Assembly (NCBI GenBank): GCA_965116875.1
Contig: OZ220733.1
Span: forward strand, 256,001 to 320,000
Origin: Candidatus Latescibacterota bacterium
GTDB taxonomy: Bacteria > Latescibacterota > UBA2968 > GCA-2709665
DNA: 64,000 nucleotides
Direction of reading: 5' to 3'
Shown here: positions 1 to 64,000 of the stretch, one piece after another
How the letters are laid out: each line of letters starts with the position of its first letter
How positions within the stretch are numbered: the stretch's first letter is position 1
Made by a program: the position numbers and the translations under genes
The notes under the pieces: model-generated
What the model was told of the DNA's origin: nothing
Database searches by the model: none
The model's input: only the letters and a program-made list of their open reading frames with translations

Positions 1-1
1 C

Positions 2-553
2 GGACGTCAGGTTCCAACGGGGTTCCGAACATTTGATTTCCAGCCACGTAAATTTCGGGATTTCATCTGATCCCCAGGCTTCCTTCAACCCGGAGATCGG
101 CAGACTTCCTCGGAACAACTTAGTTGGCGATGGATCTACAATATGTACCATGTCCATTTCGTCGTCGTACCCAGCAAGAATAACGGCGTGAGACGAATGA
201 TGGCCTAGTCCCGGATAGTAGTAACGTTCTAGATAATACGTGTCGGCTACCGCCGGTACCGGAACGCCCTCATCTATTCGCGACTTAGCGCATTTCCAGG
301 CAGTTTCACCATCTCGTTCGTGATGCACTGTTACATGAATACCACATTGTCTTAATCTCGTCTGAAAATGAGTGATACGTGGACTAATTTTCACTTCTGC
401 ACTGCCTTCCAGTTGGTATGAGAAATACCACTCGTCGTGCAATACGGTGGCAGTCGTGTACCCAAAAAACTGCAACATTACATCTAATGCCACATAATCA
501 CAGGGATACGAATCGCAATCGCAGAAAGGAATTCCGGATATAAGTCGTCCCAT
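2..553 (-). CDS. BtrH N-terminal/C39-like (papain-fold) protein, truncated at the left window edge
   Basis: Absent from the ORF track because there is no stop in the window. Manual translation from ATG at 553: MGRLISGIPFCDCDSYPCDYVALDVMLQFFG...RIDEGVPVPAVADTYYLERYYYPGLGHHSSHAVILAGYDDEMDMVHIVDP. The Cys...H-x-V-I-L-x-G-Y-D...V-x-I-x-D pattern is typical of BtrH_N/C39-like proteins. AAGGA precedes the start. Confidence 0.7.
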   Translation of the reverse strand, partial: MGRLISGIPFCDCDSYPCDYVALDVMLQFFGYTTATVLHDEWYFSYQLEGSAEVKISPRITHFQTRLRQCGIHVTVHHERDGETAWKCAKSRIDEGVPVPAVADTYYLERYYYPGLGHHSSHAVILAGYDDEMDMVHIVDPSPTKLFRGSLPISGLKEAWGSDEIPKFTWLEIKCSEPRWNLTS

Positions 554-1256
554 GGCAATTCCTTAAGCTTGAAAAAAGTCGACATACGGCAGAGTCGGCG
601 TATGCATTTATCGTCTTTTCAGTTTTACTATTGCGTAAACGACATTCTGCAATTCAGACGGCATGGCCGTTTCGTTAAGATCGTCTATTGACGATTCCGA
701 ATCACACAATCCGTAGAAACACTAAGACCATTCATCGGTGCCCTACCCGAGTCTTGAATTAGGTAAAATCACCAGCCATGGTGCTAACCACGCTGCAATT
801 TCAAAAAAAAATCCTCAAGTTGATCATCCATTGAACTTTCGATTTATGGCGAACATTCGTGAGGCGATTTGTCACCTCCTGCTTTTTTCTTAAGCGAGAT
901 GTTCTCATTCTGCCGCCTCGACCGGCCGAGAAGACGAAACGCAGACACGATTAGTGAGTAATCACTTATTCTGCATTTATGACTCCAGCAAATCTGAAAT
1001 CTAGGGGATGGTACGAACGCACACCGTCGCGCTGGCAGAAATACGTCGTGGAAATCGCTCGGCGCTTCGGATATTTCCCGGCGAACAAAGTAGCCGTTTC
1101 GACCGAAACGGCGGGCGTCAGATAGGGCCTAAGCAGACGACACCATCTGTTTCGGTTGTCCCCGACCCGCGAAGCCCATAACTACCTATCCCGTTTTTTT
1201 CTCCGTTTTAAGAGTCTGGCAGTGCGACATCTACGCGACAGGGCTGGCGAGGCGGC

Positions 1257-1304
1257 CAGACAGGAATGTCCGCCCCACCTTCAGACCGGCATCCTCAGCA
1301 TAAC
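1257..1304 (+). repeat. REP-like 48-bp repeat, copy 1 (downstream flank of the kelch gene)
   Basis: cagacaggaatgtccgccccaccttcagaccggcatcctcagcataac matches 2502-2549 at 43/48 positions. Confidence 0.75.
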
Positions 1305-1325
1305 AGATCAGGTGCGCGGTTACTC

Positions 1326-2462
1326 TCAGGGTGTGAAAATGAAAATCTGATCCGTAGTCGACTCCCAATCTTGACTGTCATCCCTCCACTTGATTCCGCC
1401 GGCGACCATCACGCGGCCGTCTTCAAGGAGCGTGGCCGTAGCGAAAGACCTGCGCGGGCTGATGCTGTATCCGGTATTGGAAAATGCGTGCGTGACGGGA
1501 TCATACAGTACGATATCGCCGTTGTACGAGCGGATAAGAAACACGTTGCCGGACGGCAGCAGCAGGGCGGCACTGGGATCGATCGTTGAGACGCCGGCCG
1601 GTGAAAAGGTATTGGCTTCCGGGTCGTAGATCTCCGCCGTCTGCACGGATGGCCCTCTGCCGGAGGCGCCGCCGCCTATGATCAGGACCCTACCGTCCTC
1701 CAGTAGCACCGCCTTATGATTCCTGCGGTCGAACTGCAAGTTGCCTGCTTCCGAAAGGGCTTCGGTCGAGGGATCATAGATAAGATTCCGTCCCAGCAAT
1801 CCTGGGTCCCGTCCAACATTCTGTCCTCCAACGATCAACACCCTGCCGTCCTTCAACAAAGTGGCCGTATGGCCGATTCGGGAAGGATCCATCCTGAGCA
1901 AGGTGGAGAATGGGCCTGTCGTCGGGTCGAAGACACCCGCGTATAACGTGCTGGTCAAGAAGACCTTTCCGTCGAGAAGCAGAGTGGCAGTAAGAATCCC
2001 AATTCTCCGAGGCAAAACTGCCACAGGGTTGAATCTGCCGGAATGAGCATCGTACCTCTCAATGGGGAGATTGGGATTTCCGGGGATGATCAGGACCCGG
2101 CCGTCGGGAAGCAATATTCCGTGGTCCTCGCTGCGACTGGCAGTCAGGTCTCCCGTTGGCGTTGAGGTCCCGGTTTCAGGGTCGAATATTTCCGCACTGA
2201 TGAGACGCTTCGGCTGAGGAATGGGGGTATCCGGGGGAGGCGGCCCTGCGAGTACCAGCGGCAGTTCTTCGAGGCCGCCAGCGATCAGGACCTTGCCATC
2301 GTTCAGTAACGTCGCGGCATGCCAATACCGGGGTCGGGTCAGGTTTCCAACCTCGTGAAGACCCCTTTCAAGGGCCGGCGGCTCTGATGTGGTTACCGAA
2401 TCGCTTCCGCAAGCCCACAAGCTCGTGACGACGAACAGCGCGACCAAGATTCTGGTGGTCAT
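1326..2462 (-). CDS. Kelch/galactose-oxidase-type beta-propeller lipoprotein
   Basis: Lipobox SLWA-C, plus repeated R-x-x-H-x-A-T-L-L-x-D-G-R-V-L-I-x-G-G...A-E-I-Y-D-P kelch units. Confidence 0.9.
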   Translation of the reverse strand: MTTRILVALFVVTSLWACGSDSVTTSEPPALERGLHEVGNLTRPRYWHAATLLNDGKVLIAGGLEELPLVLAGPPPPDTPIPQPKRLISAEIFDPETGTSTPTGDLTASRSEDHGILLPDGRVLIIPGNPNLPIERYDAHSGRFNPVAVLPRRIGILTATLLLDGKVFLTSTLYAGVFDPTTGPFSTLLRMDPSRIGHTATLLKDGRVLIVGGQNVGRDPGLLGRNLIYDPSTEALSEAGNLQFDRRNHKAVLLEDGRVLIIGGGASGRGPSVQTAEIYDPEANTFSPAGVSTIDPSAALLLPSGNVFLIRSYNGDIVLYDPVTHAFSNTGYSISPRRSFATATLLEDGRVMVAGGIKWRDDSQDWESTTDQIFIFTP

Positions 2463-2501
2463 TTTCTGTCTCCTTCCCGACCGAAGGATACACGATGTGG
2501 A

Positions 2502-2549
2502 CAGACAGGAATGTCCGCGCCACCTTCAGACCGGATTCCTCTGCATGAC
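2502..2549 (+). repeat. REP-like 48-bp repeat, copy 2 (upstream flank of the kelch gene)
   Basis: Direct repeat of 1257-1304. A partial inverted copy (gcggacatcctg) follows at about 2566-2577. Confidence 0.75.
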
Positions 2550-3075
2550 GGTTCCGCGCAGGCGGCGGACATCCTGCTTCTCAGGTGTCGCCGCGTGTAA
2601 ATAGCGCAGAGATGATCCCATGCTGCAGTAGATCCTTCGTCGGCCTGGGGACCCTTCGACGGGCTCGCTTCGACAGGCCACTTCGGCAAGCTCAGTGCAA
2701 GCAGCACAAGCAGGGCAAGTCCTCTGGATGACAGCCGGAAGCTTCGTGCTCGTGTAACCAGGTTGATCAAACCTTCCTAAACACCATCTCTTAAACGGAT
2801 TTCGCCAATGTTGTTAAAAATGAGGTGCAGGTTTGTAATCCGGTGTCTTCGGACAAATGGGAAACGGTCGCCTGAGATGGTTTAATTAAACTGGGAGAAA
2901 CTGTCACATGCCGCTGATCTTACGTTTGATCAAATCAAAAACGAACACGATTTACAGCGATTGGAAAAACAACTGATGACGAGACATCCTCCCAATATCA
3001 TCTTCATGGTATGTGAAGATCAATAGGGTGCGATTGTCTAAAATCCAACATTTCCGCTAGATGACAAAGCCCAAT

Positions 3076-3339
3076 TTAGCTGCTCGCCAATTTACCGGAC
3101 ACATAACGAACCATAGAATTCACAGAATCGAAGAGGTCGACGCGTAATTCTTCGTCATCCACCTCAATTCCAAACTCCTGTTCAAGAGCAAAGATGATTT
3201 CTAGTGCGGCAATCGAGTCAACTCCCACGCCCTCGAAAAGCAACTCATCATCGGCAATGTCGTTAGGGTCAATACTCAGGCGGAGTGACTGGACGATCGC
3301 AGATTTTACACGCTGTCCAATGAGCGTCAATTCTTCCAT
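3076..3339 (-). CDS. Acyl carrier protein
   Basis: 87 aa, acidic, with the phosphopantetheine site GVDSI and LEQEFGIEVDDEEL. Its start overlaps the end of the upstream subtilase gene. Confidence 0.9.
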   Translation of the reverse strand: MEELTLIGQRVKSAIVQSLRLSIDPNDIADDELLFEGVGVDSIAALEIIFALEQEFGIEVDDEELRVDLFDSVNSMVRYVSGKLASS

Positions 3340-5243
3340 CCGTTTTTCTTGTCCTCGGTAAAGTGATCGATTGCCACATCAACCGCCTTTTGAATACCCT
3401 CTGCCGACGAAATACATATGGCGGGTAATCCAAAAGACCGTTCCAATTGTCCCAACTTACAGGCTACTTCGGCTTGAGTCAGCGGTCGCGGTCTTATCGA
3501 CGTTCGACCATACCTAGCCTGCACTCCCTTTTCAAAGTCTGACGTGGCTAGCAACAATGTGGGCGCGTGACAAAATGCGCGAATGCCGTTGACCGTGTCC
3601 TGAATATAGTCTTCGGGATCGACACTGTTTACCACCAATATGCAAGCATCAGGCTTCACACCCATTAAAAAAGCAATGGTGGGCAGCGTCAAAGTATGCT
3701 TGTCGCATACGTCATAGGGAACCGTTCCGGATTGGGTACCGACCAAAATGAGATGAGGTCGTGTTTGGTAGCAAATCTCGCGCATCTTCGCATCGAGAAA
3801 CGGAATATAGTATTCAGTCGGAATTCGAACAGAGGGTGCGTAGCCCATTGGAAACCCATAATCCATGCCGAATAGCTCGGAATGATGTTCAGTCCCAATC
3901 TGTGCAATCCGAAACCCTAGTTCTAGCAATCTTCGCCGGAACGCTAATTGAAGGGTAAATTTACCCTGTTGCGAACTCGTACCTACTATAGCCAAAACCG
4001 GAACATCCACTTCGGGGAGCGATGAGCATCCATCGACTGTACGGCTCGCCTCTTCAAACGACAGCTCAGGATAATACAGTCTCAATCCTTTAGAAGCAGC
4101 GACTTCATGCAAGTCACCGTACTCCGCGTGAGGTAGTGCAAGTAGGCTGAACACGTTTACTTCATTATCGAGTGCGACCTGAACGCACTTTCTAAGGAAA
4201 TCGCTCTTACGGATTCGACTCAATTCATCAACGTAACCAAGAATCAGAGTGTCTGCATGCTCCAGACACGCCGACAGCCGGGATGTGATCCGGAGACCCT
4301 TATTACACAGGCCGATTGCTTCCCCTGCATCGCTGCCGACCAATCCCTTTCCGACAGGATCGGATATGCCCACGACCTGAAAGCCCAATAGGTCATTCGC
4401 ACGAACTACGGCGTGCATTTCCTTATTATACGGGTAGAGGCAGGCCTTGCGTATCCACGAGAAGCGATCCTCTGCAGCAGACGGGACCTTGATGGATGAC
4501 GCAGGGTTTGTTACGAGAGGAGGCGCCGTTTCGGATACTGCGTGGTTACTCAGAATCTCACGGATCTGTTGCAAGCAGGCACCAGGGTAAGCCTGCCGGA
4601 TTAGCGCGATCAGACCGGTTATATGTGGCGCAGCGAAACTGGTACCGCCCATCATTATTTCCTTCGGCTCCAACCAACACACCCGTTGGGGGTCGCCGCG
4701 CGCAATGCACTCAATCGGTCGACCGGCGCGATAATAGTAGTCGTACGGGCCAAGCAACGCACCCGAACCGACACCAATGACGTCGGCTAACAACGCAGGA
4801 TACGAGTCACGTCCCTCGTTATTTGCGGATGCTACCAAAAGAGTACCAACGCTGACTGCATTGCGACAGACGTTTGCCAACTCGTCACGATAAGCGATAT
4901 CCGTTGTTCCCAAGCTTAGATTTACAATGTCGATTCCGTGCGCAACTGTCCATTCGATGGCCGCTATGAGCAGTCGTGGTTCCGTCGACAAGGATTCGTC
5001 AAAAACTCGGATACTATAAATTGAGGCGTCCATCGCTTTCCGCCGGATAATACCTGCACAGGCCGTTCCGTGACCCACGCAGTCTTCAAAATCAGAACCA
5101 TAGATTAAATCCCCTGCTTTACCGACTGATATAGAAACCCCGTCTGTCAACGGACCAACCTTCGGGTGGTCCGGCACGATGCCACTATCTATAACTGCGA
5201 CGGCAACGCCGCGTCCGGTCAAGTTTGAAAACGGAAAACTCAT
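3327..5243 (-). CDS. S8 subtilase fused to a DUF1611/TIGR04066-like P-loop domain
   Basis: Catalytic triad motifs VAVIDSG, GHGTACAG and GTSFAAPH, with no signal peptide. The C-terminal part has LYPYNKE...GLVGSDAG and VPVLAIVGTSSQQGKFTLQL...QIGTEHHSELFG. Confidence 0.85.
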   Translation of the reverse strand: MSFPFSNLTGRGVAVAVIDSGIVPDHPKVGPLTDGVSISVGKAGDLIYGSDFEDCVGHGTACAGIIRRKAMDASIYSIRVFDESLSTEPRLLIAAIEWTVAHGIDIVNLSLGTTDIAYRDELANVCRNAVSVGTLLVASANNEGRDSYPALLADVIGVGSGALLGPYDYYYRAGRPIECIARGDPQRVCWLEPKEIMMGGTSFAAPHITGLIALIRQAYPGACLQQIREILSNHAVSETAPPLVTNPASSIKVPSAAEDRFSWIRKACLYPYNKEMHAVVRANDLLGFQVVGISDPVGKGLVGSDAGEAIGLCNKGLRITSRLSACLEHADTLILGYVDELSRIRKSDFLRKCVQVALDNEVNVFSLLALPHAEYGDLHEVAASKGLRLYYPELSFEEASRTVDGCSSLPEVDVPVLAIVGTSSQQGKFTLQLAFRRRLLELGFRIAQIGTEHHSELFGMDYGFPMGYAPSVRIPTEYYIPFLDAKMREICYQTRPHLILVGTQSGTVPYDVCDKHTLTLPTIAFLMGVKPDACILVVNSVDPEDYIQDTVNGIRAFCHAPTLLLATSDFEKGVQARYGRTSIRPRPLTQAEVACKLGQLERSFGLPAICISSAEGIQKAVDVAIDHFTEDKKNGWKN

Positions 5244-5354
5244 CGCACCTGTTCACGAAAAAGCTAAAGGAGGACGGCGATATTCTCACGAATATCGCAT
5301 TGCCAGGAAATCGGTTAGAGTTGTTTCCCCCAACTTCTCCTAAAAGCAGAAATA

Positions 5355-5846
5355 CTAACCTCCGTCATCGGTCTCGGTTGCCACCGGAAATCCCGCCTCG
5401 GCCCACAACGGCCATCCACCGGAAAGCACCCTGACGTTTGCATATGTGAATTCTCGTGCGAGGCGCCGCGCTACATCATAGCTACTCATACATGTAGCAT
5501 TTGCACAGTAGACGATAATATCGGTATCCGCCGGATAAGGCTCAAGCACACGATGCAATTTGGAAGTCGAATAGTGATATGACAGACGGACAGCACCCGG
5601 AATATGCCCACCATTAAATGCCTCAGCCGAGCGAGCATCTACAAATAACGCTGCTCCCCTGTCATATTGGTGCTTAGCTTCAACTAAATCCAATGTCCCA
5701 ATAGCCTGTTCTTCTAAAGTGCCGACATTTGCAAGAGGAAGTCCAGCCACCGTCCGCCGGGCATAAAACCACTCGGTCAATTGAAGGACGGCACAATACA
5801 TCACAATTAATATGAATACCAGTGAAACTATAACCCATCGCCACAC
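5355..5846 (-). CDS. Membrane-anchored rhodanese-like domain protein
   Basis: N-terminal TM helix, then FVDARS...GHIPGA, active-site loop YCANATCMSS and VLSGGWPLW. Confidence 0.85.
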   Translation of the reverse strand: MWRWVIVSLVFILIVMYCAVLQLTEWFYARRTVAGLPLANVGTLEEQAIGTLDLVEAKHQYDRGAALFVDARSAEAFNGGHIPGAVRLSYHYSTSKLHRVLEPYPADTDIIVYCANATCMSSYDVARRLAREFTYANVRVLSGGWPLWAEAGFPVATETDDGG

Positions 5847-5877
5847 GAATTCGTATCCAATTCGGGACTCTTATTAA

Positions 5878-6067
5878 CCTTGATTCGAAAGTCCCCGGGG
5901 ACGTTAATTCGAATATGTGCTTGAAATAAAGGCGATTAGACGGCGGAAACCGAGGATACACCAGGTCACTGGACGTGAAGGGAAAAAACATCTTTCTTTA
6001 TGTCGACAACGCCCCGTTTCGGAGGGTTTTATCGCGTCGCCGCGTTGCTGTTTTTTTCGGATTGAGG
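5878..6067. mobile_element. 190-bp MITE family A, copy 1
   Basis: Imperfect TIRs CCTTGATTC...GGATTGAGG and a TTAA duplication on both sides (5874-5877, 6068-6071). Homologous to 9413-9601 and 34353-34542. Confidence 0.8.
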
Positions 6068-7750
6068 TTAATTGCGTGCCGTTGAAAAAAAACTGTTTAA
6101 GAAACTTTGTTTCTGGAGCAACGCCTGAGGTTGACCCTGTTCAACTACGGTGCCGTTATCAATGCAGATCACTTCATCCACATTTCGGACGACGTTTAGT
6201 CTATGACTGATAACTAGGATTGTCTTTCCAGCAAATATCCGTCGGACATTTCGAAGAATCGTGTGTTCATTTTGGGGATCCAAAGCTGCGGTCGCTTCGT
6301 CCATGATTAGCAACTCCGCAGGATTCAACAAGGCTCTAGCAATTGCAAGCCGTTGTCGCTGCCCACCCGACATCTGTACTCCTTGCTCTCCTATAGTTTC
6401 ATGTTGATTCAGATCGTTCAGACCAACCATCTCCATGACGCGGTCGATTTCTGATGAGTTATACCGAGCCGATCCGTACCGGATATTCTCGCCGACGCTA
6501 TCGTGAAATAGGTGGACTCGTTGGCTAACCAAACTGATATTACGCCTCAAGTCCGACAGTTCGAATTCTCGCATTTGAACATTGTCAATGTTGATGCAAC
6601 CTCGATCGGGAAGATGAAGCCCACAAAGCAAATTGGCAATCGTCGACTTTCCACTTCCACTCGCACCTACCAAAGCATACGATTTCCCTTTTGCCATACT
6701 AAATTTCACTCCTCGAAGTACTGTCTGACTCTCAAAACTAAAATAAACATCTTGAAGGTCAATCTGCCTCCCGAAGGTAAACTGTTTTCGTCCAGCAAAA
6801 AAACCAACCTCCGAGGGAATCTGCATAAACTCCAACACGCGACGCATGGAAACCAACCCTCGAACGAGCCCAATGTACATATCGTGCAGGTTCCGGACTG
6901 GCTGGAAAAGACGTACCGAGTACTGTAGGAAGGCAACTAGAGCGCCAAGCGACATGACGTCTTGCATAACCTGATACGCTCCGAATCCCATAATGAAGAG
7001 GGGGGTTAACGCGGCCAACCCTCCTGACACACTATTCATTGAGGCATAGTACAGGACATTGCGCATGATTAATTCAATTAGATCATCCGACATAAAACGA
7101 AATCTATCGGTTTCTCGCCTCGAACTATTCGTAAGTTTAATTAATGAGACGTTTTTAAATCGTTCAATTACGTAGCTGGAGATGTCGGACCCCTTTTTCT
7201 GAATCTTTTCGATATTCCGTCTAATCCTAGGCTGAAAATAGGTCAGATTTAATACAAACAACGGGACGCCGATTACAGTCAGCAAAAAAAGGGAGGCATT
7301 TAGCCACATCAACAATACGATCAGCCCAATCAAAGTCAGGACACTGTGGATCGAGTGCAACGCGCTGGAAGTCAGCATCGACTCAATCACTGCCACATCA
7401 CTATTGAGCCGGTAGACCAAATCTCCTGTCTTTCGATTGTCAAGTGAGCTTATCGGTAAATCCAACAGCTTACGAAACATCCGCACTCGCATATCCCGAA
7501 CAATGCGATTACTGCACCACGCGTAGAGGTAGTTTGATGCGAAAGACAAGATCATATTAGTTAACATCAAACCGCAGAGAAGTCCTATCGCGACTAGAAG
7601 AGTGGTATATTGTTTGGCTGGAATTATGTCATCGATAATCGTCTTCGTAATGTACGGTGGAGCTAAGGAAACCGCAGTGGTAAGGACAAGACAGATCACA
7701 ACGATTAATCCCTTAAAGCGGTAGGGATTCAGGAATTTGGCAAATCGCAC
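6068..7750 (-). CDS. ABC exporter, fused permease/ATPase (no C39 peptidase domain)
   Basis: Multi-TM N-terminal domain, Walker A GASGSGKS, signature MSGGQRQR, Walker B LLIMDE and H-loop SHR. Confidence 0.95.
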   Translation of the reverse strand: MRFAKFLNPYRFKGLIVVICLVLTTAVSLAPPYITKTIIDDIIPAKQYTTLLVAIGLLCGLMLTNMILSFASNYLYAWCSNRIVRDMRVRMFRKLLDLPISSLDNRKTGDLVYRLNSDVAVIESMLTSSALHSIHSVLTLIGLIVLLMWLNASLFLLTVIGVPLFVLNLTYFQPRIRRNIEKIQKKGSDISSYVIERFKNVSLIKLTNSSRRETDRFRFMSDDLIELIMRNVLYYASMNSVSGGLAALTPLFIMGFGAYQVMQDVMSLGALVAFLQYSVRLFQPVRNLHDMYIGLVRGLVSMRRVLEFMQIPSEVGFFAGRKQFTFGRQIDLQDVYFSFESQTVLRGVKFSMAKGKSYALVGASGSGKSTIANLLCGLHLPDRGCINIDNVQMREFELSDLRRNISLVSQRVHLFHDSVGENIRYGSARYNSSEIDRVMEMVGLNDLNQHETIGEQGVQMSGGQRQRLAIARALLNPAELLIMDEATAALDPQNEHTILRNVRRIFAGKTILVISHRLNVVRNVDEVICIDNGTVVEQGQPQALLQKQSFLNSFFSTARN

Positions 7751-7789
7751 AATCGCGTTTATTGATGAGATGTGTGGCTCCGCGGAAAA

Positions 7790-8482
7790 CTAAAAGGGAT
7801 CACTGAGGACACCGCGCCCCTTGATTAACTCCAATAGAGACATACCGTGCATTTCTTTCAAGGGTGAATCAGCGAAACCCTCAACATTAATCTCAAAAGC
7901 AGGCATATGATTGTAAACAAGATCAACGAAGAACAAGGATGTGAATTGCTCCGCTTGGATTAGAGGAAGGTGGCATCGAATTATCCTGTTTTCTGGACTG
8001 ACAAGAAAAACCACAGGAGTTCGCACGAACAACCCATCGGAATCCTCTGGTTCTAGCGGAACACCTAACTGAAACGTCAACCTGAAGGCTCGCTTAAATT
8101 TAGTCAATTCTGATTGATCCCCATTTGAAATGGCGTAAATCGGCATCTCTAAGGAGTCCTTTAGGTTGTCGTGGATGTGTTGCAGCGCCCGTAATATTAG
8201 ATTGATGCAAGGTTGGCACGAATTCGGCGAAAACAAAAACACCAAGCCGGTCTTTGATCCTGAAAAGTCAGTACTTACCGTATCATTGCCAGTCGTGCGA
8301 ATTGACAATTTTGGAAATCCGCGACCGACTATCAGATCCTGCCGGTAGGTATTGACCACAAACGTGCGGTAAAACCGTAGATCGGTGAGATGTAATTTGA
8401 ATAACCAGGCGAGGGAGACGACTAGACCAATTAGGAAAAGCAGATTCGATACTACCAATAATCTCGTTATCCGCATAATCAT
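7790..8482 (-). CDS. Membrane-anchored thioredoxin-fold (redoxin/TlpA-like) protein
   Basis: N-terminal TM helix, FLFSPNSCQPC CxxC motif and TPVVFLV cis-Pro loop. Confidence 0.65.
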   Translation of the reverse strand: MIMRITRLLVVSNLLFLIGLVVSLAWLFKLHLTDLRFYRTFVVNTYRQDLIVGRGFPKLSIRTTGNDTVSTDFSGSKTGLVFLFSPNSCQPCINLILRALQHIHDNLKDSLEMPIYAISNGDQSELTKFKRAFRLTFQLGVPLEPEDSDGLFVRTPVVFLVSPENRIIRCHLPLIQAEQFTSLFFVDLVYNHMPAFEINVEGFADSPLKEMHGMSLLELIKGRGVLSDPF

Positions 8483-9120
8483 ACCGAAACTTTACAACAA
8501 CCGTCGTTGCAGTCCATAGAGGTTATTGTAGTTTCTCGAATGAATTCTGTACGGTTCAAAACCACAACAAATCGACGGCCAACGGGTATTTGCCCTACGC
8601 TTCGGCGGCCGTCGCACACAGATGTTCTTGCGGGCACTGGTCATCTTCCGAACGCAGGCGCGCATCCTAAGATCCGGACTCACCCTCGACAAGACCACGC
8701 CAAACCACCTACGCAGCGCATTCGACAGACTCGAAACTTTGATCGACCAACATTGCGATCATGCCAAACTCGCTGCTTGAAGCTTGACTCAAACACCACA
8801 AAAACCGCCGACTAAGCAGGCTAGGGCTGCAGAAAGAATGCGCCAACCCAAGCTATTGCCACTGGCTCTCTGTGCTCTTTGCGCTGGATGAAGCCTTCCC
8901 CAAACACGACATCAACCCCGCTGGCCGCGTAAGATCGAAGCGATTTCCCAGCCGCACACTGGCGACAACCAATCCCATAGAATCCACGTTCACCACCGCA
9001 GCAGAGGGATTCTTCGATCCAATGAACAGCACCAATATCATACGTTTAACGTACTTACCGAAGTTAACGAAAGACCGAAATACGGATCCGATCCACCATT
9101 TCAGTCAACGAGAGTAATAC

Positions 9121-9342
9121 CTAAATGTTATACCATTCCGACCAATAGGTATCTCCCGAATTACAAAGGGCAACTTCGATCTCATTCGTGGCATCGCAAG
9201 AATAGTGGTCTCTCCGCTGCAACTGACCATTGTGGCACCTTTTTTCGAATTTGTCGTTGAACCATTGATATCCATCGTACCATTCGTACGCGTATATCAA
9301 TGTATCCTGTCGACGGTTCCGTGGTTTTCGTAGCAAGTTCAT
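9121..9342 (-). CDS. Putative RiPP precursor peptide 2 (73 aa, Trp/Tyr-rich, 3 Cys)
   Basis: RBS AAGGGAGG lies 4 nt before ATG 9342. Sequence: MNLLRKPRNRRQDTLIYAYEWYDGYQWFNDKFEKRCHNGQLQRRDHYSCDATNEIEVALCNSGDTYWSEWYNI. Confidence 0.7.
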   Translation of the reverse strand: MNLLRKPRNRRQDTLIYAYEWYDGYQWFNDKFEKRCHNGQLQRRDHYSCDATNEIEVALCNSGDTYWSEWYNI

Positions 9343-9412
9343 GTTGCCTCCCTTTTGAGAGTTTGAGAATTGGTGGATCGGAATCCGTAGTTTCGGCAAA
9401 TCGCAAAGCAAA

Positions 9413-9601
9413 CCTTGATTCCTCATTTTTCGAGGACTTTTATTTGAATATGTGTCAGTTAAAGAGGTGATTAGACTGCTGACTACCAGGATGCATCAGG
9501 ACACTGTACGTGAACGGAAGAAATGTCCTTCCTTAAGACCATTTCGGCACCATTCGGAGAGTTCCGTCGCGTCGCCGCGTTGCGACTTTTTCGGATCGAG
9601 G
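9413..9601. mobile_element. MITE family A, copy 2 (diverged)
   Basis: Termini CCTTGATTC...GGATCGAGG, flanks CAAA/CTAA, and an internal sequence colinear with the other two copies. Confidence 0.75.
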
Positions 9602-9651
9602 CTAATGAATGAGATAGATGCATCGATCGGATAAATCGACACGATTTACAG

Positions 9652-10875
9652 CTAGTTATTTGCACCAAAGTCAAGCGCATAGACAGCCACATTGCCATTG
9701 GAATTTTCCGACTCTGCTGCCGACGGCTCACTCCATACATACAACTGATCCCGCGAAGATGCTATACTATTCCACGGGACCGATATAACTTCGGATTCGA
9801 GGTGCTCCTTTGCTGACCTACTAAAGTCATAGACTCCGACGGCCTCTTCTGTGTCGAGGTCGTAAATCGACCAGTTGGTAATACTTGCGACGGTCGTGTC
9901 CTCGGTCGTGCCAGGGTTTATGTGCGAAACCATCAAAAATCGACCATGGACGATTGTCATGCTACTTACAGTTGTCATTTTCAATCCTCTCATATCTTCA
10001 CGACTCCCTTGTTCAATTCCATGATACCTTGTCGGCAACGGTACATATCCTTTCGGACGACGACCAAATCGCCTGATGGTTATCCCAGTCTCGGCGTCGA
10101 TTTCTCTAACCATGTAGTCGTTTGGTCCCAGGAAATACAGCCTATTCCGTACCACGCTGTAGCATAGATGCGCAAAGGCTTTCATGCGATATGAGATAAA
10201 CCTCTGGGAATTGGTAGAAAGAGCCACGCGATACACAACATCCCATCCGGACGGTTCAAGGCGTCGCAATTCCATTATCTTCATCGGGTTTACCATCAGT
10301 ACGAAGACCTCGCCCAATCTACCCGTTAACACCCTGGTGGCATGTAGTAACCGTGTCGTGTCCACATGTTTCCCGGCTCTGTCATATCGGACAATCTGGC
10401 CATAAGTTGAATCCAACAGGTACACCATACCCTGCGGGTCTATTGACATATAACGAGCACTGCCATATTCGCCTGGTCCGCGACCCTGACGACCAAACGA
10501 CTGGATATAGCGTCCGTCCGAAAGGTCAAATTCATGTGCTCTTTCACCAATCCGGTCGGTAAGCAGTAGAGTGTTATCCCGTGTCACACCTATCCAGTTT
10601 GCCTCACCAATCCCAGGTGTTTTTTCGTTAAAGTCCAGACTAAATTGGCGCTTCAAATCAAGACCGATTTCGCCGATATATTCCAACTTCGTTTCGTGAA
10701 TGGACTCTTCGTTGGCCTCGTGAGGCGAAGACTTCGAATACGTCTCCTTCGACTGGTCCGGCACTTGTGCAACCGCCCGGCCGTTTCCGGAAACAAGAAC
10801 GACCGTAAGTAAAAAAACAAAAAGACTGAACATTCTTTCCGGCCAATGACGTCCAGCTAACGTGCTCTTCTTCAT
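9652..10875 (-). CDS. Exported 6-bladed beta-propeller (NHL-like) protein
   Basis: Signal peptide ending AVA-Q, NHL-type motif FGRQGRGPGEY and RBS AAAGGAG. Confidence 0.8.
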   Translation of the reverse strand: MKKSTLAGRHWPERMFSLFVFLLTVVLVSGNGRAVAQVPDQSKETYSKSSPHEANEESIHETKLEYIGEIGLDLKRQFSLDFNEKTPGIGEANWIGVTRDNTLLLTDRIGERAHEFDLSDGRYIQSFGRQGRGPGEYGSARYMSIDPQGMVYLLDSTYGQIVRYDRAGKHVDTTRLLHATRVLTGRLGEVFVLMVNPMKIMELRRLEPSGWDVVYRVALSTNSQRFISYRMKAFAHLCYSVVRNRLYFLGPNDYMVREIDAETGITIRRFGRRPKGYVPLPTRYHGIEQGSREDMRGLKMTTVSSMTIVHGRFLMVSHINPGTTEDTTVASITNWSIYDLDTEEAVGVYDFSRSAKEHLESEVISVPWNSIASSRDQLYVWSEPSAAESENSNGNVAVYALDFGANN

Positions 10876-11361
10876 CGTGAACTCCTTTCGAATTTGTGCT
10901 GTGTCATTGTGTAATGGTTACGTGCGTAACCATATTATAATACAATGACTTGGGTACGGAAACCACCTCTTTTGTGAATTATTCAGGCTTAGTATGCATG
11001 ACGTCGCCGATACCCCAGCGACACAATTGGATTCTCACGTTCACCTTTTCTCCGACGACGGCGGCCTTCCACCTTCAAAACACCGTTCGCCTCACGCATT
11101 ACCTCTCTCGAGGCCTGCTAAACCTTCACTCGCGTTACGGACTGTATACTTGCAAGTTGCCATGCGACCTATACACCGGAGCTTAGGACAACTCGATGCT
11201 TTCCTGCCTGCTTTACTTGCAACCGACGGCGGCAACATTGGGCTGGTGCGACTCTCTCCCACAAGAGTTCCGCACCTTTTCACGGCGTATGGTTGTCGAA
11301 TTAACGCTAATCACACAATAATGTACGAGGAGGCTCGGTTGATCGAGTTTTATAAGTAGCT

Positions 11362-12819
11362 TCACTCGGCATCACCTTGATTAACCAATCTTAGATTGTA
11401 CCTCTCCTGCAACAGTTTCTTGTCCGTGTTTTGAATTTCTATACACATTTCCATGGCGAGTTCATAGCTATAACGGATCTGTTCGCACGAGACAGGGTTC
11501 GGATTTATCGGGTCCCCAGTTGCAGTCCGGGCATCATATATACACCCGCCCCCACACAGGTTTCTTGCCCAGCAACGCCGACAGTCGGAACGGGAATCGA
11601 CATGGAACGAATCTTTGAATCCATCCTGGACATTTTCGTCAAGACCAGAGAAGACGTCGCCCATCTTAAACTCCGGCCGGTCGGCAAGACTTGAACAAAA
11701 ATAGATGTCGCCTTCTACATCCACGGCCAGAAATGTCCTCCCGCCTTGACAGCCATAACATGATTTCGCGCGAGTCATTAATCGTTCGATAAAACGGTCG
11801 AAAAATCCTCTCTCGTGCGACCCTTCCAGAATGTTCGCCGTCTCATGCCGGCTTAAACCGCAAAGTCTGCGCTTTATTTCAGGCAGATGCTCCTCGCGCA
11901 GCGCATAAGGTTCTTCAGGTGCAGCAACGACAGGAGCCACTCTAACACGACATGCGCCAAGTTGCCTCAAATCATCAGCAATGGACTCCCTGTCCAGATT
12001 GTACGAAGTCATTGTTGCGCGTACCGATACCTTATCCGGTGACTCTTTCGTCAATTTCAACAGGTTCTCGGCCACCACATTGTACGTTTCACTGCCATCT
12101 CGAAACTTCCGCAGTCGGTTTTGGTCTCTCGGGTTGCCGTCGACACTAACCTGAATGTGAATTTCCTCATCAATTAGAAACTGTAAGATTTCATCCGAAA
12201 TTAGAGTGCCATTAGTTGCGATACCAAAAGAGACCTGAACCCCAACCCGATGGGCATACTCACGGGCAAAGGGAATGATATCTCGAATTAACTCGAAGTT
12301 CAGGAGCGGTTCCCCACCGAAAAAGTCTATCTGACACCTGCCGAACGAGCGAGCTTCACTCAGTGCCCATCGTACAGCCTGCCTTGCTACATGCGGCGTC
12401 ATAAATCCCGGTACCCTTCCGTAGTCGCCGCCATGTGCGAAGCAATAGGTACATTTGACGTTACAGGCGTGCGAAACGTGTAACGTGATGTGAAATTGAC
12501 TCTCACGGGGCTCGGACTCTGGCAATCCGCAGATCCCTTGATCCGGCCCCTGTGTATCTGAATGAAGTTTCAGCGAGGCATCGTATATGAGCTGGGCTTC
12601 GGCAAGGACCTCAACTGCCTTTAACACGTCCTCGCCAGGAAATTCATCGGCCAATTCAAAAACGACTTCCTGGTCCGTTAGTCCGTCGCAAATCTTGAGA
12701 ATCGACTCATAGAGCGGATTCAGTTCAAAGAACAGTCCCGTGTAAACCTGAAACAAAAACGTACGTTTCGACTGGGATGTTCTGAAAAGATGCATTTCAG
12801 ACTTTGCGATTCGTAGCAC
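11362..12819 (-). CDS. Radical SAM/SPASM peptide maturase with N-terminal RRE-like domain (CteB/QhpD/PapB-like, thioether-forming type)
   Basis: CNVKCTYC (CX3CX2C), DFFGGEP, and SPASM CYGCQGG...YFC...CRRCWARNLCGGGC...C. The start is probably GTG 12819 or ATG 12795; the ORF-track start at 12969 overlaps the precursor gene. Confidence 0.92.
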   Translation of the reverse strand: MLRIAKSEMHLFRTSQSKRTFLFQVYTGLFFELNPLYESILKICDGLTDQEVVFELADEFPGEDVLKAVEVLAEAQLIYDASLKLHSDTQGPDQGICGLPESEPRESQFHITLHVSHACNVKCTYCFAHGGDYGRVPGFMTPHVARQAVRWALSEARSFGRCQIDFFGGEPLLNFELIRDIIPFAREYAHRVGVQVSFGIATNGTLISDEILQFLIDEEIHIQVSVDGNPRDQNRLRKFRDGSETYNVVAENLLKLTKESPDKVSVRATMTSYNLDRESIADDLRQLGACRVRVAPVVAAPEEPYALREEHLPEIKRRLCGLSRHETANILEGSHERGFFDRFIERLMTRAKSCYGCQGGRTFLAVDVEGDIYFCSSLADRPEFKMGDVFSGLDENVQDGFKDSFHVDSRSDCRRCWARNLCGGGCIYDARTATGDPINPNPVSCEQIRYSYELAMEMCIEIQNTDKKLLQERYNLRLVNQGDAE

Positions 12820-12860
12820 TTCCTCTGCCCCCAATACCCGACACACAAACAACCGATATA

Positions 12861-13079
12861 CTATTGGGCTGTATGCTTTTCCCGTGGAGTGGGTCCATTC
12901 TGTGATTTTTTGATTGTGACCGCGTTTGTCATTGGTGGCGGCAGAATGGGGAACCACGGCCATTCGCACAACGTCGCTTCAATAGGAGTCGTCGATCCAA
13001 AGCATCCGCAAATTTTCCCCCTATTGTCTGAAACACCGTTGACCGGGAACAGTGAAGGTTTGGGATTATTCAGTGCCAT
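12861..13079 (-). CDS. Putative RiPP precursor peptide 1 (72 aa)
   Basis: Perfect RBS AAGGAGG lies 6 nt before ATG 13079. It is the first gene after the sigma54 promoter and sits directly before the rSAM. Sequence: MALNNPKPSLFPVNGVSDNRGKICGCFGSTTPIEATLCEWPWFPILPPPMTNAVTIKKSQNGPTPREKHTAQ. Confidence 0.75.
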   Translation of the reverse strand: MALNNPKPSLFPVNGVSDNRGKICGCFGSTTPIEATLCEWPWFPILPPPMTNAVTIKKSQNGPTPREKHTAQ

Positions 13080-13183
13080 TATCGTCCTCCTTGCCCGTTC
13101 AGCTTTGCGCGTCTCTATACTACAATGGAGATCAAACACGTGGCGCCAAATCCATCATGCAATTAATGCTATGAATGGGATGC

Positions 13184-13199
13184 TGCAAACCACGTACCC
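13184..13199 (-). promoter_or_regulatory. Sigma54 (-24/-12) promoter
   Basis: The minus strand reads GGGTACGTGGTTTGCA (GG-N10-GC), close to consensus TGGCACG-N4-TTGCA. It lies about 105 nt upstream of precursor 1 and next to a bEBP gene. Confidence 0.75.
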
Positions 13200-13200
13200 G

Positions 13201-13234
13201 AAAAACAAAAAACGCTTGTGTGAGACCACAAGCG
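13201..13234 (-). terminator. Rho-independent terminator after the regulator gene
   Basis: Perfect 8-bp stem CGCTTGTG/CACAAGCG with a 6-nt loop, followed on the minus strand by TTTTTTGTTTTT. Confidence 0.75.
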
Positions 13235-13465
13235 AAATAATTACAACGATTTATTTATTTGTTTTTTCTTTTCTATTCACGACGAGAGTTTGTTCTTAAA
13301 TTGTATTCATTGTATACAGAACTCTTCCTATGTGAAAGATATGCGTCAATTCAAACGAACAAAACCTTAAAATACAATACTTTAAATTCTGTCCAACGCC
13401 GTCTACACTTCTCTAGGATCGATGCGCAAGCTATCTACGCTGATGGCGAGGCTTTATCGTGCAAC

Positions 13466-16400
13466 TCAACGCAGACCATAACGCGTCATCATCTTCTGAA
13501 GTCCATTTCGGCTGAGACCTAAATGAGCGGCAGTATGAGAAATGTTCCCCTTGCATTTGTCAAGTGCCGCGGCTATCATCCTTTTTTCAAGGGCAGCCAC
13601 CTCCGATTTTAGATGTCCTCGCGAACCTTGTTCGGCGTCTTGACGATGTTCAATCCTCTTCGAGAATAGATCGACGGAAACCTTCTTTCCTTCTTCAACC
13701 AACGCAACCGCGCGTCTTATCTCATTCTGCAATTCACGGACATTGCCCGGCCACGCGTGATCCATTAATCCCCGCATTGCACCCACTGTAAAGCCCAGTA
13801 CTTCCTTTCCCTGCTCCGAAGAAACACGCTTCAGTATATGTTCCGACAACGAAGGGATGTCCTCAATACGGTCACGCAGTGGAGGCATTTCAATCTGTAA
13901 AACGCGCAGCCGGTAATACAAGTCCTCCCGAAAAAGACCGGCACGCACGTCCGCTTCCAGGTCGCGATTCGTCGCTGCAATCACCCGAACGTCTACGTGG
14001 CGAACATTAGTCTCTCCTACTCGCTGTGTCTCCCCATCCTGCAGTACGCGCAACAGGCTTATTTGCAATTGCGAAGAGGCATCCCCGATTTCGTCTAGAA
14101 ACACGGAACCGCCCTCCGCGGAGGCGAATAGTCCCTTGCGGTCGGATGAAGCCCCGGTAAATGAGCCTCTCTTGTGACCGAACAGCTCGCTCTGAAGCAG
14201 TTCGTGGGTAAGCGCCCCGCAATTTGCGGAGAGAAAGGGTTTCGCCTTGCGGTTGCTCCGGGTATGGATAGCCCGGGCGGCCAGTTCCTTCCCCGTTCCC
14301 GTCTCACCCTGTATAAGCACAGTCATGTCGCTTTCAGCCGCCACGTCGACCAGTTTGAACACTTCCTGCATCAGCTGACTCTGTCCGATAAGTTCTCCCA
14401 TTCGGTAGGTGCCCTCGTATTTTTCCTGGAAAAAAAGTGCCTGCTCCTGGCTCCGGGAGAACATCCGGGCGTTGACAACCGCAATGGAGGCCAAATTCGC
14501 AAATGCCGCAAACAAGGCTGTGTCTTCTTCGCGAAACAAATCTTCTAGCTTTCTATGGTCCAAATACAGCGCGCCGATGACACCCGATTCCGCATGCCGC
14601 AGTGGAACGCAAAGCACCGATCGGATGCCGTAGGCCGAAACGCTGGCCCTTTTTCTGAATCGATCGTCAACGCGAGCATCCAGACTCAATACGGGCTCGT
14701 GCCGCTGCATCGACCACCTGATTATTCCCTCGCTGATCTCCCTTGCAGCTAAGTCATCCAGATTATACTTACGCGCAACCTTGACGCGACCGGCTGCCCC
14801 ATCCTCGATAGCAATCAAAACACGTTCGGCCTGGCTCACCTTCTTCAGTCGGTCCAGAATTCGATCAAGTAGCACATTCAGGTCCAAGACCGACGTCAAA
14901 TCTTCGGATACTTCATAAAGGGTCTGCAGATGCTCTTGGGAAAGCGCCGTAACCTTCGCCTCTGGTGTAATAGTCATCGCAGTTTCCTCAATAACCAGGT
15001 TTAGGAGATCCGCTGCCTTTCGGGCCAGATAACGCAGATTCAAGCGTTCGGCAGCCTCACGGGCATTTTCCAGGCACCCTCGGGCATCGGCAAGACGCCG
15101 CCGTTCCAGATAATACGCGCCCGCTACAACGAACAGGTTTACCTGTTCCAAGCCGTCCGGGGAACCCTGGACTTCCAATGCATGATCAATCAGGGAATCG
15201 ACTTCGTCATGACGGTCGGCCGCGACGAGCGATTTCGCCTTTGCGGTCCATGCAATGGCGCGGACATTCCCGCCGTACTCCACGCCCGGCCAGGCCCGTT
15301 CGGCCCAGGCCAGCGCCTCTTCAACACGGCCGGTTTCCGCGAGTGTCTCGGCCAGCAACGCATGGGCGCGGCACATTTCATCGGAGCGGCCGGTACCCGA
15401 CAGAAGCCGCACTGCGGCACCCGCGTGTGCTTCTGCAGCCTCGGCATCTCCGTTTTCCAAGGCAACCCTGCCCAAAAACACGAGTGATCCTGCCTCCGCA
15501 GGTCTCGAACCGCGTTTGGCCCAAAAGTCTTTAAGCTCAAGGAAAATCTCCTCGGCCCGATCAAAATTACCCAACCGATTCTCTGCACGTCCCAAAAGGA
15601 AAAGACAGTTATGGCGATAAGCTCGATCGCCGTTCCTCTCTAATAGATTTAATGAAGAGTCCAGGAGCTTTTTCGATCTGTCATTACGATAAGTAAACTG
15701 CGCTGCAAACCCCAGATGCATCAAAGCACGGGCTTCGTTGATAGACCCTCCCATTTCGCGGCATTTTTCAGCTGCTGAATGACAAAATCCCGCAGCAACC
15801 TCTTTTTTCCCTAGCGCCACGTAGAGATTTGACAACAGACCCAAAACCCTAAGTTCATTCTCCGCCTCGCCCTGATTCCGGAAGAGTTCCAGCGCTTCTA
15901 ACAACATCGACTCAGCTCTTTGGCAGTCCCCGCCATTCACGTAGGTAATTCCTAAAATCCTCAACACATTCGCCCTTTGCGCGGGCATTTCAAAGGACGC
16001 CCACTGCATGGCACCTTCCAACTCGCGGCGCGCGTCTTCGTACCTGCCGCATCCGCAAAGCGCTTCGGAGTAAGCGCAGAGAAAGTCGAGATGCATCACC
16101 GAACCGCGCGCAATGCAAACGGGGGCATCAGGGGAAAACGCGCCTTTTTTGAGAACAGTTCGGAACTGTTCGAGTGCGTGCGAGAAATATTGCATCCCCA
16201 ATGCAAAGCGGCCGGATAAGGTGACGTACCGCGCCATTTTTTCCAGGTCGTTCGATCTCAAAAAGTGATAGGCCAATTCATCCAATGACTCTGCGGCGCC
16301 GCAATCCAACCGTCTTTCTAAGGCGCTGCCTGCCTCCTGGTGAAGCAACGTACGTCTGTTTAACGATATGCCGTCGTAAACCGCCCGTTGGATCAGTCCA

Positions 16401-18352
16401 TGTGAGAACCGATAACGTCCACGAGGGTCCTGCATATCTCTCAAAAGGCCCAGGCTGACGTTTGCATCCACCGTCTCCAATAACTCCAGTTCATCCTCGC
16501 ACCAGACGTCTGAAATCAGCTCGAACGAAAACGCGCCGCGAAAGATTGATGCATATTCCAGCGCCTGCCTTTGGGCCGAACGAAGTCGTCCCAGGCGCAA
16601 CTTGATGGCCTGCATAATGCCCGACGGCATTGGCCATTCCGTCTCCTTCGGCCACCTCCAAATTCCTGTTGAATCCTTCCATATCAAGCCGTCGGCAATT
16701 GCTCCCCGAACCAATTCTACGACAAACAGTGGATTCCCCCCAGTTTCCTGGAAAACCCTACGATTCTCTTCCTCAGGTACAGCCTGTTCTCCAAGCAGGG
16801 ACGCAGCCAGATTCCCAGTTTCGTCCATATCGAGAGGCTGGAGACGAAAATGTTCAGCTCGAGTTCCAATTGGCCCATCTGTCAGGTCGTCGATTCCAGG
16901 GGGTAGCGGATCTTCGTCCACCTTGCGGCAAGCGAGCCCGAAGACGAGAGGTACGGGATCCGGATCTCTCCTCACAAAGTCCAGGAACCGCAGGGTCAGG
17001 TCGTCGGCCCACTGCACGTCTTCAATGCATACAAGGGTCGGCGTTTCCCTGCTCAGATCGACGAGAAGTTCCGACAAGGTCTCCATCGCCGGGTACGGAT
17101 CCGGCTGATCGGCGGGCGCCGGCCGTTCAATTTGCGTAAGAACTCGCTTGACGGATTCTTCCAGGTCTGGACCCCGAACGCCGGTCTGATCGGCCAGGTC
17201 TCGCAGGATTTCCAGGAATGGCCCAAAGGCTTGGCCCCCGCTCTCATAGCAACGTCCTGATTGTACGCGCATTCCGTTGACGCGGGCGTCGGCCTGGAAT
17301 TCTTCAAGAACTTGGGTCTTCCCGATGCCAGCACTGCCGCTCACGAGAATGATGCGCCCTATACCCTCGCGAGTATCCTGCAGGATCTTCCGTAGAGCCT
17401 TCATCTCACGTTCTCGACCCTGGAACTGGGGTTGGAAAACGGGAACGTCTGGGGCACCCAAGACAGGCCGCATTGAAACGGTAGCTTCGTCACCGTCTCT
17501 ATAGAATCCGCTTTCCTCGTTATTCGTCAAATCATACAGCAAGCTCCCTACCGAACTGTAGCGGTCAATGGGTTCCTTCTCGAGAAGCTTCATTACTGAC
17601 TCTTCGATCCCCGAGAAATCTTCGCCGGTTACAAGGTGCGGAGGGCGCGGCAATTCTTTCAGATGCTGAAGCAATACCGTTGCTGGATCTTCTCCCGTGA
17701 ATGGTGGTTTCCCGGTAAGAATCTCGTAAAGAATGACTCCCAATGAATAAAGGTCGGATCGCTGGTCAACTGCCTTTCCCCGGATCTGTTCGGGGGACAT
17801 GTACTCCAAGGTCCCGGTAGCCGCTCCGGGAGCCGAGAGGCGTTCCTCCCTTACATCTCTAAATCGCGCCAGACCCAGGTCCAGAATCGTAACCTCGGGC
17901 TTACCCTCAATCTCTGAAATCATAATATTTGAGGGCTTCAGGTCTCTGTGCAACACACCCTGTTCATGGATGTATCCCAACCCTTCTACAGTCTGGCGGA
18001 TAAAGGGAACGAGCCACGCGGATTTTAGCTTTTCACGATCATCTACTCCTGAAATCAGGTCGGACAAGGGACGACCATGGACAAAGTCCATGGAAAAATA
18101 CGGACTCCCGTCGTGCGCGCCCCAGCTGTGTGAAATAACAACTCGAGGATGTCGGATTCGAGACAAGATATTAAACTCCCTCAGAAATCGCCTTTGTGCC
18201 CCGTCCCCCGTGAGATCTAATATCTTAAGCGCTGTAATGGAATTTTTCCGTACGTCCCGCGCACGATAGACGGTACCTAAACCTCCATTTCCAACGGTAT
18301 TGAGGATCTCGTAACACCCGTCGACAACCGTGCCAGCCTTTAATTCGGACAT
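13466..18352 (-). CDS. Ser/Thr kinase-AAA-TPR-GAF-sigma54 enhancer-binding protein with Fis-type HTH
   Basis: Kinase motifs [20 protein letters not shown] and YMSPE; NTPase GSAGIGKT; TPR-like helices; GAF (IRSVLCVPL); bEBP motifs [30 protein letters not shown] and WPGNVREL; C-terminal HTH. Confidence 0.95.
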
Positions 18353-18642
18353 ATTTAACCCTGCGAAGAATAACTCTCGTTTACGATTCCTGATTCGTTG
18401 ACGTTTTGTCTATTGACACATCAGGAATTGTCCACAGATGCCGACGTTTAAATGACCGTCAAGCATAGCGATTCTTGTGGCTCGACACCGCGTTCAACGA
18501 TTAGCGTTCAACCCCTTCGAACCCACCGCCGAATTGGCCGGGGTTGGGCGGTCTGACGGCTGATGTCTGACAGCTTCTTCCCGTTAAATTCCATTGGAAC
18601 CCATTGGGGGCGCGACGCACCAGTCAGATTTCCATTCAACAA

Positions 18643-20020
18643 TCACTTTGGGTACCGCCGCTCCGCCGGATCCACCCACCTTTCCAGAAAGTCGGTCCAT
18701 CCCGAGGGATACCAATTTACTCCTCGAAACCGCCGGCTGTACGCCGTTACGCCACGGCCCACAAAGAGAAACGTATACGGCTGCTCCTCGTGCAGGATTT
18801 CCTGGAACCTGCGGTAGAGTGAAATCCGCCGTTCAGTGTCAAACGTACGGCGATACCGTTCCAGTAACCGATCCGCCTCTTTATTCTCAAAACACGAATA
18901 ATTCCCGCCGTCCTCGACCTGCGACGAATGCCAACTCGAATAGAGGTAGAGAGGCACCGCCGGATGGCTTCCTCCACCTGAGAACAGCGCGTCGAACTCC
19001 CGCTCTCGCAGCCGCTCCAGGTAGATGGAACGATCGATTTCACGGACCCTGCATTCTACTCCCATGTCCGCGAGTTCGTCTTGTATGACCAGGCCGATGT
19101 CCTTGCTGAGTTGAGAACCTGCCGGTACCAGGAATTCAAACCTGAATGCGATCCTGACACCGTCCACATCCCGATCCAGAACACCGTCGCCGTCCGAATC
19201 GAGCCAGCCAGCCGCCTGAAGCAATTCCGCGGCAGGATCTCGGTCGTATTCGAGTGGTTTCAGGCCGGCGTAGTATCCCGGCCGGGTCATATGCACCGGT
19301 CCGTCGATGGTTACGCCAAGTCCATGGATCAGATCTCGAATAATGCTCTTGCGCGGCGTCAGATGCGTCATCGCCCTGCGGACCCGTCTATCGCGAAAAA
19401 TCGGATGGGTGTTGTTCCAGATGATGTAGTTGACACCGCTGGCGTATCGGATGACCATGAGAAAACGCGACGTAAATTCAGGCGACCAGCTTTTCTCCTT
19501 GAACGGCAGGGGATACATGTTCAAAACGTCCAGGTTTCCATTGGTCAGTTCGAGCAACGCGGCATCCGGATCTATTTTGAAAACAAGCTTGTCCACGTAC
19601 CCTGAGGGTGGAAGATCCTTCCTGCCGCTTCCCGAATGGTTCGGGTCACGGTCCAGAACGGCCTTCCCGGTTGACGCCGCATCTTCGACTGAAGATACCT
19701 GCACGTTGGAGCCGGGCCCCAGCACGCGGCGGTTGAAGTCCCTATTGAACCGCTCCGCGAAACGGCGGACCAGGTCGGCCAGCGGACCCGCTTCCCACGA
19801 ACCGTCGATGAGCGCCTCGATGGATACGCCATCCATCAACCCGTCGGGGTCGTAGAGGTGTTACGGTCCCGTCGAGCACCATCAGCCCCTGATCCTTGGC
19901 CGAAATCTCCTCTACTTTCTTCCATATTTCACCGGCGCCAGCCTCTACAACGAAAAAGCTGAGGAAATGCGTGTGAGCGAACAAGACCGTACTTGCAATT
20001 GGTGTGTTAATTGGATCCAC
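18643..20020 (-). pseudogene. Truncated/frameshifted ABC peptide-binding protein (SBP family 5)
   Basis: The C-terminal OppA-like part is intact (FRDRRVRRAM, LLQAAGWLDSDGDGVLDRD, QEILHEEQPYTFL). The N-terminal half and signal peptide are missing, and the frame changes near 19850. Confidence 0.65.
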
Positions 20021-20065
20021 CGATGAATGACAAGCTCTATCACTTTTGATCGCATGCTGGCAGTT

Positions 20066-21082
20066 TCATCTAAACTGTAGTATCAACTCGCTCAAATCCG
20101 CGATTTCGGTCTGTCGTAACCTCGTAGCATAGTCACGTAGAGCTGCAAGGAACCGGCGCTGGCGATCATCCAGGTGCAATTCCCGATACCGCATAATGTG
20201 ATCCCGAACGAATTCCAGGTCTCGGATAGTCTCTTCCACCAGCATTCTATTGGCTACGATCCAGGTGCGTTTCAATAGCGCCCTTAACACTTGGGTCGGG
20301 TCGTGTGGCGCTTCGGCCATTTCCGGCGATATTACATCCAAAGGGACTTCCCAATAGATTTTCTGCATTATGATTCGATGATATTCAAGGTGCTTGTCGT
20401 TCAAATGCGTTGTCTCGAACCGATCCTTTTCGGAACCCCGTAATCCATCGTGTTTACGTACTCTTACCAACGGCTGGCGTAAGACGCCTGCTTTATATCC
20501 AGCACGCGCGAGCCGTATCCACATATCGTAGTCCTGAGCGCGAATCAGCCTTTCATCATAGATTCCCACCCGATCATAACACTCTCGGCGAACGACAACT
20601 GAAACACCGCTGATGAAATTTCCGCTCAGGAGTTGACCCACCATTTCTGCTTCCGGATGTGCGGTAGCCTCTACCGTCTCGATCACGTTGTCCGCGTCGT
20701 TTCCTTCAAAAGACGCATATCCGCTATAAACGAACCCGACCTCGGGCTGCAATTTGAAAACCGATATGTGCGACTCTACCAGTTCAGGCAGCGCGACGTC
20801 ATCATCGTCAAAGACCCAGACATAGTTACCGGAGACGTGTTTGAGTCCTAGATTCAAGGCAGACGATTTGCCCCCGTTCGATTTTTCAGAGTACGATATT
20901 CGACCGAGAAAAGGCTCCAACTTCGTTTTCGTTTCATCAGTCGACCCGTCATTGACTACGATTACCTCGAGATTTCGATACGTCTGTGCCAAAACGCTTT
21001 CGAGCGACTCAACCAGATAGTTCGCCCTGTTGTAAGTTGGAATGATGACGGAAACCAAGTCTTGATGGCTCATGGTCAACAC
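20066..21082 (-). CDS. Glycosyltransferase family 2
   Basis: VSVIIPTYNR, VVNDGSTD, FDDDD and QDYDMW motifs. The start may be ATG 21073. Confidence 0.92.
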   Translation of the reverse strand: MLTMSHQDLVSVIIPTYNRANYLVESLESVLAQTYRNLEVIVVNDGSTDETKTKLEPFLGRISYSEKSNGGKSSALNLGLKHVSGNYVWVFDDDDVALPELVESHISVFKLQPEVGFVYSGYASFEGNDADNVIETVEATAHPEAEMVGQLLSGNFISGVSVVVRRECYDRVGIYDERLIRAQDYDMWIRLARAGYKAGVLRQPLVRVRKHDGLRGSEKDRFETTHLNDKHLEYHRIIMQKIYWEVPLDVISPEMAEAPHDPTQVLRALLKRTWIVANRMLVEETIRDLEFVRDHIMRYRELHLDDRQRRFLAALRDYATRLRQTEIADLSELILQFR

Positions 21083-21738
21083 GAAATACGCCCCCGGCGG
21101 TACCGGAGGCGCATTTGGAAAATGGACCTTGTGCGAAGTGCAGGCAAACGGTCGGTTCGGCTTACAAACTGCTCGGGAGATGACGATGCAAAGTCAGCAT
21201 GGAAAGAATACCGCGAGCCTTCAAGCCTCTTCTCTGCAGCCCAGAACTCCTGTGTTTTTAATCTCTCGTTACAAGCATCGGAAATCACACCCATGCTAGA
21301 ATTCTGATCATACATAACGTCTAAGTAAGCTACTTACCCTTTACTTTGCAACCGCCGGCGCTCTTTGGGAGCGTCTCGTTCACGCCAACTCGATACCCAT
21401 CCGCCAGTCTGTGATTGAAAGCCTGCGGCTCAGTTTGCTCAATTTGATGGAACCGTGGGAACCACATCCGGCAGAATATAGGCCGGAAGGCTCGAACTGT
21501 CAAGTACAGGTTAGGGAATATAAAATAGCGCCGTTTTTCAACAGAACCGGGGCGTTCTTGCGATTCTGACGGAAAACGACAACGAGCCGCTATCGCAAGA
21601 AAGCGGACCGGTCGGAGCAGTTCATTCATCTAAGGCGAGGAATAACTAGACTGGATGCCGAATGGATGTGATGTGCAGAATTGCACCGCATTGTATCGGA
21701 AAGGCGTCCCACCCTTGTATCTCGCGACCGGAATGCAA

Positions 21739-22305
21739 TCAACCACGGGCGTCCGCCCTGACCCAGGTCTCGGGGACCCGGAGTTTCCATCTTGTGATCA
21801 AGCGCGTCGACTCAAGCGCCGGATCAAGTATGACCTGACCCTTGGTGAGACGTTCCCGGCAGGGCTCGACCTGCAGGGCGCCATCGGAGTGACTTTCGGC
21901 AAGAAACCGAGCCACTTGAACACTGCGGCGTTTCCGAGACGTGCGGCATAGCTGAGAAGCGCGTCGTCGTTGCGGTTATTGCAGGTAAGGAACGTCGACT
22001 AGGAGTCGGCAACGTGCTGGATTCCTCCGCCCAGGGGCGGATCATCCAGAATGTCGACCATCGTGGGTTGGATGTTGGAGACGAGGATCCCGCCATTGCC
22101 GTGCCAGATTGCTCTGGTACCAAAAATCCTCCCTTCGTCGATATGTTTCAGACTGGACCGTAAGCCCTCGAGTCGCACGGATTTCTTGCGACGCCAGGGC
22201 AACAATATCGTTGAAAGTGTGCTCGGTAAGGTCCCAGTGCTCCACGGCACAGCGCTCTCCGATATAGGCCGGATCGAAAAAGCAGAGTGCCAGAATCCAA
22301 GGATA
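21739..22305 (-). pseudogene. Degenerate AbiEi-family (type IV TA) antitoxin
   Basis: Stitched frames give PWILALCFFDPAYIG..EHWDLTEHTFNDI / RIFGTRAIW..TMVDILDDPPLGGGIQHVADS*..LLSYAARLGNAAVFKWLGFL / CRERLTKGQVILDPAL..LITRWKLRVP. There are frameshifts, an internal stop and no N-terminal HTH. Confidence 0.7.
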
Positions 22306-22569
22306 ACAAAGTCATAATATTCATCCCTTGACCACCAGCAGATATCCCCCAGTCTCCCCTCCTGAACACGTTTGACCCTTTCTGTGAAAATATGGTCCCG
22401 CTAACCTGAGTTCTCGGATCTGTATGCACCACGGATTCTCAATGTTTAACAGCAGCCGAATCTGAAAGACTCAATAATGCGCTGACGACTTACCGAAGAA
22501 ACGCATCCGCCGCCAGCGCACCATAGATTGTGCATCCTGCCTCCATGGTGAACCATTGATTTCAGATAA

Positions 22570-23781
22570 TCAGTGAATGCCCAGGTTCTGCCAGAAGATG
22601 CCCCACGCGAACCAGAATCCGTTGTGGGAGGGCAATTGAGTCAGCTGCCCGCCCTCGTGGGTCCCGTCCACGCCCTCGCCCTTCAGGTTCCACGTTGTCC
22701 CGGTCTCGTTGTCTTTGACCATGAATGGATAGGCGCTGTCGGTCGAATTCACCTTCCCGAACGTCAATGTGGTCTCCTGTCCGTTCACGCTGATCTCTCG
22801 GGAGAAGGGAACGGCCAACTGGGCGTCCCGGTAGAAGACCACCAAGACGGGATGTTGTCTGGGTCCTTCAACGATCGTGTCGTTGATGACGTCCTCGTCG
22901 TGCATGGCCTGGAAGGGATAGGCCTTGACCATCTCCCCGAATCGGACACCCATGGCCAGATCCTTTGCGCCAAAGAGAACCGACGTGTCTGTGTCCATTT
23001 TCGGAAATATGAAATACCCGTTTTCCGTCCGATAATCCAGACCCCGGTCGATATACGGATACTGAGTGTACTGACTGACCGGATAGCCGGCTCCGTTTGC
23101 GTCGATCACACGGGTATCCGGATGTATCCGCTTCCAGTATTCCCAGGTGCACTCGGTCATTGGCAGCAGTTCCAGTTCCTCGCCCTGCCGGGGGCCCAGA
23201 ACGGCCTTGTAGATCATCTGCGGGTATAGCGACTGCCTGTCCCGGCGGTCGTACATGATCAGGTTGTTGTTGAACAGCAATCCGGACACGCCAACGTGTA
23301 TGCGTTCGCCATCGGCGGCCACGCCGTTGAAGACCATACCGGTGCCGGTCAGCGGACAGAGCGTCACAATCACGCTCTCGTCACCGGCCGTATCGTTTAT
23401 GACTTCGTGCCACCAGCCGATGTTGTGAGGATAGGCCCTGGGTTCTCCGTTGATCACGATTCCCATGACGATATCGTCGTCCCGCAGATACCCCGCTCCC
23501 GAGGCGCCGGGACTGACGAAATCCGGATCGGTCACCGCCGGTATGCAATCGGCGCCCGCACATCCCGAAGTGATCGCGTCCAACGGGAATGAATCCACGT
23601 CCAGATAATTGCCGCCGGCACGCGGTGGACGTGCATGCTCGCTGCGGCTGCCCGGAGCAGTACCGGAACCTCCGCCGCCGGTACCTTCGGTTGGACCGCT
23701 TATGTTGCCGCCGCCGTCGTTCCCGCCGCAGGCCGCAATCAGCAGAGCGAGAATCAAGGAAAACGAAAGGAATCGCTTCAT
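22570..23781 (-). CDS. DUF3179-family lipoprotein
   Basis: Lipobox IAA-C, then D-x-IPA, RAYP..WHEVIND, CPLTGTG, SGLLFNNNLIMYDR and FWFAW. Confidence 0.85.
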   Translation of the reverse strand: MKRFLSFSLILALLIAACGGNDGGGNISGPTEGTGGGGSGTAPGSRSEHARPPRAGGNYLDVDSFPLDAITSGCAGADCIPAVTDPDFVSPGASGAGYLRDDDIVMGIVINGEPRAYPHNIGWWHEVINDTAGDESVIVTLCPLTGTGMVFNGVAADGERIHVGVSGLLFNNNLIMYDRRDRQSLYPQMIYKAVLGPRQGEELELLPMTECTWEYWKRIHPDTRVIDANGAGYPVSQYTQYPYIDRGLDYRTENGYFIFPKMDTDTSVLFGAKDLAMGVRFGEMVKAYPFQAMHDEDVINDTIVEGPRQHPVLVVFYRDAQLAVPFSREISVNGQETTLTFGKVNSTDSAYPFMVKDNETGTTWNLKGEGVDGTHEGGQLTQLPSHNGFWFAWGIFWQNLGIH

Positions 23782-24089
23782 TCCGGACCTCCATCAGGGG
23801 TCGCAAAGGGGGTCGCAAATCCGAGAGACGGAATAATATACCCTGTACCGGACCAATTGTAAACCTTCCCGTTTGAGAGTGACGGAACCGGGCTGACAGG
23901 AATATCTGCCCCACCCTGTCGAACTCCGCAAGATCCCCCGGCGGGCGTTCACCGAATTCCATCGGCCTCAGACCACCACTTCATTGGCGCGTTCCTTGAC
24001 TAAATTCCAACTTCGATATATTTTATGCACCCCACAGACAACCCCGTCGTCCATCGGGCGCCTATTGAATCTAACAACAATCCCACCAG

Positions 24090-26081
24090 ATGGCACTCCC
24101 AAAACCGCAGGAACCCTTCATAGAATCGCAAGCCGACCACCGGGACCGGGGCATCACGCTCCGCGCGGTGGGAATCGGCGTGCTCGTCTCCGCCCTCAGC
24201 AGCGGCTGGGTCGCCTACTCCCGCACCGCGGCGGATACGTCTGCCGTCAATATCACCCACCTGCCCGTTTCCTTTTTCGCCGTCTTCGTTGTCGTCCTCA
24301 CGATCAACCTGATCCTTCGCAGTAGGCCCGGTTCGTCCGGTCTGGGTCCCTCGGAAATGCTCACGATCATTGCAATGGGCCTCGTCGCCGCAATGATCCC
24401 CGCGAGGGGCCTCACCGGCATCTGGCTCGGCCTGATGGCGGTGCCGTACTATCGAAGCACCCCCGAAAACGGCTGGATCGACTACGTACAGCCTCACCTC
24501 CCGGACTATCTGTTTCCAACCAACGACGGCAATCAGACGACCCTGCTTTACGAAGGCCTGCCGGGCGGCGCGGCGATACCCTGGAACGTCTGGTATCTTC
24601 CGCTGTTCTGGTGGCTCACGCTCATTCTCGCGGGATTCACGGTTTGCGCCTGCATCACGGTGATACTCCGAAGGCAGTGGGTAGAGTACGAACGCCTGGA
24701 CTACCCGCTGCTGGCGCCCATCCTGGAAACCATCGACGACGTCCACGACACCTCGGGCGGAAACAAGTGGCCTGACTACTTCAAGGGCCGTCTGTTCTGG
24801 ATCGGCTTCGGGATCGCCTTCGGCATCATCGGCTGGAACATGATCTCGTATTTCCAGCCCACGTGGCCGCGCATCAGCATGAGTCCCAACAAGGGCCTGT
24901 TCTATTTCGCCAGGGTTTTTCCGCCGCTGCTCACCCACATCAATACGTACACCATCGGCTTCGGCTATTTCGTGAAACTGGAAATCCTCTTTTCAATATG
25001 GTTCTTCCACTTCCTGCTGATGTCCGAAATCGCGCTGATCCGCAAGACCGGCTTTCAGTTCGGCCGCATGCACCAGTCCGGCGGCGGGTGGGGCGATCCG
25101 CTCGTCCAGTGGCAGTGCCTGGGCGCGTTGTTCGTCTTCGTGGGATGGGGATTCTGGGCGGCGCGACACCACCTCAGGGACGTGTTCCGCAAAGCCTTTT
25201 TCAACGAACCGGGCGTGGACGATTCCAGGGAGATGCTCTCGTACCGCACGGCCGTCATCGGCTTCATCGCGGGCAACCTCTACATTGTCGCATGGCTGCA
25301 CCAGGCGGGGATCGAGCTGGCGTTGATGGCCATCACCGTTCCGGCATCCATCATCATCTACATCGCGCTTGCCAGATTCGTCTGCGAGTCCGGCACCCTG
25401 TACCTGGGCCTGCCCACCAGCCCCCTGGATATGGGCTATCAGATCCTGGGCACGGAGACCATATCCGCGCGGGTCCTTACCGCCTCGGCCACGTCGCACG
25501 CCCTGCGGTGGATGTATTTCATGCCGGCGCTCACCCAGGGCGCAAAGGCCATCGACCGCGTGAAAGGCAACCGCCGCGTACTGTTCTGGGCCGTACTCGG
25601 GGGCCTGCTCACCGCGCTGGCCGTGAACGTCTGGATGGTGCTCTATCTCGGATACAGATTCGGCGCGTTCAACTTCACGGAGTACCCCTTCACGAGATAC
25701 GCGCCGCGCCTCTACGACGCCGTTGTCGCGAATATCAAATCGCCTGAACCCGCCTCGTGGGAACGTCTGGTGCTGTTCGGGTTCGGAGGCATCCTGATGG
25801 CGGCCTTCACGCTCCTGCGTTACCGGCTTCCGTGGTGGCCCCTGCATCCCGTGGGCTTCATCGTGACCACGACCAGCCTGCTGCACGAAATCACCGCCAT
25901 CCTCATCGTCTGGCTGTTCAAGGCCATCGTCATGCGCGTTGGCGGCGTACAGCTGTATCGCTATTTCCGGCCCCTCTTTTTCGGAATCATCGTGGGACGG
26001 GCCACGGGCGTTCTGGTCTCCTTCATCGTCGACCTGATCTGGTTTCCCGGCGGCGGCCACCACGTCCACGGCTGGGCGTAA
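24090..26081 (+). CDS. Polytopic membrane protein, DUF6785/DUF6784-like (putative transporter)
   Basis: Many TM helices, with LRRQWVEYERLDYPL and WWPLHPVGF motifs. Confidence 0.75.
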   Translation: MALPKPQEPFIESQADHRDRGITLRAVGIGVLVSALSSGWVAYSRTAADTSAVNITHLPVSFFAVFVVVLTINLILRSRPGSSGLGPSEMLTIIAMGLVAAMIPARGLTGIWLGLMAVPYYRSTPENGWIDYVQPHLPDYLFPTNDGNQTTLLYEGLPGGAAIPWNVWYLPLFWWLTLILAGFTVCACITVILRRQWVEYERLDYPLLAPILETIDDVHDTSGGNKWPDYFKGRLFWIGFGIAFGIIGWNMISYFQPTWPRISMSPNKGLFYFARVFPPLLTHINTYTIGFGYFVKLEILFSIWFFHFLLMSEIALIRKTGFQFGRMHQSGGGWGDPLVQWQCLGALFVFVGWGFWAARHHLRDVFRKAFFNEPGVDDSREMLSYRTAVIGFIAGNLYIVAWLHQAGIELALMAITVPASIIIYIALARFVCESGTLYLGLPTSPLDMGYQILGTETISARVLTASATSHALRWMYFMPALTQGAKAIDRVKGNRRVLFWAVLGGLLTALAVNVWMVLYLGYRFGAFNFTEYPFTRYAPRLYDAVVANIKSPEPASWERLVLFGFGGILMAAFTLLRYRLPWWPLHPVGFIVTTTSLLHEITAILIVWLFKAIVMRVGGVQLYRYFRPLFFGIIVGRATGVLVSFIVDLIWFPGGGHHVHGWA

Positions 26082-26184
26082 TGTCGACCTGCGCGCCCAT
26101 TTTCCGGACCCACCTTGACAGTTCTCCTCGTTTCCGCGTTATTTTTCTTCGAAAACTGCCGGGTATTCTACGGAGGAGTTGCCC

Positions 26185-27960
26185 ATGCGAAAAAGCGTTT
26201 CGTTTTTTTTAGCGGTTGCTGTTGTGGGTTTGAATTCCCCGGCCCTGGCGCAGAACGAGGGGCCATTGCTCTACGACTTTCCCCACGAAGTCAGCCCCTT
26301 TGACGAAATGGGCGGGCTGCCGGGGGCCGCGATGTTCGACTACGACAACGACGGCGACCTGGACATCTACGTCGCAAACGGTCAGGGCTTTCGCAACTAC
26401 CTGCTCGAAAACGACGGGAGCGGCAATTTCAGGGATGTCTCCAGGGAGGCAGGCGTCGCTGTCGAGCGTGAAACCCATGGCGTGGCCAGCGCCGATATCG
26501 ACAACGACGGCGACGCGGACCTCTTCGCGGCCACGGACGGGCACAACTATCTCTTTCTGAACAACGGCGATGGGACATTCAGGGACATCACGGAATCCGC
26601 AGGGATCATCTCCAACTATTTCTCATCGACCGTTGCGTTCGCGGACGTGGACAACGACGGCTACGTGGACATCTACGTGGGCGGCGCGGGAGGCGAGGAT
26701 GGCGTTGAGAGGAACCGAATTGTGGGCACAGGGGAACTCTATCTCAACAACGGAGACCTCACGTTCACGGACGTTACCGACGAAACCGGCACGGAGGGGA
26801 CGTACACCTGGTCCGCCCGCTTCTGCGACTACGACGACGACGGGGATCCCGACCTGTTCACCGCCAACGACCAGGGCATCGCGCTTGCGGGCGAATGGTC
26901 TCCCGTACGGCTTCACAGAAACGATGGCGATCTGAGGTTCACCGACGTCACCCGGGAGTCCGGCCTGGGCATCACCGGAAGCTGGATGGGGCTTGCGTTC
27001 GGAGACTACGACCTGGACGGCGACTTCGACCTTTTCGCCACCAACGTCGGCGGTTCGTTTGTGGACAAAAAGGGACATCAGGAATACGATCTGCACGGGT
27101 TCTTCCGCAATGACGGGGGTGTGTTCCGGAACATCGCGGAGGAACTGAAAGTGTCACAGAACAACACATTGGCTGAATTGCACTTCGGCTGGGGCACGGT
27201 CTTTACGGATTTCGACAACGACGGGGACCTGGATCTGTACTTCGTGGGCAACTTCGAGATGCTCGAAGCATATCTCAATCCGGGCTACCTTCTGATCAAC
27301 GACGGCGCCGGCGCGTTCGCCGATTCCACGGCGCGCTTCGGTCTCAAGACGATTGACGGCACCGGCACGAACTCGATCGCGGTGGGCGTCGCTACCGGCG
27401 ACGTGAACGACGACGGCCACGTGGATATTTTCGTCGCCAACGCCGGAACGGATTTCCGGACCGGCTATCCGATGTTGTTTACGGAAAAATTCGACGACAA
27501 CAACTGGATCCGCCTCAAACTGGAAGGTACGGAAAGCAACCGGTCGGCCATCGGCGCCAGAATCCGTCTCTTCGCGGGCGGCAGGATCCAGATCCGCGAC
27601 GTCGCAAGCGGGGGGAGCAGTTTCTCGCAGAACAGCCTGTGGCCCACGTTCGGCATTGGCGAGAACGCCGTTATTGACTCCATCGAAATCCGATGGCCCA
27701 GCGGAATCGTCCAGACAATCCGAGACATCGAGCCGAACCGGACGCTGGAGGTTCTGGAAGAGCGTCCGCCTCCGGTGGTTGTCTACGCCAATCCCCGGGC
27801 TGATTTCAATGGCGACGGCAGGGTCGATTTCGCCGATTTCGTCGCCCTGGCCAGTGCATTCAGCACGGACGACCCGACCTACGATCTGGACGGAAACAAC
27901 GTGGTCGACTTCTCCGACTTCATCGAATTTGCGAAATCATTCGGTCGTCCGCTGCCGTGA
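26185..27960 (+). CDS. Secreted CRTAC1-like FG-GAP repeat/ASPIC-UnbV protein with C-terminal dockerin/EF-hand-like domain
   Basis: Signal peptide, repeated DYDNDGDLD units, SNRSAIGARI...IRWPSG, tail ADFNGDGRVDFADF..DLDGNNVVDFSDF, and RBS GGAGGAG. Confidence 0.9.
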   Translation: MRKSVSFFLAVAVVGLNSPALAQNEGPLLYDFPHEVSPFDEMGGLPGAAMFDYDNDGDLDIYVANGQGFRNYLLENDGSGNFRDVSREAGVAVERETHGVASADIDNDGDADLFAATDGHNYLFLNNGDGTFRDITESAGIISNYFSSTVAFADVDNDGYVDIYVGGAGGEDGVERNRIVGTGELYLNNGDLTFTDVTDETGTEGTYTWSARFCDYDDDGDPDLFTANDQGIALAGEWSPVRLHRNDGDLRFTDVTRESGLGITGSWMGLAFGDYDLDGDFDLFATNVGGSFVDKKGHQEYDLHGFFRNDGGVFRNIAEELKVSQNNTLAELHFGWGTVFTDFDNDGDLDLYFVGNFEMLEAYLNPGYLLINDGAGAFADSTARFGLKTIDGTGTNSIAVGVATGDVNDDGHVDIFVANAGTDFRTGYPMLFTEKFDDNNWIRLKLEGTESNRSAIGARIRLFAGGRIQIRDVASGGSSFSQNSLWPTFGIGENAVIDSIEIRWPSGIVQTIRDIEPNRTLEVLEERPPPVVVYANPRADFNGDGRVDFADFVALASAFSTDDPTYDLDGNNVVDFSDFIEFAKSFGRPLP

Positions 27961-27962
27961 CG

Positions 27963-27992
27963 AAAAATCCCGGCGGAAAATCCGCCGGGTTT
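27963..27992. terminator. Bidirectional intrinsic terminator
   Basis: 9-bp stem CCCGGCGGA/TCCGCCGGG with A and T tails between convergent genes. Confidence 0.7.
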
Positions 27993-28028
27993 GAGAAGCC
28001 GCGGGGAATCCTCTCCTGCATCCGGGCC

Positions 28029-28958
28029 TCAGGGTTCCTCGACGATAACGAAGCCAAGAGAATCCACGGATGCGGACCCGAAGAGTCCGATCCCGCCCTC
28101 CACGTTGAAGAGCGGCTGCCTGAAGTTCTCGCCCGCGAGCCCGCCGTACCAGCTCTGCTGCGCCTCCGGCCCCGAGCGCACGTAGTCGTACCAGTTCCTG
28201 TCCACCGCGTAAATCCGCATCAGGTGACGCCCTGTGTAGTAGATCGCGAACCAGGGCAGCCTGACGCTTCCCTCGGTCGACTCGATCGCCGGTGAACTTC
28301 CCGTTCGTTCCGGCGATTCCTCGGATATTTCCCTTGCGACTTCCTCGGCATCTGCGTCCAGGCTGGCAATGCCGACCTGATAACCGGGAACGTCGATCGG
28401 ATCAAACCTGGCTTCGAGAAACCCGGCCTTGTACACAACTCTGTTTTCCGGAATGCGAAAGACGCCGTCCTCCACTTCGGCGAACGTCTTCAGTCTCCGC
28501 TGAACCGATTCGGTCTCCTGATCCAGAACCACGCCCTCCCGCACCCGGAACGCACCGGGCGTGAACGTCGTCGCCCTTGCCGTCGTGTCGTTTGCGGTTA
28601 CGACCAGGACGTACTCTGTTTCGGGGGCAACCACCGGAGGTCCGGCCGGAGGCGAATACTGAAACGGACCCGCATCCGGATCCCGGACGTACCGAAAGAC
28701 CAGGTCCGCCTGCCGTATCTCGACAACCGCATCCGGCACCACGGCGTGCCTCGGGCTTTCACCATCGCCTGCCGCCACCGTCTGCGTCACGAATATCGGG
28801 GGAAGAGGCCGGCCCACAATCAACAGACCGTCAATCACGAGTTTGCCCGCCGCGTCCGGGCCGAACAACGATTCGGGCGTCCGTTCTGCATGGCATGCCG
28901 CGACCAACAGGCAGGATGCGACCCTCAAAGCCAACGTGACGGCATTCCGCGTTATCAT
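28029..28958 (-). CDS. DUF4249-like lipoprotein, partner of the TonB-dependent receptor
   Basis: Lipobox VAA-C, C-terminal NVEGGIGLFGS, and position directly after the TonB receptor. Confidence 0.75.
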   Translation of the reverse strand: MITRNAVTLALRVASCLLVAACHAERTPESLFGPDAAGKLVIDGLLIVGRPLPPIFVTQTVAAGDGESPRHAVVPDAVVEIRQADLVFRYVRDPDAGPFQYSPPAGPPVVAPETEYVLVVTANDTTARATTFTPGAFRVREGVVLDQETESVQRRLKTFAEVEDGVFRIPENRVVYKAGFLEARFDPIDVPGYQVGIASLDADAEEVAREISEESPERTGSSPAIESTEGSVRLPWFAIYYTGRHLMRIYAVDRNWYDYVRSGPEAQQSWYGGLAGENFRQPLFNVEGGIGLFGSASVDSLGFVIVEEP

Positions 28959-28982
28959 AGGTTCACCGGACCCGTTTCGATT

Positions 28983-31241
28983 TCAGAAGGCATAATTGAT
29001 ACCCAGCGTCGGCACGACCGGCAGCATATTCACGACCTCAGGATCGGCCTGAATCGCGTCGGGATCGAACTGGACGAACCATTCATTGCGCCGGCTGTAG
29101 ACGTTAAACACCTGAATATATGCCTCGGCATCCACGCCGAAAACACGGATCCCGCGCTTGATGCTCAGGTCCAGCCTGTGGTACGGCAGCAGACGCGCGC
29201 TGTTCCTGTCCGCGGGCAGCGCATAGTTCTCGATCCTGGCTTCGGGCTCGGCGGGCCGCCTCAATCTGTATACGGCCGACGCCGGCGTAAACGCCTGTCC
29301 CGTGGCGTACAGCAGATTGGCGCCAAGGGTCCACCTGCCCGCCCGCCAGTTGCTGACAAAGGAAAGATCGTGCCGACGGTCGTACTTGGGCGGAAAACGC
29401 TTCCCGCCGTTCAACTCCGGGAATCGCCGCCGGGTCCATCCCAGCGTATATCCGATCCAGCCGGTGACCGGTCCGGTGCGCTTCTGCAGAAAGAACTCAA
29501 CGCCCGCCGCGACACCGGTTCCGCCGCTCACAAAGGTGTCTTCGGAAGTGCCCGCGTCCGAGCCAACGGCAACGTTGTTGTCGAATAGCACCAGGTTGGC
29601 GAGATCCGTATAGTACCCCTCCAACGTCAGTTGATACCGCTTCGACGGTTCCCATTCAAGGCCCGCCACGCCCTGCCAGGAACGGCCGGGCTCTACAGTC
29701 TGGTCGAGAGGGATCCAGACGTCACCGCCGCTGAAGGCCTCGGTGGTCACCAACTGCAGGTACTGTCTGTACGATCCGCCTCCCAGTTTCAGCTTCAGCC
29801 CCGGCGCGAATCCGTGGCTGAGGGCGAAACGGGGTTCGGCGTGAAACCTGTTTCCTTCGCTGAAGTAGTTCGTGCGCGCGCCAAGCCTCACGCTCGTCTC
29901 GGGCCGCGGCTGCCACAGGTCCTGTGCGTATGCTGAAAAAAGGAAGGGTTTTTCGCGGATATCCAGTTGATCGTCCTGGTTGAAGCTCTGTTTGTACGCA
30001 AAATCGAACCAGGTACCGATGAACCCGAGATTCAGGGAATGTCTGCTGCTTGCGAAAAAGTCCAGGTCCCCCTTGACCGTGATGTCCGTGATTCCATTGG
30101 AAAACTCGATCGGTGTCTCGATCACGCGCAATTCCGTCCTGCTTTCGTATTTGCTTCCCGATACCACGAAATTGCCGAAGACCGCGGGTGAAAACACATG
30201 GGTCCACCGGCCCGTGAATGCCGTGTTGCCCCACCTTACATTGAAAAAACTTCCGTCATCCAGGTCGAGTTGCAGGTCGTCGCGTCCGAAGTATCCGCTG
30301 AACATCAGCTTGTCGCCATCGCCGATATCGCGATTGAACTTCGCATTGGTATCGTAGAAATAGTAGTACGGTACTTCGGTGTCCTCGTCCCTGATCAGAG
30401 AAAGAACCGGTTCCAGGTAGGTCCTCCGGCCGGAGACCATCCAGGACCCGTCACCCGCGGGTCCCTCCAGCGTCATCCGCGCGGAAATCAGGCTGATCCC
30501 TCCCGATCCCTCGAATCCCTTCCGGTTGCCGTCGCGGTTGCGCACGTCCAGAACGGAGCCGAGCCGACCCCCGTATTGGGCCGGATAGGCGCCCTTGTGC
30601 AGGCTCATATCCTTAATGGCGTCCGGATTGAACGTGGAGAAGAAGCCGAACGCGTGGGTCGGGTTGTACAGCGGGATCTGATCCAGAAGGATGAGCGTCT
30701 GATCCGGTCCGCCGCCGCGGATATACAACCCGCTTGTGAAATCGGAAGCCGCCTGTATGCCGGGCAGCAACTGCAGGCTGCGCAGAAGATCCGTTTCGCC
30801 AACCGCGGGCAATTCCTGCAACTGAGCCGTCTCCAGCGTGACAAAGCCCGTCTGCACGTTCCGTTCCGCCTCGTACGGATCCCCTTCCACAACGATCTCG
30901 CGCGACAGAATCGGTTCCGGGACGAGTTGCACATTCAGTTCCTTCAACTCGGCGCCGGAGAATCGGAGGGTATCCACGAAGCTGCGGTATCCGATATAGG
31001 TGACGACGAACGTGTATTCGCCGGGAGGAATGTGCTGAATCGCGTAATACCCGTCCACGTTGCTCAGCGCGCCCAACGGAGATGCAACCCCTTGCAGAAC
31101 CACGTTCGAGTAGGGGAGCGACTCCCCGCTGGTGCGGTCCGTCACGAATCCGCTCAGCGTTGCAGCCACGACTGAGCCGGGTAGAAGAAGAACCAGTATC
31201 AGAATGCGCACTGCGTTCACCAGGATGCCCCCATGCGTCAT
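28983..31241 (-). CDS. TonB-dependent receptor with N-terminal carboxypeptidase-regulatory-like domain
   Basis: LSGFVTD..GESLP, plug LLPGI..YIRGG.PDQ, KGAYPAQYGGRLGSV, C-terminal F. The start is 31241 or 31220. Confidence 0.92.
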   Translation of the reverse strand: MTHGGILVNAVRILILVLLLPGSVVAATLSGFVTDRTSGESLPYSNVVLQGVASPLGALSNVDGYYAIQHIPPGEYTFVVTYIGYRSFVDTLRFSGAELKELNVQLVPEPILSREIVVEGDPYEAERNVQTGFVTLETAQLQELPAVGETDLLRSLQLLPGIQAASDFTSGLYIRGGGPDQTLILLDQIPLYNPTHAFGFFSTFNPDAIKDMSLHKGAYPAQYGGRLGSVLDVRNRDGNRKGFEGSGGISLISARMTLEGPAGDGSWMVSGRRTYLEPVLSLIRDEDTEVPYYYFYDTNAKFNRDIGDGDKLMFSGYFGRDDLQLDLDDGSFFNVRWGNTAFTGRWTHVFSPAVFGNFVVSGSKYESRTELRVIETPIEFSNGITDITVKGDLDFFASSRHSLNLGFIGTWFDFAYKQSFNQDDQLDIREKPFLFSAYAQDLWQPRPETSVRLGARTNYFSEGNRFHAEPRFALSHGFAPGLKLKLGGGSYRQYLQLVTTEAFSGGDVWIPLDQTVEPGRSWQGVAGLEWEPSKRYQLTLEGYYTDLANLVLFDNNVAVGSDAGTSEDTFVSGGTGVAAGVEFFLQKRTGPVTGWIGYTLGWTRRRFPELNGGKRFPPKYDRRHDLSFVSNWRAGRWTLGANLLYATGQAFTPASAVYRLRRPAEPEARIENYALPADRNSARLLPYHRLDLSIKRGIRVFGVDAEAYIQVFNVYSRRNEWFVQFDPDAIQADPEVVNMLPVVPTLGINYAF

Positions 31242-31330
31242 GAGTTCCCTCGCCATGAAACAAACCATCGCCGCCGGCGGGTCTCCCGTGAAACCGGGTC
31301 CCGGCGACCCTCGCACGAGTCCGGACGCAG

Positions 31331-31356
31331 AAAAGCCCGGCGCTGTCGCCGGGCTT
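31331..31356 (-). terminator. Intrinsic terminator-like hairpin
   Basis: 10-bp stem AAGCCCGGCG/CGCCGGGCTT with a T-run on the minus strand, downstream of the epimerase operon. Confidence 0.55.
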
Positions 31357-31507
31357 CCCTGTTCAGCAAGCCGTCAGGTTGTTCGAAATACACCCGTCCA
31401 CCCGGTCCAGAATGCCTGATTGGAATGACGACCGAATCCCGCCGGAGTTCCAGGATTCTGCGATCTCGACGCGCCGGCGAAGCTCCGCTTTCAATGCAAT
31501 GCCATTT

Positions 31508-32539
31508 TCAGGACAACCATTTGAGCAGACGGAGTACGCCCTGCTTCACGGGGCCCCGGTGAATCGACCTCGCGCCCGCGTCGTGTTTCTGAGATCCACG
31601 CTCGATGTACCATTCGTACGCCTGGATCATCATCTCCGCGTTGCCGTACCGGGGTTTCCAGCCAAGCTGTTTCATCGGCTCCGAAAGGTCAAAATAGAAG
31701 GGCTTGTGGTAGGTCAGGTAGTGCCAGGGGGCGAGCGGACAGATCTTCAGAACGTCCAGCAGCTTCAGGACCGACACGGTCAATCCCACCGGCAATCCCA
31801 CGATTCCGGACCTGCTGCCGGCGTGTCTGATGGTTGCGCCCAGATCGTCTCGCAGCGTCGAAAACCGGTCCGCGCCGATGTTGAATACGCCCTGTGTCCC
31901 GTGTTCCACGCCGAGCAGCGCGGCCGTGACGAGGTCGTCGACGTGGACAAACTGAAAGGGATTGTCGCCGCTGCCGATGACGTAGATGTTCCTGCCTTCG
32001 CGAATCCATTCGAACACGATCTGAAAGATGCCCAGCCGGCCCGGTCCAATGATGGTCCGCGGACGAAGAATCAGGCTGGGCAACCCCTTTTGCGTTATTG
32101 CCCGGACCTCCTGCTCCGCCGCGAGCTTCGCACGACCGTAATTCTCGACGGGCGCCGCCGGCGTGGCGCTCGTAATCGGACACGCGTCGGGGATGCCGAA
32201 GACCGCGGAGGAGGACGTGTGGACGAACAGTCTGACGCCGGCCTCCAGAGCCGCGTCCGCAGCCGCCCGCGTGCCTCCGACGTTGACACTCCAAAATTCG
32301 CGGCCTGCCTTCGCCAGAGGCACCAAGGCGACGTTGTGATGTACGAATTGCACACCCGTCATCGCATCCCGCACGCCGCGCCGGTCGCGAATATCGCACG
32401 CAACGAACTCCGTGCCGCGAGGGCGGTCGGGCGAATCGATGACATCCAGCACCCTTACCCCCTCGCCCCGCGCGTGCAACCGCCGGACGATGTGGCTACC
32501 CAGGAATCCCGACCCGCCCGTTACCAGGTGCATTGCCAT
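31508..32539 (-). CDS. NAD-dependent epimerase/dehydratase (extended SDR)
   Basis: LVTGGSGFLG and YGRAK. The true start is MAMHLVTG at 32539; the ORF-track extension overlaps the upstream gene. Confidence 0.9.
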   Translation of the reverse strand: MAMHLVTGGSGFLGSHIVRRLHARGEGVRVLDVIDSPDRPRGTEFVACDIRDRRGVRDAMTGVQFVHHNVALVPLAKAGREFWSVNVGGTRAAADAALEAGVRLFVHTSSSAVFGIPDACPITSATPAAPVENYGRAKLAAEQEVRAITQKGLPSLILRPRTIIGPGRLGIFQIVFEWIREGRNIYVIGSGDNPFQFVHVDDLVTAALLGVEHGTQGVFNIGADRFSTLRDDLGATIRHAGSRSGIVGLPVGLTVSVLKLLDVLKICPLAPWHYLTYHKPFYFDLSEPMKQLGWKPRYGNAEMMIQAYEWYIERGSQKHDAGARSIHRGPVKQGVLRLLKWLS

Positions 32540-32582
32540 ACGAATGACCTGCCTGCTCGATGTGTCCTCGACCGGAAGTTCC

Positions 32583-33170
32583 TCACCGTTCCCCCACCGA
32601 TTCAGGTAACCTGGTTCCTGGCGAGAATACCTCGCAGCGAACGGCATCCCTCGACAGCGCCAGGATCTCGTAGACCAGGTGCGCGGGTTTGACCCGATAG
32701 TACCAGAGTCGATCGACAACGCGCTCGCCGGTAAAGACCCTGAATGGCACCCGGTGGACCCGCGCAATCCGGTAGCCCGACCTGGCGAAACAGTAATGCG
32801 CGCGGTAGGAGTGCGTGTGGGCGCAGACCAGGTCGATGGGGCCCGGCGGCCATCGATTCCGGTCGATGAGGTATTTTCGAAGCAGACGCGCATTGCCGAG
32901 CGTATCGACGTATCCCTGCGCCGGATACATGGGACAGTGAATCTGCCGGCATGCCGACCTGACGGTGAGGTAAGCGTATGCCGCCTCCTGTTCATAGACT
33001 TCGCCGCCAAACCGATTCGCGGGGGCCAGATACACGACGGTAGCCGGCGTCGCTATTTTCGCGACATAGTCCAGGACCTGCCGGAAGACAAAACTGGGCT
33101 CGGGCAGGGTCTTTCCGCGGGCGCTCCTGGCCAATCCTTCCGGTACGACAACCAGGCGCCTTTCTTTCAC
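32583..33170 (-). CDS. YdcF/DUF218-like protein
   Basis: DTLGNA and LVCAHTHSYRA motifs. The GTG start overlaps the upstream stop (GTGA). Confidence 0.6.
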   Translation of the reverse strand: MKERRLVVVPEGLARSARGKTLPEPSFVFRQVLDYVAKIATPATVVYLAPANRFGGEVYEQEAAYAYLTVRSACRQIHCPMYPAQGYVDTLGNARLLRKYLIDRNRWPPGPIDLVCAHTHSYRAHYCFARSGYRIARVHRVPFRVFTGERVVDRLWYYRVKPAHLVYEILALSRDAVRCEVFSPGTRLPESVGER

Positions 33171-34210
33171 GGCAGGAATCCCCGATCGATACACCACCTG
33201 ATGGACCGCCGCATGCCCTCCTCCAGGCCGATTCGAGGACAATAGCCCAGTTCCCGTTCGGCCTTTTCGATGGAACACGCGATGGTCTTGTTCATTTCCG
33301 ACAGGACGTGCATCTCCTGCCAGTACAGTCCCGCGCGCTGGATGATCCAGTCGCAGGCCACGGCGAATTCACTGGCGATTCCCGGCAGTCTCATCCTCCT
33401 GTGCGCAACCGGCAGGTTGAATTCATGCTCCAGGAGTCTTTCGATCATGTCAACCGTTTCATTCATCGTGTAGGGCTTCCGATCTGCGATCCAGTAGGTC
33501 TGCCCGCGCGCTTTCTCGATATGACCGGCGAGCAGGATGGCCTGACAGAGATTGTCTATATACGTCATGGATCGTCTGTTCTCGCCCCCGCCGACGACGG
33601 GCACGCGCCCGTTCTGAATCATCTTGAAGAATCGTGTCTGACGCGGCGGTTGACCTGGACCGTAAAACCAGCATGGTCGAAGAATCGTGGCTTCGAGTTT
33701 TCCGGACGCGTGCGCCGCATTGACGAAGTCCTCCGCCAGCATTTTCGATTTTCCGTAGCTCATATACGGCCGATTCGGCGAATTCTCGTCGAAAAGGCGC
33801 CCGTTACCGGTGTGATGACCCGCCGGACTGTTGGACGAAATCATGACCATCCGCTCAACGCCGTACTCCACCGCGCAGTCCACGACGTTGCGGGCGCCGC
33901 CCGTATTCACGTCGTAGAAGTCCCTGACCCGCCTGGGATGAATGACGCCAATCAGGTGAAAAAGCGTGGCGCCTTCGGCATCTCTGAACAACGGCTCAAC
34001 CGATGCCCTGTCGCGCACGTCGCCCTCCACCACGCTTAGCTTCCGCGAAGAGCCGCGCAATTCCTCCGAGTTCACGCCGTTGAACACAAAACACCGTATG
34101 CGGCGATCCGCATACGGTTCCGTAAGCCACGGCATACCGGCACTGCCATTGACGATCGTATCGACCAGTCGGGTGCCCAGCCAACCGGGCGCACCGGTAA
34201 TCAGGATCAT
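33167..34210 (-). CDS. NAD-dependent epimerase/dehydratase (extended SDR)
   Basis: ILITGAPGWLG, YGKSK and LRPCWFYGP motifs. Confidence 0.9.
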   Translation of the reverse strand: MILITGAPGWLGTRLVDTIVNGSAGMPWLTEPYADRRIRCFVFNGVNSEELRGSSRKLSVVEGDVRDRASVEPLFRDAEGATLFHLIGVIHPRRVRDFYDVNTGGARNVVDCAVEYGVERMVMISSNSPAGHHTGNGRLFDENSPNRPYMSYGKSKMLAEDFVNAAHASGKLEATILRPCWFYGPGQPPRQTRFFKMIQNGRVPVVGGGENRRSMTYIDNLCQAILLAGHIEKARGQTYWIADRKPYTMNETVDMIERLLEHEFNLPVAHRRMRLPGIASEFAVACDWIIQRAGLYWQEMHVLSEMNKTIACSIEKAERELGYCPRIGLEEGMRRSIRWCIDRGFLP

Positions 34211-34352
34211 GCGCGGAATATCCTTCCTTCCGTCGAATTTCGTCCGCTCGTCACAAGTCGCAGTTCAGAACGGCTCGTCGGTCACGACGTACGGCACGAA
34301 ATCCCCCGCCTCGATTCTCCGTGCCCGGCCTCGCCTGCCTGCCAGGACTTGA

Positions 34353-34542
34353 CCTTGATTCGTCATTTTTCCGGGAGGTTAATTCGTAAATGTGTCAGTT
34401 AAAAAGGCGATTTAACTGCTGATTACCAGGATACACCAGGACACTGGACGTGAACCGAAAAAATGTCCTTCATGACGACCCTTTCGGCCCGTTTCGAAAG
34501 GTTTCGTCGCGGTGCCGCGTTGCGGCTTGTGCGGAATTGAGG
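34353..34542. mobile_element. 190-bp MITE family A, copy 3
   Basis: Termini CCTTGATTC...GAATTGAGG with a TTGA duplication on both sides (34349-34352, 34543-34546). Confidence 0.8.
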
Positions 34543-34582
34543 TTGACTGGCAGGCCTGCAGAGCAACTTTATCAACGGACTG

Positions 34583-34999
34583 CTAATCCACACGGGCCCC
34601 GACCCACTCGCTCCTGTTGCAGGTGACGTCTACGATATTTCCATCGGGGTCCAGGACCTTGAACGACACCGGAGGGCGCACGTCCGGATCGACGGGGTTA
34701 CGCTCTTTCACGTTTTCGCGCACGACCTCCGCTCCCCAGTCCATGATGCGGGTCCACGTCGCGTCCAGGTCTTCCACGACCACGCCGAAATGGATGAACT
34801 CATTCCCTTCTTCGAGGGGCGGTCGACTCGAATCCACGGGCTGCTGAATCAACGTAATGTTGTTCGTTCCGTCGCTCATGTCCAGGGCGTCGCCGTGTGC
34901 GCGGCGGGAGATGAAACGCCAGCCGATCACCTCTTCGTAGAACCGCCTGGACTCTTCCATATCGGCGCAGCGCAGCGCGAGATGCCTCAACAGGCCCAT
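34583..34999 (-). CDS. VOC/glyoxalase family protein
   Basis: RHLAL..SRRFYE, HFGVVVEDL and DPDGN motifs. Confidence 0.9.
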   Translation of the reverse strand: MGLLRHLALRCADMEESRRFYEEVIGWRFISRRAHGDALDMSDGTNNITLIQQPVDSSRPPLEEGNEFIHFGVVVEDLDATWTRIMDWGAEVVRENVKERNPVDPDVRPPVSFKVLDPDGNIVDVTCNRSEWVGARVD

Positions 35000-35058
35000 A
35001 GCTTCCTCCTTGATCGGGAATTCCCGGATTCCAGAACTGAACGACAGTGGACCGGCGC

Positions 35059-36042
35059 CTACAATACGCCCGCGGCGCGGAGAACCGTTTCCTGCACGAT
35101 CAATTCATGATCGAGTGACCGGACGGTCGGTCTCCGTCCCCTGATCTCGGCGACCATCGAGCGCAGGCTCCCGACGTACCTCGGTTCGTTCTCGACGGGT
35201 ACTACCTGCCAACCCTTGCTGAATCCGTCGCGAGCCTCGTCCAGGCAGAGGCGTACCACCGGATCCGGCTCCAGTGGCTCCATAATGACGCTCCCCCGCG
35301 TACCGTACACTTCGAACCGCCGCGACGGAAAAGCCGACACTTCCAGAGACGATGACTCAACGATCGCCAACGCGTTTTCGTACTCGAAGACCGCCGCGGT
35401 ATTGTCCCTGAAGGCGGGCACGATACCCCGCTCGTTCCTGAGGAACGACGTCACCCTGTCGGGCCGTCCCAGGACGGCCACGACGATGTCCATCAGATGA
35501 CACAACAACTCAAACAGAATGCCGCCCTTGTGAACAGCCAGATCCTTACGCCTGTCGTCGTCCACCAGCGTGGACATCCGCCCGCGGAGGGAGTAAACCT
35601 CCCCGAGTCTGCGGGATTTCACGCAGTCCAGGATAAACTGGAACCCGGCATTGTACCTGAACATGTACCCCAACTGGAGCAGCAGTCCCTTTTCCCCGGC
35701 CAGCGCGACCAGAGCCTGAAATTCCTCCCAGTTGTCTCCCGCCGGCTTGTCCAGCCAGACGTGCTTGCCGCGCTCCAGCGCCTCACGCGCGAATCCCAGA
35801 TTCTGCGCGATCGCGCCCTCCACCGCAATCGCCGCAATCGAGTCGTCGCCGAGCATCTCCTCCAGGGTATCGTACCAGTTGACGCCTTGGTACGCCTCCA
35901 GCCCGCACCGGGCCTTCCGTACGGCCGGATCCGGTTCAAAGACACCGCAGAAGCGAACGTCCGGGTTGGCCTTCAATACCGCCGCCTTTCCCGCCGCGTG
36001 AGAGTGCAGGATACCGTATTGTGCAAACCTGACTTTCATCAT
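35059..36042 (-). CDS. Gfo/Idh/MocA family oxidoreductase
   Basis: GKHVWLDKP, GGILFELLCHLMD and FEVYGTRG motifs. Confidence 0.9.
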   Translation of the reverse strand: MMKVRFAQYGILHSHAAGKAAVLKANPDVRFCGVFEPDPAVRKARCGLEAYQGVNWYDTLEEMLGDDSIAAIAVEGAIAQNLGFAREALERGKHVWLDKPAGDNWEEFQALVALAGEKGLLLQLGYMFRYNAGFQFILDCVKSRRLGEVYSLRGRMSTLVDDDRRKDLAVHKGGILFELLCHLMDIVVAVLGRPDRVTSFLRNERGIVPAFRDNTAAVFEYENALAIVESSSLEVSAFPSRRFEVYGTRGSVIMEPLEPDPVVRLCLDEARDGFSKGWQVVPVENEPRYVGSLRSMVAEIRGRRPTVRSLDHELIVQETVLRAAGVL

Positions 36043-36134
36043 TCCTCCTGTCCCGTACCGGCCCAGGACGCCGTCCGTTCGGGATCACGTTGACCCGCTT
36101 TTCAAAGCGCGGAGTGCTCCGGGAGCACCAGGAT

Positions 36135-37166
36135 CTACGGCGCGATGGATTCCGGCGACGCGCCGTCTGTATCGTGCGGATCGAAATCGTCATGGAACGG
36201 TGTCTCCACGCCCAACTCCGCCGCGACCGCCGCCAGATCCCTCCGGTGATCCGGACCGATGGGTATGCCCGCTGAAGCCCAGCTTTGCTCCCGTTCCCAT
36301 TCCAGTGCGCCCGGAAGCAGCGCGCGGTCCTCGCCCGGAAACGGTTGAAGCCCTCGCACGGCGGCAATAAAGTCATCCATCTGTCGCCGAAAAGCTTCCC
36401 GCGGCGCAAAAGCGGCGACGTCCACGGCCAGGATGAACGATCCCTGGTTCACCGCCGGCCACAACGCTCCCTGCTCTTCTTGCGTCTGAATACCCGCCAG
36501 CAGACCTCCAAGCGCGTGACAGACGACGCCCAGGCCGAGACTCTTGAAAAACGTCGCCGGCATGCGTTGGAATATCGTCTCGAAATCCGCGCTCCCGGAA
36601 GGCGCGAGCGCCGTGGACATATCCAGGACCAGCGGATGCTCCCGGCCGGACGGAACCGCGAAACTCATCGGCGACGCGCCGTTGGCGGACATGATCCCCT
36701 GTTCGGGCGACAGGCGCCGGAGATGCGACGACACGACAAAGCCGGCCATACCCGCCCCTGAAATGATCCGGGAGTACTTGCCTGCGGCGCCGAAATGGAA
36801 ATGGTTGCGCGTGACGACAGCCGCCAGTCCCACTGCACCGGCCTTTTCCACGGCGAGGTGCGCCGCTCGCCAGGAAGCAAAATGACCCAGCCCCCCGTCG
36901 CCGTCGATCGCAGCCGTCGCCGGGGTCTGTTGCGCAATGGCGCTCTCCGGGTTCGGATTCAGTTCTCCATCGCGCAGGAGCCGCAGGTAGCGCGCCGACT
37001 GCCGCGTCCCGTGGCTGAACACGCCACGAACGTCGGTTCCCACGAGAAGTTCGGCCATCAGCCGCGACCGGTCCGCGGACATCCCCACCCTGCGATACAG
37101 TTCGAGCACGAACGATCGCATGGTATCCGGCATCACCCGTACGAATTCCACGGGAACGACGTTCAC
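36135..37166 (-). CDS. Ldh_2 (malate/L-lactate/ureidoglycolate dehydrogenase type 2) family oxidoreductase
   Basis: DVRGVFSHG, IDGDGGLG, RNHFHFGA and LDMST motifs. Confidence 0.9.
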   Translation of the reverse strand: MNVVPVEFVRVMPDTMRSFVLELYRRVGMSADRSRLMAELLVGTDVRGVFSHGTRQSARYLRLLRDGELNPNPESAIAQQTPATAAIDGDGGLGHFASWRAAHLAVEKAGAVGLAAVVTRNHFHFGAAGKYSRIISGAGMAGFVVSSHLRRLSPEQGIMSANGASPMSFAVPSGREHPLVLDMSTALAPSGSADFETIFQRMPATFFKSLGLGVVCHALGGLLAGIQTQEEQGALWPAVNQGSFILAVDVAAFAPREAFRRQMDDFIAAVRGLQPFPGEDRALLPGALEWEREQSWASAGIPIGPDHRRDLAAVAAELGVETPFHDDFDPHDTDGASPESIAP

Positions 37167-37207
37167 GCCACGCTCCTCCCGAGACCGGTTGTAATGGGAT
37201 CGGGGAT

Positions 37208-37894
37208 CTACATAATCCCATAACGTTCAAACGCTTCACTCGCGGACATGCCTCGTTCGATGGCTTCACGAACACGGTTTTCGCCCCGCACCTTGTCCAG
37301 CGCCCGGTCAATGACGTCTGTCTCGGCGGCGGCGGGGACGATCACCACGCCGTCCAGGTCGCCGAACACGATATCCCCCGGTGACACACCGGCGCCGTTT
37401 GAGAGCGTCAACGTACAACGATAGTCGACCACGCGACCACGCACCCGCTGGTCCTGAGCGTACCGGCCGGCGCAGAACGTGGGAAAGTTCAATTGCAGAA
37501 TGCCCCGCGTGTCACGGCTGAATCCGTCCAGAACGGCGCCCGCCGCACCCAGCTTCATCGCTCGCGTACTCAACAGTTCGCCCCAGAGCGCGTACGTCGG
37601 CGAGGCGCCCGTGCAGATGTAAACTTCGTTCGGACGCAGATCATCGAGCGCCTCGAACATCAGGCCGAACGGCCCCTCGTCGTCCATGGAACCGCCGTCC
37701 CTGTCGGTCCAATCGGCCTCCAGGACCGGCATTGCACGGCCCGCCACGACCATATCGTCACGGAGGGGCTGAACCTCCGGCGGCAGGAACTGCCTGATCA
37801 GACCCACCTCGTCCATCACGTCACCCACCACGGCGGTGAACAGTTCACGCCGCATCAGCTCGAAAAGCCCGGCATCGTCGCGCCATTCGGCCAT
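37208..37894 (-). CDS. RraA/HMG-CHA aldolase family protein
   Basis: ALWGELL, GAVLDGFSRD and PGDIVFGDLDGVVIVP motifs. Confidence 0.9.
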   Translation of the reverse strand: MAEWRDDAGLFELMRRELFTAVVGDVMDEVGLIRQFLPPEVQPLRDDMVVAGRAMPVLEADWTDRDGGSMDDEGPFGLMFEALDDLRPNEVYICTGASPTYALWGELLSTRAMKLGAAGAVLDGFSRDTRGILQLNFPTFCAGRYAQDQRVRGRVVDYRCTLTLSNGAGVSPGDIVFGDLDGVVIVPAAAETDVIDRALDKVRGENRVREAIERGMSASEAFERYGIM

Positions 37895-37925
37895 ACTGTC
37901 TTTCTCCGGAGATATTAACATCCAC

Positions 37926-40895
37926 CTACCAACGGGCTTCGTACGTCCGTACCACGCGAAACTGGCGGCCGGCTTCAAAATCGTAGAGGAATCCCTTCGA
38001 ATAGTCCAGTTCGTCCACCATTCCCCGCACGAAATCCACGTTGCCCACGTCGATCAGCGTTCGGTCACCCTCCCGGCGGACCTCGCGAATCCGGTAGGTC
38101 GCATCGCGTTCGTTATCGTTCTCGATGGAAATAAACTCACCCTCGAGCGGGTCCTCAGGCGGGATTACGGACGTCCAGATCCGGCCCGGCTCGCAAGCTT
38201 CAACCCTGCCCCGCCATACGCCCGACGCCTTCCGGATACACCGTTCACGGGTGCCGAGTACCGTGCCTCCCGTCAGCACGGCCCAATGCGCGGACCCGTT
38301 CACTTCCGAATACACGCCCAGACTCCCGTCGAACATGATCCGTCCATCCACCTCCAAGATTGAATCTCCGTCGCCGAAAACCAACGTATCGACCCGGTCT
38401 CCCGGCAGATGCACTTTCAGCGCCCTGGCGGCGCCGGATACCTCAACTTCCTCCGCGGCGCTGACCACGGGAACGCCGTCGTAGGCTTCGATCAGACTCA
38501 GGAACGAGGAATCAAGGCTGTCGTTCCCCTCGTGCGAGGCGACCGCGTAGGTCAATCTCCTCGGGTTTCCAGGCTTGTTCTGCGGCGGGTCCCCGTGGCA
38601 CAGCGCCACCTCACCCGGCGGGCTGAACAGACGCCACCGCAGGTGTACGGCGGTCATCAGCGGTACGCCTTCAGCGCGGGACTCCGCTCTGACCTTCCAG
38701 GTGTCCCTCACCCTCCAGTCCACGGATACGACGCCTTCAGGCGAAGGACACCGTCTGACGTCGTACAGATATTGGAAGCCGCTTCCCATGTAACCGTCCA
38801 AATCCACAACGGAACCATCGTAGAACTCGCCGAAGCCGACGTCCTCGCCAGCGTAGGTGCCTCGAGCCTGTGGCTGCAAGACCATCCCCCCGGTCGTCAC
38901 GTCTCCTTCCGCCGCGTGGAACATGAAATGGTGTGAACTCCCGCCGGATACGCGGAACAGATCGACGACGTAGAAGTCCCTCTCCGATACCCGGACAAGG
39001 ACGCTGCACCGGCCGAAGGCGCGGCACTGCGGATAGACATCGGGGGACGACACGGAAACCGCCTTCACGTTCTCCGCGAATCCCGCGAAACCGACCTTGC
39101 CTGAATAGGTGCGCTTCTGGGGACTTCGATCCACCAGGACCGTATTGTGCGAAACCGTATGGTTCGTCCAGCCCGACCGCTTGGGCCACACCCGGGCGTG
39201 CTCGGGATATCCCAGGTCGGGCAACAGGTCCAGTCCGAAGCCGTAGAGTCCCAGATTGAGGCGATCCGCGTGTCCGTGGCCCCCATTGCGACCGTAATAC
39301 AACCACATCGTCCTTTCGAATCCACCCTCTCCGTCACGCAGCATCGCCAGACCGTATCCCGTCATCACATCGGATGCCAGCCGCAGCGGACCACACCTGC
39401 GGACCGTTTCCGCCACCCGGACCCGTATCGCCTCCGGGTCCGGATCCGTAATGGCGCCGTGTACTCCAGACAGATCACCGCCTGCCAGATGATCCGCGGC
39501 CTGCGCCAGTTCGTCGTCTCCGAACATTTCGAACCCGTACAGGCATTGCTCCAGATCCTGTCCGCCGAGCCCGGGACTTCCGGTGCTCCCGCTGTCTCCA
39601 ATGGAAGGCACATAACGATTCAGCGCCGTCACGCGCATGAACGCCAGGTACATCTGGCGGTATCCGGGAAAGTCGCGGATCAGGTAACGGGTATATGACG
39701 GTCGCGACCCGAGGATTATCTCGAGCGACCGCATTCCAAGGGGCCACCTCAGCCAACCCAGGCTGTATCCCGGAGCACCCTCCGATCCCACGCCGTCCCG
39801 ATCGATCTCGCGAGCGAAGAGCAGGGGAATGTGTCCCCCGGTCGGCCGGCGGCCGATGAGGAAACCCTCTCTGAAAATCCAATCCAGCCGGTCATCCGTC
39901 TGTTCGTCGTCGAGCGCGATCGCCAGCATGGCCATGGTGGCCTGGTCCCCCGGCTCGTTATGGTGGATATCCCCCTCAAGGATGGCGTCGATTCCTTCCC
40001 TCAGGATGTTGCGCTCGATATGCCGGCTCAACGCGTCCGCGTCGCCCTGCTCGACCAGGCCGTGCCGCAGCTGTTTTGCACGGAGAAACCGGAAGAGGTC
40101 GCCTTCGTCGTCCCAGGCCGCACGGACCAGATCGAAGCACTCGGTAAACGCCTTCAGCAGGCCGGGCTCCCAGATCCGGCCGTAGATCCGGCCCCTGCCG
40201 CTGAGTCCGTCGGAGTTGAAAAACCCCTGCCGCGCCCAGAACGACCAGTCCATATCGGGATAGACGTCCGCGATGCGGGCGAGCAGCACCCCCGCCTTGT
40301 GGGCGTAGACGCGGTCTCCCGTCAGCAGAAACGCTTCGCGGAACGCGGCGCACGCGGAGCTGATCTCCGACCAGATTCCATAGTGACCGTAGACCCCGAC
40401 CAGCTTGAACGATTCTCCCTCCTCATCGGTCCACCCCGTCCCGTCGTCTACGGCGAACATGTGCTCCGGATCGTCCGGATCGGGTCGTTCGGTATTGTAG
40501 AGCAACGATCGATCCGCCCGATCGGGGTCGAATACACCGTCTTCGGCGATCCCGCTCCGGTAATAGGCCTCGAAGTCATTGGTCGGAAATCGTCCGTTGC
40601 ACGAAGGACATCTGATCTTCCACGGGTCCGCCAGCACGTCAACGTCGAAGCGTCCGCCGTGCCTGTAGATTCCCTGGCCGCATTTCGGGCATCCCCCTTC
40701 AATGCTCGCATTGGTGCTGCGTCCGATCGTCTGGCCCGTGACCAGCGCCCAGAGCGCATCGTCGTCCAGGCGTACCCACCGCTTCGCCCTGTCGACGGCC
40801 GCATCCCGCCGGGCGGCCGCCCAATCGAACCGCGTCGCGTTCAACCGTGCGTATCTCACCTGCTCCGGCGTCAACAGCTGTGCGCCTTTACCCAA
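37926..40895 (-). CDS. Heparinase II/III-like lyase with Cys-rich insert
   Basis: DGVGSEGAPGY, GHGHADRLNL..LLPDLGYP and SHNTVLVD; CPKC...CPSC near the N-terminus. Confidence 0.8.
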   Translation of the reverse strand: MGKGAQLLTPEQVRYARLNATRFDWAAARRDAAVDRAKRWVRLDDDALWALVTGQTIGRSTNASIEGGCPKCGQGIYRHGGRFDVDVLADPWKIRCPSCNGRFPTNDFEAYYRSGIAEDGVFDPDRADRSLLYNTERPDPDDPEHMFAVDDGTGWTDEEGESFKLVGVYGHYGIWSEISSACAAFREAFLLTGDRVYAHKAGVLLARIADVYPDMDWSFWARQGFFNSDGLSGRGRIYGRIWEPGLLKAFTECFDLVRAAWDDEGDLFRFLRAKQLRHGLVEQGDADALSRHIERNILREGIDAILEGDIHHNEPGDQATMAMLAIALDDEQTDDRLDWIFREGFLIGRRPTGGHIPLLFAREIDRDGVGSEGAPGYSLGWLRWPLGMRSLEIILGSRPSYTRYLIRDFPGYRQMYLAFMRVTALNRYVPSIGDSGSTGSPGLGGQDLEQCLYGFEMFGDDELAQAADHLAGGDLSGVHGAITDPDPEAIRVRVAETVRRCGPLRLASDVMTGYGLAMLRDGEGGFERTMWLYYGRNGGHGHADRLNLGLYGFGLDLLPDLGYPEHARVWPKRSGWTNHTVSHNTVLVDRSPQKRTYSGKVGFAGFAENVKAVSVSSPDVYPQCRAFGRCSVLVRVSERDFYVVDLFRVSGGSSHHFMFHAAEGDVTTGGMVLQPQARGTYAGEDVGFGEFYDGSVVDLDGYMGSGFQYLYDVRRCPSPEGVVSVDWRVRDTWKVRAESRAEGVPLMTAVHLRWRLFSPPGEVALCHGDPPQNKPGNPRRLTYAVASHEGNDSLDSSFLSLIEAYDGVPVVSAAEEVEVSGAARALKVHLPGDRVDTLVFGDGDSILEVDGRIMFDGSLGVYSEVNGSAHWAVLTGGTVLGTRERCIRKASGVWRGRVEACEPGRIWTSVIPPEDPLEGEFISIENDNERDATYRIREVRREGDRTLIDVGNVDFVRGMVDELDYSKGFLYDFEAGRQFRVVRTYEARW

Positions 40896-41093
40896 AAGAG
40901 CCTCCCTGACAGACCGTCGGATACCCTGGCGACGTACGGAATGAGATCAAGATACGCGCGCCCCGCACGATGATCAACGGTTTTGTTTCCGCGCGTCTTG
41001 ACAGCCCGTAGCCCTGCCGATATGGGTTGACTTGGGGTGCCGTCCCGCCTATCATATCGCCCATGGATCGCTCAGTCCACGGAGGAGTCAAAC

Positions 41094-42497
41094 GTGCCGC
41101 ATGAGAGCATCTTTTCGTTCCGCACCCACGGCGGCGTCTGTGCCGGCGAGACATGGATCTACGATCGCGACGAGCCCATCGCGCGCCTCGAAGACAAGCG
41201 GATCGAACAGCCCGAACAGAACCTGCGTTATTTCAACGGCAACGCCAAGCCGGTCAACCTGCGTGACCTGAAACTGGCCCCGGGCGGCCGCCCGCTTGTG
41301 TGCGGCGTGCAGATGTACTGGGTGTTCCAACACCGCGTGCTGGCCACCACGGATCTGATCGACATTCAGGTCGCGGGCCAGGATACCGACTGCCTTGTAC
41401 TCACGGTGGTCACGGCGGACCCGGGTGGCGTAGCCACCTCGCGTCGCGTGCTCACGCTTACGTACGACGACGTTTCCAGGTCGTATATTTACGACTTCAG
41501 GGCCCACCTGGATATTCACAGCCCGGAAGCGCTGGACCGGGAAGAGACCGTGTCCTTCGAGTATTGCGATCCATGGTACAACGACGTCCCCGGACCCACC
41601 GTTGAATTCCCGGGGATGTGGCAAAAAAGATATTCGCATCTCCTGGCCGAAACCGGAGACGGCGCCGTCTGGCAGATGCCGCTGAATCACATGGCGACCG
41701 GCATCCCGGGCCCGCGGCCGCTGAAACGGGACGGCCTGTTCGTTCTGGCATACGACGAAGGAAACAACCCCGCCTTTGAATTTGTCGGCGACACTGCCGA
41801 TCGCACGACGCTGGGCGTGTGCAACTGGGGATACGACGTCCATTTCGCGGGTCACTACACGCGCGACGAACTCTACGCGCCGCTGTGCCCGCACTTTCGC
41901 ATCCGACTCTGTCCGGACGCAAGGGCGGCGCAGATGATGGCTCGCGCGGAGGCCGTTCCGCAGGTTACGTACAACGGTTTCGATATGCTCCCCGTTTACG
42001 AACGCAGGACCGGTTTTTCCAACGGTCTGAAGCTCAACAGACCCACCCCGTGCAACACCGATCCCTGGCCCTGGCTGCCGGAGGGGGAGGGGGCGGAATG
42101 GTGTCAGGATCACGGGCGCTCCGACTCATTCTCGCTCAAGATCGCCAAACCGACGGACGGCCCAACCGAATGGGTCATGGATCGTGAAAGCGATGGCGCC
42201 TGGACCGAACGCTGGACCCGGTCGACCGGCTTTCGCGTGACCGTATACGTCAAGACCGAAAACGTCCGGGGACGCGGCGCCTTCCTGGCCGTGCGCTGGG
42301 GCGTCTTTAACGAACCCGAAAAATATCCCTATATCTGTTCCAGAAAACTCGCGGGCACCAACGACTGGACACGGGTCAGCGTGGAGATCCACGGTCCGTC
42401 GCCGCCGGACAGCGGGGCCGTCTACCTCATCCTGCGCCAGGATGGCAGCGGCACAAGCTGGTTCGATGACCTGGAAGTCGAGCGCATCGGCGCCTGA
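41094..42497 (+). CDS. Hypothetical protein with C-terminal carbohydrate-binding-like (jelly-roll) domain
   Basis: RBS GGAGGAG before GTG, and C-terminal GTNDWTRV...GTSWFDDL. Confidence 0.65.
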   Translation: MPHESIFSFRTHGGVCAGETWIYDRDEPIARLEDKRIEQPEQNLRYFNGNAKPVNLRDLKLAPGGRPLVCGVQMYWVFQHRVLATTDLIDIQVAGQDTDCLVLTVVTADPGGVATSRRVLTLTYDDVSRSYIYDFRAHLDIHSPEALDREETVSFEYCDPWYNDVPGPTVEFPGMWQKRYSHLLAETGDGAVWQMPLNHMATGIPGPRPLKRDGLFVLAYDEGNNPAFEFVGDTADRTTLGVCNWGYDVHFAGHYTRDELYAPLCPHFRIRLCPDARAAQMMARAEAVPQVTYNGFDMLPVYERRTGFSNGLKLNRPTPCNTDPWPWLPEGEGAEWCQDHGRSDSFSLKIAKPTDGPTEWVMDRESDGAWTERWTRSTGFRVTVYVKTENVRGRGAFLAVRWGVFNEPEKYPYICSRKLAGTNDWTRVSVEIHGPSPPDSGAVYLILRQDGSGTSWFDDLEVERIGA

Positions 42498-42525
42498 GAC
42501 GTGGTACGCCAAACCGGGACAAGGT

Positions 42526-43443
42526 GTGGACAGAGCTCTCACGACGACGCCGGTGGGATTCATCGGCCTGGGGGAAATGGGCAGCGGAATGGCCCGCAAT
42601 CTGTTGAGGGCGGGATATCCTCTGTTCGCATACGACACGAACGGAGATGCATTGGACCGGATCGCCGGTTGCGGCGCGCGGAAGGCCGAGAGCGTAGCCG
42701 CGGTGGCCGGTATCTGCGAACGGATCATACTGATGCTGCCGGATACCCGTGTGGTCGAGGCCGTGCTTTTTGGGGGCGAAGGCCTTGCGCCTCGACTGGA
42801 GGCCGGGCACGTCATCATCGATTGCGGCACGACACATCCCGATTTTACACGCGAGGCGTCACGACGTCTCGCTGATCTCGGCGTACACTTCCTGGATGCG
42901 CCCGTTTCCGGGATGAGCAGCCGCGCGGCCGATGGAACCCTGACCCTGATGGTGGGCGGCGACAGGGACGCCTTTTGCGTTGTCGAGCCGCTTCTGAACG
43001 CCATGGGTTCATCCATTTGCTACATGGGCGGGTCCGGTAACGGACAGCTTGCCAAGATCGTCAACAATACACTCTTCAATATCTCCTGCGCCGCGCTGGC
43101 CGAGATGCTCCCACTCGCGGTCAGACTTGGCCTGGACGCGAAAAAAACGTGCGAAGCCGTGATGACCGGCAGCGGACAGAGTTACGGCTTCGACACGTTC
43201 GCGCCTCTGGTCCTCGAACGGAATTTCGGGCCCGGATATCCAATGGCGAACGCACGCAAGGATATCGACGCCATCACCGGGATACTGGAAGAAGAGGGCG
43301 TGGACCTGCCCGTGGTCTCCGCCGCCGCCGATACGTTTCGTGCGGCACTGGACCAGGGCATGGGGAACCTGAACAAAGGTGCGATGACGCGGGTCTGGGA
43401 GGCGGTCCTGGGAGTCGAAGTAAAACAGACGCCACACGGCTGA
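42526..43443 (+). CDS. 3-hydroxyisobutyrate dehydrogenase/tartronate semialdehyde reductase family
   Basis: GFIGLGEMGSGMA, FLDAPVSG and AKIVNN motifs. Confidence 0.9.
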   Translation: MDRALTTTPVGFIGLGEMGSGMARNLLRAGYPLFAYDTNGDALDRIAGCGARKAESVAAVAGICERIILMLPDTRVVEAVLFGGEGLAPRLEAGHVIIDCGTTHPDFTREASRRLADLGVHFLDAPVSGMSSRAADGTLTLMVGGDRDAFCVVEPLLNAMGSSICYMGGSGNGQLAKIVNNTLFNISCAALAEMLPLAVRLGLDAKKTCEAVMTGSGQSYGFDTFAPLVLERNFGPGYPMANARKDIDAITGILEEEGVDLPVVSAAADTFRAALDQGMGNLNKGAMTRVWEAVLGVEVKQTPHG

Positions 43444-43489
43444 TCCCCTGCCGGCGCCATCGGCCGACTGCGATGCGTGCATGGATCCA

Positions 43490-44758
43490 ATGACGAACAA
43501 CACCGATACCCTCATTATCGGCGGCGGCTCCATCGGCGTCTGCTGCGCCCACTATCTGTCGAAAGCGGGGAGGGACGTTGTCCTCGTTGACAAAGACGAC
43601 GTCTGCGCGGGCAGTTCGTACGGCAACCAGGGCCTGATCGTTCCCAGCCACAGCATTCCCCTTGCCGCTCCCGGCGTAATCGGCAAAGCTTTCAAATGGA
43701 TGTTCGATCCTGGAAGCCCGTTTTACATCAAGCCCCGTATGGATCTGGAACTCGCGAGGTGGCTGCTGGAATTTCAGGCGGCCTGTACCCGGGCGCGCAT
43801 GCAACGTTCCCTCCTGGCCCTGAGGGATCTCAGTCTCGCCAGCGTAGCGCTCTTCGAGGAAATCGCCGCCATCGACGGCCTGGATATCGGGTTTGAGAAA
43901 AAAGGCAGCCTGATGATTTACGGGACCGAAAAGGGGCTCGAGGGCGGAATCGAGGAGGCCGGCATCCTGTCTGAGAAGGGAATCCGGACCGAGATATTGA
44001 ATCCTGGCGACCTCAAAAAGCTGGATCCCGCTGCCCGCTACAACGCCGCGGGCGCCGTCTACTATCCGCAGGACGCCCACCTTGTTCCCGCGAAATTCGT
44101 GAGAGAACTCGCCCGTCACGTTGCCGGAAACGCCAAACACGTCAAGATACGTCCTTCGACGGAAGTGATCGGCTTCCGCCGGCGGGACAGCCGGGTCCGC
44201 ACGGTCGTTACCACGCGGGGAGAATTCAACGCGAACGAGGTCGTCCTCGCGGGGGGCGCCTGGTCGCCGGTCATCGCCGCGGAACTCGGCATGAAACTGC
44301 CCATACAGCCGGCCAAAGGCTACAGCGTCACCTTCGAACGCCCGGACCGCTGCCCTTCGGTTCCGGCCTCGCTCTCGGAGGCCAAGGTGGCCGTCACACC
44401 CATGGGCGATATGCTCCGCTTCGGCGGTACGCTGGAACTGGCGGGACTGGACCTTTCCATCAACAAACGAAGGGTGGCGGCCATTCTCAACGCAGTCCCG
44501 CGCTATCTGCCCGACCTGAATCCGAAGCGGCTGAGACACATCGAGACCTGGCGGGGCCTGCGGCCATGCACCCCGGACGGCCTTCCATTCCTGGGCCGCA
44601 GCCCGACTCTCGAAAACCTTACCGTCGCCGCCGGACACGCAATGATCGGGATCTCGCTCGGACCCGTTACCGGCAAGCTTGTCTCGCAGGTGGTCACACG
44701 TCAGACGCCTTCCATCGACATCGAACCCCTGCGCGTGGACAGGTTCGAAAAACCCTGA
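43490..44758 (+). CDS. FAD-dependent D-amino acid dehydrogenase (DadA-like)
   Basis: IIGGGSIG, SSYGNQG, PAKGYS, GLRPCTPDG and AGH motifs. Confidence 0.9.
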   Translation: MTNNTDTLIIGGGSIGVCCAHYLSKAGRDVVLVDKDDVCAGSSYGNQGLIVPSHSIPLAAPGVIGKAFKWMFDPGSPFYIKPRMDLELARWLLEFQAACTRARMQRSLLALRDLSLASVALFEEIAAIDGLDIGFEKKGSLMIYGTEKGLEGGIEEAGILSEKGIRTEILNPGDLKKLDPAARYNAAGAVYYPQDAHLVPAKFVRELARHVAGNAKHVKIRPSTEVIGFRRRDSRVRTVVTTRGEFNANEVVLAGGAWSPVIAAELGMKLPIQPAKGYSVTFERPDRCPSVPASLSEAKVAVTPMGDMLRFGGTLELAGLDLSINKRRVAAILNAVPRYLPDLNPKRLRHIETWRGLRPCTPDGLPFLGRSPTLENLTVAAGHAMIGISLGPVTGKLVSQVVTRQTPSIDIEPLRVDRFEKP

Positions 44759-44760
44759 GA

Positions 44761-44965
44761 ACTACGAATTTACGATACTACGAAAGAGCGGAACTGCGAG
44801 AGTGCGAAACTACGAGAGTACGAAAGAGCGAATTTGCGAGAATACGAAACTACGAAAGTGCGAAACTGCGAGAGTACGAAGCTAAGATTGCACGATAGAG
44901 CGTGAATACATCATTCGTCTTCCGGTTTTCTCGTATCTTCGTATTCTCGTATCCTCGTTTTACGA
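44761..44965. repeat. Imperfect 8-bp tandem repeat tract with an inverted block
   Basis: About 18 units such as ACTACGAA/AGTGCGAA/ACTGCGAG (44761-44904), then about 4 reverse-complement units TTCTCGTA/TCTTCGTA. Confidence 0.85.
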
Positions 44966-44975
44966 AAGGACGCTT

Positions 44976-46454
44976 ATGCCTGAGTTCATCCGGTCCGACA
45001 AGCCCAATGTATTGATGATCTGCACGGATCACTGGAGTGGACTGCTCACCGGCGATGCGGGCCATCCCGTGGTCACCACGCCGACGATCGACCACCTCGC
45101 CCGGTGCGGCGTCAGTTACACCAATGCCTATTCGGCCTGTCCCTCCTGCATACCCGCCCGGCGCTCCCTGTTCACCGGCATGAGTCCGAAGGCGAACGGG
45201 ATGCGCTCATTTGTCGATGGCGTTGACTTCCCCGAAGTTCCCACCCTCGCCCAGTGCTTTCGTGACGCTGGTTATCAGGCGTATGCCGTGGGGAAACTGC
45301 ATGTCTACCCGCAACGCCACCGGATCGGCTTCGATGACGTCCTCGTGGAGGAGCAGGGGCGTCACGTTCACCACGACATCCCGGACGGAATGGCTGACGA
45401 CTATGAGCTCTTTCTGGCCGAGCAGGGCTACGGCGGGCAGGAATACGCCAGCGGCATGACGCAGAACGATTACATCGCCCGAGCATGGCACCTGCCCGAG
45501 TACTGCCATCCGATCAACTGGGCTGCGCGGGAGATGTGCAAAACCATTCGTCGACGGGACCCTCGCAAGCCCGGCTTCTGGTACCTCTCCTTTTCCGCGC
45601 CGCACCCGCCCAACACGCCGCTGCAGACATATATGGAACTCTACCGGGATGCGCCCCTCGACGAACCGGCCGAGGGCAACTGGTCGGCGAACTTCGATGA
45701 CCTGCCCTACCACATAAAGACGCTGAGCAACCCGGACAACCTCGCAATGGCGCGCGCAAAAGGCCACGAATGGGAATTCTCCAGGCGCGCCTATTACGCA
45801 ACGCTCACCCACATCGACCATCAGATCCGGACTGTCATCGGATACCTGCGGGAATGCGGGCTCCTGGACAACACCATCGTGGTCTTCACGAGCGACCACG
45901 GCCACATGGTCGGCGAACACGGACTCTGGTGCATGACGCCGTTTTACGAAATGTCCGCCAGGATTCCCCTGGTCGTCATGCCGGTAAAAGGCGACGAACG
46001 TCTTCCAGCCGGAACCCGGGACGACCGCCTGGCCGAATTCGCTGACATCATGCCCACCTTGCTGGACCTGACGGGCGTACCGATACCCGATCAGGTCGAC
46101 CGCCTTAGCCTGGCCGGCGACCGCCGCCGGGACGAACTGTACGGCGAACACGGCGAAGGGTCTGCGGCGATGCGCATGGTACACGACGGACGATTCAAGC
46201 TCATCTACTATCCGGTTGGAAACCAGGCGCAGCTTTTCGACGTCGACAACGACCCGCGTGAAACACGGGACCTCGCCGGTGACAGCGGCTTTGCCGACAC
46301 GCTGAACCGCCTCAAGAGCCGTCTGGTGGAACACCTCTACGGCGAGGATCTCAACTGGCTGAAAGACGGCGAACTCGTCGGTCTACCGGCCAGGCAATAC
46401 GTACCGTCGGCCAAACGCGCGATGCGAGGCCAGCGCGGCCTTCGGTTTATGTGA
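44976..46454 (+). CDS. Formylglycine-dependent sulfatase
   Basis: PNVLMICTDH, SCIPARRSLFTG (CxPxR), GKLH and SDHG motifs. Confidence 0.93.
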   Translation: MPEFIRSDKPNVLMICTDHWSGLLTGDAGHPVVTTPTIDHLARCGVSYTNAYSACPSCIPARRSLFTGMSPKANGMRSFVDGVDFPEVPTLAQCFRDAGYQAYAVGKLHVYPQRHRIGFDDVLVEEQGRHVHHDIPDGMADDYELFLAEQGYGGQEYASGMTQNDYIARAWHLPEYCHPINWAAREMCKTIRRRDPRKPGFWYLSFSAPHPPNTPLQTYMELYRDAPLDEPAEGNWSANFDDLPYHIKTLSNPDNLAMARAKGHEWEFSRRAYYATLTHIDHQIRTVIGYLRECGLLDNTIVVFTSDHGHMVGEHGLWCMTPFYEMSARIPLVVMPVKGDERLPAGTRDDRLAEFADIMPTLLDLTGVPIPDQVDRLSLAGDRRRDELYGEHGEGSAAMRMVHDGRFKLIYYPVGNQAQLFDVDNDPRETRDLAGDSGFADTLNRLKSRLVEHLYGEDLNWLKDGELVGLPARQYVPSAKRAMRGQRGLRFM

Positions 46455-46509
46455 CCGACCACGCCCGGGCGGAATGCCCGCGTCGGCCCGCTGCAGGAAG
46501 GAGCGAATC

Positions 46510-48870
46510 ATGCCACCGTCCAAAACAGGATCGCCTGCCCGTGCGGTCACGGTCATGATCTACACCCGGTATGAATACCGCAAGGTGTACGCCCGTGTTC
46601 ACCTGCTCGGCGAAACCCATCTCGCCGATGGCGGCAAGGTGGAACTGGTCCTGTACAGCACACGCTCGGGGGATACGCGGGAAACCAGGGTCGTGGGCAA
46701 CATCGGACTCGAGGAAGTCGCCTTCGACACGGGGGACATCCCGTCGGGATGCTGTGACTTCCGCGCGACCTTTATCGACCGGTTCGGCGCCCGCTTCGCA
46801 ACGCGGACGCTTCAGGACAGGTGGCCCGGCGACTTTCCCTGGCTCGGGTCCCGCGCCGGAATCTCGCGCCGGGTACCCGATCCATGGACGCCGCTCAACG
46901 TTACGGAATCCGATAACGGCCTTGAGATTGCCTGTTGGGGAAGAACGTACACCTTTTCAACGACCGCATTCGCCACCCGGGCGACTTCATCCGGCAGCCA
47001 ACTCCTCGCCGGCCCACTGAGGCCGGTTGCCCGCGTAAACGGCAAGAAGGCACGCTGGACGGACGGCCATCTGGAACTGATCTCGGCGGAAAGAGAACAG
47101 GTGGTTTTCCATGTCCGTTTCGAGTCTCCAGCCGGCCTGTCCGTAACGGCCAGGGCCGAAATCGACTTCGACGGAATGGCGCGAATCGACTGGTCCGTCA
47201 CCGCCGACAGGATCCTGCGCCTCGACGCGCTCTGGCTTGAACTGCCCGTTCGCGGCAAACACTCCGGATACCTGTACCACTTTCCCGGAAGCTGGGGCGG
47301 AGTCCGAAACGTCGGCGCGCTGTCGCAGAACCGTCTCAAGATGGGGTTTCGCCCGTACGTCTGGCTGGGGGACGAGGAACGCGGTATCGCATTGTTTTCG
47401 GAATCGGACGCGGGCTTCCACAACCGTAACCCGCGGAAGGTCACAGAAATCGTCCGTCGAAAGAACCGGGTGCGGCTGCGTATCCACTGCGTCTCGACCC
47501 CGATCAAACTCCTTCCGGGCAGCAGGGAGGGCGGGCAATTCACGGGTTTCGGAACCGAGGACGCCAAACCGTTGAGGCCCGGCGGCGTCGTTACCGATGA
47601 ACTGCGATACACGTTCGGATTTCAGGCCACGCCGGTCAAGCCCGTCGTGGAGGACGCCTGGGACCAGCGCGTATTCTGCATCGGCCAATCCACCACCGGC
47701 TTCAGTCCACGATTGAACGTGTCCGACGATCTCCTTGACAGGTGCGTGGACTCCGGTGTCCGCGCCGTTGTCCTCTTCGAACACTGGGCGGACGCGGAAG
47801 CGTACACCCGCACGCCCCACGCCGACGAAGTCCGGAAGATCGTCAGGGCCTGCAAGGACCGCGGACTTCAGATCCTGCTCTATTTCGGCTTTCTCATCTC
47901 GGACGTCATCGACGAGTGGCAGGCCATCGGCAAAGACGCGCTCATTCTGCCCAAGGGCGGGTATCCCGTCTTCCACTACCAGCCACAGCCCGAACAGTCC
48001 GCCTGGCGGGTTTGTCTGAACAGTCCGTGGCAGGACCTGCTCACCGACGGCATCGCACGGGTTATGGATGAATTCGACGTCGACGGGGTCTACCTGGACG
48101 GGACGGAATATCCATTCGGCTGCTGCAACACGGAACACGGTTGCGGACATACAAGGTCCGACGGCAGCATCGCCCAGACCTTTCCCATTTTCAGCGCGCG
48201 CTCGGCGATGCGCCGCATCTACGAAATCGTAAAATCCCGCAGGAACAACGGCCACGTCAACGTGCATAACTCCACGTGCATGACCATGCCCACCCTGGGA
48301 TGGGCGACCGGGTACTGGGACGGAGAGCAATTCCAGGGGGTCGGCAGCGGCGTGGACGTTTCCCGGCTGTTGCCACTGGACGCCTTCCGCGCCGAATTCA
48401 TGGGCAGGCAGTGGGGGGTTCCCGCCGAATTCCTCCACGCGGGCGCCGCCTACACCTACGAACAGGCGTGGGCGTTTACGCTCCTGCACGACGTTCCCGT
48501 CCGACCGCACAATGCGGACGATGATCTGGACCTTGCCGCCAGGGTATGGCGCGCGATGGACGCGTTCGACCGCAGGAACGCCGAATGGTTACCCTATTGG
48601 CGAAACCGCCGATTTGTAAGCGTTTCTCCAAAGAACGCCTGCGCAAGCATCTATCGACACCCGGAAAACGGCGTTCTGGCCGTTGTTTCCAATATGAACG
48701 GCAAACGCAAGAACGTCACGGTAAAGTTAAACGTGAAGAAGCTTGGGCTCGGGACTGCCCCGAATGCGGAGGACATTCTCAAAAACAACGCCGTCCCGGT
48801 CAGGGACGGCGTATTGGAGTTTTCTCTTTCCAGTCTGGAGTGGAAACTCATCCACGTCCGCAATCGTTGA
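46510..48870 (+). CDS. Glycoside hydrolase-like protein (DUF6067-type)
   Basis: VPDPWTPL, EIDFDG, WLGDEERG and DGVYLDG motifs; RBS AAGGAG. Confidence 0.65.
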   Translation: MPPSKTGSPARAVTVMIYTRYEYRKVYARVHLLGETHLADGGKVELVLYSTRSGDTRETRVVGNIGLEEVAFDTGDIPSGCCDFRATFIDRFGARFATRTLQDRWPGDFPWLGSRAGISRRVPDPWTPLNVTESDNGLEIACWGRTYTFSTTAFATRATSSGSQLLAGPLRPVARVNGKKARWTDGHLELISAEREQVVFHVRFESPAGLSVTARAEIDFDGMARIDWSVTADRILRLDALWLELPVRGKHSGYLYHFPGSWGGVRNVGALSQNRLKMGFRPYVWLGDEERGIALFSESDAGFHNRNPRKVTEIVRRKNRVRLRIHCVSTPIKLLPGSREGGQFTGFGTEDAKPLRPGGVVTDELRYTFGFQATPVKPVVEDAWDQRVFCIGQSTTGFSPRLNVSDDLLDRCVDSGVRAVVLFEHWADAEAYTRTPHADEVRKIVRACKDRGLQILLYFGFLISDVIDEWQAIGKDALILPKGGYPVFHYQPQPEQSAWRVCLNSPWQDLLTDGIARVMDEFDVDGVYLDGTEYPFGCCNTEHGCGHTRSDGSIAQTFPIFSARSAMRRIYEIVKSRRNNGHVNVHNSTCMTMPTLGWATGYWDGEQFQGVGSGVDVSRLLPLDAFRAEFMGRQWGVPAEFLHAGAAYTYEQAWAFTLLHDVPVRPHNADDDLDLAARVWRAMDAFDRRNAEWLPYWRNRRFVSVSPKNACASIYRHPENGVLAVVSNMNGKRKNVTVKLNVKKLGLGTAPNAEDILKNNAVPVRDGVLEFSLSSLEWKLIHVRNR

Positions 48871-48878
48871 ACGACTTC

Positions 48879-49859
48879 TCAGTTTTCGTTGACCGCCTGC
48901 AAGAGGGCGTGGATGTAGCCGTACGTATAGGCGAAGGCGACTTGAGCGGGTTCGGCGCCGGATATTCCGGGGACATGGTCGGGCATAATCATGTACTCGT
49001 AACCGACCTCATCGAACGTGCGCAGCGCTCTGAGCATTTCCACGTCCCCTTCGTCGGGAAACACCTCCACAAAGTCCCGGAAACCGCCCCGGATATTCCG
49101 AAAATGCAGATTGAAGATCTTCCTGCGCCGGCCGAACCAGCGGATAATGTCGTGAATCTCCTCGCCCGGGTTTTCAAGGCTCTCCGATATCGTTCCGAGA
49201 CAGAAATTCAGCCCGTTGTAAGGGCTGTCGTATAATTCGACGAACTTCTTGAGGCCGTCCACCATCCCCATTACACGGGCCACACCGCGGTACGTCTCGT
49301 CGCCAATCCCCGGATCGGACGGATGGCAGGCCATCTGAATGCGGTATTCTTCGGCCACCGGCATGATGCGTTCGAGCCAGTACTGAATTCGTTCCCACAT
49401 CGTATCGGCGTCGGCCGCCCCGCCTTCAAATTCCCCGATCGACTGGTCCAGCTTTGCGTATTCGAAAGAGGACAAACGCGCGCCGCCGCGACCGTAACGG
49501 GATTCGGTCCGCAGGTGACCCAATATGGTGATGTTGTAGTTGAGACCACGAAGCCCCGCCTCGGAGGCCATCCGGACGATTTCGCACAGCCGGTCGATCT
49601 GCCGGTCCCGCTCATCGCTCGGGGCAAGAAAAACGGCGCCGGCCGGGTTACTGAACGCGCTGCCCGAACTGAGCGGGATGTGAATCATCTCGAGATTGAT
49701 GCCGTGCCTGTCAAACCGTTCCCGCATCCGGATCAGCATCTCGACCGACCATTCGGTCCACGGCTCCGCGGGCGTCTGGTCCACATGGTACACGCCCAGT
49801 TGTGAAAGGACCTTTATATCCGTTTCATCACGACATCCCACCTGTGTCCCTATGTACAT
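48879..49859 (-). CDS. uxuA: Mannonate dehydratase (UxuA) family protein
   Basis: MACHPSDP, NGLNFCLGT, HFRN, DEGDVEM and PDHVP motifs. Confidence 0.8.
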   Translation of the reverse strand: MYIGTQVGCRDETDIKVLSQLGVYHVDQTPAEPWTEWSVEMLIRMRERFDRHGINLEMIHIPLSSGSAFSNPAGAVFLAPSDERDRQIDRLCEIVRMASEAGLRGLNYNITILGHLRTESRYGRGGARLSSFEYAKLDQSIGEFEGGAADADTMWERIQYWLERIMPVAEEYRIQMACHPSDPGIGDETYRGVARVMGMVDGLKKFVELYDSPYNGLNFCLGTISESLENPGEEIHDIIRWFGRRRKIFNLHFRNIRGGFRDFVEVFPDEGDVEMLRALRTFDEVGYEYMIMPDHVPGISGAEPAQVAFAYTYGYIHALLQAVNEN

Positions 49860-49911
49860 TTCCTGGGCCTCTCAATGGATTCAACCGTTCGGGTGTTGGC
49901 GTCCGCCGGGT

Positions 49912-50790
49912 TTACAGTTGACCGATCGTGGGTCTGGAGGGTAGCGCCGCCGAAAACTGGGCGACGCTTTCCCACGGTGGCTTGAGCGCGTGCCTGGACG
50001 CGACGGGCTCAGGCTGACGATAACGCACGTGCACGGTATGCCTTGGACGCCGGGTGTGCCGGACGGACCCGCAGTGGTAGCTGCAATTGTTGAACACGAT
50101 CGCCGTACCCCCACTGCCGTATATGTCGACCCGACCCTTGCGCCGGGTCAGTTCCCGTCCGAAGGCGTCCACCCAGACGGGACACGCCGGGTCGACGTAC
50201 CCTACGTCGCCGTCGTCGATTCTGAGCCGGTCCCGTGCGCCCCAGCCGCTGCTCCCGGTGTGGGTTTTCGGCAGGTTTCGCTTGGTCTCGACGCTCTCGG
50301 GTATGATACTGAAGCAGTGGGACCCGGCGTCGACGTCTTCCATATAGAAGATCACCTGCAGCGCCGGCACGAAGTATTCGTTCCGCTGGGCGCCCTCCAC
50401 GTTGCCGCTGTCTTCACGATGCCACACGCGCGTGAGACACAGCGGGTCACCGCCGTCCAGATCTTCAGGAGGCTGCACGTCGCAGGGTTCGCGCCTGAGA
50501 AACGTCAGACCTGACATGGCGGCGCCCGGACCGAGAATGCTGCGGGCGAGCGGCGCGATGGACGGATGACAGGTCAGTCTGTCCAGGGCCTCGGTCCGGT
50601 GGAGGAGTTCGGGCGCGTCGCAGCCAACGGAAAGATGACCGGACGCGGTCGGCGACGGTTCCCAGTATTCCGGGTGCGCGGACCGGTCGGCTGCGATTCC
50701 GTCGTTAACCTCCGCGACCTCCTCATCCGTCAATGCGTCGGGCACGACGACGTAGCCGTTTTCCGCGAAGAACTCGAGTATTTCTTTCAT
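49912..50790 (-). CDS. Phytanoyl-CoA dioxygenase family protein
   Basis: FFAENGYVVVPDAL, WHRE, IPES and distal HCG. Confidence 0.8.
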   Translation of the reverse strand: MKEILEFFAENGYVVVPDALTDEEVAEVNDGIAADRSAHPEYWEPSPTASGHLSVGCDAPELLHRTEALDRLTCHPSIAPLARSILGPGAAMSGLTFLRREPCDVQPPEDLDGGDPLCLTRVWHREDSGNVEGAQRNEYFVPALQVIFYMEDVDAGSHCFSIIPESVETKRNLPKTHTGSSGWGARDRLRIDDGDVGYVDPACPVWVDAFGRELTRRKGRVDIYGSGGTAIVFNNCSYHCGSVRHTRRPRHTVHVRYRQPEPVASRHALKPPWESVAQFSAALPSRPTIGQL

Positions 50791-51205
50791 GCTATTTCTC
50801 CTTCTGCCATCGGTTATGCAGGCAGGAACGCCTCGGCCAGCAGACAATTAGCAACCAACGCGCCACAAAAGTCAAGTCAAATTCCGCCGTTGGCGCTGCC
50901 GTGCGCGAGGGTGTTGCCGGGCGGCATGGCGATAGATATATTATGCCGTCGCCCGACCCGGCAAACCGGCATCTTCAACATATCCCGGAAGACCGGTTTA
51001 CAGCAGGCGCTCAAAGTGACCGGAGAAACAAAAAGCCGCGCACCCGCGGCAGGTCATTTTGAACGACCTCAATACTCCGTTTTCGCAACGCCACCTTCTG
51101 TGCTTTTTGTGGTAAATTAACGGTTGTCTTCTTTCGCATTGAGGCTAATTCAGGACAGCGACGCACGCGATGCCGAACGCCGGAACCCTAAAGAAAGGAC
51201 TCCCG

Positions 51206-52768
51206 ATGTCCAAACTCCGGGATGTCAACACGACCGATATTGTAGACGCCATCCGTCTGGGCTGCCGTACCATGTGCAACGTGTTCAACGCGGATGACGA
51301 CAACGTCCCCTTCTTCGGTTCCAGGGTACTCCCGGAAGCCCGGTTAAGCTTCAGTCCCGTCCATTCCGAGTCCCACGTTCCCGGTCGCCACCTCAACGCG
51401 TTGCTCAACGCCGAAAACGCAATCGGGATCGAACTGGACGAACGCTGCATTGACAACCACGCCAGCGCCGCCTTTCTGGCTTACAGCGGTCCGGTTGCCC
51501 TGCCGATCAACCGGGACGGTGTTGGCGGACCACGAGTCAACTTCACGCCGCACAACTGCCGGGAAGGATTTCATGCGTTGTATCCACTGGTACGTTTCCG
51601 GCACTCCGAACGCGCCCGCGAGATCGCGGAAGCCAGCATCCGCGAGATTCCGAAGCACTGGAATCCGGTTAACGGCTGGGATTACGACGTCCTGGAGGGC
51701 AAACTGGGACTCCGGGTCCATCGCTCCACCTTTGTCGTGGGGCTCGGACGATCCATCGGGCCGCTCGTGAAGTACTACAGGGCGACGGGGTACGGCGCCG
51801 CACTCGACCTGGCCCTGGTCCTTAAGGACAAAGCGCTGGAGTATTTCAATGAAAACGGCGACTACGATCGGGAGACCTTCGGGGCGCATACCCACTCCAC
51901 GACGTGCGTAATGTCTTCCCTGGCCCAGTTGGCCGAACTGACGTCGGACGGCCCCGTCATGAACCGTGTGAAAGCCTTCTACGACAACGGCCTCCGAGAG
52001 TTCAGCGATCCGCTCGGCTGGGTCATCGAGAACAGCGGTGACGAGGCGCCCGCCGACCGGGGAGAAATCAACAACTCGGGCGACATTCTCGAAACCGCGC
52101 TGATCCTGGGCAGGTGGGGATATGCCGGGTATTACGACGACGCCGAACGCATCCTGCGGTGCCACATTCTGCCTTCCCAACTGCGCGACGTTTCATTTAT
52201 CCACGATCCACCCGATCCCGGCGGCGATGACGGCAAACGGGACGTGGCCAACCGGCACCTGGGCGCTTTCGGTTTTCCGGCCCCCTACGGCCACCATCCG
52301 ATCGGCATGGAAACCGTGAGCTTCAACATGGACATCGTGGGGGGAGGGGTGGGCTCACTCTGCGAAGCGCACCGGGCGGTGGCGTTCAGTGACGAAGCGG
52401 GCCACCGTGTCAACCTGCTCTTCGACCACGAAACCCCGTCCATGAAAATTGAATCTCCCTATACGCATCCGGCGCTGCGCGTGAGGGTAAAGCGCGCCGG
52501 GCCGCTGTGGGTGCGCGTCCCTTCCTGGATGGAAGCGTCGAAGATCCGCATCCGGGGCGCGCGGGATGCGCTGCGCGAGGCGAACGGATATCTCTACGTC
52601 GCCCGTCCCCCGCTCAACCGTCCGATCACGTTCGAGTTCCCGCTCATCGAAAGGGAAATCGTCCTGCGTCACCGTACCCGGCGGATACGCGTCAGGCTGC
52701 GGGGAGACGAAGTGGCGGCGATGGACAACTTCGGCGCGGATCTGACGTTTTTCGAACCGTACGAATAA
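51206..52768 (+). CDS. Hypothetical protein, possibly GH127-like (alpha/alpha)6-barrel hydrolase
   Basis: Long ORF with RBS AAAGGA, YYDDAERILRCH..SQ and LWVRVPSW. The family assignment is weak. Confidence 0.55.
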   Translation: MSKLRDVNTTDIVDAIRLGCRTMCNVFNADDDNVPFFGSRVLPEARLSFSPVHSESHVPGRHLNALLNAENAIGIELDERCIDNHASAAFLAYSGPVALPINRDGVGGPRVNFTPHNCREGFHALYPLVRFRHSERAREIAEASIREIPKHWNPVNGWDYDVLEGKLGLRVHRSTFVVGLGRSIGPLVKYYRATGYGAALDLALVLKDKALEYFNENGDYDRETFGAHTHSTTCVMSSLAQLAELTSDGPVMNRVKAFYDNGLREFSDPLGWVIENSGDEAPADRGEINNSGDILETALILGRWGYAGYYDDAERILRCHILPSQLRDVSFIHDPPDPGGDDGKRDVANRHLGAFGFPAPYGHHPIGMETVSFNMDIVGGGVGSLCEAHRAVAFSDEAGHRVNLLFDHETPSMKIESPYTHPALRVRVKRAGPLWVRVPSWMEASKIRIRGARDALREANGYLYVARPPLNRPITFEFPLIEREIVLRHRTRRIRVRLRGDEVAAMDNFGADLTFFEPYE

Positions 52769-52856
52769 CCCGTCACGACGTCGACGAAAGACGACGATGA
52801 TAACCGCGTCAATCAGCAAGGTACGCACAGCGTCGAGCCACTGAAAGGAGCCGGGA

Positions 52857-53951
52857 TTGAAGATTACCCACGTCGAGGCCACCCCGATCCGCGTACCCCG
52901 ACCGCAGGCCTTTACCAGCAGTCTCGGGCGAAGCCAGGAAACCGAAAACGCGATCGTTGAGATCCGGACGGACGAAGGCATTACCGGAATCGGCGAAATC
53001 TGCAGCATCTGGGACCGCAAGGGCCGAGGTCAGGCCGAAGATATCAACGACCTGCTGGCAGGCGTCCTCACGGGACGGGACCCGTTCCGCATCGCGGAAA
53101 TCCACGCCCTGATGAACAGCCTGCTGCACCGCTCCGAACCCGCGAAGGCCGGCGTGGACATGGCCCTCTACGACATCGTCGGCAAGGCGCTGGACACCCC
53201 GGTTTACAACCTGCTGGGCGGCCTGGTCAGGAACCGTGTTCTGCTCAGCCATTCCCTTTCCATGGGCGAACCGGAAGAGATCGCCGAACAGGCGGCGTCT
53301 CTCGCCGGGCAGGGGTACAGAACGCTGAAGGCCAAGATCGGCATGGATCCGGAAGCGGATCTTGCCACCGTCGAGGCGGTCCGTGAACGCGTGGGGAACG
53401 ACGTCGTTCTGCGCGTGGACGCCAACATGGGCTGGCGCAATGCCAAAGAGGCCGTGCGCAACATCAGGTCCCTCGAGCCCTGCCGCATCGAACTGGTGGA
53501 ACAACCCCTTCACTTCAGCGACCTGGAGGGCCTGCGGCACATCAGGGATCACGTGGACACGCCCATCATGGCCGACGAAAGCGTCTGGACGCCCACCGAC
53601 GCCATGGCGTGCATCAGGGCCGGCGCCGTTGACGTCTTCAATGTCTACGTGGCCGAAGCCGGCGGCATTTACCCCGCCGCACAGATCTTCGCCATTGCCG
53701 AAGCCGTCCGCCTGCCGTGCATCATCGGCAGCATGCCCGAACTCGGCATCGGGACGTCCGCACAGGCCCATCTCGCCTTCGCCATGCGAAACCTGGGTTA
53801 TGCCAGCGACGTCAACGGCTTTGTCTATCACGCGGACGACGTCATCGTCGAAACCCTGCAAATCGAGGACGGTCATCTTCTACCGCCCCCCGGACCGGGG
53901 CTGGGCGTAAATCCGGACCGGGACAAGATCGACCGGTACCGCATCGCGTGA
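52857..53951 (+). CDS. Mandelate racemase/muconate cycloisomerase (enolase superfamily) enzyme
   Basis: DMALYDI.GKA, KAK, RVDAN, EQP, ADES and GPGLG motifs. Confidence 0.92.
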   Translation: MKITHVEATPIRVPRPQAFTSSLGRSQETENAIVEIRTDEGITGIGEICSIWDRKGRGQAEDINDLLAGVLTGRDPFRIAEIHALMNSLLHRSEPAKAGVDMALYDIVGKALDTPVYNLLGGLVRNRVLLSHSLSMGEPEEIAEQAASLAGQGYRTLKAKIGMDPEADLATVEAVRERVGNDVVLRVDANMGWRNAKEAVRNIRSLEPCRIELVEQPLHFSDLEGLRHIRDHVDTPIMADESVWTPTDAMACIRAGAVDVFNVYVAEAGGIYPAAQIFAIAEAVRLPCIIGSMPELGIGTSAQAHLAFAMRNLGYASDVNGFVYHADDVIVETLQIEDGHLLPPPGPGLGVNPDRDKIDRYRIA

Positions 53952-53991
53952 ATCCGGCTGCGAAGTCCCCATTCATCCAACGGAGAAACTC

Positions 53992-55326
53992 ATGTCTACC
54001 GCCAGAGCCGGGTGGGCGGAAATTGAAACCACGCCGCCGCTCGGATTGCCCATGGGAGGGCGCGGCCCTCGCTTCACACCCGGAAGAGAAATCCTCGACC
54101 CACTCTTCGCGCAGGCCACCGTCCTGGAAGATGCCGAAGGCAGGCGTACACTCTGGATCTCCGTGGACCTTATCGGGCTTGCGCCGGTTGTCGCCGAACC
54201 TCTCAGGTATGACCTTTCCGCGCTCACCGGCATTCCGCTCGAAGCCGTCATCCTGAATTATTCTCACACCCACAGCGGTCCGATGGGCGGCTTCGAAGGC
54301 TATGCCACCCGATTGCCCAAACCGCGCGAACTCCACGCGTACGACGAGTCCCTGTGCCGAAACATCATTCAAGTCGCGCTTGCGGCGATGCATAACCTGC
54401 AGCCGGTTACGGTGACCGAATTCCGGGGAGAGTCGGCGGTAGGCATCAACCGTCGCCGAAAGGGCCCGTCAGGAGAGATGGGAATGGGTCCCAATCCGGA
54501 CGGAGCGCACAACCCGGACCTGTGGCTGCTCGACGTTGCCGCGCTGGAAGGCGGCGACCGGTGCGTGGTTTTCAGCTACGGATGTCACCCGGTGATCGTC
54601 TACGGCTACGCCTGGGACGGCATCTCGGCCGACTATCCGGGCGTATGCCGAAATGTGCTCAGATCCGAACTCGGCGCAAACGTCCAGTGCCAGTTCATCC
54701 AGGGCCTGGCCGGCAACGTCAGACCCCGTGCCCTGGCGGATCTGAGCCGTGGCAGGTTCCGAAAATCAACGCCCGCCGACACGGTTGCCGCAGGAACGAA
54801 ACTTGCCCGCGACGTTGCACGGACGCTTCGCGGCAAAGGCGGGAAGCTGGACCTCGACATCGCCGCGGCACAGGGTCGATTCCTCGCACCGCGCGATCAG
54901 GCGAAAATACCGCCCGCCGACCACTGGCGAACGCTGTCGGATTCGAATGACGAACTCAGCCGGAATCTGGGTAGCTACTGGGTCGAGCGGCTCGACAGCG
55001 GTATTCCGCCGGTGAAGGCGGTGCCCTGGCCCGTCGGCCTGATCCGCCTTGCCCGGGGGCGCCGGATCGCATGGATTGCCGGGGAGGTTCTCGCCGAATG
55101 GCTTGACCTCGTGAGAGACTGGCTTGACGACCCGGACCTGATCGCCTGGGGCTACTGCCAGGAAGGACGCGGTTATCTTCCTACCGACGAACTCCTGCCC
55201 GAAGGAGGTTACGAAGTGGACCGCGCCAACACGTACACGACCACCGGTCCGGGTCCCTTCGCCGAAGGACTCAACGCGTCGGCCCGCCAGACTTTTCTGT
55301 CGCTCGCCCGTCAACTCCAGGTCTGA
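53992..55326 (+). CDS. Neutral/alkaline ceramidase N-terminal-domain family hydrolase
   Basis: SHTHSGP, NRR, YGCHP, SADYPG and YLP..EGGYE motifs. Confidence 0.8.
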   Translation: MSTARAGWAEIETTPPLGLPMGGRGPRFTPGREILDPLFAQATVLEDAEGRRTLWISVDLIGLAPVVAEPLRYDLSALTGIPLEAVILNYSHTHSGPMGGFEGYATRLPKPRELHAYDESLCRNIIQVALAAMHNLQPVTVTEFRGESAVGINRRRKGPSGEMGMGPNPDGAHNPDLWLLDVAALEGGDRCVVFSYGCHPVIVYGYAWDGISADYPGVCRNVLRSELGANVQCQFIQGLAGNVRPRALADLSRGRFRKSTPADTVAAGTKLARDVARTLRGKGGKLDLDIAAAQGRFLAPRDQAKIPPADHWRTLSDSNDELSRNLGSYWVERLDSGIPPVKAVPWPVGLIRLARGRRIAWIAGEVLAEWLDLVRDWLDDPDLIAWGYCQEGRGYLPTDELLPEGGYEVDRANTYTTTGPGPFAEGLNASARQTFLSLARQLQV

Positions 55327-55405
55327 CGCGCCACCGGCAAGGACTCCGAAGTGCGTGTATCACCATTCATTCCCGCAGTCGTATACCCCTGAAGACACCG
55401 TCGAT

Positions 55406-57103
55406 ATGCCCGCAAATTGGCGCGACATGGCCGCCGCACCCTTTGAGGTACAGAAGCAGCCGGCAACCGGATCACGCGGCGTTGTTGCGGCCAACCACCC
55501 CATCGGCTCGGCAGCGGGTGCGCAGATGTTCGCCCTGGGCGGGAACGCCATCGACGCGGCGGTGGCGGCGCTCTTTGCCCTCAACGTCGTCGAGCCCCAG
55601 ATGGTGGGCCTCTACGGCGCGGGATGGATCAACATTCGCCTCGCCGACGGGACCCCCGTCATCCTCGACACCTATGCCTGTGCGCCCGCCGCGGCAACGC
55701 CAGACATGTATTCACCCGTCTCCGACACCTGGCCGGACTACATGCGGGTCGAAGACGATGCCAACAGGACCGGCCCGCTGGCCGTCGGCGTTCCGGGCGC
55801 GCTGAAGGGCTGGTGCGAGGCGCTCGCGCGATGGGGCGATCTGGACCTGAAGACCGTCATTCAACCCGCAATCCAGGTTGCCGAAAACGGCTTTCCCGTC
55901 AGCCGGTATCTGGCGGAGTCCGTGGCGCAGAATCGGCGGTATCTGAGCGGGTTTTCTGAGTCTGCCCGCATATTTCTTCCCGGCGGACGCCCGCTTGCCG
56001 AGGGTACCCGTCTGGTGCAACCCGATCTCGCCGCGTCCCTGCGCGACGTCGCGGATGGCGGGTCGGACGTACTCTACAAGGGCCCTCTCGGGGCGAAGGT
56101 CGTCGACCACGTCCAGGAATGCGGCGGCATTCTCACCATGGAAGATATGGGCGCCTATCGTGCGGTGCGGCGCAGAGCCATCCGGGGAAACTACCGGGGG
56201 TATGAACTCGCTGTGCCGTCTCCGCCCTGCTCCGGCGGCGTCCACGTCCTTCAGATCCTCAATCTGCTGGAAGGATTCAACGTCACGGAACTCGGATTCG
56301 GCACGGCGGACGGCATCCACGTCCTCGCCGAATGCTTCAAAATTGCCTTCGCCGACCGCACGAGTTGCATGGGCGACCCCGAGCAAATCGACGTACCGGT
56401 CGAATGGCTTACGTCGAAGACCTACGGTGCGCAACGACGCGCGGAGATCCGTCTCGCGGAAGCGGCCCCTATGGACCCGGGCATCCCGCCTTCAGCCGAA
56501 TCCGCCTGTACCACCCACGTGACCACCGCGGACGCGGCAGGCAACGTGGCGGCGATGACTCAGACCATCAATGAGGGATTCGGTTGTAAGGTCATTGCCC
56601 CGGGAACGGGTCTGCTGCTCAACAACACAATGGCCCTCTTCGACCCTCACCCGGGGATGGCCAACTCAGTCGGCCCAAAACGGCGGATGCTCAGCAGCAA
56701 CGCGCCCACCATTGTAACCAGAAACGGCGACCCCTGTTTCGCGCTGGGCACGCCCGGCGGCGTGCGCATCTTTCCCGCGGTCGTACAGGCGCTGGTCAAC
56801 CTCATCGACCACGGAATGACCCTGCAGGAAGCGGTTGAAGCCCCCAGGATCTGGACCCAGGGCCAGGAGCTGGAAGTCGAACCCGCGATCCCGGAGATCG
56901 TACGGACCCGGCTCAACCACCGGGGCCACGACATTCGCGAGGTTGACACCGTGGCCGGCGGGATGAACGGCATCGTCTGCGATCGCGCCGCCGGGACGAT
57001 CACGGCCGCCGCATGCTGGCGCGCCGACGGGTCTCCCGTTGCCGTCGCAGGCGGGCCGGCACGGCCCGGTATCCGGTTCAGACCGGCCGCCGGCCGCACG
57101 TAA
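55406..57103 (+). CDS. ggt: Gamma-glutamyltransferase
   Basis: GGNAIDAA, VGVPG, catalytic TTH, LLNNTM, KRRMLSSNAPT and GTPGG motifs. Confidence 0.92.
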   Translation: MPANWRDMAAAPFEVQKQPATGSRGVVAANHPIGSAAGAQMFALGGNAIDAAVAALFALNVVEPQMVGLYGAGWINIRLADGTPVILDTYACAPAAATPDMYSPVSDTWPDYMRVEDDANRTGPLAVGVPGALKGWCEALARWGDLDLKTVIQPAIQVAENGFPVSRYLAESVAQNRRYLSGFSESARIFLPGGRPLAEGTRLVQPDLAASLRDVADGGSDVLYKGPLGAKVVDHVQECGGILTMEDMGAYRAVRRRAIRGNYRGYELAVPSPPCSGGVHVLQILNLLEGFNVTELGFGTADGIHVLAECFKIAFADRTSCMGDPEQIDVPVEWLTSKTYGAQRRAEIRLAEAAPMDPGIPPSAESACTTHVTTADAAGNVAAMTQTINEGFGCKVIAPGTGLLLNNTMALFDPHPGMANSVGPKRRMLSSNAPTIVTRNGDPCFALGTPGGVRIFPAVVQALVNLIDHGMTLQEAVEAPRIWTQGQELEVEPAIPEIVRTRLNHRGHDIREVDTVAGGMNGIVCDRAAGTITAAACWRADGSPVAVAGGPARPGIRFRPAAGRT

Positions 57104-57215
57104 CATCGGGCATCGTGTCAATTCCCCGCCTCCGAACCCGGAAAGCCGCGGTTCCGGCGCCCGCAAGATCGCGTCAATCAATCCTCTGGAAGTTGAACGG
57201 GGAGATCCTTGCGTC

Positions 57216-59975
57216 ATGAATGACTGGCTGGAAACCTGGCACGGCGAATTCGATATCCCGGAGATGCTGGACCCCGGCCGGTGGCAACAATACCGGACTC
57301 ACGTCCGCCATCCCGCGACCATCTTTTCACGGAGCGATATCGGCCGCGCCAGGGAAAACGTCTCCGCCCGGCCGTGGGCGCTAACAGCCCTGGAAGCGCT
57401 TCTGAATAGAGTCGCTGCCGCCGGGACGGTCTCGCCGGAGTGGGCGCGAGTTTATGTACCGTCGACGACGCCCTACTCACCCCATTTTACCATGTGTCCA
57501 AAGTGCGAGTTTGCGCCCATGCACGGCGCGTACGACTGGAATCCGGGTGATCCGGAACACATCCGGTGCAAGGGTTGCCGCACCGTATTTCCAAACGACG
57601 AGTATCCCGAAGACGTGGTGTTCGAAAGCCGCTTCGACCCCAGGCAGAAAATCACCCTGTACGGCGGCCGGTCGTGGCAGGCCTACGGATATGCGGCCAT
57701 CCACTCCAGCTTCTCCGGGCATGCTCGCATCCACCGGTGCCGGCACGCGGCGAACACGGCCGAAGACCTGGCGCTGGCCTACGCGCTGACGGGAAAAAGG
57801 GACTACGCGTTTGGCGCCGCGAATATCCTGAAACGGTTTGCCGACGTCCATCCCGCGTATCTTGTACATTCCTCGTACGGCGACATTGCGGATTTCGATC
57901 CGAAGGTCGCAGCGACTCGGGTCGACAATCTGCCCGAAGACGAGTGGTGTCCGCCGGGCAATGTACCGAACCGAAAACTCCATCCCGGATACTGGGCCGC
58001 ACTGCGCTGGGGCTCCTCCGGAGGGATGGAGGGCACTTCACTTCAAAAACTCATCCTCGCCTACGATCTGGTCGCTGAAACCCTGTCAGACGCGGAAAAA
58101 CGGCATGTCGAGCATGACCTGCTCCTCGACGCGGCCGTAATGCTCTACTCGGACGATGTCATCAACAACAAAACGGGGATGAACCGCTGCGCCGTCGGCC
58201 TGATCGGAATCGTCTGCGGCGACCCGCTGCTGGTCCGTTTCGGCCTGGACGGCTTTGTGAGGGCCGTGCGGGACTGGTGGCTGCCCGATGGCGGAACACC
58301 GGAGTCCATCGGATACGCCGGTATGATGTTGTCCGGTATCTGGCGCATCGCAGAGGCCCTCAAACGCTATTCGGATCCGGCCGGCGTGGAGCTTCCGCCG
58401 GCTCGTCTGGACCGCGTGGACCTTTACACGTGGCCGCGCTACCGGGCGGTCTGGCAGAACATGGCCCGTCCCCTTCTGCCGGACCTGAACTATCCCCTGC
58501 TGGCCGACAACCGGCTTCCGTGCCACCTTTCCGCCATGTTTTCCGATATCCTCGCACGCAATTATCCGTCGGAAAACCACCGAATGCTTCAACGGGACAT
58601 CGCCGGGAAGGAACGGTGCTATGCCGGCCGCATCGCACAGTTCTGGTACGGCGGCAACCTGGACACCGCGGCCGCCTTTTACCGGCAGCCCTCCGCACCG
58701 CCGGAACAGCCGCCCCGGTTCAACGACGATCTCGGGCCCCACCTGAATATTGGTACCCAGCGCACTGGACACAGGGGGAACGGCAGCGCCGTCATCCTGT
58801 ACGGCGCGGACTTCAAGGGCCACCATCACCACGACCACCTCAATCTCTACTACTGGAAGGACGGTCGTGAACTGCTTACCGACCTCGGCTACCTGTGGGA
58901 TATGGAAGACCTCCGTTACGGCGTGAACCGTACCCTCGCTCACAATCTGGTGGTGGTTGACGGTGAAGAACAGGGAACCCGCGGCCGCCGGGCGACCTTT
59001 CACCTCTTTTCGGCAGGTCCGCGCGCGAAGGTGATGGAGGCCTCTTCCAACGTCTATCCGGACGCCTCGGTCTACCGCCGGACAATCGCCACCGTCGGCG
59101 GCGGACGGGATGAATACATCGTGGACGTCTTCCGCGTTGTGGGCGGCGGCCGGCACGACTGGGTCATGCACGGACCCGACCGCTCCCTTACGCTCTCCGG
59201 CATACGTACCGATTCAACAGACAAGGACATTTTCGACCTCACGCAAATACGCAACGGCCAGTCAGCATCACCCTGGTCTGCCGTGTGGTCGCCCGGCGAC
59301 GGGACGCCTTTCCGTGTACATTTCCCCGCGAACGAAGCGGAGCGGGTCTTTGTCGGCGAGGGGTTCGGGCAGCGCAAAGCCCGCGACATGGGCGCCACCG
59401 TACCTTACGTCGTGCGCCGAAGATACGACGGCGCCAGTACCTTCGTTACGGTGTATTCTGCTGGTGACGCCGTCAGGTCCGTGCGCGTCTCCTACCTGAA
59501 TCAGACCACCCTGGGCACGGTGGTTGAGGTTACCACGAACGCCGGGAAAGACACACTGATCAGCGCCGGCTGCGGACAGACACCTGAAGTTATTCGGCAC
59601 GACGAGCAACAGACGAGTTTCCATGGCCGGTTCGGTTTCATCTCGGGTGATCACGCCTGGCTGGTGGGAGGCACCCGTCTGCATCACGGTGATATCTCCC
59701 TCGAATACGACGTCGAGGCGCTGTCCGGTCCCGTTCTGGAAACCTTCGTGACCGACGGCGAATCCGGCCTCGTAACCAGCGGCGAAGCGACCGGGTTGCG
59801 TGAACTGGAGGGCAGACACGTCTTCGTCACCGACAGCCGCCGGATGACGCGTGCTTATCCGGTCCTCGAGTTGACCGAATCCGCAGGCAGGCCCGTGCTT
59901 GTCACTCGCCGAGGCGACAGAGGCTACGATATCCGCGCCGGAGAGACGTGGATGGCGTGGTCCGAGACCTCCTGA
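57216..59975 (+). CDS. Heparinase II/III-like lyase with Cys-rich insert
   Basis: CPKC..CKGC, DGGTPESIGY, HHHHDHLNL..LLTDLGY and AHNLVVVD motifs. Confidence 0.8.
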   Translation: MNDWLETWHGEFDIPEMLDPGRWQQYRTHVRHPATIFSRSDIGRARENVSARPWALTALEALLNRVAAAGTVSPEWARVYVPSTTPYSPHFTMCPKCEFAPMHGAYDWNPGDPEHIRCKGCRTVFPNDEYPEDVVFESRFDPRQKITLYGGRSWQAYGYAAIHSSFSGHARIHRCRHAANTAEDLALAYALTGKRDYAFGAANILKRFADVHPAYLVHSSYGDIADFDPKVAATRVDNLPEDEWCPPGNVPNRKLHPGYWAALRWGSSGGMEGTSLQKLILAYDLVAETLSDAEKRHVEHDLLLDAAVMLYSDDVINNKTGMNRCAVGLIGIVCGDPLLVRFGLDGFVRAVRDWWLPDGGTPESIGYAGMMLSGIWRIAEALKRYSDPAGVELPPARLDRVDLYTWPRYRAVWQNMARPLLPDLNYPLLADNRLPCHLSAMFSDILARNYPSENHRMLQRDIAGKERCYAGRIAQFWYGGNLDTAAAFYRQPSAPPEQPPRFNDDLGPHLNIGTQRTGHRGNGSAVILYGADFKGHHHHDHLNLYYWKDGRELLTDLGYLWDMEDLRYGVNRTLAHNLVVVDGEEQGTRGRRATFHLFSAGPRAKVMEASSNVYPDASVYRRTIATVGGGRDEYIVDVFRVVGGGRHDWVMHGPDRSLTLSGIRTDSTDKDIFDLTQIRNGQSASPWSAVWSPGDGTPFRVHFPANEAERVFVGEGFGQRKARDMGATVPYVVRRRYDGASTFVTVYSAGDAVRSVRVSYLNQTTLGTVVEVTTNAGKDTLISAGCGQTPEVIRHDEQQTSFHGRFGFISGDHAWLVGGTRLHHGDISLEYDVEALSGPVLETFVTDGESGLVTSGEATGLRELEGRHVFVTDSRRMTRAYPVLELTESAGRPVLVTRRGDRGYDIRAGETWMAWSETS

Positions 59976-60117
59976 CCTCCGCCGCGGGCCGTCGAGGCAA
60001 CGTGCCGGAAATGGCTGGAGGGCACGCCGCGCCGATTCCGGGAACTCCGAACCTGCAGGAGCGTCTCAAGGTTATCCACTGCTATTTTCCCACCATCTTC
60101 CGCCGGAGACCCTGGCG

Positions 60118-60528
60118 ATGCCCGGCATTGTCTTCCGCACCCTTTCGGTTGTTGCCTCAGTGCTTTTTTTCACGGAACCTGCGGTCGGTGTGTCGCCGGC
60201 GCCGGCCGATTCGCTGAAGATTCGGCCGCCACAAGGCGCGAATGGCCCTTCCAGCCTTGAAAGGTTGAAGGGGTTACGACAGAGGCTCAATCGAAAACGG
60301 CAAATCGAGAAGCAGCCATTGGTCATCGCGCTTGAGAGGCTGTTGGTACCGAGGTCACCGATGGATAACATGCCCATCGTCAACCCGGGCGCCGGCTTTG
60401 CGTTCAACATGCCGATCGCCAGACCGGACCCCAACATCGACTACAAGCTGCGTATACTCGGAATGGAATCCGTCCCTACCGTCATCGAGTCCATCCGGTC
60501 CGAATCGCGAAAAATCAAGCCGAAGTAA
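60118..60528 (+). CDS. Hypothetical exported protein
   Basis: Signal-like N-terminus and a DNMPI..NMPI internal repeat; followed by a terminator. Confidence 0.55.
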   Translation: MPGIVFRTLSVVASVLFFTEPAVGVSPAPADSLKIRPPQGANGPSSLERLKGLRQRLNRKRQIEKQPLVIALERLLVPRSPMDNMPIVNPGAGFAFNMPIARPDPNIDYKLRILGMESVPTVIESIRSESRKIKPK

Positions 60529-60555
60529 CGACACCGGGTACATACCGATCATAAA

Positions 60556-60590
60556 CAAAAAGGCTCCGGGTTCTTCCCGAAGCCTTTTTG
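60556..60590. terminator. Bidirectional intrinsic terminator
   Basis: CAAAAAGGCT.CGGG / CCCG.AGCCTTTTTG hairpin between convergent genes. Confidence 0.8.
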
Positions 60591-60649
60591 CTGTCGAATT
60601 CGAAAGGATTTCCGGGCGAAGACAACCCGGATCCTAATTCGCACCCCTG

Positions 60650-61879
60650 CTACCCGAGGGTAAGCGCCGCATCGATCAATCTCTTTCCTGCTTCCCACGT
60701 CATCGGCGCGGGCAGATCGGAATTGAACATGAAAGCGGAACGGACCTCGTAACCTCCCCCATCCCATCCCGCCTTCGACGGGAAATAGCCGGCATGCACG
60801 TTCGACTGATTTACGATAAACAAACGATCGTCGGGCCAGCGACGCCTGAGTTCGAGTCCCCACGAACCGAACAGCTGTCCTGGAAAACACGCCAGGTAGA
60901 CATCCCCGATCCGAAACCCCTGCACCTCCAGCTGCACCGCGTTGGGTACCGCGTCACCGCCCGCCCGCATCGCCAGTTGATCCCGGGCCCAGCCGGCCTG
61001 GTACGAATCAGGTCCGGCGCGCGCCAACTGTTTCTTCAGGTCCGCGTCTGTCGGCAGTGTATCCAGCGGACACGTGCAACAAAGCCGCTGCGCGTCGAGC
61101 CGGGAGTCGTCTGTCTGATTGATGTCCACTGCCAGTCTCCGCACTGAACCTGCCAACCCGCCGCCGACCTTACTGACCTCAGCAAAGTTCTGCTCCGGTC
61201 GGTAGGGTCCCACGTCGCCCAGGCAACCGTTGAAAAAAGCAGCCGTTCCGCCCCACGCTTCTTCCAGTTCCTTACAGACCACACCGGGAAAGTCAGGCGA
61301 CCAATGGAGATTGGTCCCGGTCAGGATGGTCGGATGGCAGCCGTAGTTCACCCACGCGGCCACGGCGCGCCCGTCCTCACCCGAAAAGCGCACCAGACCG
61401 AGCATCGAATCGATCGGTTGACCGTCCTTGCGCCGGTTGTGGTGAAATCCGGATTCCCGCGTCTGCGCGAAACCGACCGTCACCGGCTGCAGGTTTTCTG
61501 ATGCTCTGATCACAGCATCGACGATCCGTTCCTTCAGGTCCGCCATATACGACGGGTCGGGTGCGTTGTCGCGGAACCGGGTGGTAACCGGTCCCGAGTG
61601 GGTGTGTGTTGTCGCAACGAGAATTCCGTCGGTTGCAATTCCTGTCCGTTCCCGGATCGCATCCCTTATCCGTTCCGTCGTGTCTTCGCTGAATCCAACC
61701 GTGTCCACGACGACGAGCGCGACCCTCATCGCTCCCTGTTCGCACACAAAGGCCCTCGCCCACAGCGGAAGATGGACACCGACGGCCGGGCTCGCGCGAC
61801 CAGCGTACCCGGCCATGGACAGTCCGATCGGCGGCGTCACATCGACTTTCGAGGCGCCCATCCGCAGCTTGTGCGGCAT
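60650..61879 (-). CDS. Neutral/alkaline ceramidase N-terminal-domain family hydrolase
   Basis: DVTPP..MAGY, THTHSGP, NRR, NYGCHPT, SPDFPG and GGYE. The start is probably ATG 61879. Confidence 0.82.
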   Translation of the reverse strand: MPHKLRMGASKVDVTPPIGLSMAGYAGRASPAVGVHLPLWARAFVCEQGAMRVALVVVDTVGFSEDTTERIRDAIRERTGIATDGILVATTHTHSGPVTTRFRDNAPDPSYMADLKERIVDAVIRASENLQPVTVGFAQTRESGFHHNRRKDGQPIDSMLGLVRFSGEDGRAVAAWVNYGCHPTILTGTNLHWSPDFPGVVCKELEEAWGGTAAFFNGCLGDVGPYRPEQNFAEVSKVGGGLAGSVRRLAVDINQTDDSRLDAQRLCCTCPLDTLPTDADLKKQLARAGPDSYQAGWARDQLAMRAGGDAVPNAVQLEVQGFRIGDVYLACFPGQLFGSWGLELRRRWPDDRLFIVNQSNVHAGYFPSKAGWDGGGYEVRSAFMFNSDLPAPMTWEAGKRLIDAALTLG

Positions 61880-61934
61880 GTCGTCATCGGGGAGTCGCAA
61901 TTGATCCGTTGCAGCGGCTTTCACAGGATTATCC

Positions 61935-61963
61935 TTGACAGGCATGCGCCGATTCTGTATTTT
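61935..61963 (+). promoter_or_regulatory. Sigma70-type promoter for tRNA-Thr
   Basis: TTGACA-17 nt-TATTTT. Confidence 0.6.
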
Positions 61964-62011
61964 AAACGGATCGTATTTTGGATGATAATGGTGTGTTTTT
62001 CATTGCTTTAG

Positions 62012-62171
62012 CAGTCCGTTGATAAAGTCGCTCTGCAGGCGAGGCCGAGCCATTGCGGTCGAAGACAAGGCGCGCGACCGAGTCCCATCCTGCGATTCGG
62101 CGAGGGAGCGCAACGCAGTATTTCGACCGAAAGGGCCGGCCGCAGCCCGGATGGACTTTTTCAACGGGCTG
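62012..62171. mobile_element. 160-bp MITE family B
   Basis: 18-bp TIRs CAGTCCGTTGATAAAGTC / GACTTTTTCAACGGGCTG (16/18 match) with TTAG duplicated at 62008-62011 and 62172-62175. Confidence 0.8.
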
Positions 62172-62174
62172 TTA

Positions 62175-62250
<76 letters not shown>

Positions 62251-62257
62251 TCAACAG

Positions 62258-62296
62258 GAAAGGGCCTGTGTGACAGGATACTCAGGCCCTTTTTCA
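62258..62296. terminator. Terminator between the tRNA and the transaldolase gene
   Basis: AAAGGGCCTG/CAGGCCCTTT stem with a T tail. Confidence 0.65.
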
Positions 62297-62331
62297 TTTC
62301 CCCGCGCATCCGCCGGCCGGGAATCGGCGAC

Positions 62332-63000
62332 CTATACCACGACCGTCTCCCTCTGGTTTTCCTTCCACTCGTTCCAGTCGCTCAGGAAGCGCGCCAGGCC
62401 GTCGTCGGTGAGTGGATGCGCCAGCAGCTTCTTCAATACGTCGGGCGGCAACGTGGACACATCCGCTCCGGCGCAGGCGGCGTCAATGACGTGGAGGGGG
62501 TGCCGCAGGCTGGCCGCAAGAACCTGAGTCGTGAATCCGTAATTGTCATAAATCTGTCGAATGGTCTTGATCAATTCCATTCCGACATGACCGATATCGT
62601 CCAGGCGCCCGAGAAAGGGGCTGATATAGGCCGCTCCGGCCTTCGCCGCAAGCAGCGCCTGGTTCGGGGAGAAGCACAGCGTCACGTTGGTGCGGATCCC
62701 TTCATCGCTGCAGGCCTTGATCGCTTTCAGCCCGTCCAGCGTGATGGGAACCTTGACGACCACGTTGTCGTGTATGCTTGCCAGATGGCGTGCCTCCTCA
62801 AGCATCAGCCTCCACTCGGTGCTCACGACCTCGGCGCTGACCGGCCCGTCCACCAACTCGCAAATCTCGACTATGATCTGCTCGAACGTGCCTTCTTCCT
62901 TCGAAACATGCGTCGGATTGGTTGTCACACCATCCAGAACACCCATCTCGCTGGCCTCACGGATCTCATCCAGATTGGCCGTGTCAATAAAGAACTTCAT
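62332..63000 (-). CDS. fsa: Transaldolase/fructose-6-phosphate aldolase (class 3B)
   Basis: [34 protein letters not shown] and AASLRHP motifs. Confidence 0.93.
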
Positions 63001-63120
63001 CGCTCGCCCTCCTGATTTTGTCGTGATCGAGGGAGATTCTCTATCTGGTGGAAACGGAGAAATATCAGATTTCCATCTGCAGCAATCCGCAGATGATACA
63101 GGACGCGGGACAAGGATGAC

Positions 63121-64000
63121 TCAGAATGCTCTGTCTACGAGAAAACTGCACATCTCCCGCATCGTTTCCCGGGCGTCGGAGGCAGGAATCTCGTTCAGAT
63201 GCGACTCCGCGTCCGCCGCCCACGCCCGACACGCGTCTTCCGCCCGTTCGATTGAACCATAGTGTTCCATCAGTGCGATCGTCCTTTCCACCTCGTCCGT
63301 CCCCGTCCGGGACCGGTCCCGATTCAGGATTTCCCGCACCCATCCCTGCTCATCCGGCGAACATCTGTGGAACAGATCGATCACCATCAGGGTCCGTTTT
63401 CCCTCCGCGATGTCTCCGCCGCGTTCCTTTCCGTAGCCTCCGGAGGTGGTCGCCGGGGCCTGATGAGCATCTTCGGCGCGAACCGTCAGATTCAGCAGAT
63501 CGTCCTTGATTTGAAACGCCACCGCCATTCGCTCGCCGAACGCGCCCACTGCCTGTCTGCAATCCGGGGATGCGCCCGCGACGATCGCACCCGCGGTACA
63601 TGGACCCCTCCCGCTGTACCAGCCCGTTTTCAGGCGCAGCATTTCCAGAAAAACCTCTACTTCCGGGACCTCGCCCGACTCGATCCAGCCGATGTCGTAC
63701 GCCTGTCCTTCAAACGTGCGCTGAGCGCCGTAGAGCATCTCCTGAATCAGATCAAGCGCCACGGCGTCGCCGAGAATCTCCCGGTTGCTGGCAAGTATCT
63801 CGAACACCTTCGAATGCAGCGCGTCGCCTGCATTGACGCTTAGCGGAACACCATGAAGATGGTGCAGACATGGCTTGCCTCTGCGCATTTCCGAACCGTC
63901 TTCGATGTCGTCGTGAACAAGCGCGAAAGACTGGAACATCTCAAACGCAGCCGCCGTACGCAACGCCTTCTCCACCGCGCCGCCCAATCCCTCACATGCC
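63121..64000 (-). CDS. Polyprenyl (GGPP-type) synthetase, N-terminus outside the window
   Basis: HDDIED..RRG, GQAYD, KT, FQIKDD and DIAEGK motifs. Confidence 0.92.
   Translation of the reverse strand, partial: ACEGLGGAVEKALRTAAAFEMFQSFALVHDDIEDGSEMRRGKPCLHHLHGVPLSVNAGDALHSKVFEILASNREILGDAVALDLIQEMLYGAQRTFEGQAYDIGWIESGEVPEVEVFLEMLRLKTGWYSGRGPCTAGAIVAGASPDCRQAVGAFGERMAVAFQIKDDLLNLTVRAEDAHQAPATTSGGYGKERGGDIAEGKRTLMVIDLFHRCSPDEQGWVREILNRDRSRTGTDEVERTIALMEHYGSIERAEDACRAWAADAESHLNEIPASDARETMREMCSFLVDRAF

Follow-up and report, generated by a model that had tools for sequence, protein, structure and literature searches.

The window, a stretch of 64,000 nucleotides from a Candidatus Latescibacterota contig, contains a gene in which a subtilase (S8) domain and a DUF1611/TIGR04066-like domain are joined in one polypeptide. 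This fusion gene overlaps the gene of an acyl carrier protein (ACP), and it lies in a predicted RiPP-type cluster together with a radical SAM enzyme and an ABC exporter. The following features are referred to below.

2..553, minus strand: BtrH_N/Peptidase_C39_2-like protein (Pfam), cut by the edge of the window; candidate ACP-dependent acyltransferase
3076..3339, minus strand: acyl carrier protein, 87 aa, translationally coupled; overlaps the fusion gene by 13 nt, its ATG inside the last codons of the fusion
3327..5243, minus strand: fusion gene (ORF and translation, 638 aa), S8 protease, linker and DUF1611/TIGR04066-like domain
3330..4469, minus strand: C-terminal two-lobed DUF1611-fold domain, residues 259-638 (380 aa), with a Rossmann-like lobe and a P-loop lobe
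3954..3983, minus strand: P-loop, residues 421-430 (GTSSQQGKFT), aligning to the P-loop GTDCVVGKRT of 2g0t
4470..4529, minus strand: flexible interdomain linker, residues 239-258 (pLDDT <50)
4530..5243, minus strand: QhpE-like S8 protease domain, residues 1-238 (Pfam, NCBIfam, Foldseek)
5355..5846, minus strand: 163-aa protein with a rhodanese domain (Pfam Rhodanese, E 1.3e-17) and a hydrophobic segment at its N-terminus
6068..7750, minus strand: ABC exporter of the MsbA/QhpF type, 560 aa (ABC_membrane 16-285, ABC_tran 345-488)
7790..8482, minus strand: membrane-anchored protein of thioredoxin fold (AhpC/TSA-like) that contains a CQPC motif (match to Pfam AhpC-TSA at E 7.6e-5, under the cut-off)
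11362..12969, minus strand: radical SAM/SPASM peptide maturase of the nif11/SCIFF/PapB/QhpD type (Pfam Radical_SAM)
12861..13079, minus strand: candidate precursor peptide of 72 aa with three Cys, encoded immediately upstream of the radical SAM gene
13466..18352, minus strand: regulator, 1628 aa, with Ser/Thr kinase, AAA, TPR, GAF and sigma-54 activator domains (Pfam, NCBIfam)

Genes for MFP/RND pumps were also seen downstream in the cluster.

The initial annotation had described a compact cytoplasmic S8 domain with a full triad, joined by a short linker to a TIGR04066/DUF1611-like domain, an overlapping ACP gene, and an ABC exporter without a peptidase domain. Each of these points held. The two domains were matched by Pfam and NCBIfam and the linker showed in the structure prediction, the ACP matched PP-binding in addition to overlapping by 13 nt, and no C39 domain was detected in the exporter by Pfam. 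The S8 domain matched Peptidase_S8 (PF00082) over residues 10-235 (E 2.3e-28, 99.8 bits, cut-off 21.8). Its triad was intact: D19, H58 and S202 were invariant in all 48 aligned homologues, and the D-H-S order was found in 115 of 128 fusion representatives. The presumed oxyanion residue Asn142 was conserved in 36 of the 48 homologues. D19 lies only 19 residues from the translated start, and there would therefore be no space for a signal peptide or a prodomain. A Foldseek search with the S8 domain returned subtilisins (E ~1e-15, TM-score normalised to the target ~0.70).

The best NCBIfam match of this domain was the QhpE model NF049966 (residues 15-236, E 4.7e-42), with 143.8 bits against a cut-off of 165. 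The QHNDH subunit genes qhpABC, and qhpG, were absent among the proteins of the cluster in Pfam and NCBIfam searches. Membership in QhpE was rejected on both grounds. By homology to QhpE, the S8 domain would nonetheless be expected to remove a leader. QhpE itself is described as a single-turnover enzyme that simply hydrolyses; it frees QhpC of its leader once the cross-links are in place and before an ABC transporter exports the peptide (PMC7876137).

Homologues of the fusion protein were numerous (n=790 at E<=1e-3), and PF00082 and PF07755 occurred together in all of the best 120. The architecture recurred in these 120 homologues and in 14 loci from named genome records, and an assembly or annotation artefact was rejected on these grounds as the source of the fusion. 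The linker was 24-76 residues long and rich in Pro, Ser and Ala in 48 homologues. Representatives of the C-terminal domain numbered 340 at E<=1e-30 and 1247 at E<=1e-3, and 128 of the best 150 carried the S8 domain. Standalone forms were scattered on the tree, with 11 changes needed for 11 rows.

The predicted structure of the C-terminal domain had a pLDDT of 96.1 and a pTM of 0.92. Its top PDB matches in Foldseek were 2g0t (E 2.8e-14), 7xrj (E 3.1e-13) and 2obn (E 1.7e-12), each with a probability of 1.00, TM-scores normalised to the target of 0.61-0.71, identities of 15-16% and rmsd values of 5.6-6.4 A. The two-lobed fold of 2G0T and 2OBN was matched over 386-407 alignment columns (TM-score normalised to the target 0.70-0.71). 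The PDB title of 2OBN is 'duf1611 family protein', and that of 7XRJ is 'N-acetyltransferase DgcN-25328'. All matches ranked after these three had E-values of 1.9e-7 or worse and TM-scores normalised to the query below 0.4; they included Mur ligases, succinyl-CoA synthetase, cDPG synthetase, MeaB/IcmF, SRP and ArsA. The comparison thus bears out the DUF1611 fold proposed in the initial annotation, and its statement that the DUF1611 protein DgcN is an N-acetyltransferase agrees with the 7XRJ entry at the level of the PDB title.

Residues 411-612 of the fusion protein matched the DUF1611 C-terminal P-loop domain (PF07755; E 1.1e-9, 38.4 bits, cut-off 25). The DUF1611 N-terminal domain (PF17396) gave no match to the window's protein at E<=0.01; many homologues of 52-63% identity have a precomputed match to it. 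A profile of 22 C-terminal-domain sequences recovered 2g0t among the PDB sequences (E 9.2e-6); the single-sequence search of the PDB returned weak DapB-like matches to the Rossmann lobe and no DUF1611 entry. In 74 diverse sequences, 27-55% identical to the window's protein, the P-loop region was conserved: G421, T422 and Q432 were invariant, and G427, K428, T430, E452, Q504, N539 and D542 were present in at least 90%. The DUF1611 motifs TGQTG and EGQG of 2g0t are replaced by GTE(H/P) and xQSG in the window's family.

DgcN is reportedly a D-glutamate N-acetyltransferase with acetyl-CoA, not an ACP, as donor and a free amino acid, not a peptide, as acceptor; passages in papers citing it give the name of the pathway and not the reaction. 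At the sequence level the window's domain falls outside DgcN, with 16% identity to 7xrj and no dgcA neighbour; no racemase (dgcA-type) gene was found near the fusion by Pfam and NCBIfam. The only NCBIfam match of the domain at E<=10 was TIGR04066, with no DgcN-type match. TIGR04066 aligned to residues 266-558 of the whole protein (E 1e-29, 103.7 bits) and to the C-terminal domain alone with E 2.3e-30 and 105.8 bits, both below the cut-off of 200. Ten standalone-looking relatives scored 47-119 on this model, and one of the nearest ESM Atlas clusters to the domain is named TIGR04066.

The ACP matched PP-binding (PF00550) with E 8e-12 and 45.7 bits (cut-off 20.8). It had no match to TIGR04069 (cut-off 70) at E<=0.01, and the ACP of locus L013 scored 19.8 bits on that model, below the cut-off. 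For the genomic context, 80 of 564 loci with confirmed S8 relatives were surveyed. The fusion was present in 16, three of them truncated; the 13 with flanking sequence came from Latescibacterota, KSB1, Rosettibacter, Erysipelotrichaceae and Acetatifactor, at least four phyla. The pairing of fusion and ACP was strict: an ACP was nearby in all 13 fusion loci and in none of the 64 loci with a QhpE-like S8 protein alone. It lay directly downstream of the fusion in ten of the 13, and directly upstream in two, with a small Cys-peptide ORF between. The pantetheine-attachment residue, Ser42, was invariant in all 13 neighbouring ACPs. Loci L015 and L034 are minimal cassettes: besides the fusion and ABC genes they contain only a radical SAM gene, an ACP gene and one small peptide ORF, so no other enzyme encoded there could serve the ACP. 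We infer that the C-terminal domain acts on the ACP.

Among the remaining genes of the cluster, the ABC exporter is matched by copies of 55-56% identity in L002 and L006, and most fusion loci have ABC exporters that are more distant. The rhodanese gene is conserved upstream of the fusion in the same two loci. Relatives of the thioredoxin-fold protein were found in L002, L006 and L012, and L003 has a Redoxin protein. The radical SAM enzyme had its best NCBIfam matches at E 1e-68 to 1e-73, all under their cut-offs (QhpD model: 229, cut-off 453), and judged from the sequence its true start is probably near 12795. Within ~7 kb of the fusion, no radical SAM gene was present in L003, L005, L007 and L009.

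The candidate precursor has AAGGAGGA 5 nt ahead of its ATG, and it is far more variable than its flanks when the window is compared with L001. L015 (3510-3629) and L034 (9659-9787) each have a small peptide ORF next to the fusion, with an N-terminal part rich in Lys and a C-terminal part that contains Cys. When 2343 small ORFs, taken from 12 fusion loci and the window's first 22 kb, were compared all against all, no conserved family of precursors emerged; the clusters consisted only of ACPs and of shadow frames of real genes. The regulator gene is located upstream of the cluster on the same strand. Between positions 2300 and 6200, promoter-like and terminator-like sites were at chance level (5 vs 3.7 and 5 vs 4.5). 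The sigma-54 pattern had 15 matches in the window against 23 expected, so that a site at 13184..13199 is only a lead.

The protein at the edge of the window has relatives, detected by HMM search, in 7 of the 13 fusion loci and in none of the 64 S8-only loci. It is full length in L001 (335 aa, BtrH_N and DUF4872), and Cys18, His119, His122 and Asp131 were invariant in four BtrH-like sequences. E-values for BtrH_N were modest, 1e-12 to 1e-13 in window/L001 and L002 and ~9e-6 in L005 and L009. One BtrH-like protein matched the NCBIfam model 'BtrH-related acyltransferase DarH' weakly (E 7.6e-6). The gene directly follows the ACP in L005, L006 and L009; in the available locus DNA it was absent in L003, L008 (a remnant only), L011, L013, L015 and L034. 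Genes for making or activating an acyl group (AMP-ligase, KS, AT) were found neither in the window nor in the nine neighbourhoods scanned with Pfam, which left out L006, L008 and L014 for their unreliable ORF calls. The lack of an acyl-activating or chain-building gene there counts against an acyl transfer.

Cassettes with the same parts as separate genes have been described. Roseburia intestinalis L1-82 has individual genes for a radical SAM maturase, a TIGR04066 protein, an ACP-related protein, a subtilase and an ABC transporter (PMC4573289), and equivalent parts make up the SacP23 cluster of Paenibacillus polymyxa (PMC10731318). This gene set (ACP-like protein, subtilase, radical SAM maturase and ABC transporter) is complete in the window, with the subtilase fused. 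The protease-DUF1611-like fusion is a new variant of a RiPP maturation cassette that is itself known and uncharacterised. The SacP23 product, of m/z 3404, was hydrophobic, with elution at 60-70% acetonitrile, and proved refractory to Edman degradation; the authors allow causes other than acylation for the blocked N-terminus (PMC10731318); it would be compatible with cyclisation or pyroglutamate too. The papers found on TIGR04066 leave its function unexplained or guess at 'immunity'. No relevant literature was found on BtrH with RiPPs, or on a ranthipeptide with an ACP and a subtilisin.

We propose that the fusion protein, with the adjoining ACP, would work as a cytoplasmic two-step machine in a RiPP-type peptide pathway. 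The precursor, at this locus probably cross-linked first by the radical SAM enzyme, would lose its leader to the QhpE-like S8 domain. The DUF1611-fold domain would then move a phosphopantetheine-bound acyl group from the ACP to the newly exposed alpha-amine, acyl-ACP taking the place of the acetyl-CoA used by its structural relative DgcN. The capped peptide would leave through the ABC exporter and the MFP/RND pumps. Such a 'cut and cap' of leader and new N-terminus is plausible but unproven. Acyl transfer by the DUF1611-like domain onto the new N-terminus is something we infer only, and the same reserve covers which way the group is transferred, what accepts it and which acyl group it is. We hold the reading as a whole, cleavage followed by ACP-dependent N-acylation, as a tentative one that falls somewhat short of even. 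Still more tentative is its general form, that TIGR04066/DUF1611-like proteins are new non-GNAT, ACP-dependent peptide N-acyltransferases and that the fusion couples cleavage and alpha-amine acylation on one polypeptide. In a bolder variant, the S8 serine or the ACP thiol would relay the acyl or peptidyl group, a natural 'subtiligase'.

In favour of cut and cap are the fold match to DgcN, the conserved P-loop Lys and polar residues, which look catalytic, the prevalence of the fusion, the pairing with the ACP, the minimal cassettes and the published split clusters. Against it are the weak similarity to canonical DUF1611, the altered motifs, the lack of a DgcN-type match, the missing acyl-supply genes, the four loci without a nearby radical SAM gene and the other possible capping enzymes. 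Other divisions of labour must be weighed as well. The predicted P-loop fold would also be compatible with an ATP-using enzyme, and the C-terminal domain might charge the ACP instead, from acyl-CoA or from a free acid and ATP, by directing DgcN chemistry onto the pantetheine thiol or by way of an acyl-phosphate at the P-loop. A different enzyme would then transfer the group to the peptide. Because the BtrH_N family is named after an ACP-dependent acyltransferase, the BtrH-like protein could be the capping enzyme; in butirosin biosynthesis, BtrH is said to acylate an amine with the group carried by the ACP BtrI. The GNAT genes after the ACP in L013 could encode the real capping enzyme there, or conceivably the S8 serine could serve. 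The distribution of BtrH_N/DUF4872, present in fusion loci and not in S8-only loci, points this way, as do the invariant Cys and His, the genes placed directly after the ACP and the weak DarH match. Carboxylate-activating, ATP-using P-loop relatives do appear among the weaker fold matches, and no other loader is encoded in the window and scanned neighbourhoods. However, six of the 13 fusion loci have no BtrH-like gene, with nothing dedicated to unloading the ACP, and the only characterised enzyme of this fold is, by its PDB title, an N-acetyltransferase and not a thiol acyltransferase or ligase. We consider this arrangement rather unlikely. A lower chance still is given to a C-terminal domain that transfers nothing and acts as a nucleotide-dependent regulator or chaperone, gating the protease or passing the peptide to the exporter, with the ACP-like protein as a scaffold or leader-binding partner free of any acyl group. 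The fold is of the SIMIBI P-loop type with GTPase and ATPase relatives (MeaB/IcmF, SRP, ArsA), no leader-recognition (RRE) protein was recognisable in the cluster by Pfam and NCBIfam, and the single turnover described for QhpE invites regulation (PMC7876137). The invariant attachment Ser nevertheless argues for a functional prosthetic group, and the DUF1611/DgcN structures ranked far ahead of any NTPase (E ~1e-13 vs 1e-7 or worse).

The chances are slim that the ACP thiol resolves the acyl-enzyme of the S8 domain to a peptidyl-S-ACP, from which the DUF1611-like domain would form a new amide, either by ligation or by cyclisation (head-to-tail or through a side chain). Some S8 enzymes, PatG among them, reportedly catalyse transamidation. 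This relay would make an external acyl donor unnecessary and so account for the missing acyl-supply genes, and it would account for the fusion of a protease to a transferase-like domain in most of the best representatives; a head-to-tail ring would also be compatible with the blocked N-terminus of SacP23 (PMC10731318). Yet the peptide ORFs of L015 and L034 have the usual order of leader, then core, so that it would be the leader, not the core, that stays bound in the acyl-enzyme, and QhpE, the closest characterised protease, is described as just hydrolysing (PMC7876137). We give next to no credence to a role of the TIGR04066-type domain in protecting the producer. Its sole basis is a suggestion for SacE, the TIGR04066 protein of the SacP23 cluster, made through an annotation link to an H+-ATPase (PMC10731318), and the protein here is soluble, fused to a cytoplasmic protease, of DUF1611 fold and always paired with an ACP. 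It is the wrong kind of protein for immunity, and that reading was rejected.

Cassettes that combine a radical SAM enzyme with a TIGR04066 protein, an ACP-like protein and a subtilase have been on record for years, with two of their parts lacking an assigned role. Here the fusion serves as a Rosetta stone: through it the TIGR04066-like domain is physically linked to leader removal, and the co-occurrence counts link that domain to the ACP. If cut and cap is right, several hundred uncharacterised representatives would gain a function, RiPP N-acylation would gain a new enzyme fold, and there would be an explanation for the blocked N-terminus of the anti-MRSA peptide SacP23. It would also imply that ribosomal peptides with a capped N-terminus, some perhaps lipidated, form a widespread class that has gone unrecognised in Latescibacterota, KSB1, Ignavibacteriota-type bacteria, Gemmatimonadota, Spirochaetota and Bacillota. 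If it is wrong, the family remains a conserved three-part module.

The closest known systems compare as follows. The window's protease resembles QhpE in being a compact S8 domain of the cytoplasm that lacks a prodomain, and in its neighbours, a radical SAM/SPASM enzyme of QhpD-like type and an ABC exporter free of a peptidase domain, whereas in the 64 other loci the QhpE-like S8 protein has neither the C-terminal domain nor an ACP neighbour. The C-terminal domain has the two-lobed fold of DgcN and other DUF1611 proteins, with an alignable P-loop; its presumed donor is an ACP instead of acetyl-CoA, and its presumed acceptor a peptide instead of a free D-amino acid. As in the BtrH/BtrI pair, an ACP is accompanied by a papain-like Cys-His BtrH_N protein, but the acceptor would be a peptide and not an aminoglycoside, and the likeness concerns the neighbouring gene, not the fusion. 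Lipidated RiPPs such as goadvionin (GdvG) and the selidamides are reportedly made by GNAT-type N-acyltransferases. The proposed logic is the same, an ACP- or CoA-carried acyl group placed on an amine of a ribosomal peptide, while the GNAT fold is unrelated to the DUF1611 P-loop fold, and those pathways encode fatty-acid or polyketide machinery for loading the ACP, unlike the window's cluster. The TIGR04066/TIGR04069/TIGR04068 cassette of Bacillota has the parts list of the window's cluster. The SacP23 proteins belong to the true TIGR04066 clade, from which the window's domain is distant (103.7 bits, cut-off 200). In contrast to the Bacillota cassette, the subtilase and the TIGR04066-like protein form one polypeptide in the window, window-type hosts belong to diderm phyla, and BtrH-like, rhodanese, thioredoxin-fold and RND/MFP genes are additional members of the cluster.

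All genes of the cluster lay on the minus strand, in the order regulator, candidate precursor, radical SAM/SPASM protein, beta-propeller, 101-aa ORF, thioredoxin-fold protein, ABC exporter, rhodanese, fusion, ACP, 103-aa ORF, Kelch protein and a BtrH_N/C39_2-like protein, the last cut by the window edge. Its main features were:

3076..3339 (-), ACP, 87 aa; its ATG lies within the last codons of the fusion gene (13-nt overlap)
3327..5243 (-), fusion ORF, 638 aa
6068..7750 (-), ABC exporter with transmembrane and ATPase domains only
12861..13079 (-), candidate precursor, 72 aa, three Cys, adjoining the radical SAM gene on its upstream side (1686..1904 (+) in locus L001)
13466..18352 (-), regulator, 1628 aa, with Ser/Thr kinase, AAA_16, TPR repeats, GAF, sigma-54 activator and HTH

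Fusion residues 10-235 matched Peptidase_S8 (Pfam, E 2.3e-28, above the gathering cut-off), and the QhpE leader protease was one of the two best NCBIfam models (residues 15-236, E 4.7e-42, below the curated cut-off). The D19/H58/S202 triad was unchanged across all 48 aligned fusion homologues. D19 lies very near the start of the protein, therefore there is no space for a prodomain or signal peptide. The S8 half is probably a cytoplasmic leader peptidase, a role well supported by homology. QhpE removes the 28-residue leader of cross-linked QhpC ahead of ABC export, and it is a single-turnover enzyme (PMC7876137). Residues 239-258 were predicted to be disordered and the segment spanned 24 to 76 residues in homologues, which makes it a true flexible linker. 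The initial annotation had proposed a compact S8 domain with a full triad, a linker to a TIGR04066/DUF1611-like domain, an overlapping ACP gene and an exporter without peptidase domain, and all of these were confirmed.

The C-terminal half matched the DUF1611 C-terminal P-loop domain (residues 411-612, Pfam, E 1.1e-9, above the gathering cut-off) and the TIGR04066 'peptide maturation system protein' (residues 266-558, NCBIfam, E 1e-29, below the curated cut-off). The model of the full-length fusion reached a pLDDT of 81.8, and its pTM of 0.59 left the arrangement of the two halves undefined; against the PDB, subtilisins dominated and 2g0t came only at rank 31. Residues 260-638 were modelled separately from a 74-sequence alignment whose representatives were only 27-55% identical to this domain (pLDDT 96.1, pTM 0.92). 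Its best PDB matches were:

2g0t (TM0796), top match, E 2.8e-14
7xrj, 'crystal structure of N-acetyltransferase DgcN-25328', E 3.1e-13
2obn, 'duf1611 family protein', E 1.7e-12

All three had a probability of 1.00, target-normalised TM-scores of 0.61-0.71 and about 390-405 alignment columns. The DUF1611 fold, on which the initial annotation had staked its reading, was thus present, and its description of DgcN as an N-acetyltransferase agrees with the title of 7xrj. Subsequent matches had E-values of 1.9e-7 or worse and query-normalised TM-scores below 0.4; weaker fold matches included the IcmF G-domain, DapB, cDPG synthetase, succinyl-CoA synthetase alpha, MurC/D, SRP GTPases and ArsA. A 22-sequence profile of the domain also matched 2g0t (E 9.2e-6) with the P-loops aligned, but the DUF1611 motifs TGQTG and EGQG were replaced, and the distance to the DUF1611/DgcN structures was large (15-16% identity, rmsd ~6 A). 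It is well supported that the C-terminal half is an enzyme-like domain of DUF1611 fold in which the P-loop and a polar pocket are conserved; K428, E452, Q504, N539 and D542 line its cleft. In the literature, dgcN is described as the key gene in a D-Glu racemisation pathway that is irreversible (PMC12363236, PMC10845958).

A word-indexed search, in which 8000 candidates were scored, gave 790 proteins at E<=1e-3. The best 120 of these, Gemmatimonadetes and Spirochaetales sources among them, all carried PF00082 and PF07755 (52-100% identity, 93-100% query coverage); where the source gives a name, it was 'S8 family serine peptidase' or 'NAD-dependent epimerase/dehydratase family'. When only the C-terminal domain served as query in an exhaustive search, 1247 representatives had E<=1e-3, of which 340 reached E<=1e-30. 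The S8-half HMM matched 128 of the best 150, and many of the other 22 were plain fragments or began within the S8 tail. The D-H-S triad was found in 115 of the 128 fusion representatives, with 12 gapped at a triad column and one reading A-H-R (P0153, 637 aa), which, judging from these residues, may be an inactive protease. In P0211 (728 aa), three stretches matched the C-terminal domain, which stood at the start without an S8 half; this may be a tandem duplication. In a maximum-likelihood tree built quickly from 129 domains, the standalone ones were scattered (11 rows, 11 changes), therefore the fusion is the ancestral, normal state within this clade. Ten standalone-looking relatives scored only 47-119 bits on TIGR04066, which places the true split TIGR04066 clade of Bacillota as a more distant sister, in agreement with the ESM Atlas neighbours.

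The genome scan confirmed 564 S8-relative loci, of which 80 were analysed. Sixteen carried the fusion, including three truncated ones (L004, L010, L012), and the remaining 64 carried a QhpE-like S8 alone, for the most part in Actinomycetota. An ACP was encoded in all 13 fusion loci with flanking DNA. It lay immediately downstream of the fusion in 10 of them and 4 kb downstream in L014; in both Bacillota loci it was immediately upstream, separated from the fusion by a small Cys-containing peptide ORF. The ACP HMM matched 13/13 fusion loci (by construction) versus 0/64 S8-only loci, therefore the ACP travels with the DUF1611-like domain and not with the protease. Its phosphopantetheine-attachment Ser, Ser42 in the window's ACP, was unchanged in 13/13. 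That the C-terminal DUF1611-fold half works with the ACP is well supported. L010 is a contig of 1606 bp binned as a Thermoplasmatota archaeon, with a partial fusion gene 47% identical to that of the window; with a contig this short, its placement in an archaeon may reflect faulty binning. In L011 (Rosettibacter), a 521-aa protein of no known family (8431..9996) precedes the fusion and overlaps its start, and a streptomycin-adenylyltransferase-family nucleotidyltransferase (12220..13068) follows the ACP.

L001, a Candidatus Latescibacterota MAG chromosome with 99% identity to the window across the fusion gene, extends the cluster past the window's left edge. There, at 14688..21913, it encodes a full BtrH_N+DUF4872 protein, an HlyD-type adaptor and two AcrB-type RND pumps; L002 has BtrH_N+DUF4872, HlyD-type adaptor and AcrB-type pumps in the same order. 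ABC, MacB, HlyD and RND export genes were recurrent in a Pfam scan of 87 neighbour proteins from 9 loci. A radical SAM maturase was close to the fusion in the window/L001, L011, L013, L015 and L034, and none was found within ~7 kb of it in L003, L005, L007 and L009. The genes on either side of the ABC exporter encode a rhodanese (5355..5846 (-)) with an N-terminal hydrophobic segment and a Cys in the active-site loop region, and a membrane-anchored thioredoxin-fold protein (7790..8482 (-)) with an N-terminal hydrophobic segment and CQPC. This pair points to sulfur or disulfide chemistry acting on the peptide that is exported.

The 72-aa candidate precursor has AAGGAGGA 5 nt ahead of its ATG. 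Between the window and L001 it showed many residue differences, including one Cys, in nearly identical flanking DNA, and from this comparison it looks like a peptide with a hypervariable core. With its listed GTG start, the radical SAM ORF (11362..12969 (-)) overlaps this precursor; Met at residue 59 (~nt 12795) is the more likely start. A sigma-54-like -24/-12 element (13184..13199 (-)), which has correctly spaced GG and GC and departs from the consensus at 2 positions, precedes the precursor ATG by ~105 nt in a stretch identical in L001. It fits the adjoining sigma-54 activator gene; the pattern was not enriched in the window (15 found versus 23 expected). The regulator also matched the TOMM system kinase/cyclase fusion model, below the cut-off. 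The Trp/Tyr-rich 101-aa ORF (9121..9426 (-)), with three Cys and a possible inner start, had no family match and was 97% conserved in L001; it is possibly a second precursor or a small accessory protein. The spacer that separates it from the thioredoxin-fold gene in L001 (5646..6762) exceeds that of the window (8482..9121) by ~477 bp, an indel between genomes otherwise 97-100% identical there.

In the reading that we tentatively rank first, at somewhat less than even chance, the fused C-terminal domain would cap the peptide using acyl-ACP; we infer the direction and acceptor of any transfer. It ranks first because no pair other than the fusion and the ACP is invariant, because minimal Bacillota cassettes have no other candidate enzyme for the ACP, and because N-acyl transfer is the activity of the fold's sole characterised member and the one characterised sister-cassette product has a blocked N-terminus. 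That product comes from the sacP23 cluster of Paenibacillus polymyxa #23, a split TIGR04066 cassette (sacE for TIGR04066, sacF for the ACP-related protein), which in B. subtilis yielded an antimicrobial peptide of m/z 3404 eluting at 60-70% acetonitrile; the peptide did not yield to Edman degradation, 'indicating a blocked N-terminus' (PMC10731318). For the TIGR04066 protein, the authors' guess was a role as immunity factor, and they noted that blocked termini are common among sactipeptides and circular bacteriocins (PMC10731318). Of two weaker rivals, a peptidyl-ACP relay leading to cyclisation seems the less probable. A non-catalytic, nucleotide-dependent role of the P-loop domain is improbable, if slightly less so.

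The main rival, unlikely but ahead of these two, is that the C-terminal domain charges the ACP, with capping of the peptide left to the BtrH-like protein or a GNAT. BtrH-like proteins occurred in 7/13 fusion loci versus 0/64 S8-only loci, and four of them had one Cys, two His and one Asp invariant; GNATs were found among the 87 neighbour proteins in L013 only. In L008 (9477..9601 (-)), the BtrH-like gene of the related locus L007 was represented just by short pieces (78% identical), which look like a decayed copy. Every acylation model is weakened, as no gene supplying the acyl group was found in the window and scanned neighbourhoods: Pfam gave no acyl-activating enzyme among the 87 neighbour proteins of the 9 loci, and window 21-64 kb, devoted to carbohydrate and glycosaminoglycan catabolism, had no fatty-acid, polyketide or AMP-ligase genes. 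This stretch (21000..64000) serves glycan degradation and does not belong with the peptide cluster; it encodes a TonB-dependent receptor, sulfatase, heparinase II/III-like proteins, a GH123-like protein, UxuA, an enolase-superfamily protein, a gamma-glutamyltranspeptidase and a ceramidase-like protein. The initial annotation's interpretation, that the protease half cuts the leader and the fused half acylates the new N-terminus, is partly supported. Capping by the fused domain would be a new chemistry for the DUF1611 fold.

Our literature search returned no biochemical function for TIGR04066-like proteins and no description of an S8-DUF1611 fusion; a whole-word search for DUF1611 gave unrelated work only, and nothing further came up under TIGR04068, TIGR04069 or 'acyl carrier-related protein'. 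A split cassette is described for Roseburia intestinalis L1-82, with a radical SAM protein (TIGR04068), TIGR04066, an ACP-related protein (TIGR04069), a subtilase and an ABC transporter (PMC4573289). The fusion cassette is the fused, diderm-phylum form of this catalogued but uncharacterised type of RiPP maturation cassette: the subtilase and the TIGR04066-like protein are one gene here, whereas they are separate genes in the published Bacillota cassettes.

Follow-up and report, generated by a model that had tools for sequence, protein, structure and literature searches.

What does the short open reading frame (ORF) at positions 9121..9342 encode, and which of the enzymes encoded around it act on its product? 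These questions were addressed within a 64-kb window, the whole stretch of 64,000 nucleotides from the Candidatus Latescibacterota contig OZ220733.1, whose coordinates are used throughout. The ORF lies on the minus strand, a point on which the first-pass annotation of this DNA was silent, with its ATG at 9342-9340 and its stop codon, included in the coordinates, at 9123-9121; it has 73 codons for 73 aa. The strong ribosome-binding site noted in that annotation is the Shine-Dalgarno sequence GGGAGG (9347..9352, minus strand), 4 nt before the ATG, and the related ORFs described below have ribosome sites of the GGAG/AGGA type too. A longer in-frame start, ATG 9426, giving 101 aa, was rejected, as it has no Shine-Dalgarno sequence and every relative starts at the position equivalent to 9342. 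All the features previously read from the translation are present: a basic N-terminal leader, four Trp residues (21, 27, 67 and 70), three Cys (36, 49 and 60), many Tyr (seven), the motif C-N-S-G-D at residues 60-64, which is the single C-X3-D/E motif of the core, and aromatic clusters at residues 19-28 and 66-71. The leader contains I-Y-A-Y and runs to about residues 19-27; the core beyond it holds Cys36, Cys49 and Cys60 and is rich in Cys, Trp, Asp and Glu. The sequence comparisons set out below make it probable that this ORF is a real gene for a leader-plus-core precursor of the nearby S8-DUF1611/ACP module, a relative of the Firmicute CLI_3235/TIGR04066 system. Its parts would be a basic, unstructured leader of ~20-27 residues, which defines an unnamed family, and a fast-evolving, Cys-containing core of ~50 residues.

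Codon usage weakly favours the ORF's own frame, at +0.046 per codon, compared with -0.059 and -0.194 for the remaining frames; the codon score of the ORF is below that of 98.8% of 73-codon windows from the neighbouring genes. A near-identical Candidatus Latescibacterota genome (locus L001; fusion protein 99% identical) holds a copy of the peptide at 96% identity; the three residues that differ all lie in the core, and there is one synonymous change. Base differences between the two genomes are 2.7% in the ORF and 0.78% in the intergenic stretch downstream; since the ORF is no better conserved than this intergenic DNA, the comparison with L001 provides no evidence of constraint. A sigma-54 promoter pattern occurs five times in the window (4.08 expected), in no case close to the ORF, and a sigma-70 scan gave no match in 8400-9700. 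In the predicted model of the peptide (mean pLDDT 57.9), leader residues 1-23 are disordered and the core forms a moderately confident beta hairpin; a fold search with this model against the PDB returned 0 matches at E <= 0.001. The ORF appears to be more than a chance frame because relatives exist and occupy syntenic positions.

Direct searches with the window peptide were largely empty. A word-index search returned the query itself only, and phmmer against 1.84 billion representatives returned the query and one 732-aa eukaryote-like Ig-repeat protein, whose match runs via a Y-N-Y-E-W-Y-K-G repeat and which we judged spurious as a homologue. Pfam, NCBIfam, Foldseek and the ESM Atlas yielded nothing usable, and the best PDB sequence was an unrelated kinase at E = 0.2. 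Searching for homologues with tBLASTn, the check that the first-pass annotation had proposed, recovered the L001 copy among 80 loci and otherwise one weak match in L014 (E = 25), which was used as a lead. The other relatives are small ORFs at related loci. L002 and L006 each have a 71-72-aa ORF with a strong ribosome site after the propeller gene; three tandem ORFs in L014 (75, 71 and 73 aa) were picked by a pattern derived from the window, L002 and L006 peptides; and an 89-aa ORF in L003 came from a separate scan of small same-strand ORFs with ribosome sites. In all five loci (L001, L002, L006, L003 and L014) the small ORFs are on the strand of the fusion gene and 2.9-7.4 kb upstream of it. 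Because the search pattern was taken from the window peptide itself, the family statistics given below are partly circular. One further candidate in the window, a 50-aa ORF at 11213-11365 with a leader-like beginning, was discarded; it has an in-frame stop in L001.

The family ORFs share a leader of the form M-N-x-L-x-K-P, followed at a distance by two hydrophobic residues and A-Y and then by W. M1, L4, K6, Y19 and W27 are invariant across the eight aligned sequences, and A-Y is a conserved leader feature in the family. A profile of the eight ORFs collected 54 proteins of 66-89 aa, which are named 'hypothetical protein' only and to which neither Pfam nor NCBIfam assigns a family. Three core types follow this one leader: the first, in L014 and L003, is hydrophobic and Gly/Ala/Cys-rich; the second, the L002 type of 69-71 aa, to which the window peptide belongs, is hydrophilic; the third is that of L006. 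The family alignments thus combine a conserved leader with a variable core, as is expected of a RiPP-type precursor, and support the leader-plus-core layout first proposed for the ORF. The three L014 paralogs give pN/pS values of 0.20-0.48 for the leader and 1.03-1.25 for the core. In these paralogs purifying selection acts on the leader but not on the core, as would be expected if a translated leader guides a diversifying core.

We placed the window peptide relative to this family in several ways. BLASTP aligns it with two of the closest family members, P0174 (E = 9e-6) and P0176 (E = 4e-4), in both cases over residues 2-64, and the three sequences have in common H-N-G-Q or N-G-Q, Y-x-C and C-N-[SP]-G-D. 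The last of these, reported earlier as a CX3D motif, is kept in 5 of the 7 sequences of the closest subgroup. BLASTP against the syntenic peptides of L002 and L006 was not significant (E = 0.055 and no alignment, respectively). Among 21,645 ORFs, a leave-out HMM of six leaders ranked the window ORF as its top non-training match, at E = 1.9; a leave-out HMM of 53 family members did not find it at E <= 10; and an HMM of the four closest members gave E = 9.3 at rank 8, or ~4e-4 for one preselected ORF. On these comparisons, homology of the window peptide to the family is probable, not proven.

The link to the maturation module was evaluated across loci. Starting from a 25-member alignment of the fusion protein, 80 loci were fetched: 14 with a full-length fusion, 2 truncated at contig ends and 64 with the S8 part only. 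Fusion-protein relatives numbered 540 at E <= 1e-10 among 8000 scored candidates, the best 120 at 52-69% identity. The family HMM identified eight ORFs at E <= 2.1e-9 among the 21,645, namely the window ORF and seven in L001, L002, L003, L006 and L014; the next ORF scored E = 3.8. Family peptides occur at 5 of the 14 full-fusion loci vs 0 of the 64 S8-only loci (Fisher p = 9.5e-5, a figure inflated by relatedness because all five positive loci are Latescibacterota). The fusion and ACP genes are present in all five positive loci, and the fetched flanks of the remaining fusion loci (9/14) contain no family peptide. The tie of the peptide to the S8/DUF1611/ACP module that the first-pass annotation had inferred is therefore borne out by co-occurrence, which is confounded by phylogeny. 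Some of the fusion loci that do not have the family peptide encode other small peptides that contain Cys: L015 and L034 have basic ORFs of 39 aa between their ACP and fusion genes, and two double-glycine-type peptides are encoded in L011.

The genes around the ORF are all on the minus strand. First in order of transcription is a Ser/Thr-kinase/GAF/sigma-54 activator (13466-18352), followed by a radical SAM (rSAM)/SPASM enzyme of the thioether-forming group (11362..12969), whose true start may be ATG 12795. A secreted NHL-type six-bladed beta-propeller (DUF5128/DUF4934; 9652..10875) is encoded between the rSAM and peptide genes. After the peptide gene come a membrane-anchored AhpC/TSA-like thioredoxin-fold protein with a C-Q-P-C motif (7790..8482), an MsbA-type ABC exporter consisting of ABC_membrane and ABC_tran without a peptidase domain (6068..7750), a rhodanese with an N-terminal membrane anchor (5355..5846), the S8 protease fused to a DUF1611/TIGR04066-like P-loop domain (3327..5243) and an acyl carrier protein (ACP) with a G-V-D-S attachment motif (3076..3339). 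A 103-aa ORF, a Kelch protein and a BtrH_N/C39-like protein lie beyond the ACP. L002 and L006 repeat the module of propeller, AhpC-like protein, ABC exporter, rhodanese, fusion and ACP. AhpC-like homologues are found in L002, L006 and L012, and L003 has a Redoxin protein; the ACP gene comes after the fusion gene in 11 of the 14 fusion loci; in L014 it is found 4 kb downstream. The precursor gene is thus accompanied by a protease, tailoring enzymes and an exporter, a RiPP-type context.

In the fusion protein, the S8 domain matches Peptidase_S8 with 99.8 bits, and all 25 aligned fusions (25/25) keep its catalytic triad of D19, H58 and S202. Among NCBIfam models, the leader peptidase QhpE matches this domain best, with 143.8 bits (cut-off 165). 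The P-loop is invariant in the DUF1611 domain of the fusions. Against TIGR04066 the C-terminal half scores 103.7-105.8 bits (E about 1e-30) with a cut-off of 200, and by these scores it is a relative of TIGR04066, not an equivalog. The predicted model of the C-terminal half has a pLDDT of 84.7, and the PDB folds 2g0t, 7xrj and 2obn match it best. The third-best PDB match is 7xrj, deposited as the N-acetyltransferase DgcN (E = 2.5e-13, TM 0.56-0.62, 17% identity). The ACP matches ordinary ACP models and reaches 14.1 bits on TIGR04069, for which the cut-off is 70. Because a domain with the DUF1611/DgcN fold is encoded next door to a true ACP, our guess, built on the predicted fold, is that the DUF1611 domain might transfer an ACP-borne group to the peptide.

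The role of the rSAM enzyme is less direct. Its scores are below the cut-off of every NCBIfam model and are highest for nif11 (246 bits), SCIFF (245), PapB (237.4, cut-off 340) and QhpD (229), with CcpM at 150.2 (cut-off 500). The propeller gene separates the rSAM gene from the 73-aa ORF, and directly upstream of the rSAM gene is another small ORF, at 12861-13079 (72 aa, AAGGAGG ribosome site). This ORF is open in L001, where it is 76% identical, and does not have the family leader. As the rSAM has an adjacent ORF of its own, its substrate may be the product of that ORF, the 73-aa peptide or both. Pfam and tBLASTn detected no rSAM in L014 or L003, whose flanks were retrieved without running into a contig end; the contigs of L002 and L006 stop upstream, so that the negative result applies to L014 and L003. 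Because two well-covered loci lack an rSAM, the link between the enzyme and the family is uncertain.

These observations bear on a rival account, in which the peptide is a leader-cleaved, exported, bacteriocin-like product with a disulfide as its sole modification, and the DUF1611/ACP pair and the rSAM serve another substrate, for example the ORF upstream of the rSAM gene. In its favour, the rSAM gene has the adjacent ORF at 12861-13079 with its AAGGAGG site, and the family repeatedly occurs together with an ABC exporter and a CxxC thioredoxin-fold protein. Cores of the L014 type are Gly/Ala-rich and hydrophobic, and one of them gave a weak, non-significant circular-bacteriocin match (E = 0.15). 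However, the fusion and ACP genes are found in all five family-positive loci, and the odd number of Cys residues (three) and the conserved C-N-x-G-D motif argue for more than one disulfide. We consider this account unlikely.

The position of the propeller gene raises a different possibility, that the peptide, rather than being released as a product, is a small cross-linked subunit or partner of the secreted NHL propeller and is matured and exported as is QhpC, the gamma subunit of quinohemoprotein amine dehydrogenase. The propeller gene directly precedes the peptide gene in the window, L002 and L006, that is, in all three loci of the subgroup. QhpE as the best match of the S8 domain, 143.8 bits to a cut-off of 165, and the 229 bits of the rSAM on QhpD are consistent with such a pathway, as are a core that is predicted as a beta hairpin rather than disordered and its richness in Cys, Trp, Asp and Glu. 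On the other hand, the peptide has neither sequence similarity to PDB chains nor a fold match, no haem or flavoprotein partner and no dehydrogenase subunits turned up when the cluster was scanned with Pfam, and the family members of L014 and L003 occur without a propeller. With three other thioether maturase models, the rSAM also reaches a score equal to or above the one it has on QhpD. We regard a propeller subunit as distinctly unlikely, and continue with a precursor of the S8-DUF1611/ACP module as the preferred reading.

The peptide gene is also enclosed by an inverted repeat. The 5' arm (9367..9396, minus strand) is 30 nt long and extends from -54 to -25 relative to the ATG, and the 3' arm (9075..9102, minus strand) is 28 nt long and extends from +19 to +46 after the stop. 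The arms enclose the ORF with its ribosome site and pair with two single-base bulges and one mismatch; RNA from 9060-9420 is predicted to fold with the arms paired (z = -5.4, with 0 of 100 shuffles as good). RNA duplex energy was tried as a measure of such repeats and rejected, as control positions were as strong in 26/852 cases for the window, 192/656 for L006 and between 389/682 and 664/847 for the others. Because duplex energy with positional controls did not discriminate, we adopted a local inverted-repeat score, compared with control positions of the same spacing in the same locus. By this measure 6 of 7 family genes are bracketed: the window scores 21 (reached by 0/352 controls), L006, with a perfect repeat of 21 nt, 21 (0/270), L014b 21 (0/350), L014c 20 (1/349), L003 15 (0/350) and L002 12 (0/281), and L014a, at 8 (201/349), has no repeat. 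For comparison, scores of 5-7 were obtained for five other genes of the window that are small or short, and the other peptide genes give 14 for the Firmicute peptide of L015, 8 for that of L034, and 6 and 8 for the two in L011. The 5' arm ends 24-28 nt before the ATG in 4 of the 7 genes, and arm sequences are unrelated between loci.

A separate element lies further upstream. The first-pass annotation had placed a MITE 70 nt upstream of the ORF, and an intergenic repeat of ~200 nt does exist there (9405..9610, no strand assigned), between the propeller gene and the 5' arm; its aligned part, 9412-9595, starts 70 nt upstream of the ATG. With the copies at 5876-6072 and 34352-34535 there are three in the 64-kb window, aligned over 5877-6060, 9412-9595 and 34352-34535 at 70-81% identity, and L001 has two. 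Judged by eye, the two ends of the alignment can be paired along some 12 nt if transitions are allowed. The repeat gave no RNA-fold signal (z = 0.26 and 0.94) and no Rfam match. The element that actually encloses the gene is the 28-30-nt inverted repeat, which is distinct from this ~200-nt repeat.

The arms of the bracket pair almost purely by Watson-Crick pairs, and the bracket may be either an mRNA-closing stem or a DNA inversion site. Pairing of this kind is what DNA-level repeats show, and it would fit an ORF that is untranslated, the 330-nt segment between the inverted repeats being a mobile or invertible DNA cassette in which the reading frame is incidental. L001 contains a 15-nt piece of the arm in a third exact copy, which points the same way, as do the weak codon usage and the lack of purifying selection in the comparison with L001. 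Against a cassette, the window ORF resembles P0174-P0176 at the protein level across its whole length, and purifying selection acts on the leader of the L014 paralogs. The arm sequences differ by locus although the enclosed peptides are related, which is a poor fit to one mobile element, and the window and L001 have the segment in the same orientation. An incidental frame is, in our judgement, very improbable.

Under the preferred reading, a precursor matured by the S8-DUF1611/ACP module, the following path can be proposed. The gene would be transcribed with the minus-strand cluster, and the ends of its mRNA would close via the predicted 28-30-nt stem between the 5' and 3' arms, leaving the ribosome site free; the stem might serve for the protection or excision of a stable precursor message. 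The S8-DUF1611 fusion would then recognize the leader, and its S8 domain, with an intact D/H/S triad, would cut near the invariant A-Y. We infer removal of the leader by this domain because of the co-occurrence of peptide and fusion and by analogy with S8 leader peptidases such as QhpE, the domain's best NCBIfam match. In a third, speculative step the DUF1611 domain, with the holo-ACP, would add an ACP-borne group, the amine freed by cleavage being a possible site. In this organism a cross-link between Cys60 and Asp64 may be made by the thioether-type rSAM/SPASM enzyme, a step that the family would not require. Finally, topology and synteny suggest that the MsbA-type ABC exporter moves the product out, where the anchored CxxC thioredoxin-like protein, the anchored rhodanese and the secreted NHL propeller may act on or bind it. 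A bolder version combines these elements: the inverted repeat would be a dedicated device, either an RNase-III-excisable mini-mRNA or a DNA inversion switch, the fusion would couple leader removal to ACP-acyl transfer, and the product would be a new class of acylated peptide, here also thioether-linked. We hold this combination as a whole to be rather doubtful.

The TIGR04066/ACP/S8 peptide-maturation module is widespread, and the available portions of the literature assign no chemistry to it. The 54 small proteins, from Latescibacterota and Gemmatimonadota-labelled bins, are a likely substrate set for the module, and with defined substrates a simple in vitro test would need the peptide, the fusion protein and holo-ACP, the rSAM being added or left out. 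The mass shift to expect is suggested by the fold similarity to an N-acetyltransferase. Apart from this, the bracketing inverted repeat is an oddity of precursor-gene expression that is easy to test. If the acylation and thioether reading is true, the cluster would provide a new class of acylated peptide from a phylum without cultured producers.

Several known systems resemble parts of this cluster. The C-terminal half of the fusion shares the DUF1611 fold of DgcN (7xrj); in contrast to DgcN, the window domain is part of a protease fusion and has an ACP as its partner, its identity is 17% and it has no known activity. The open-access papers searched yielded no report that links DUF1611 to peptide maturation. 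QhpC of quinohemoprotein amine dehydrogenase is matured by the rSAM enzyme QhpD, the S8 protease QhpE and the exporter QhpF, and the window cluster likewise has an rSAM, an S8 leader peptidase and ABC export for a small Cys/Trp peptide near a beta-propeller gene. It differs from this pathway in that all scores are below cut-off, the peptide is dissimilar to the solved chains and the cluster has no dehydrogenase subunits or flavoprotein. In ranthipeptides, PapB-type enzymes form Cys-to-Asp/Glu thioethers at C-X3-D/E motifs. The window core has one C-X3-D that is conserved in its closest relatives, and its rSAM scores 237 bits on PapB. Unlike in ranthipeptides, this score is under the PapB cut-off of 340, the motif is single rather than repeated, the precursor gene is not adjacent to the rSAM gene, and family members occur in loci without an rSAM.

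The closest parallel is the CLI_3235-type 'Cys-rich peptide' maturation cassette, the leaders of which the first-pass annotation describes as basic and ending in T-x-E-A-Y. TIGR04065 is the model of the CLI_3235 precursor, and the rSAM of TIGR04068 is CcpM. CcpM is named in the available portion of PMC9062424. The Firmicute cassette, described in silico in the available portions of PMC4573289, for Roseburia intestinalis, and PMC10731318, comprises the rSAM TIGR04068, TIGR04066, the ACP-related TIGR04069, a subtilase and an ABC transporter, and in those portions TIGR04066 and the carrier protein are biochemically uncharacterised (PMC10731318, PMC4573289). The SacP23 cluster of Paenibacillus polymyxa, as given in the same portion of PMC10731318, has a 61-aa precursor with a 19-aa leader. 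The window cluster contains the subtilase and the ABC exporter of the cassette and, like the cassette as described there, places an rSAM/SPASM enzyme, a TIGR04066-like protein, a carrier, an S8 protease and an ABC exporter beside a small Cys peptide with a short basic leader. It differs from the cassette in that the S8 and TIGR04066-like parts form a single fused protein, a canonical ACP takes the place of the carrier (TIGR04069 score 14.1 bits, cut-off 70), and the rSAM is not CcpM (150.2 bits, cut-off 500), with nif11, SCIFF, PapB and QhpD scoring higher; it also adds an extracytoplasmic propeller, a thioredoxin-like protein and a rhodanese, and belongs to the phylum Latescibacterota. The peptide model TIGR04065, whose presence in the NCBIfam library is assumed from that of its sisters 04066, 04068 and 04069, matched neither the window peptide nor any of 33 family members (33/33), nor the two Firmicute peptides next to related modules, L015:3510-3629 and L034:9668-9787, at E <= 1 or <= 10. 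'CLI_3235-like', the term first used for the leader, consequently does not hold as a statement of family membership. Collectively, these comparisons place the peptide, rSAM and carrier outside the CLI_3235 models, but suggest that the window cluster works along CLI_3235 lines.

The gene for the small precursor is enclosed by an inverted repeat, whose arms lie at window positions 9367-9396 (5' arm) and 9075-9102 (3' arm). Within the family of small precursor-type ORFs that share this leader, six of seven genes were bracketed by inverted repeats, with scores far above those of same-spacing controls. The arms are locus-specific, and their sequences are unrelated from one locus to another. This bracket repeat could act as a closing stem in the mRNA or as a site of DNA inversion. 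Inverted repeats were also seen around the small ORFs of L006, L014, L003, L002, and the Firmicute locus L015. Locus L014 carries three tandem paralogous precursor genes (3406-4406), with near-identical leaders and hydrophobic, divergent cores; the first of these copies has no 3' bracket arm.

We compared the window with L001, the locus from a near-identical Candidatus Latescibacterota genome. L001 contains a 473-nt segment (6206-6678) that is absent from the window, where it corresponds to position 8565, and within this segment a 15-nt stretch of the 3' arm occurs once more, without mismatch. The two genomes diverge by 0.8% over window positions 1-8565 and by 3.2% over 8565-14774, and this jump at position 8565 suggests recombination.

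A repeat of ~200 nt occurs in three copies (5876-6072, 9405-9610, and 34352-34535), all in the same orientation and at 70-81% identity. Two of the three lie in intergenic gaps of the precursor's cluster, and no copy was found in the loci of the other species compared. Just upstream of the ribosome site of the NHL-type propeller gene is a palindrome of ~40 nt (about 10905-10947), which is kept in L001 except for two central bases and may be an operator. Directly upstream of the radical SAM gene, a 72-aa minus-strand ORF (12861-13079) with an AAGGAGG ribosome site encodes three Cys and lacks the family leader. This ORF is also open in L001, at an identity of only 76%, and is overlapped by the long GTG-start version of the radical SAM ORF. 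It is probably the radical SAM enzyme's own candidate substrate.

Elsewhere in the window, a 50-nt unit recurs seven times at spacings of 150-204 nt (26325-27436), a region that probably encodes a repeat-domain protein. A degenerate tandem array (44757-44884) has an 8-nt period, with ~15 copies of the unit TACGAAAG. The two copies of a 62-nt direct repeat (1248-1309 and 2493-2554) are 84% identical; one lies immediately beyond the Kelch gene, and the second falls within an unknown 103-aa ORF.

In the table of relatives of the S8-DUF1611 fusion, several large contigs each carry two different fusion genes, as on one contig of 5,725,310 nt, so that two or more such systems can occur together in one genome.
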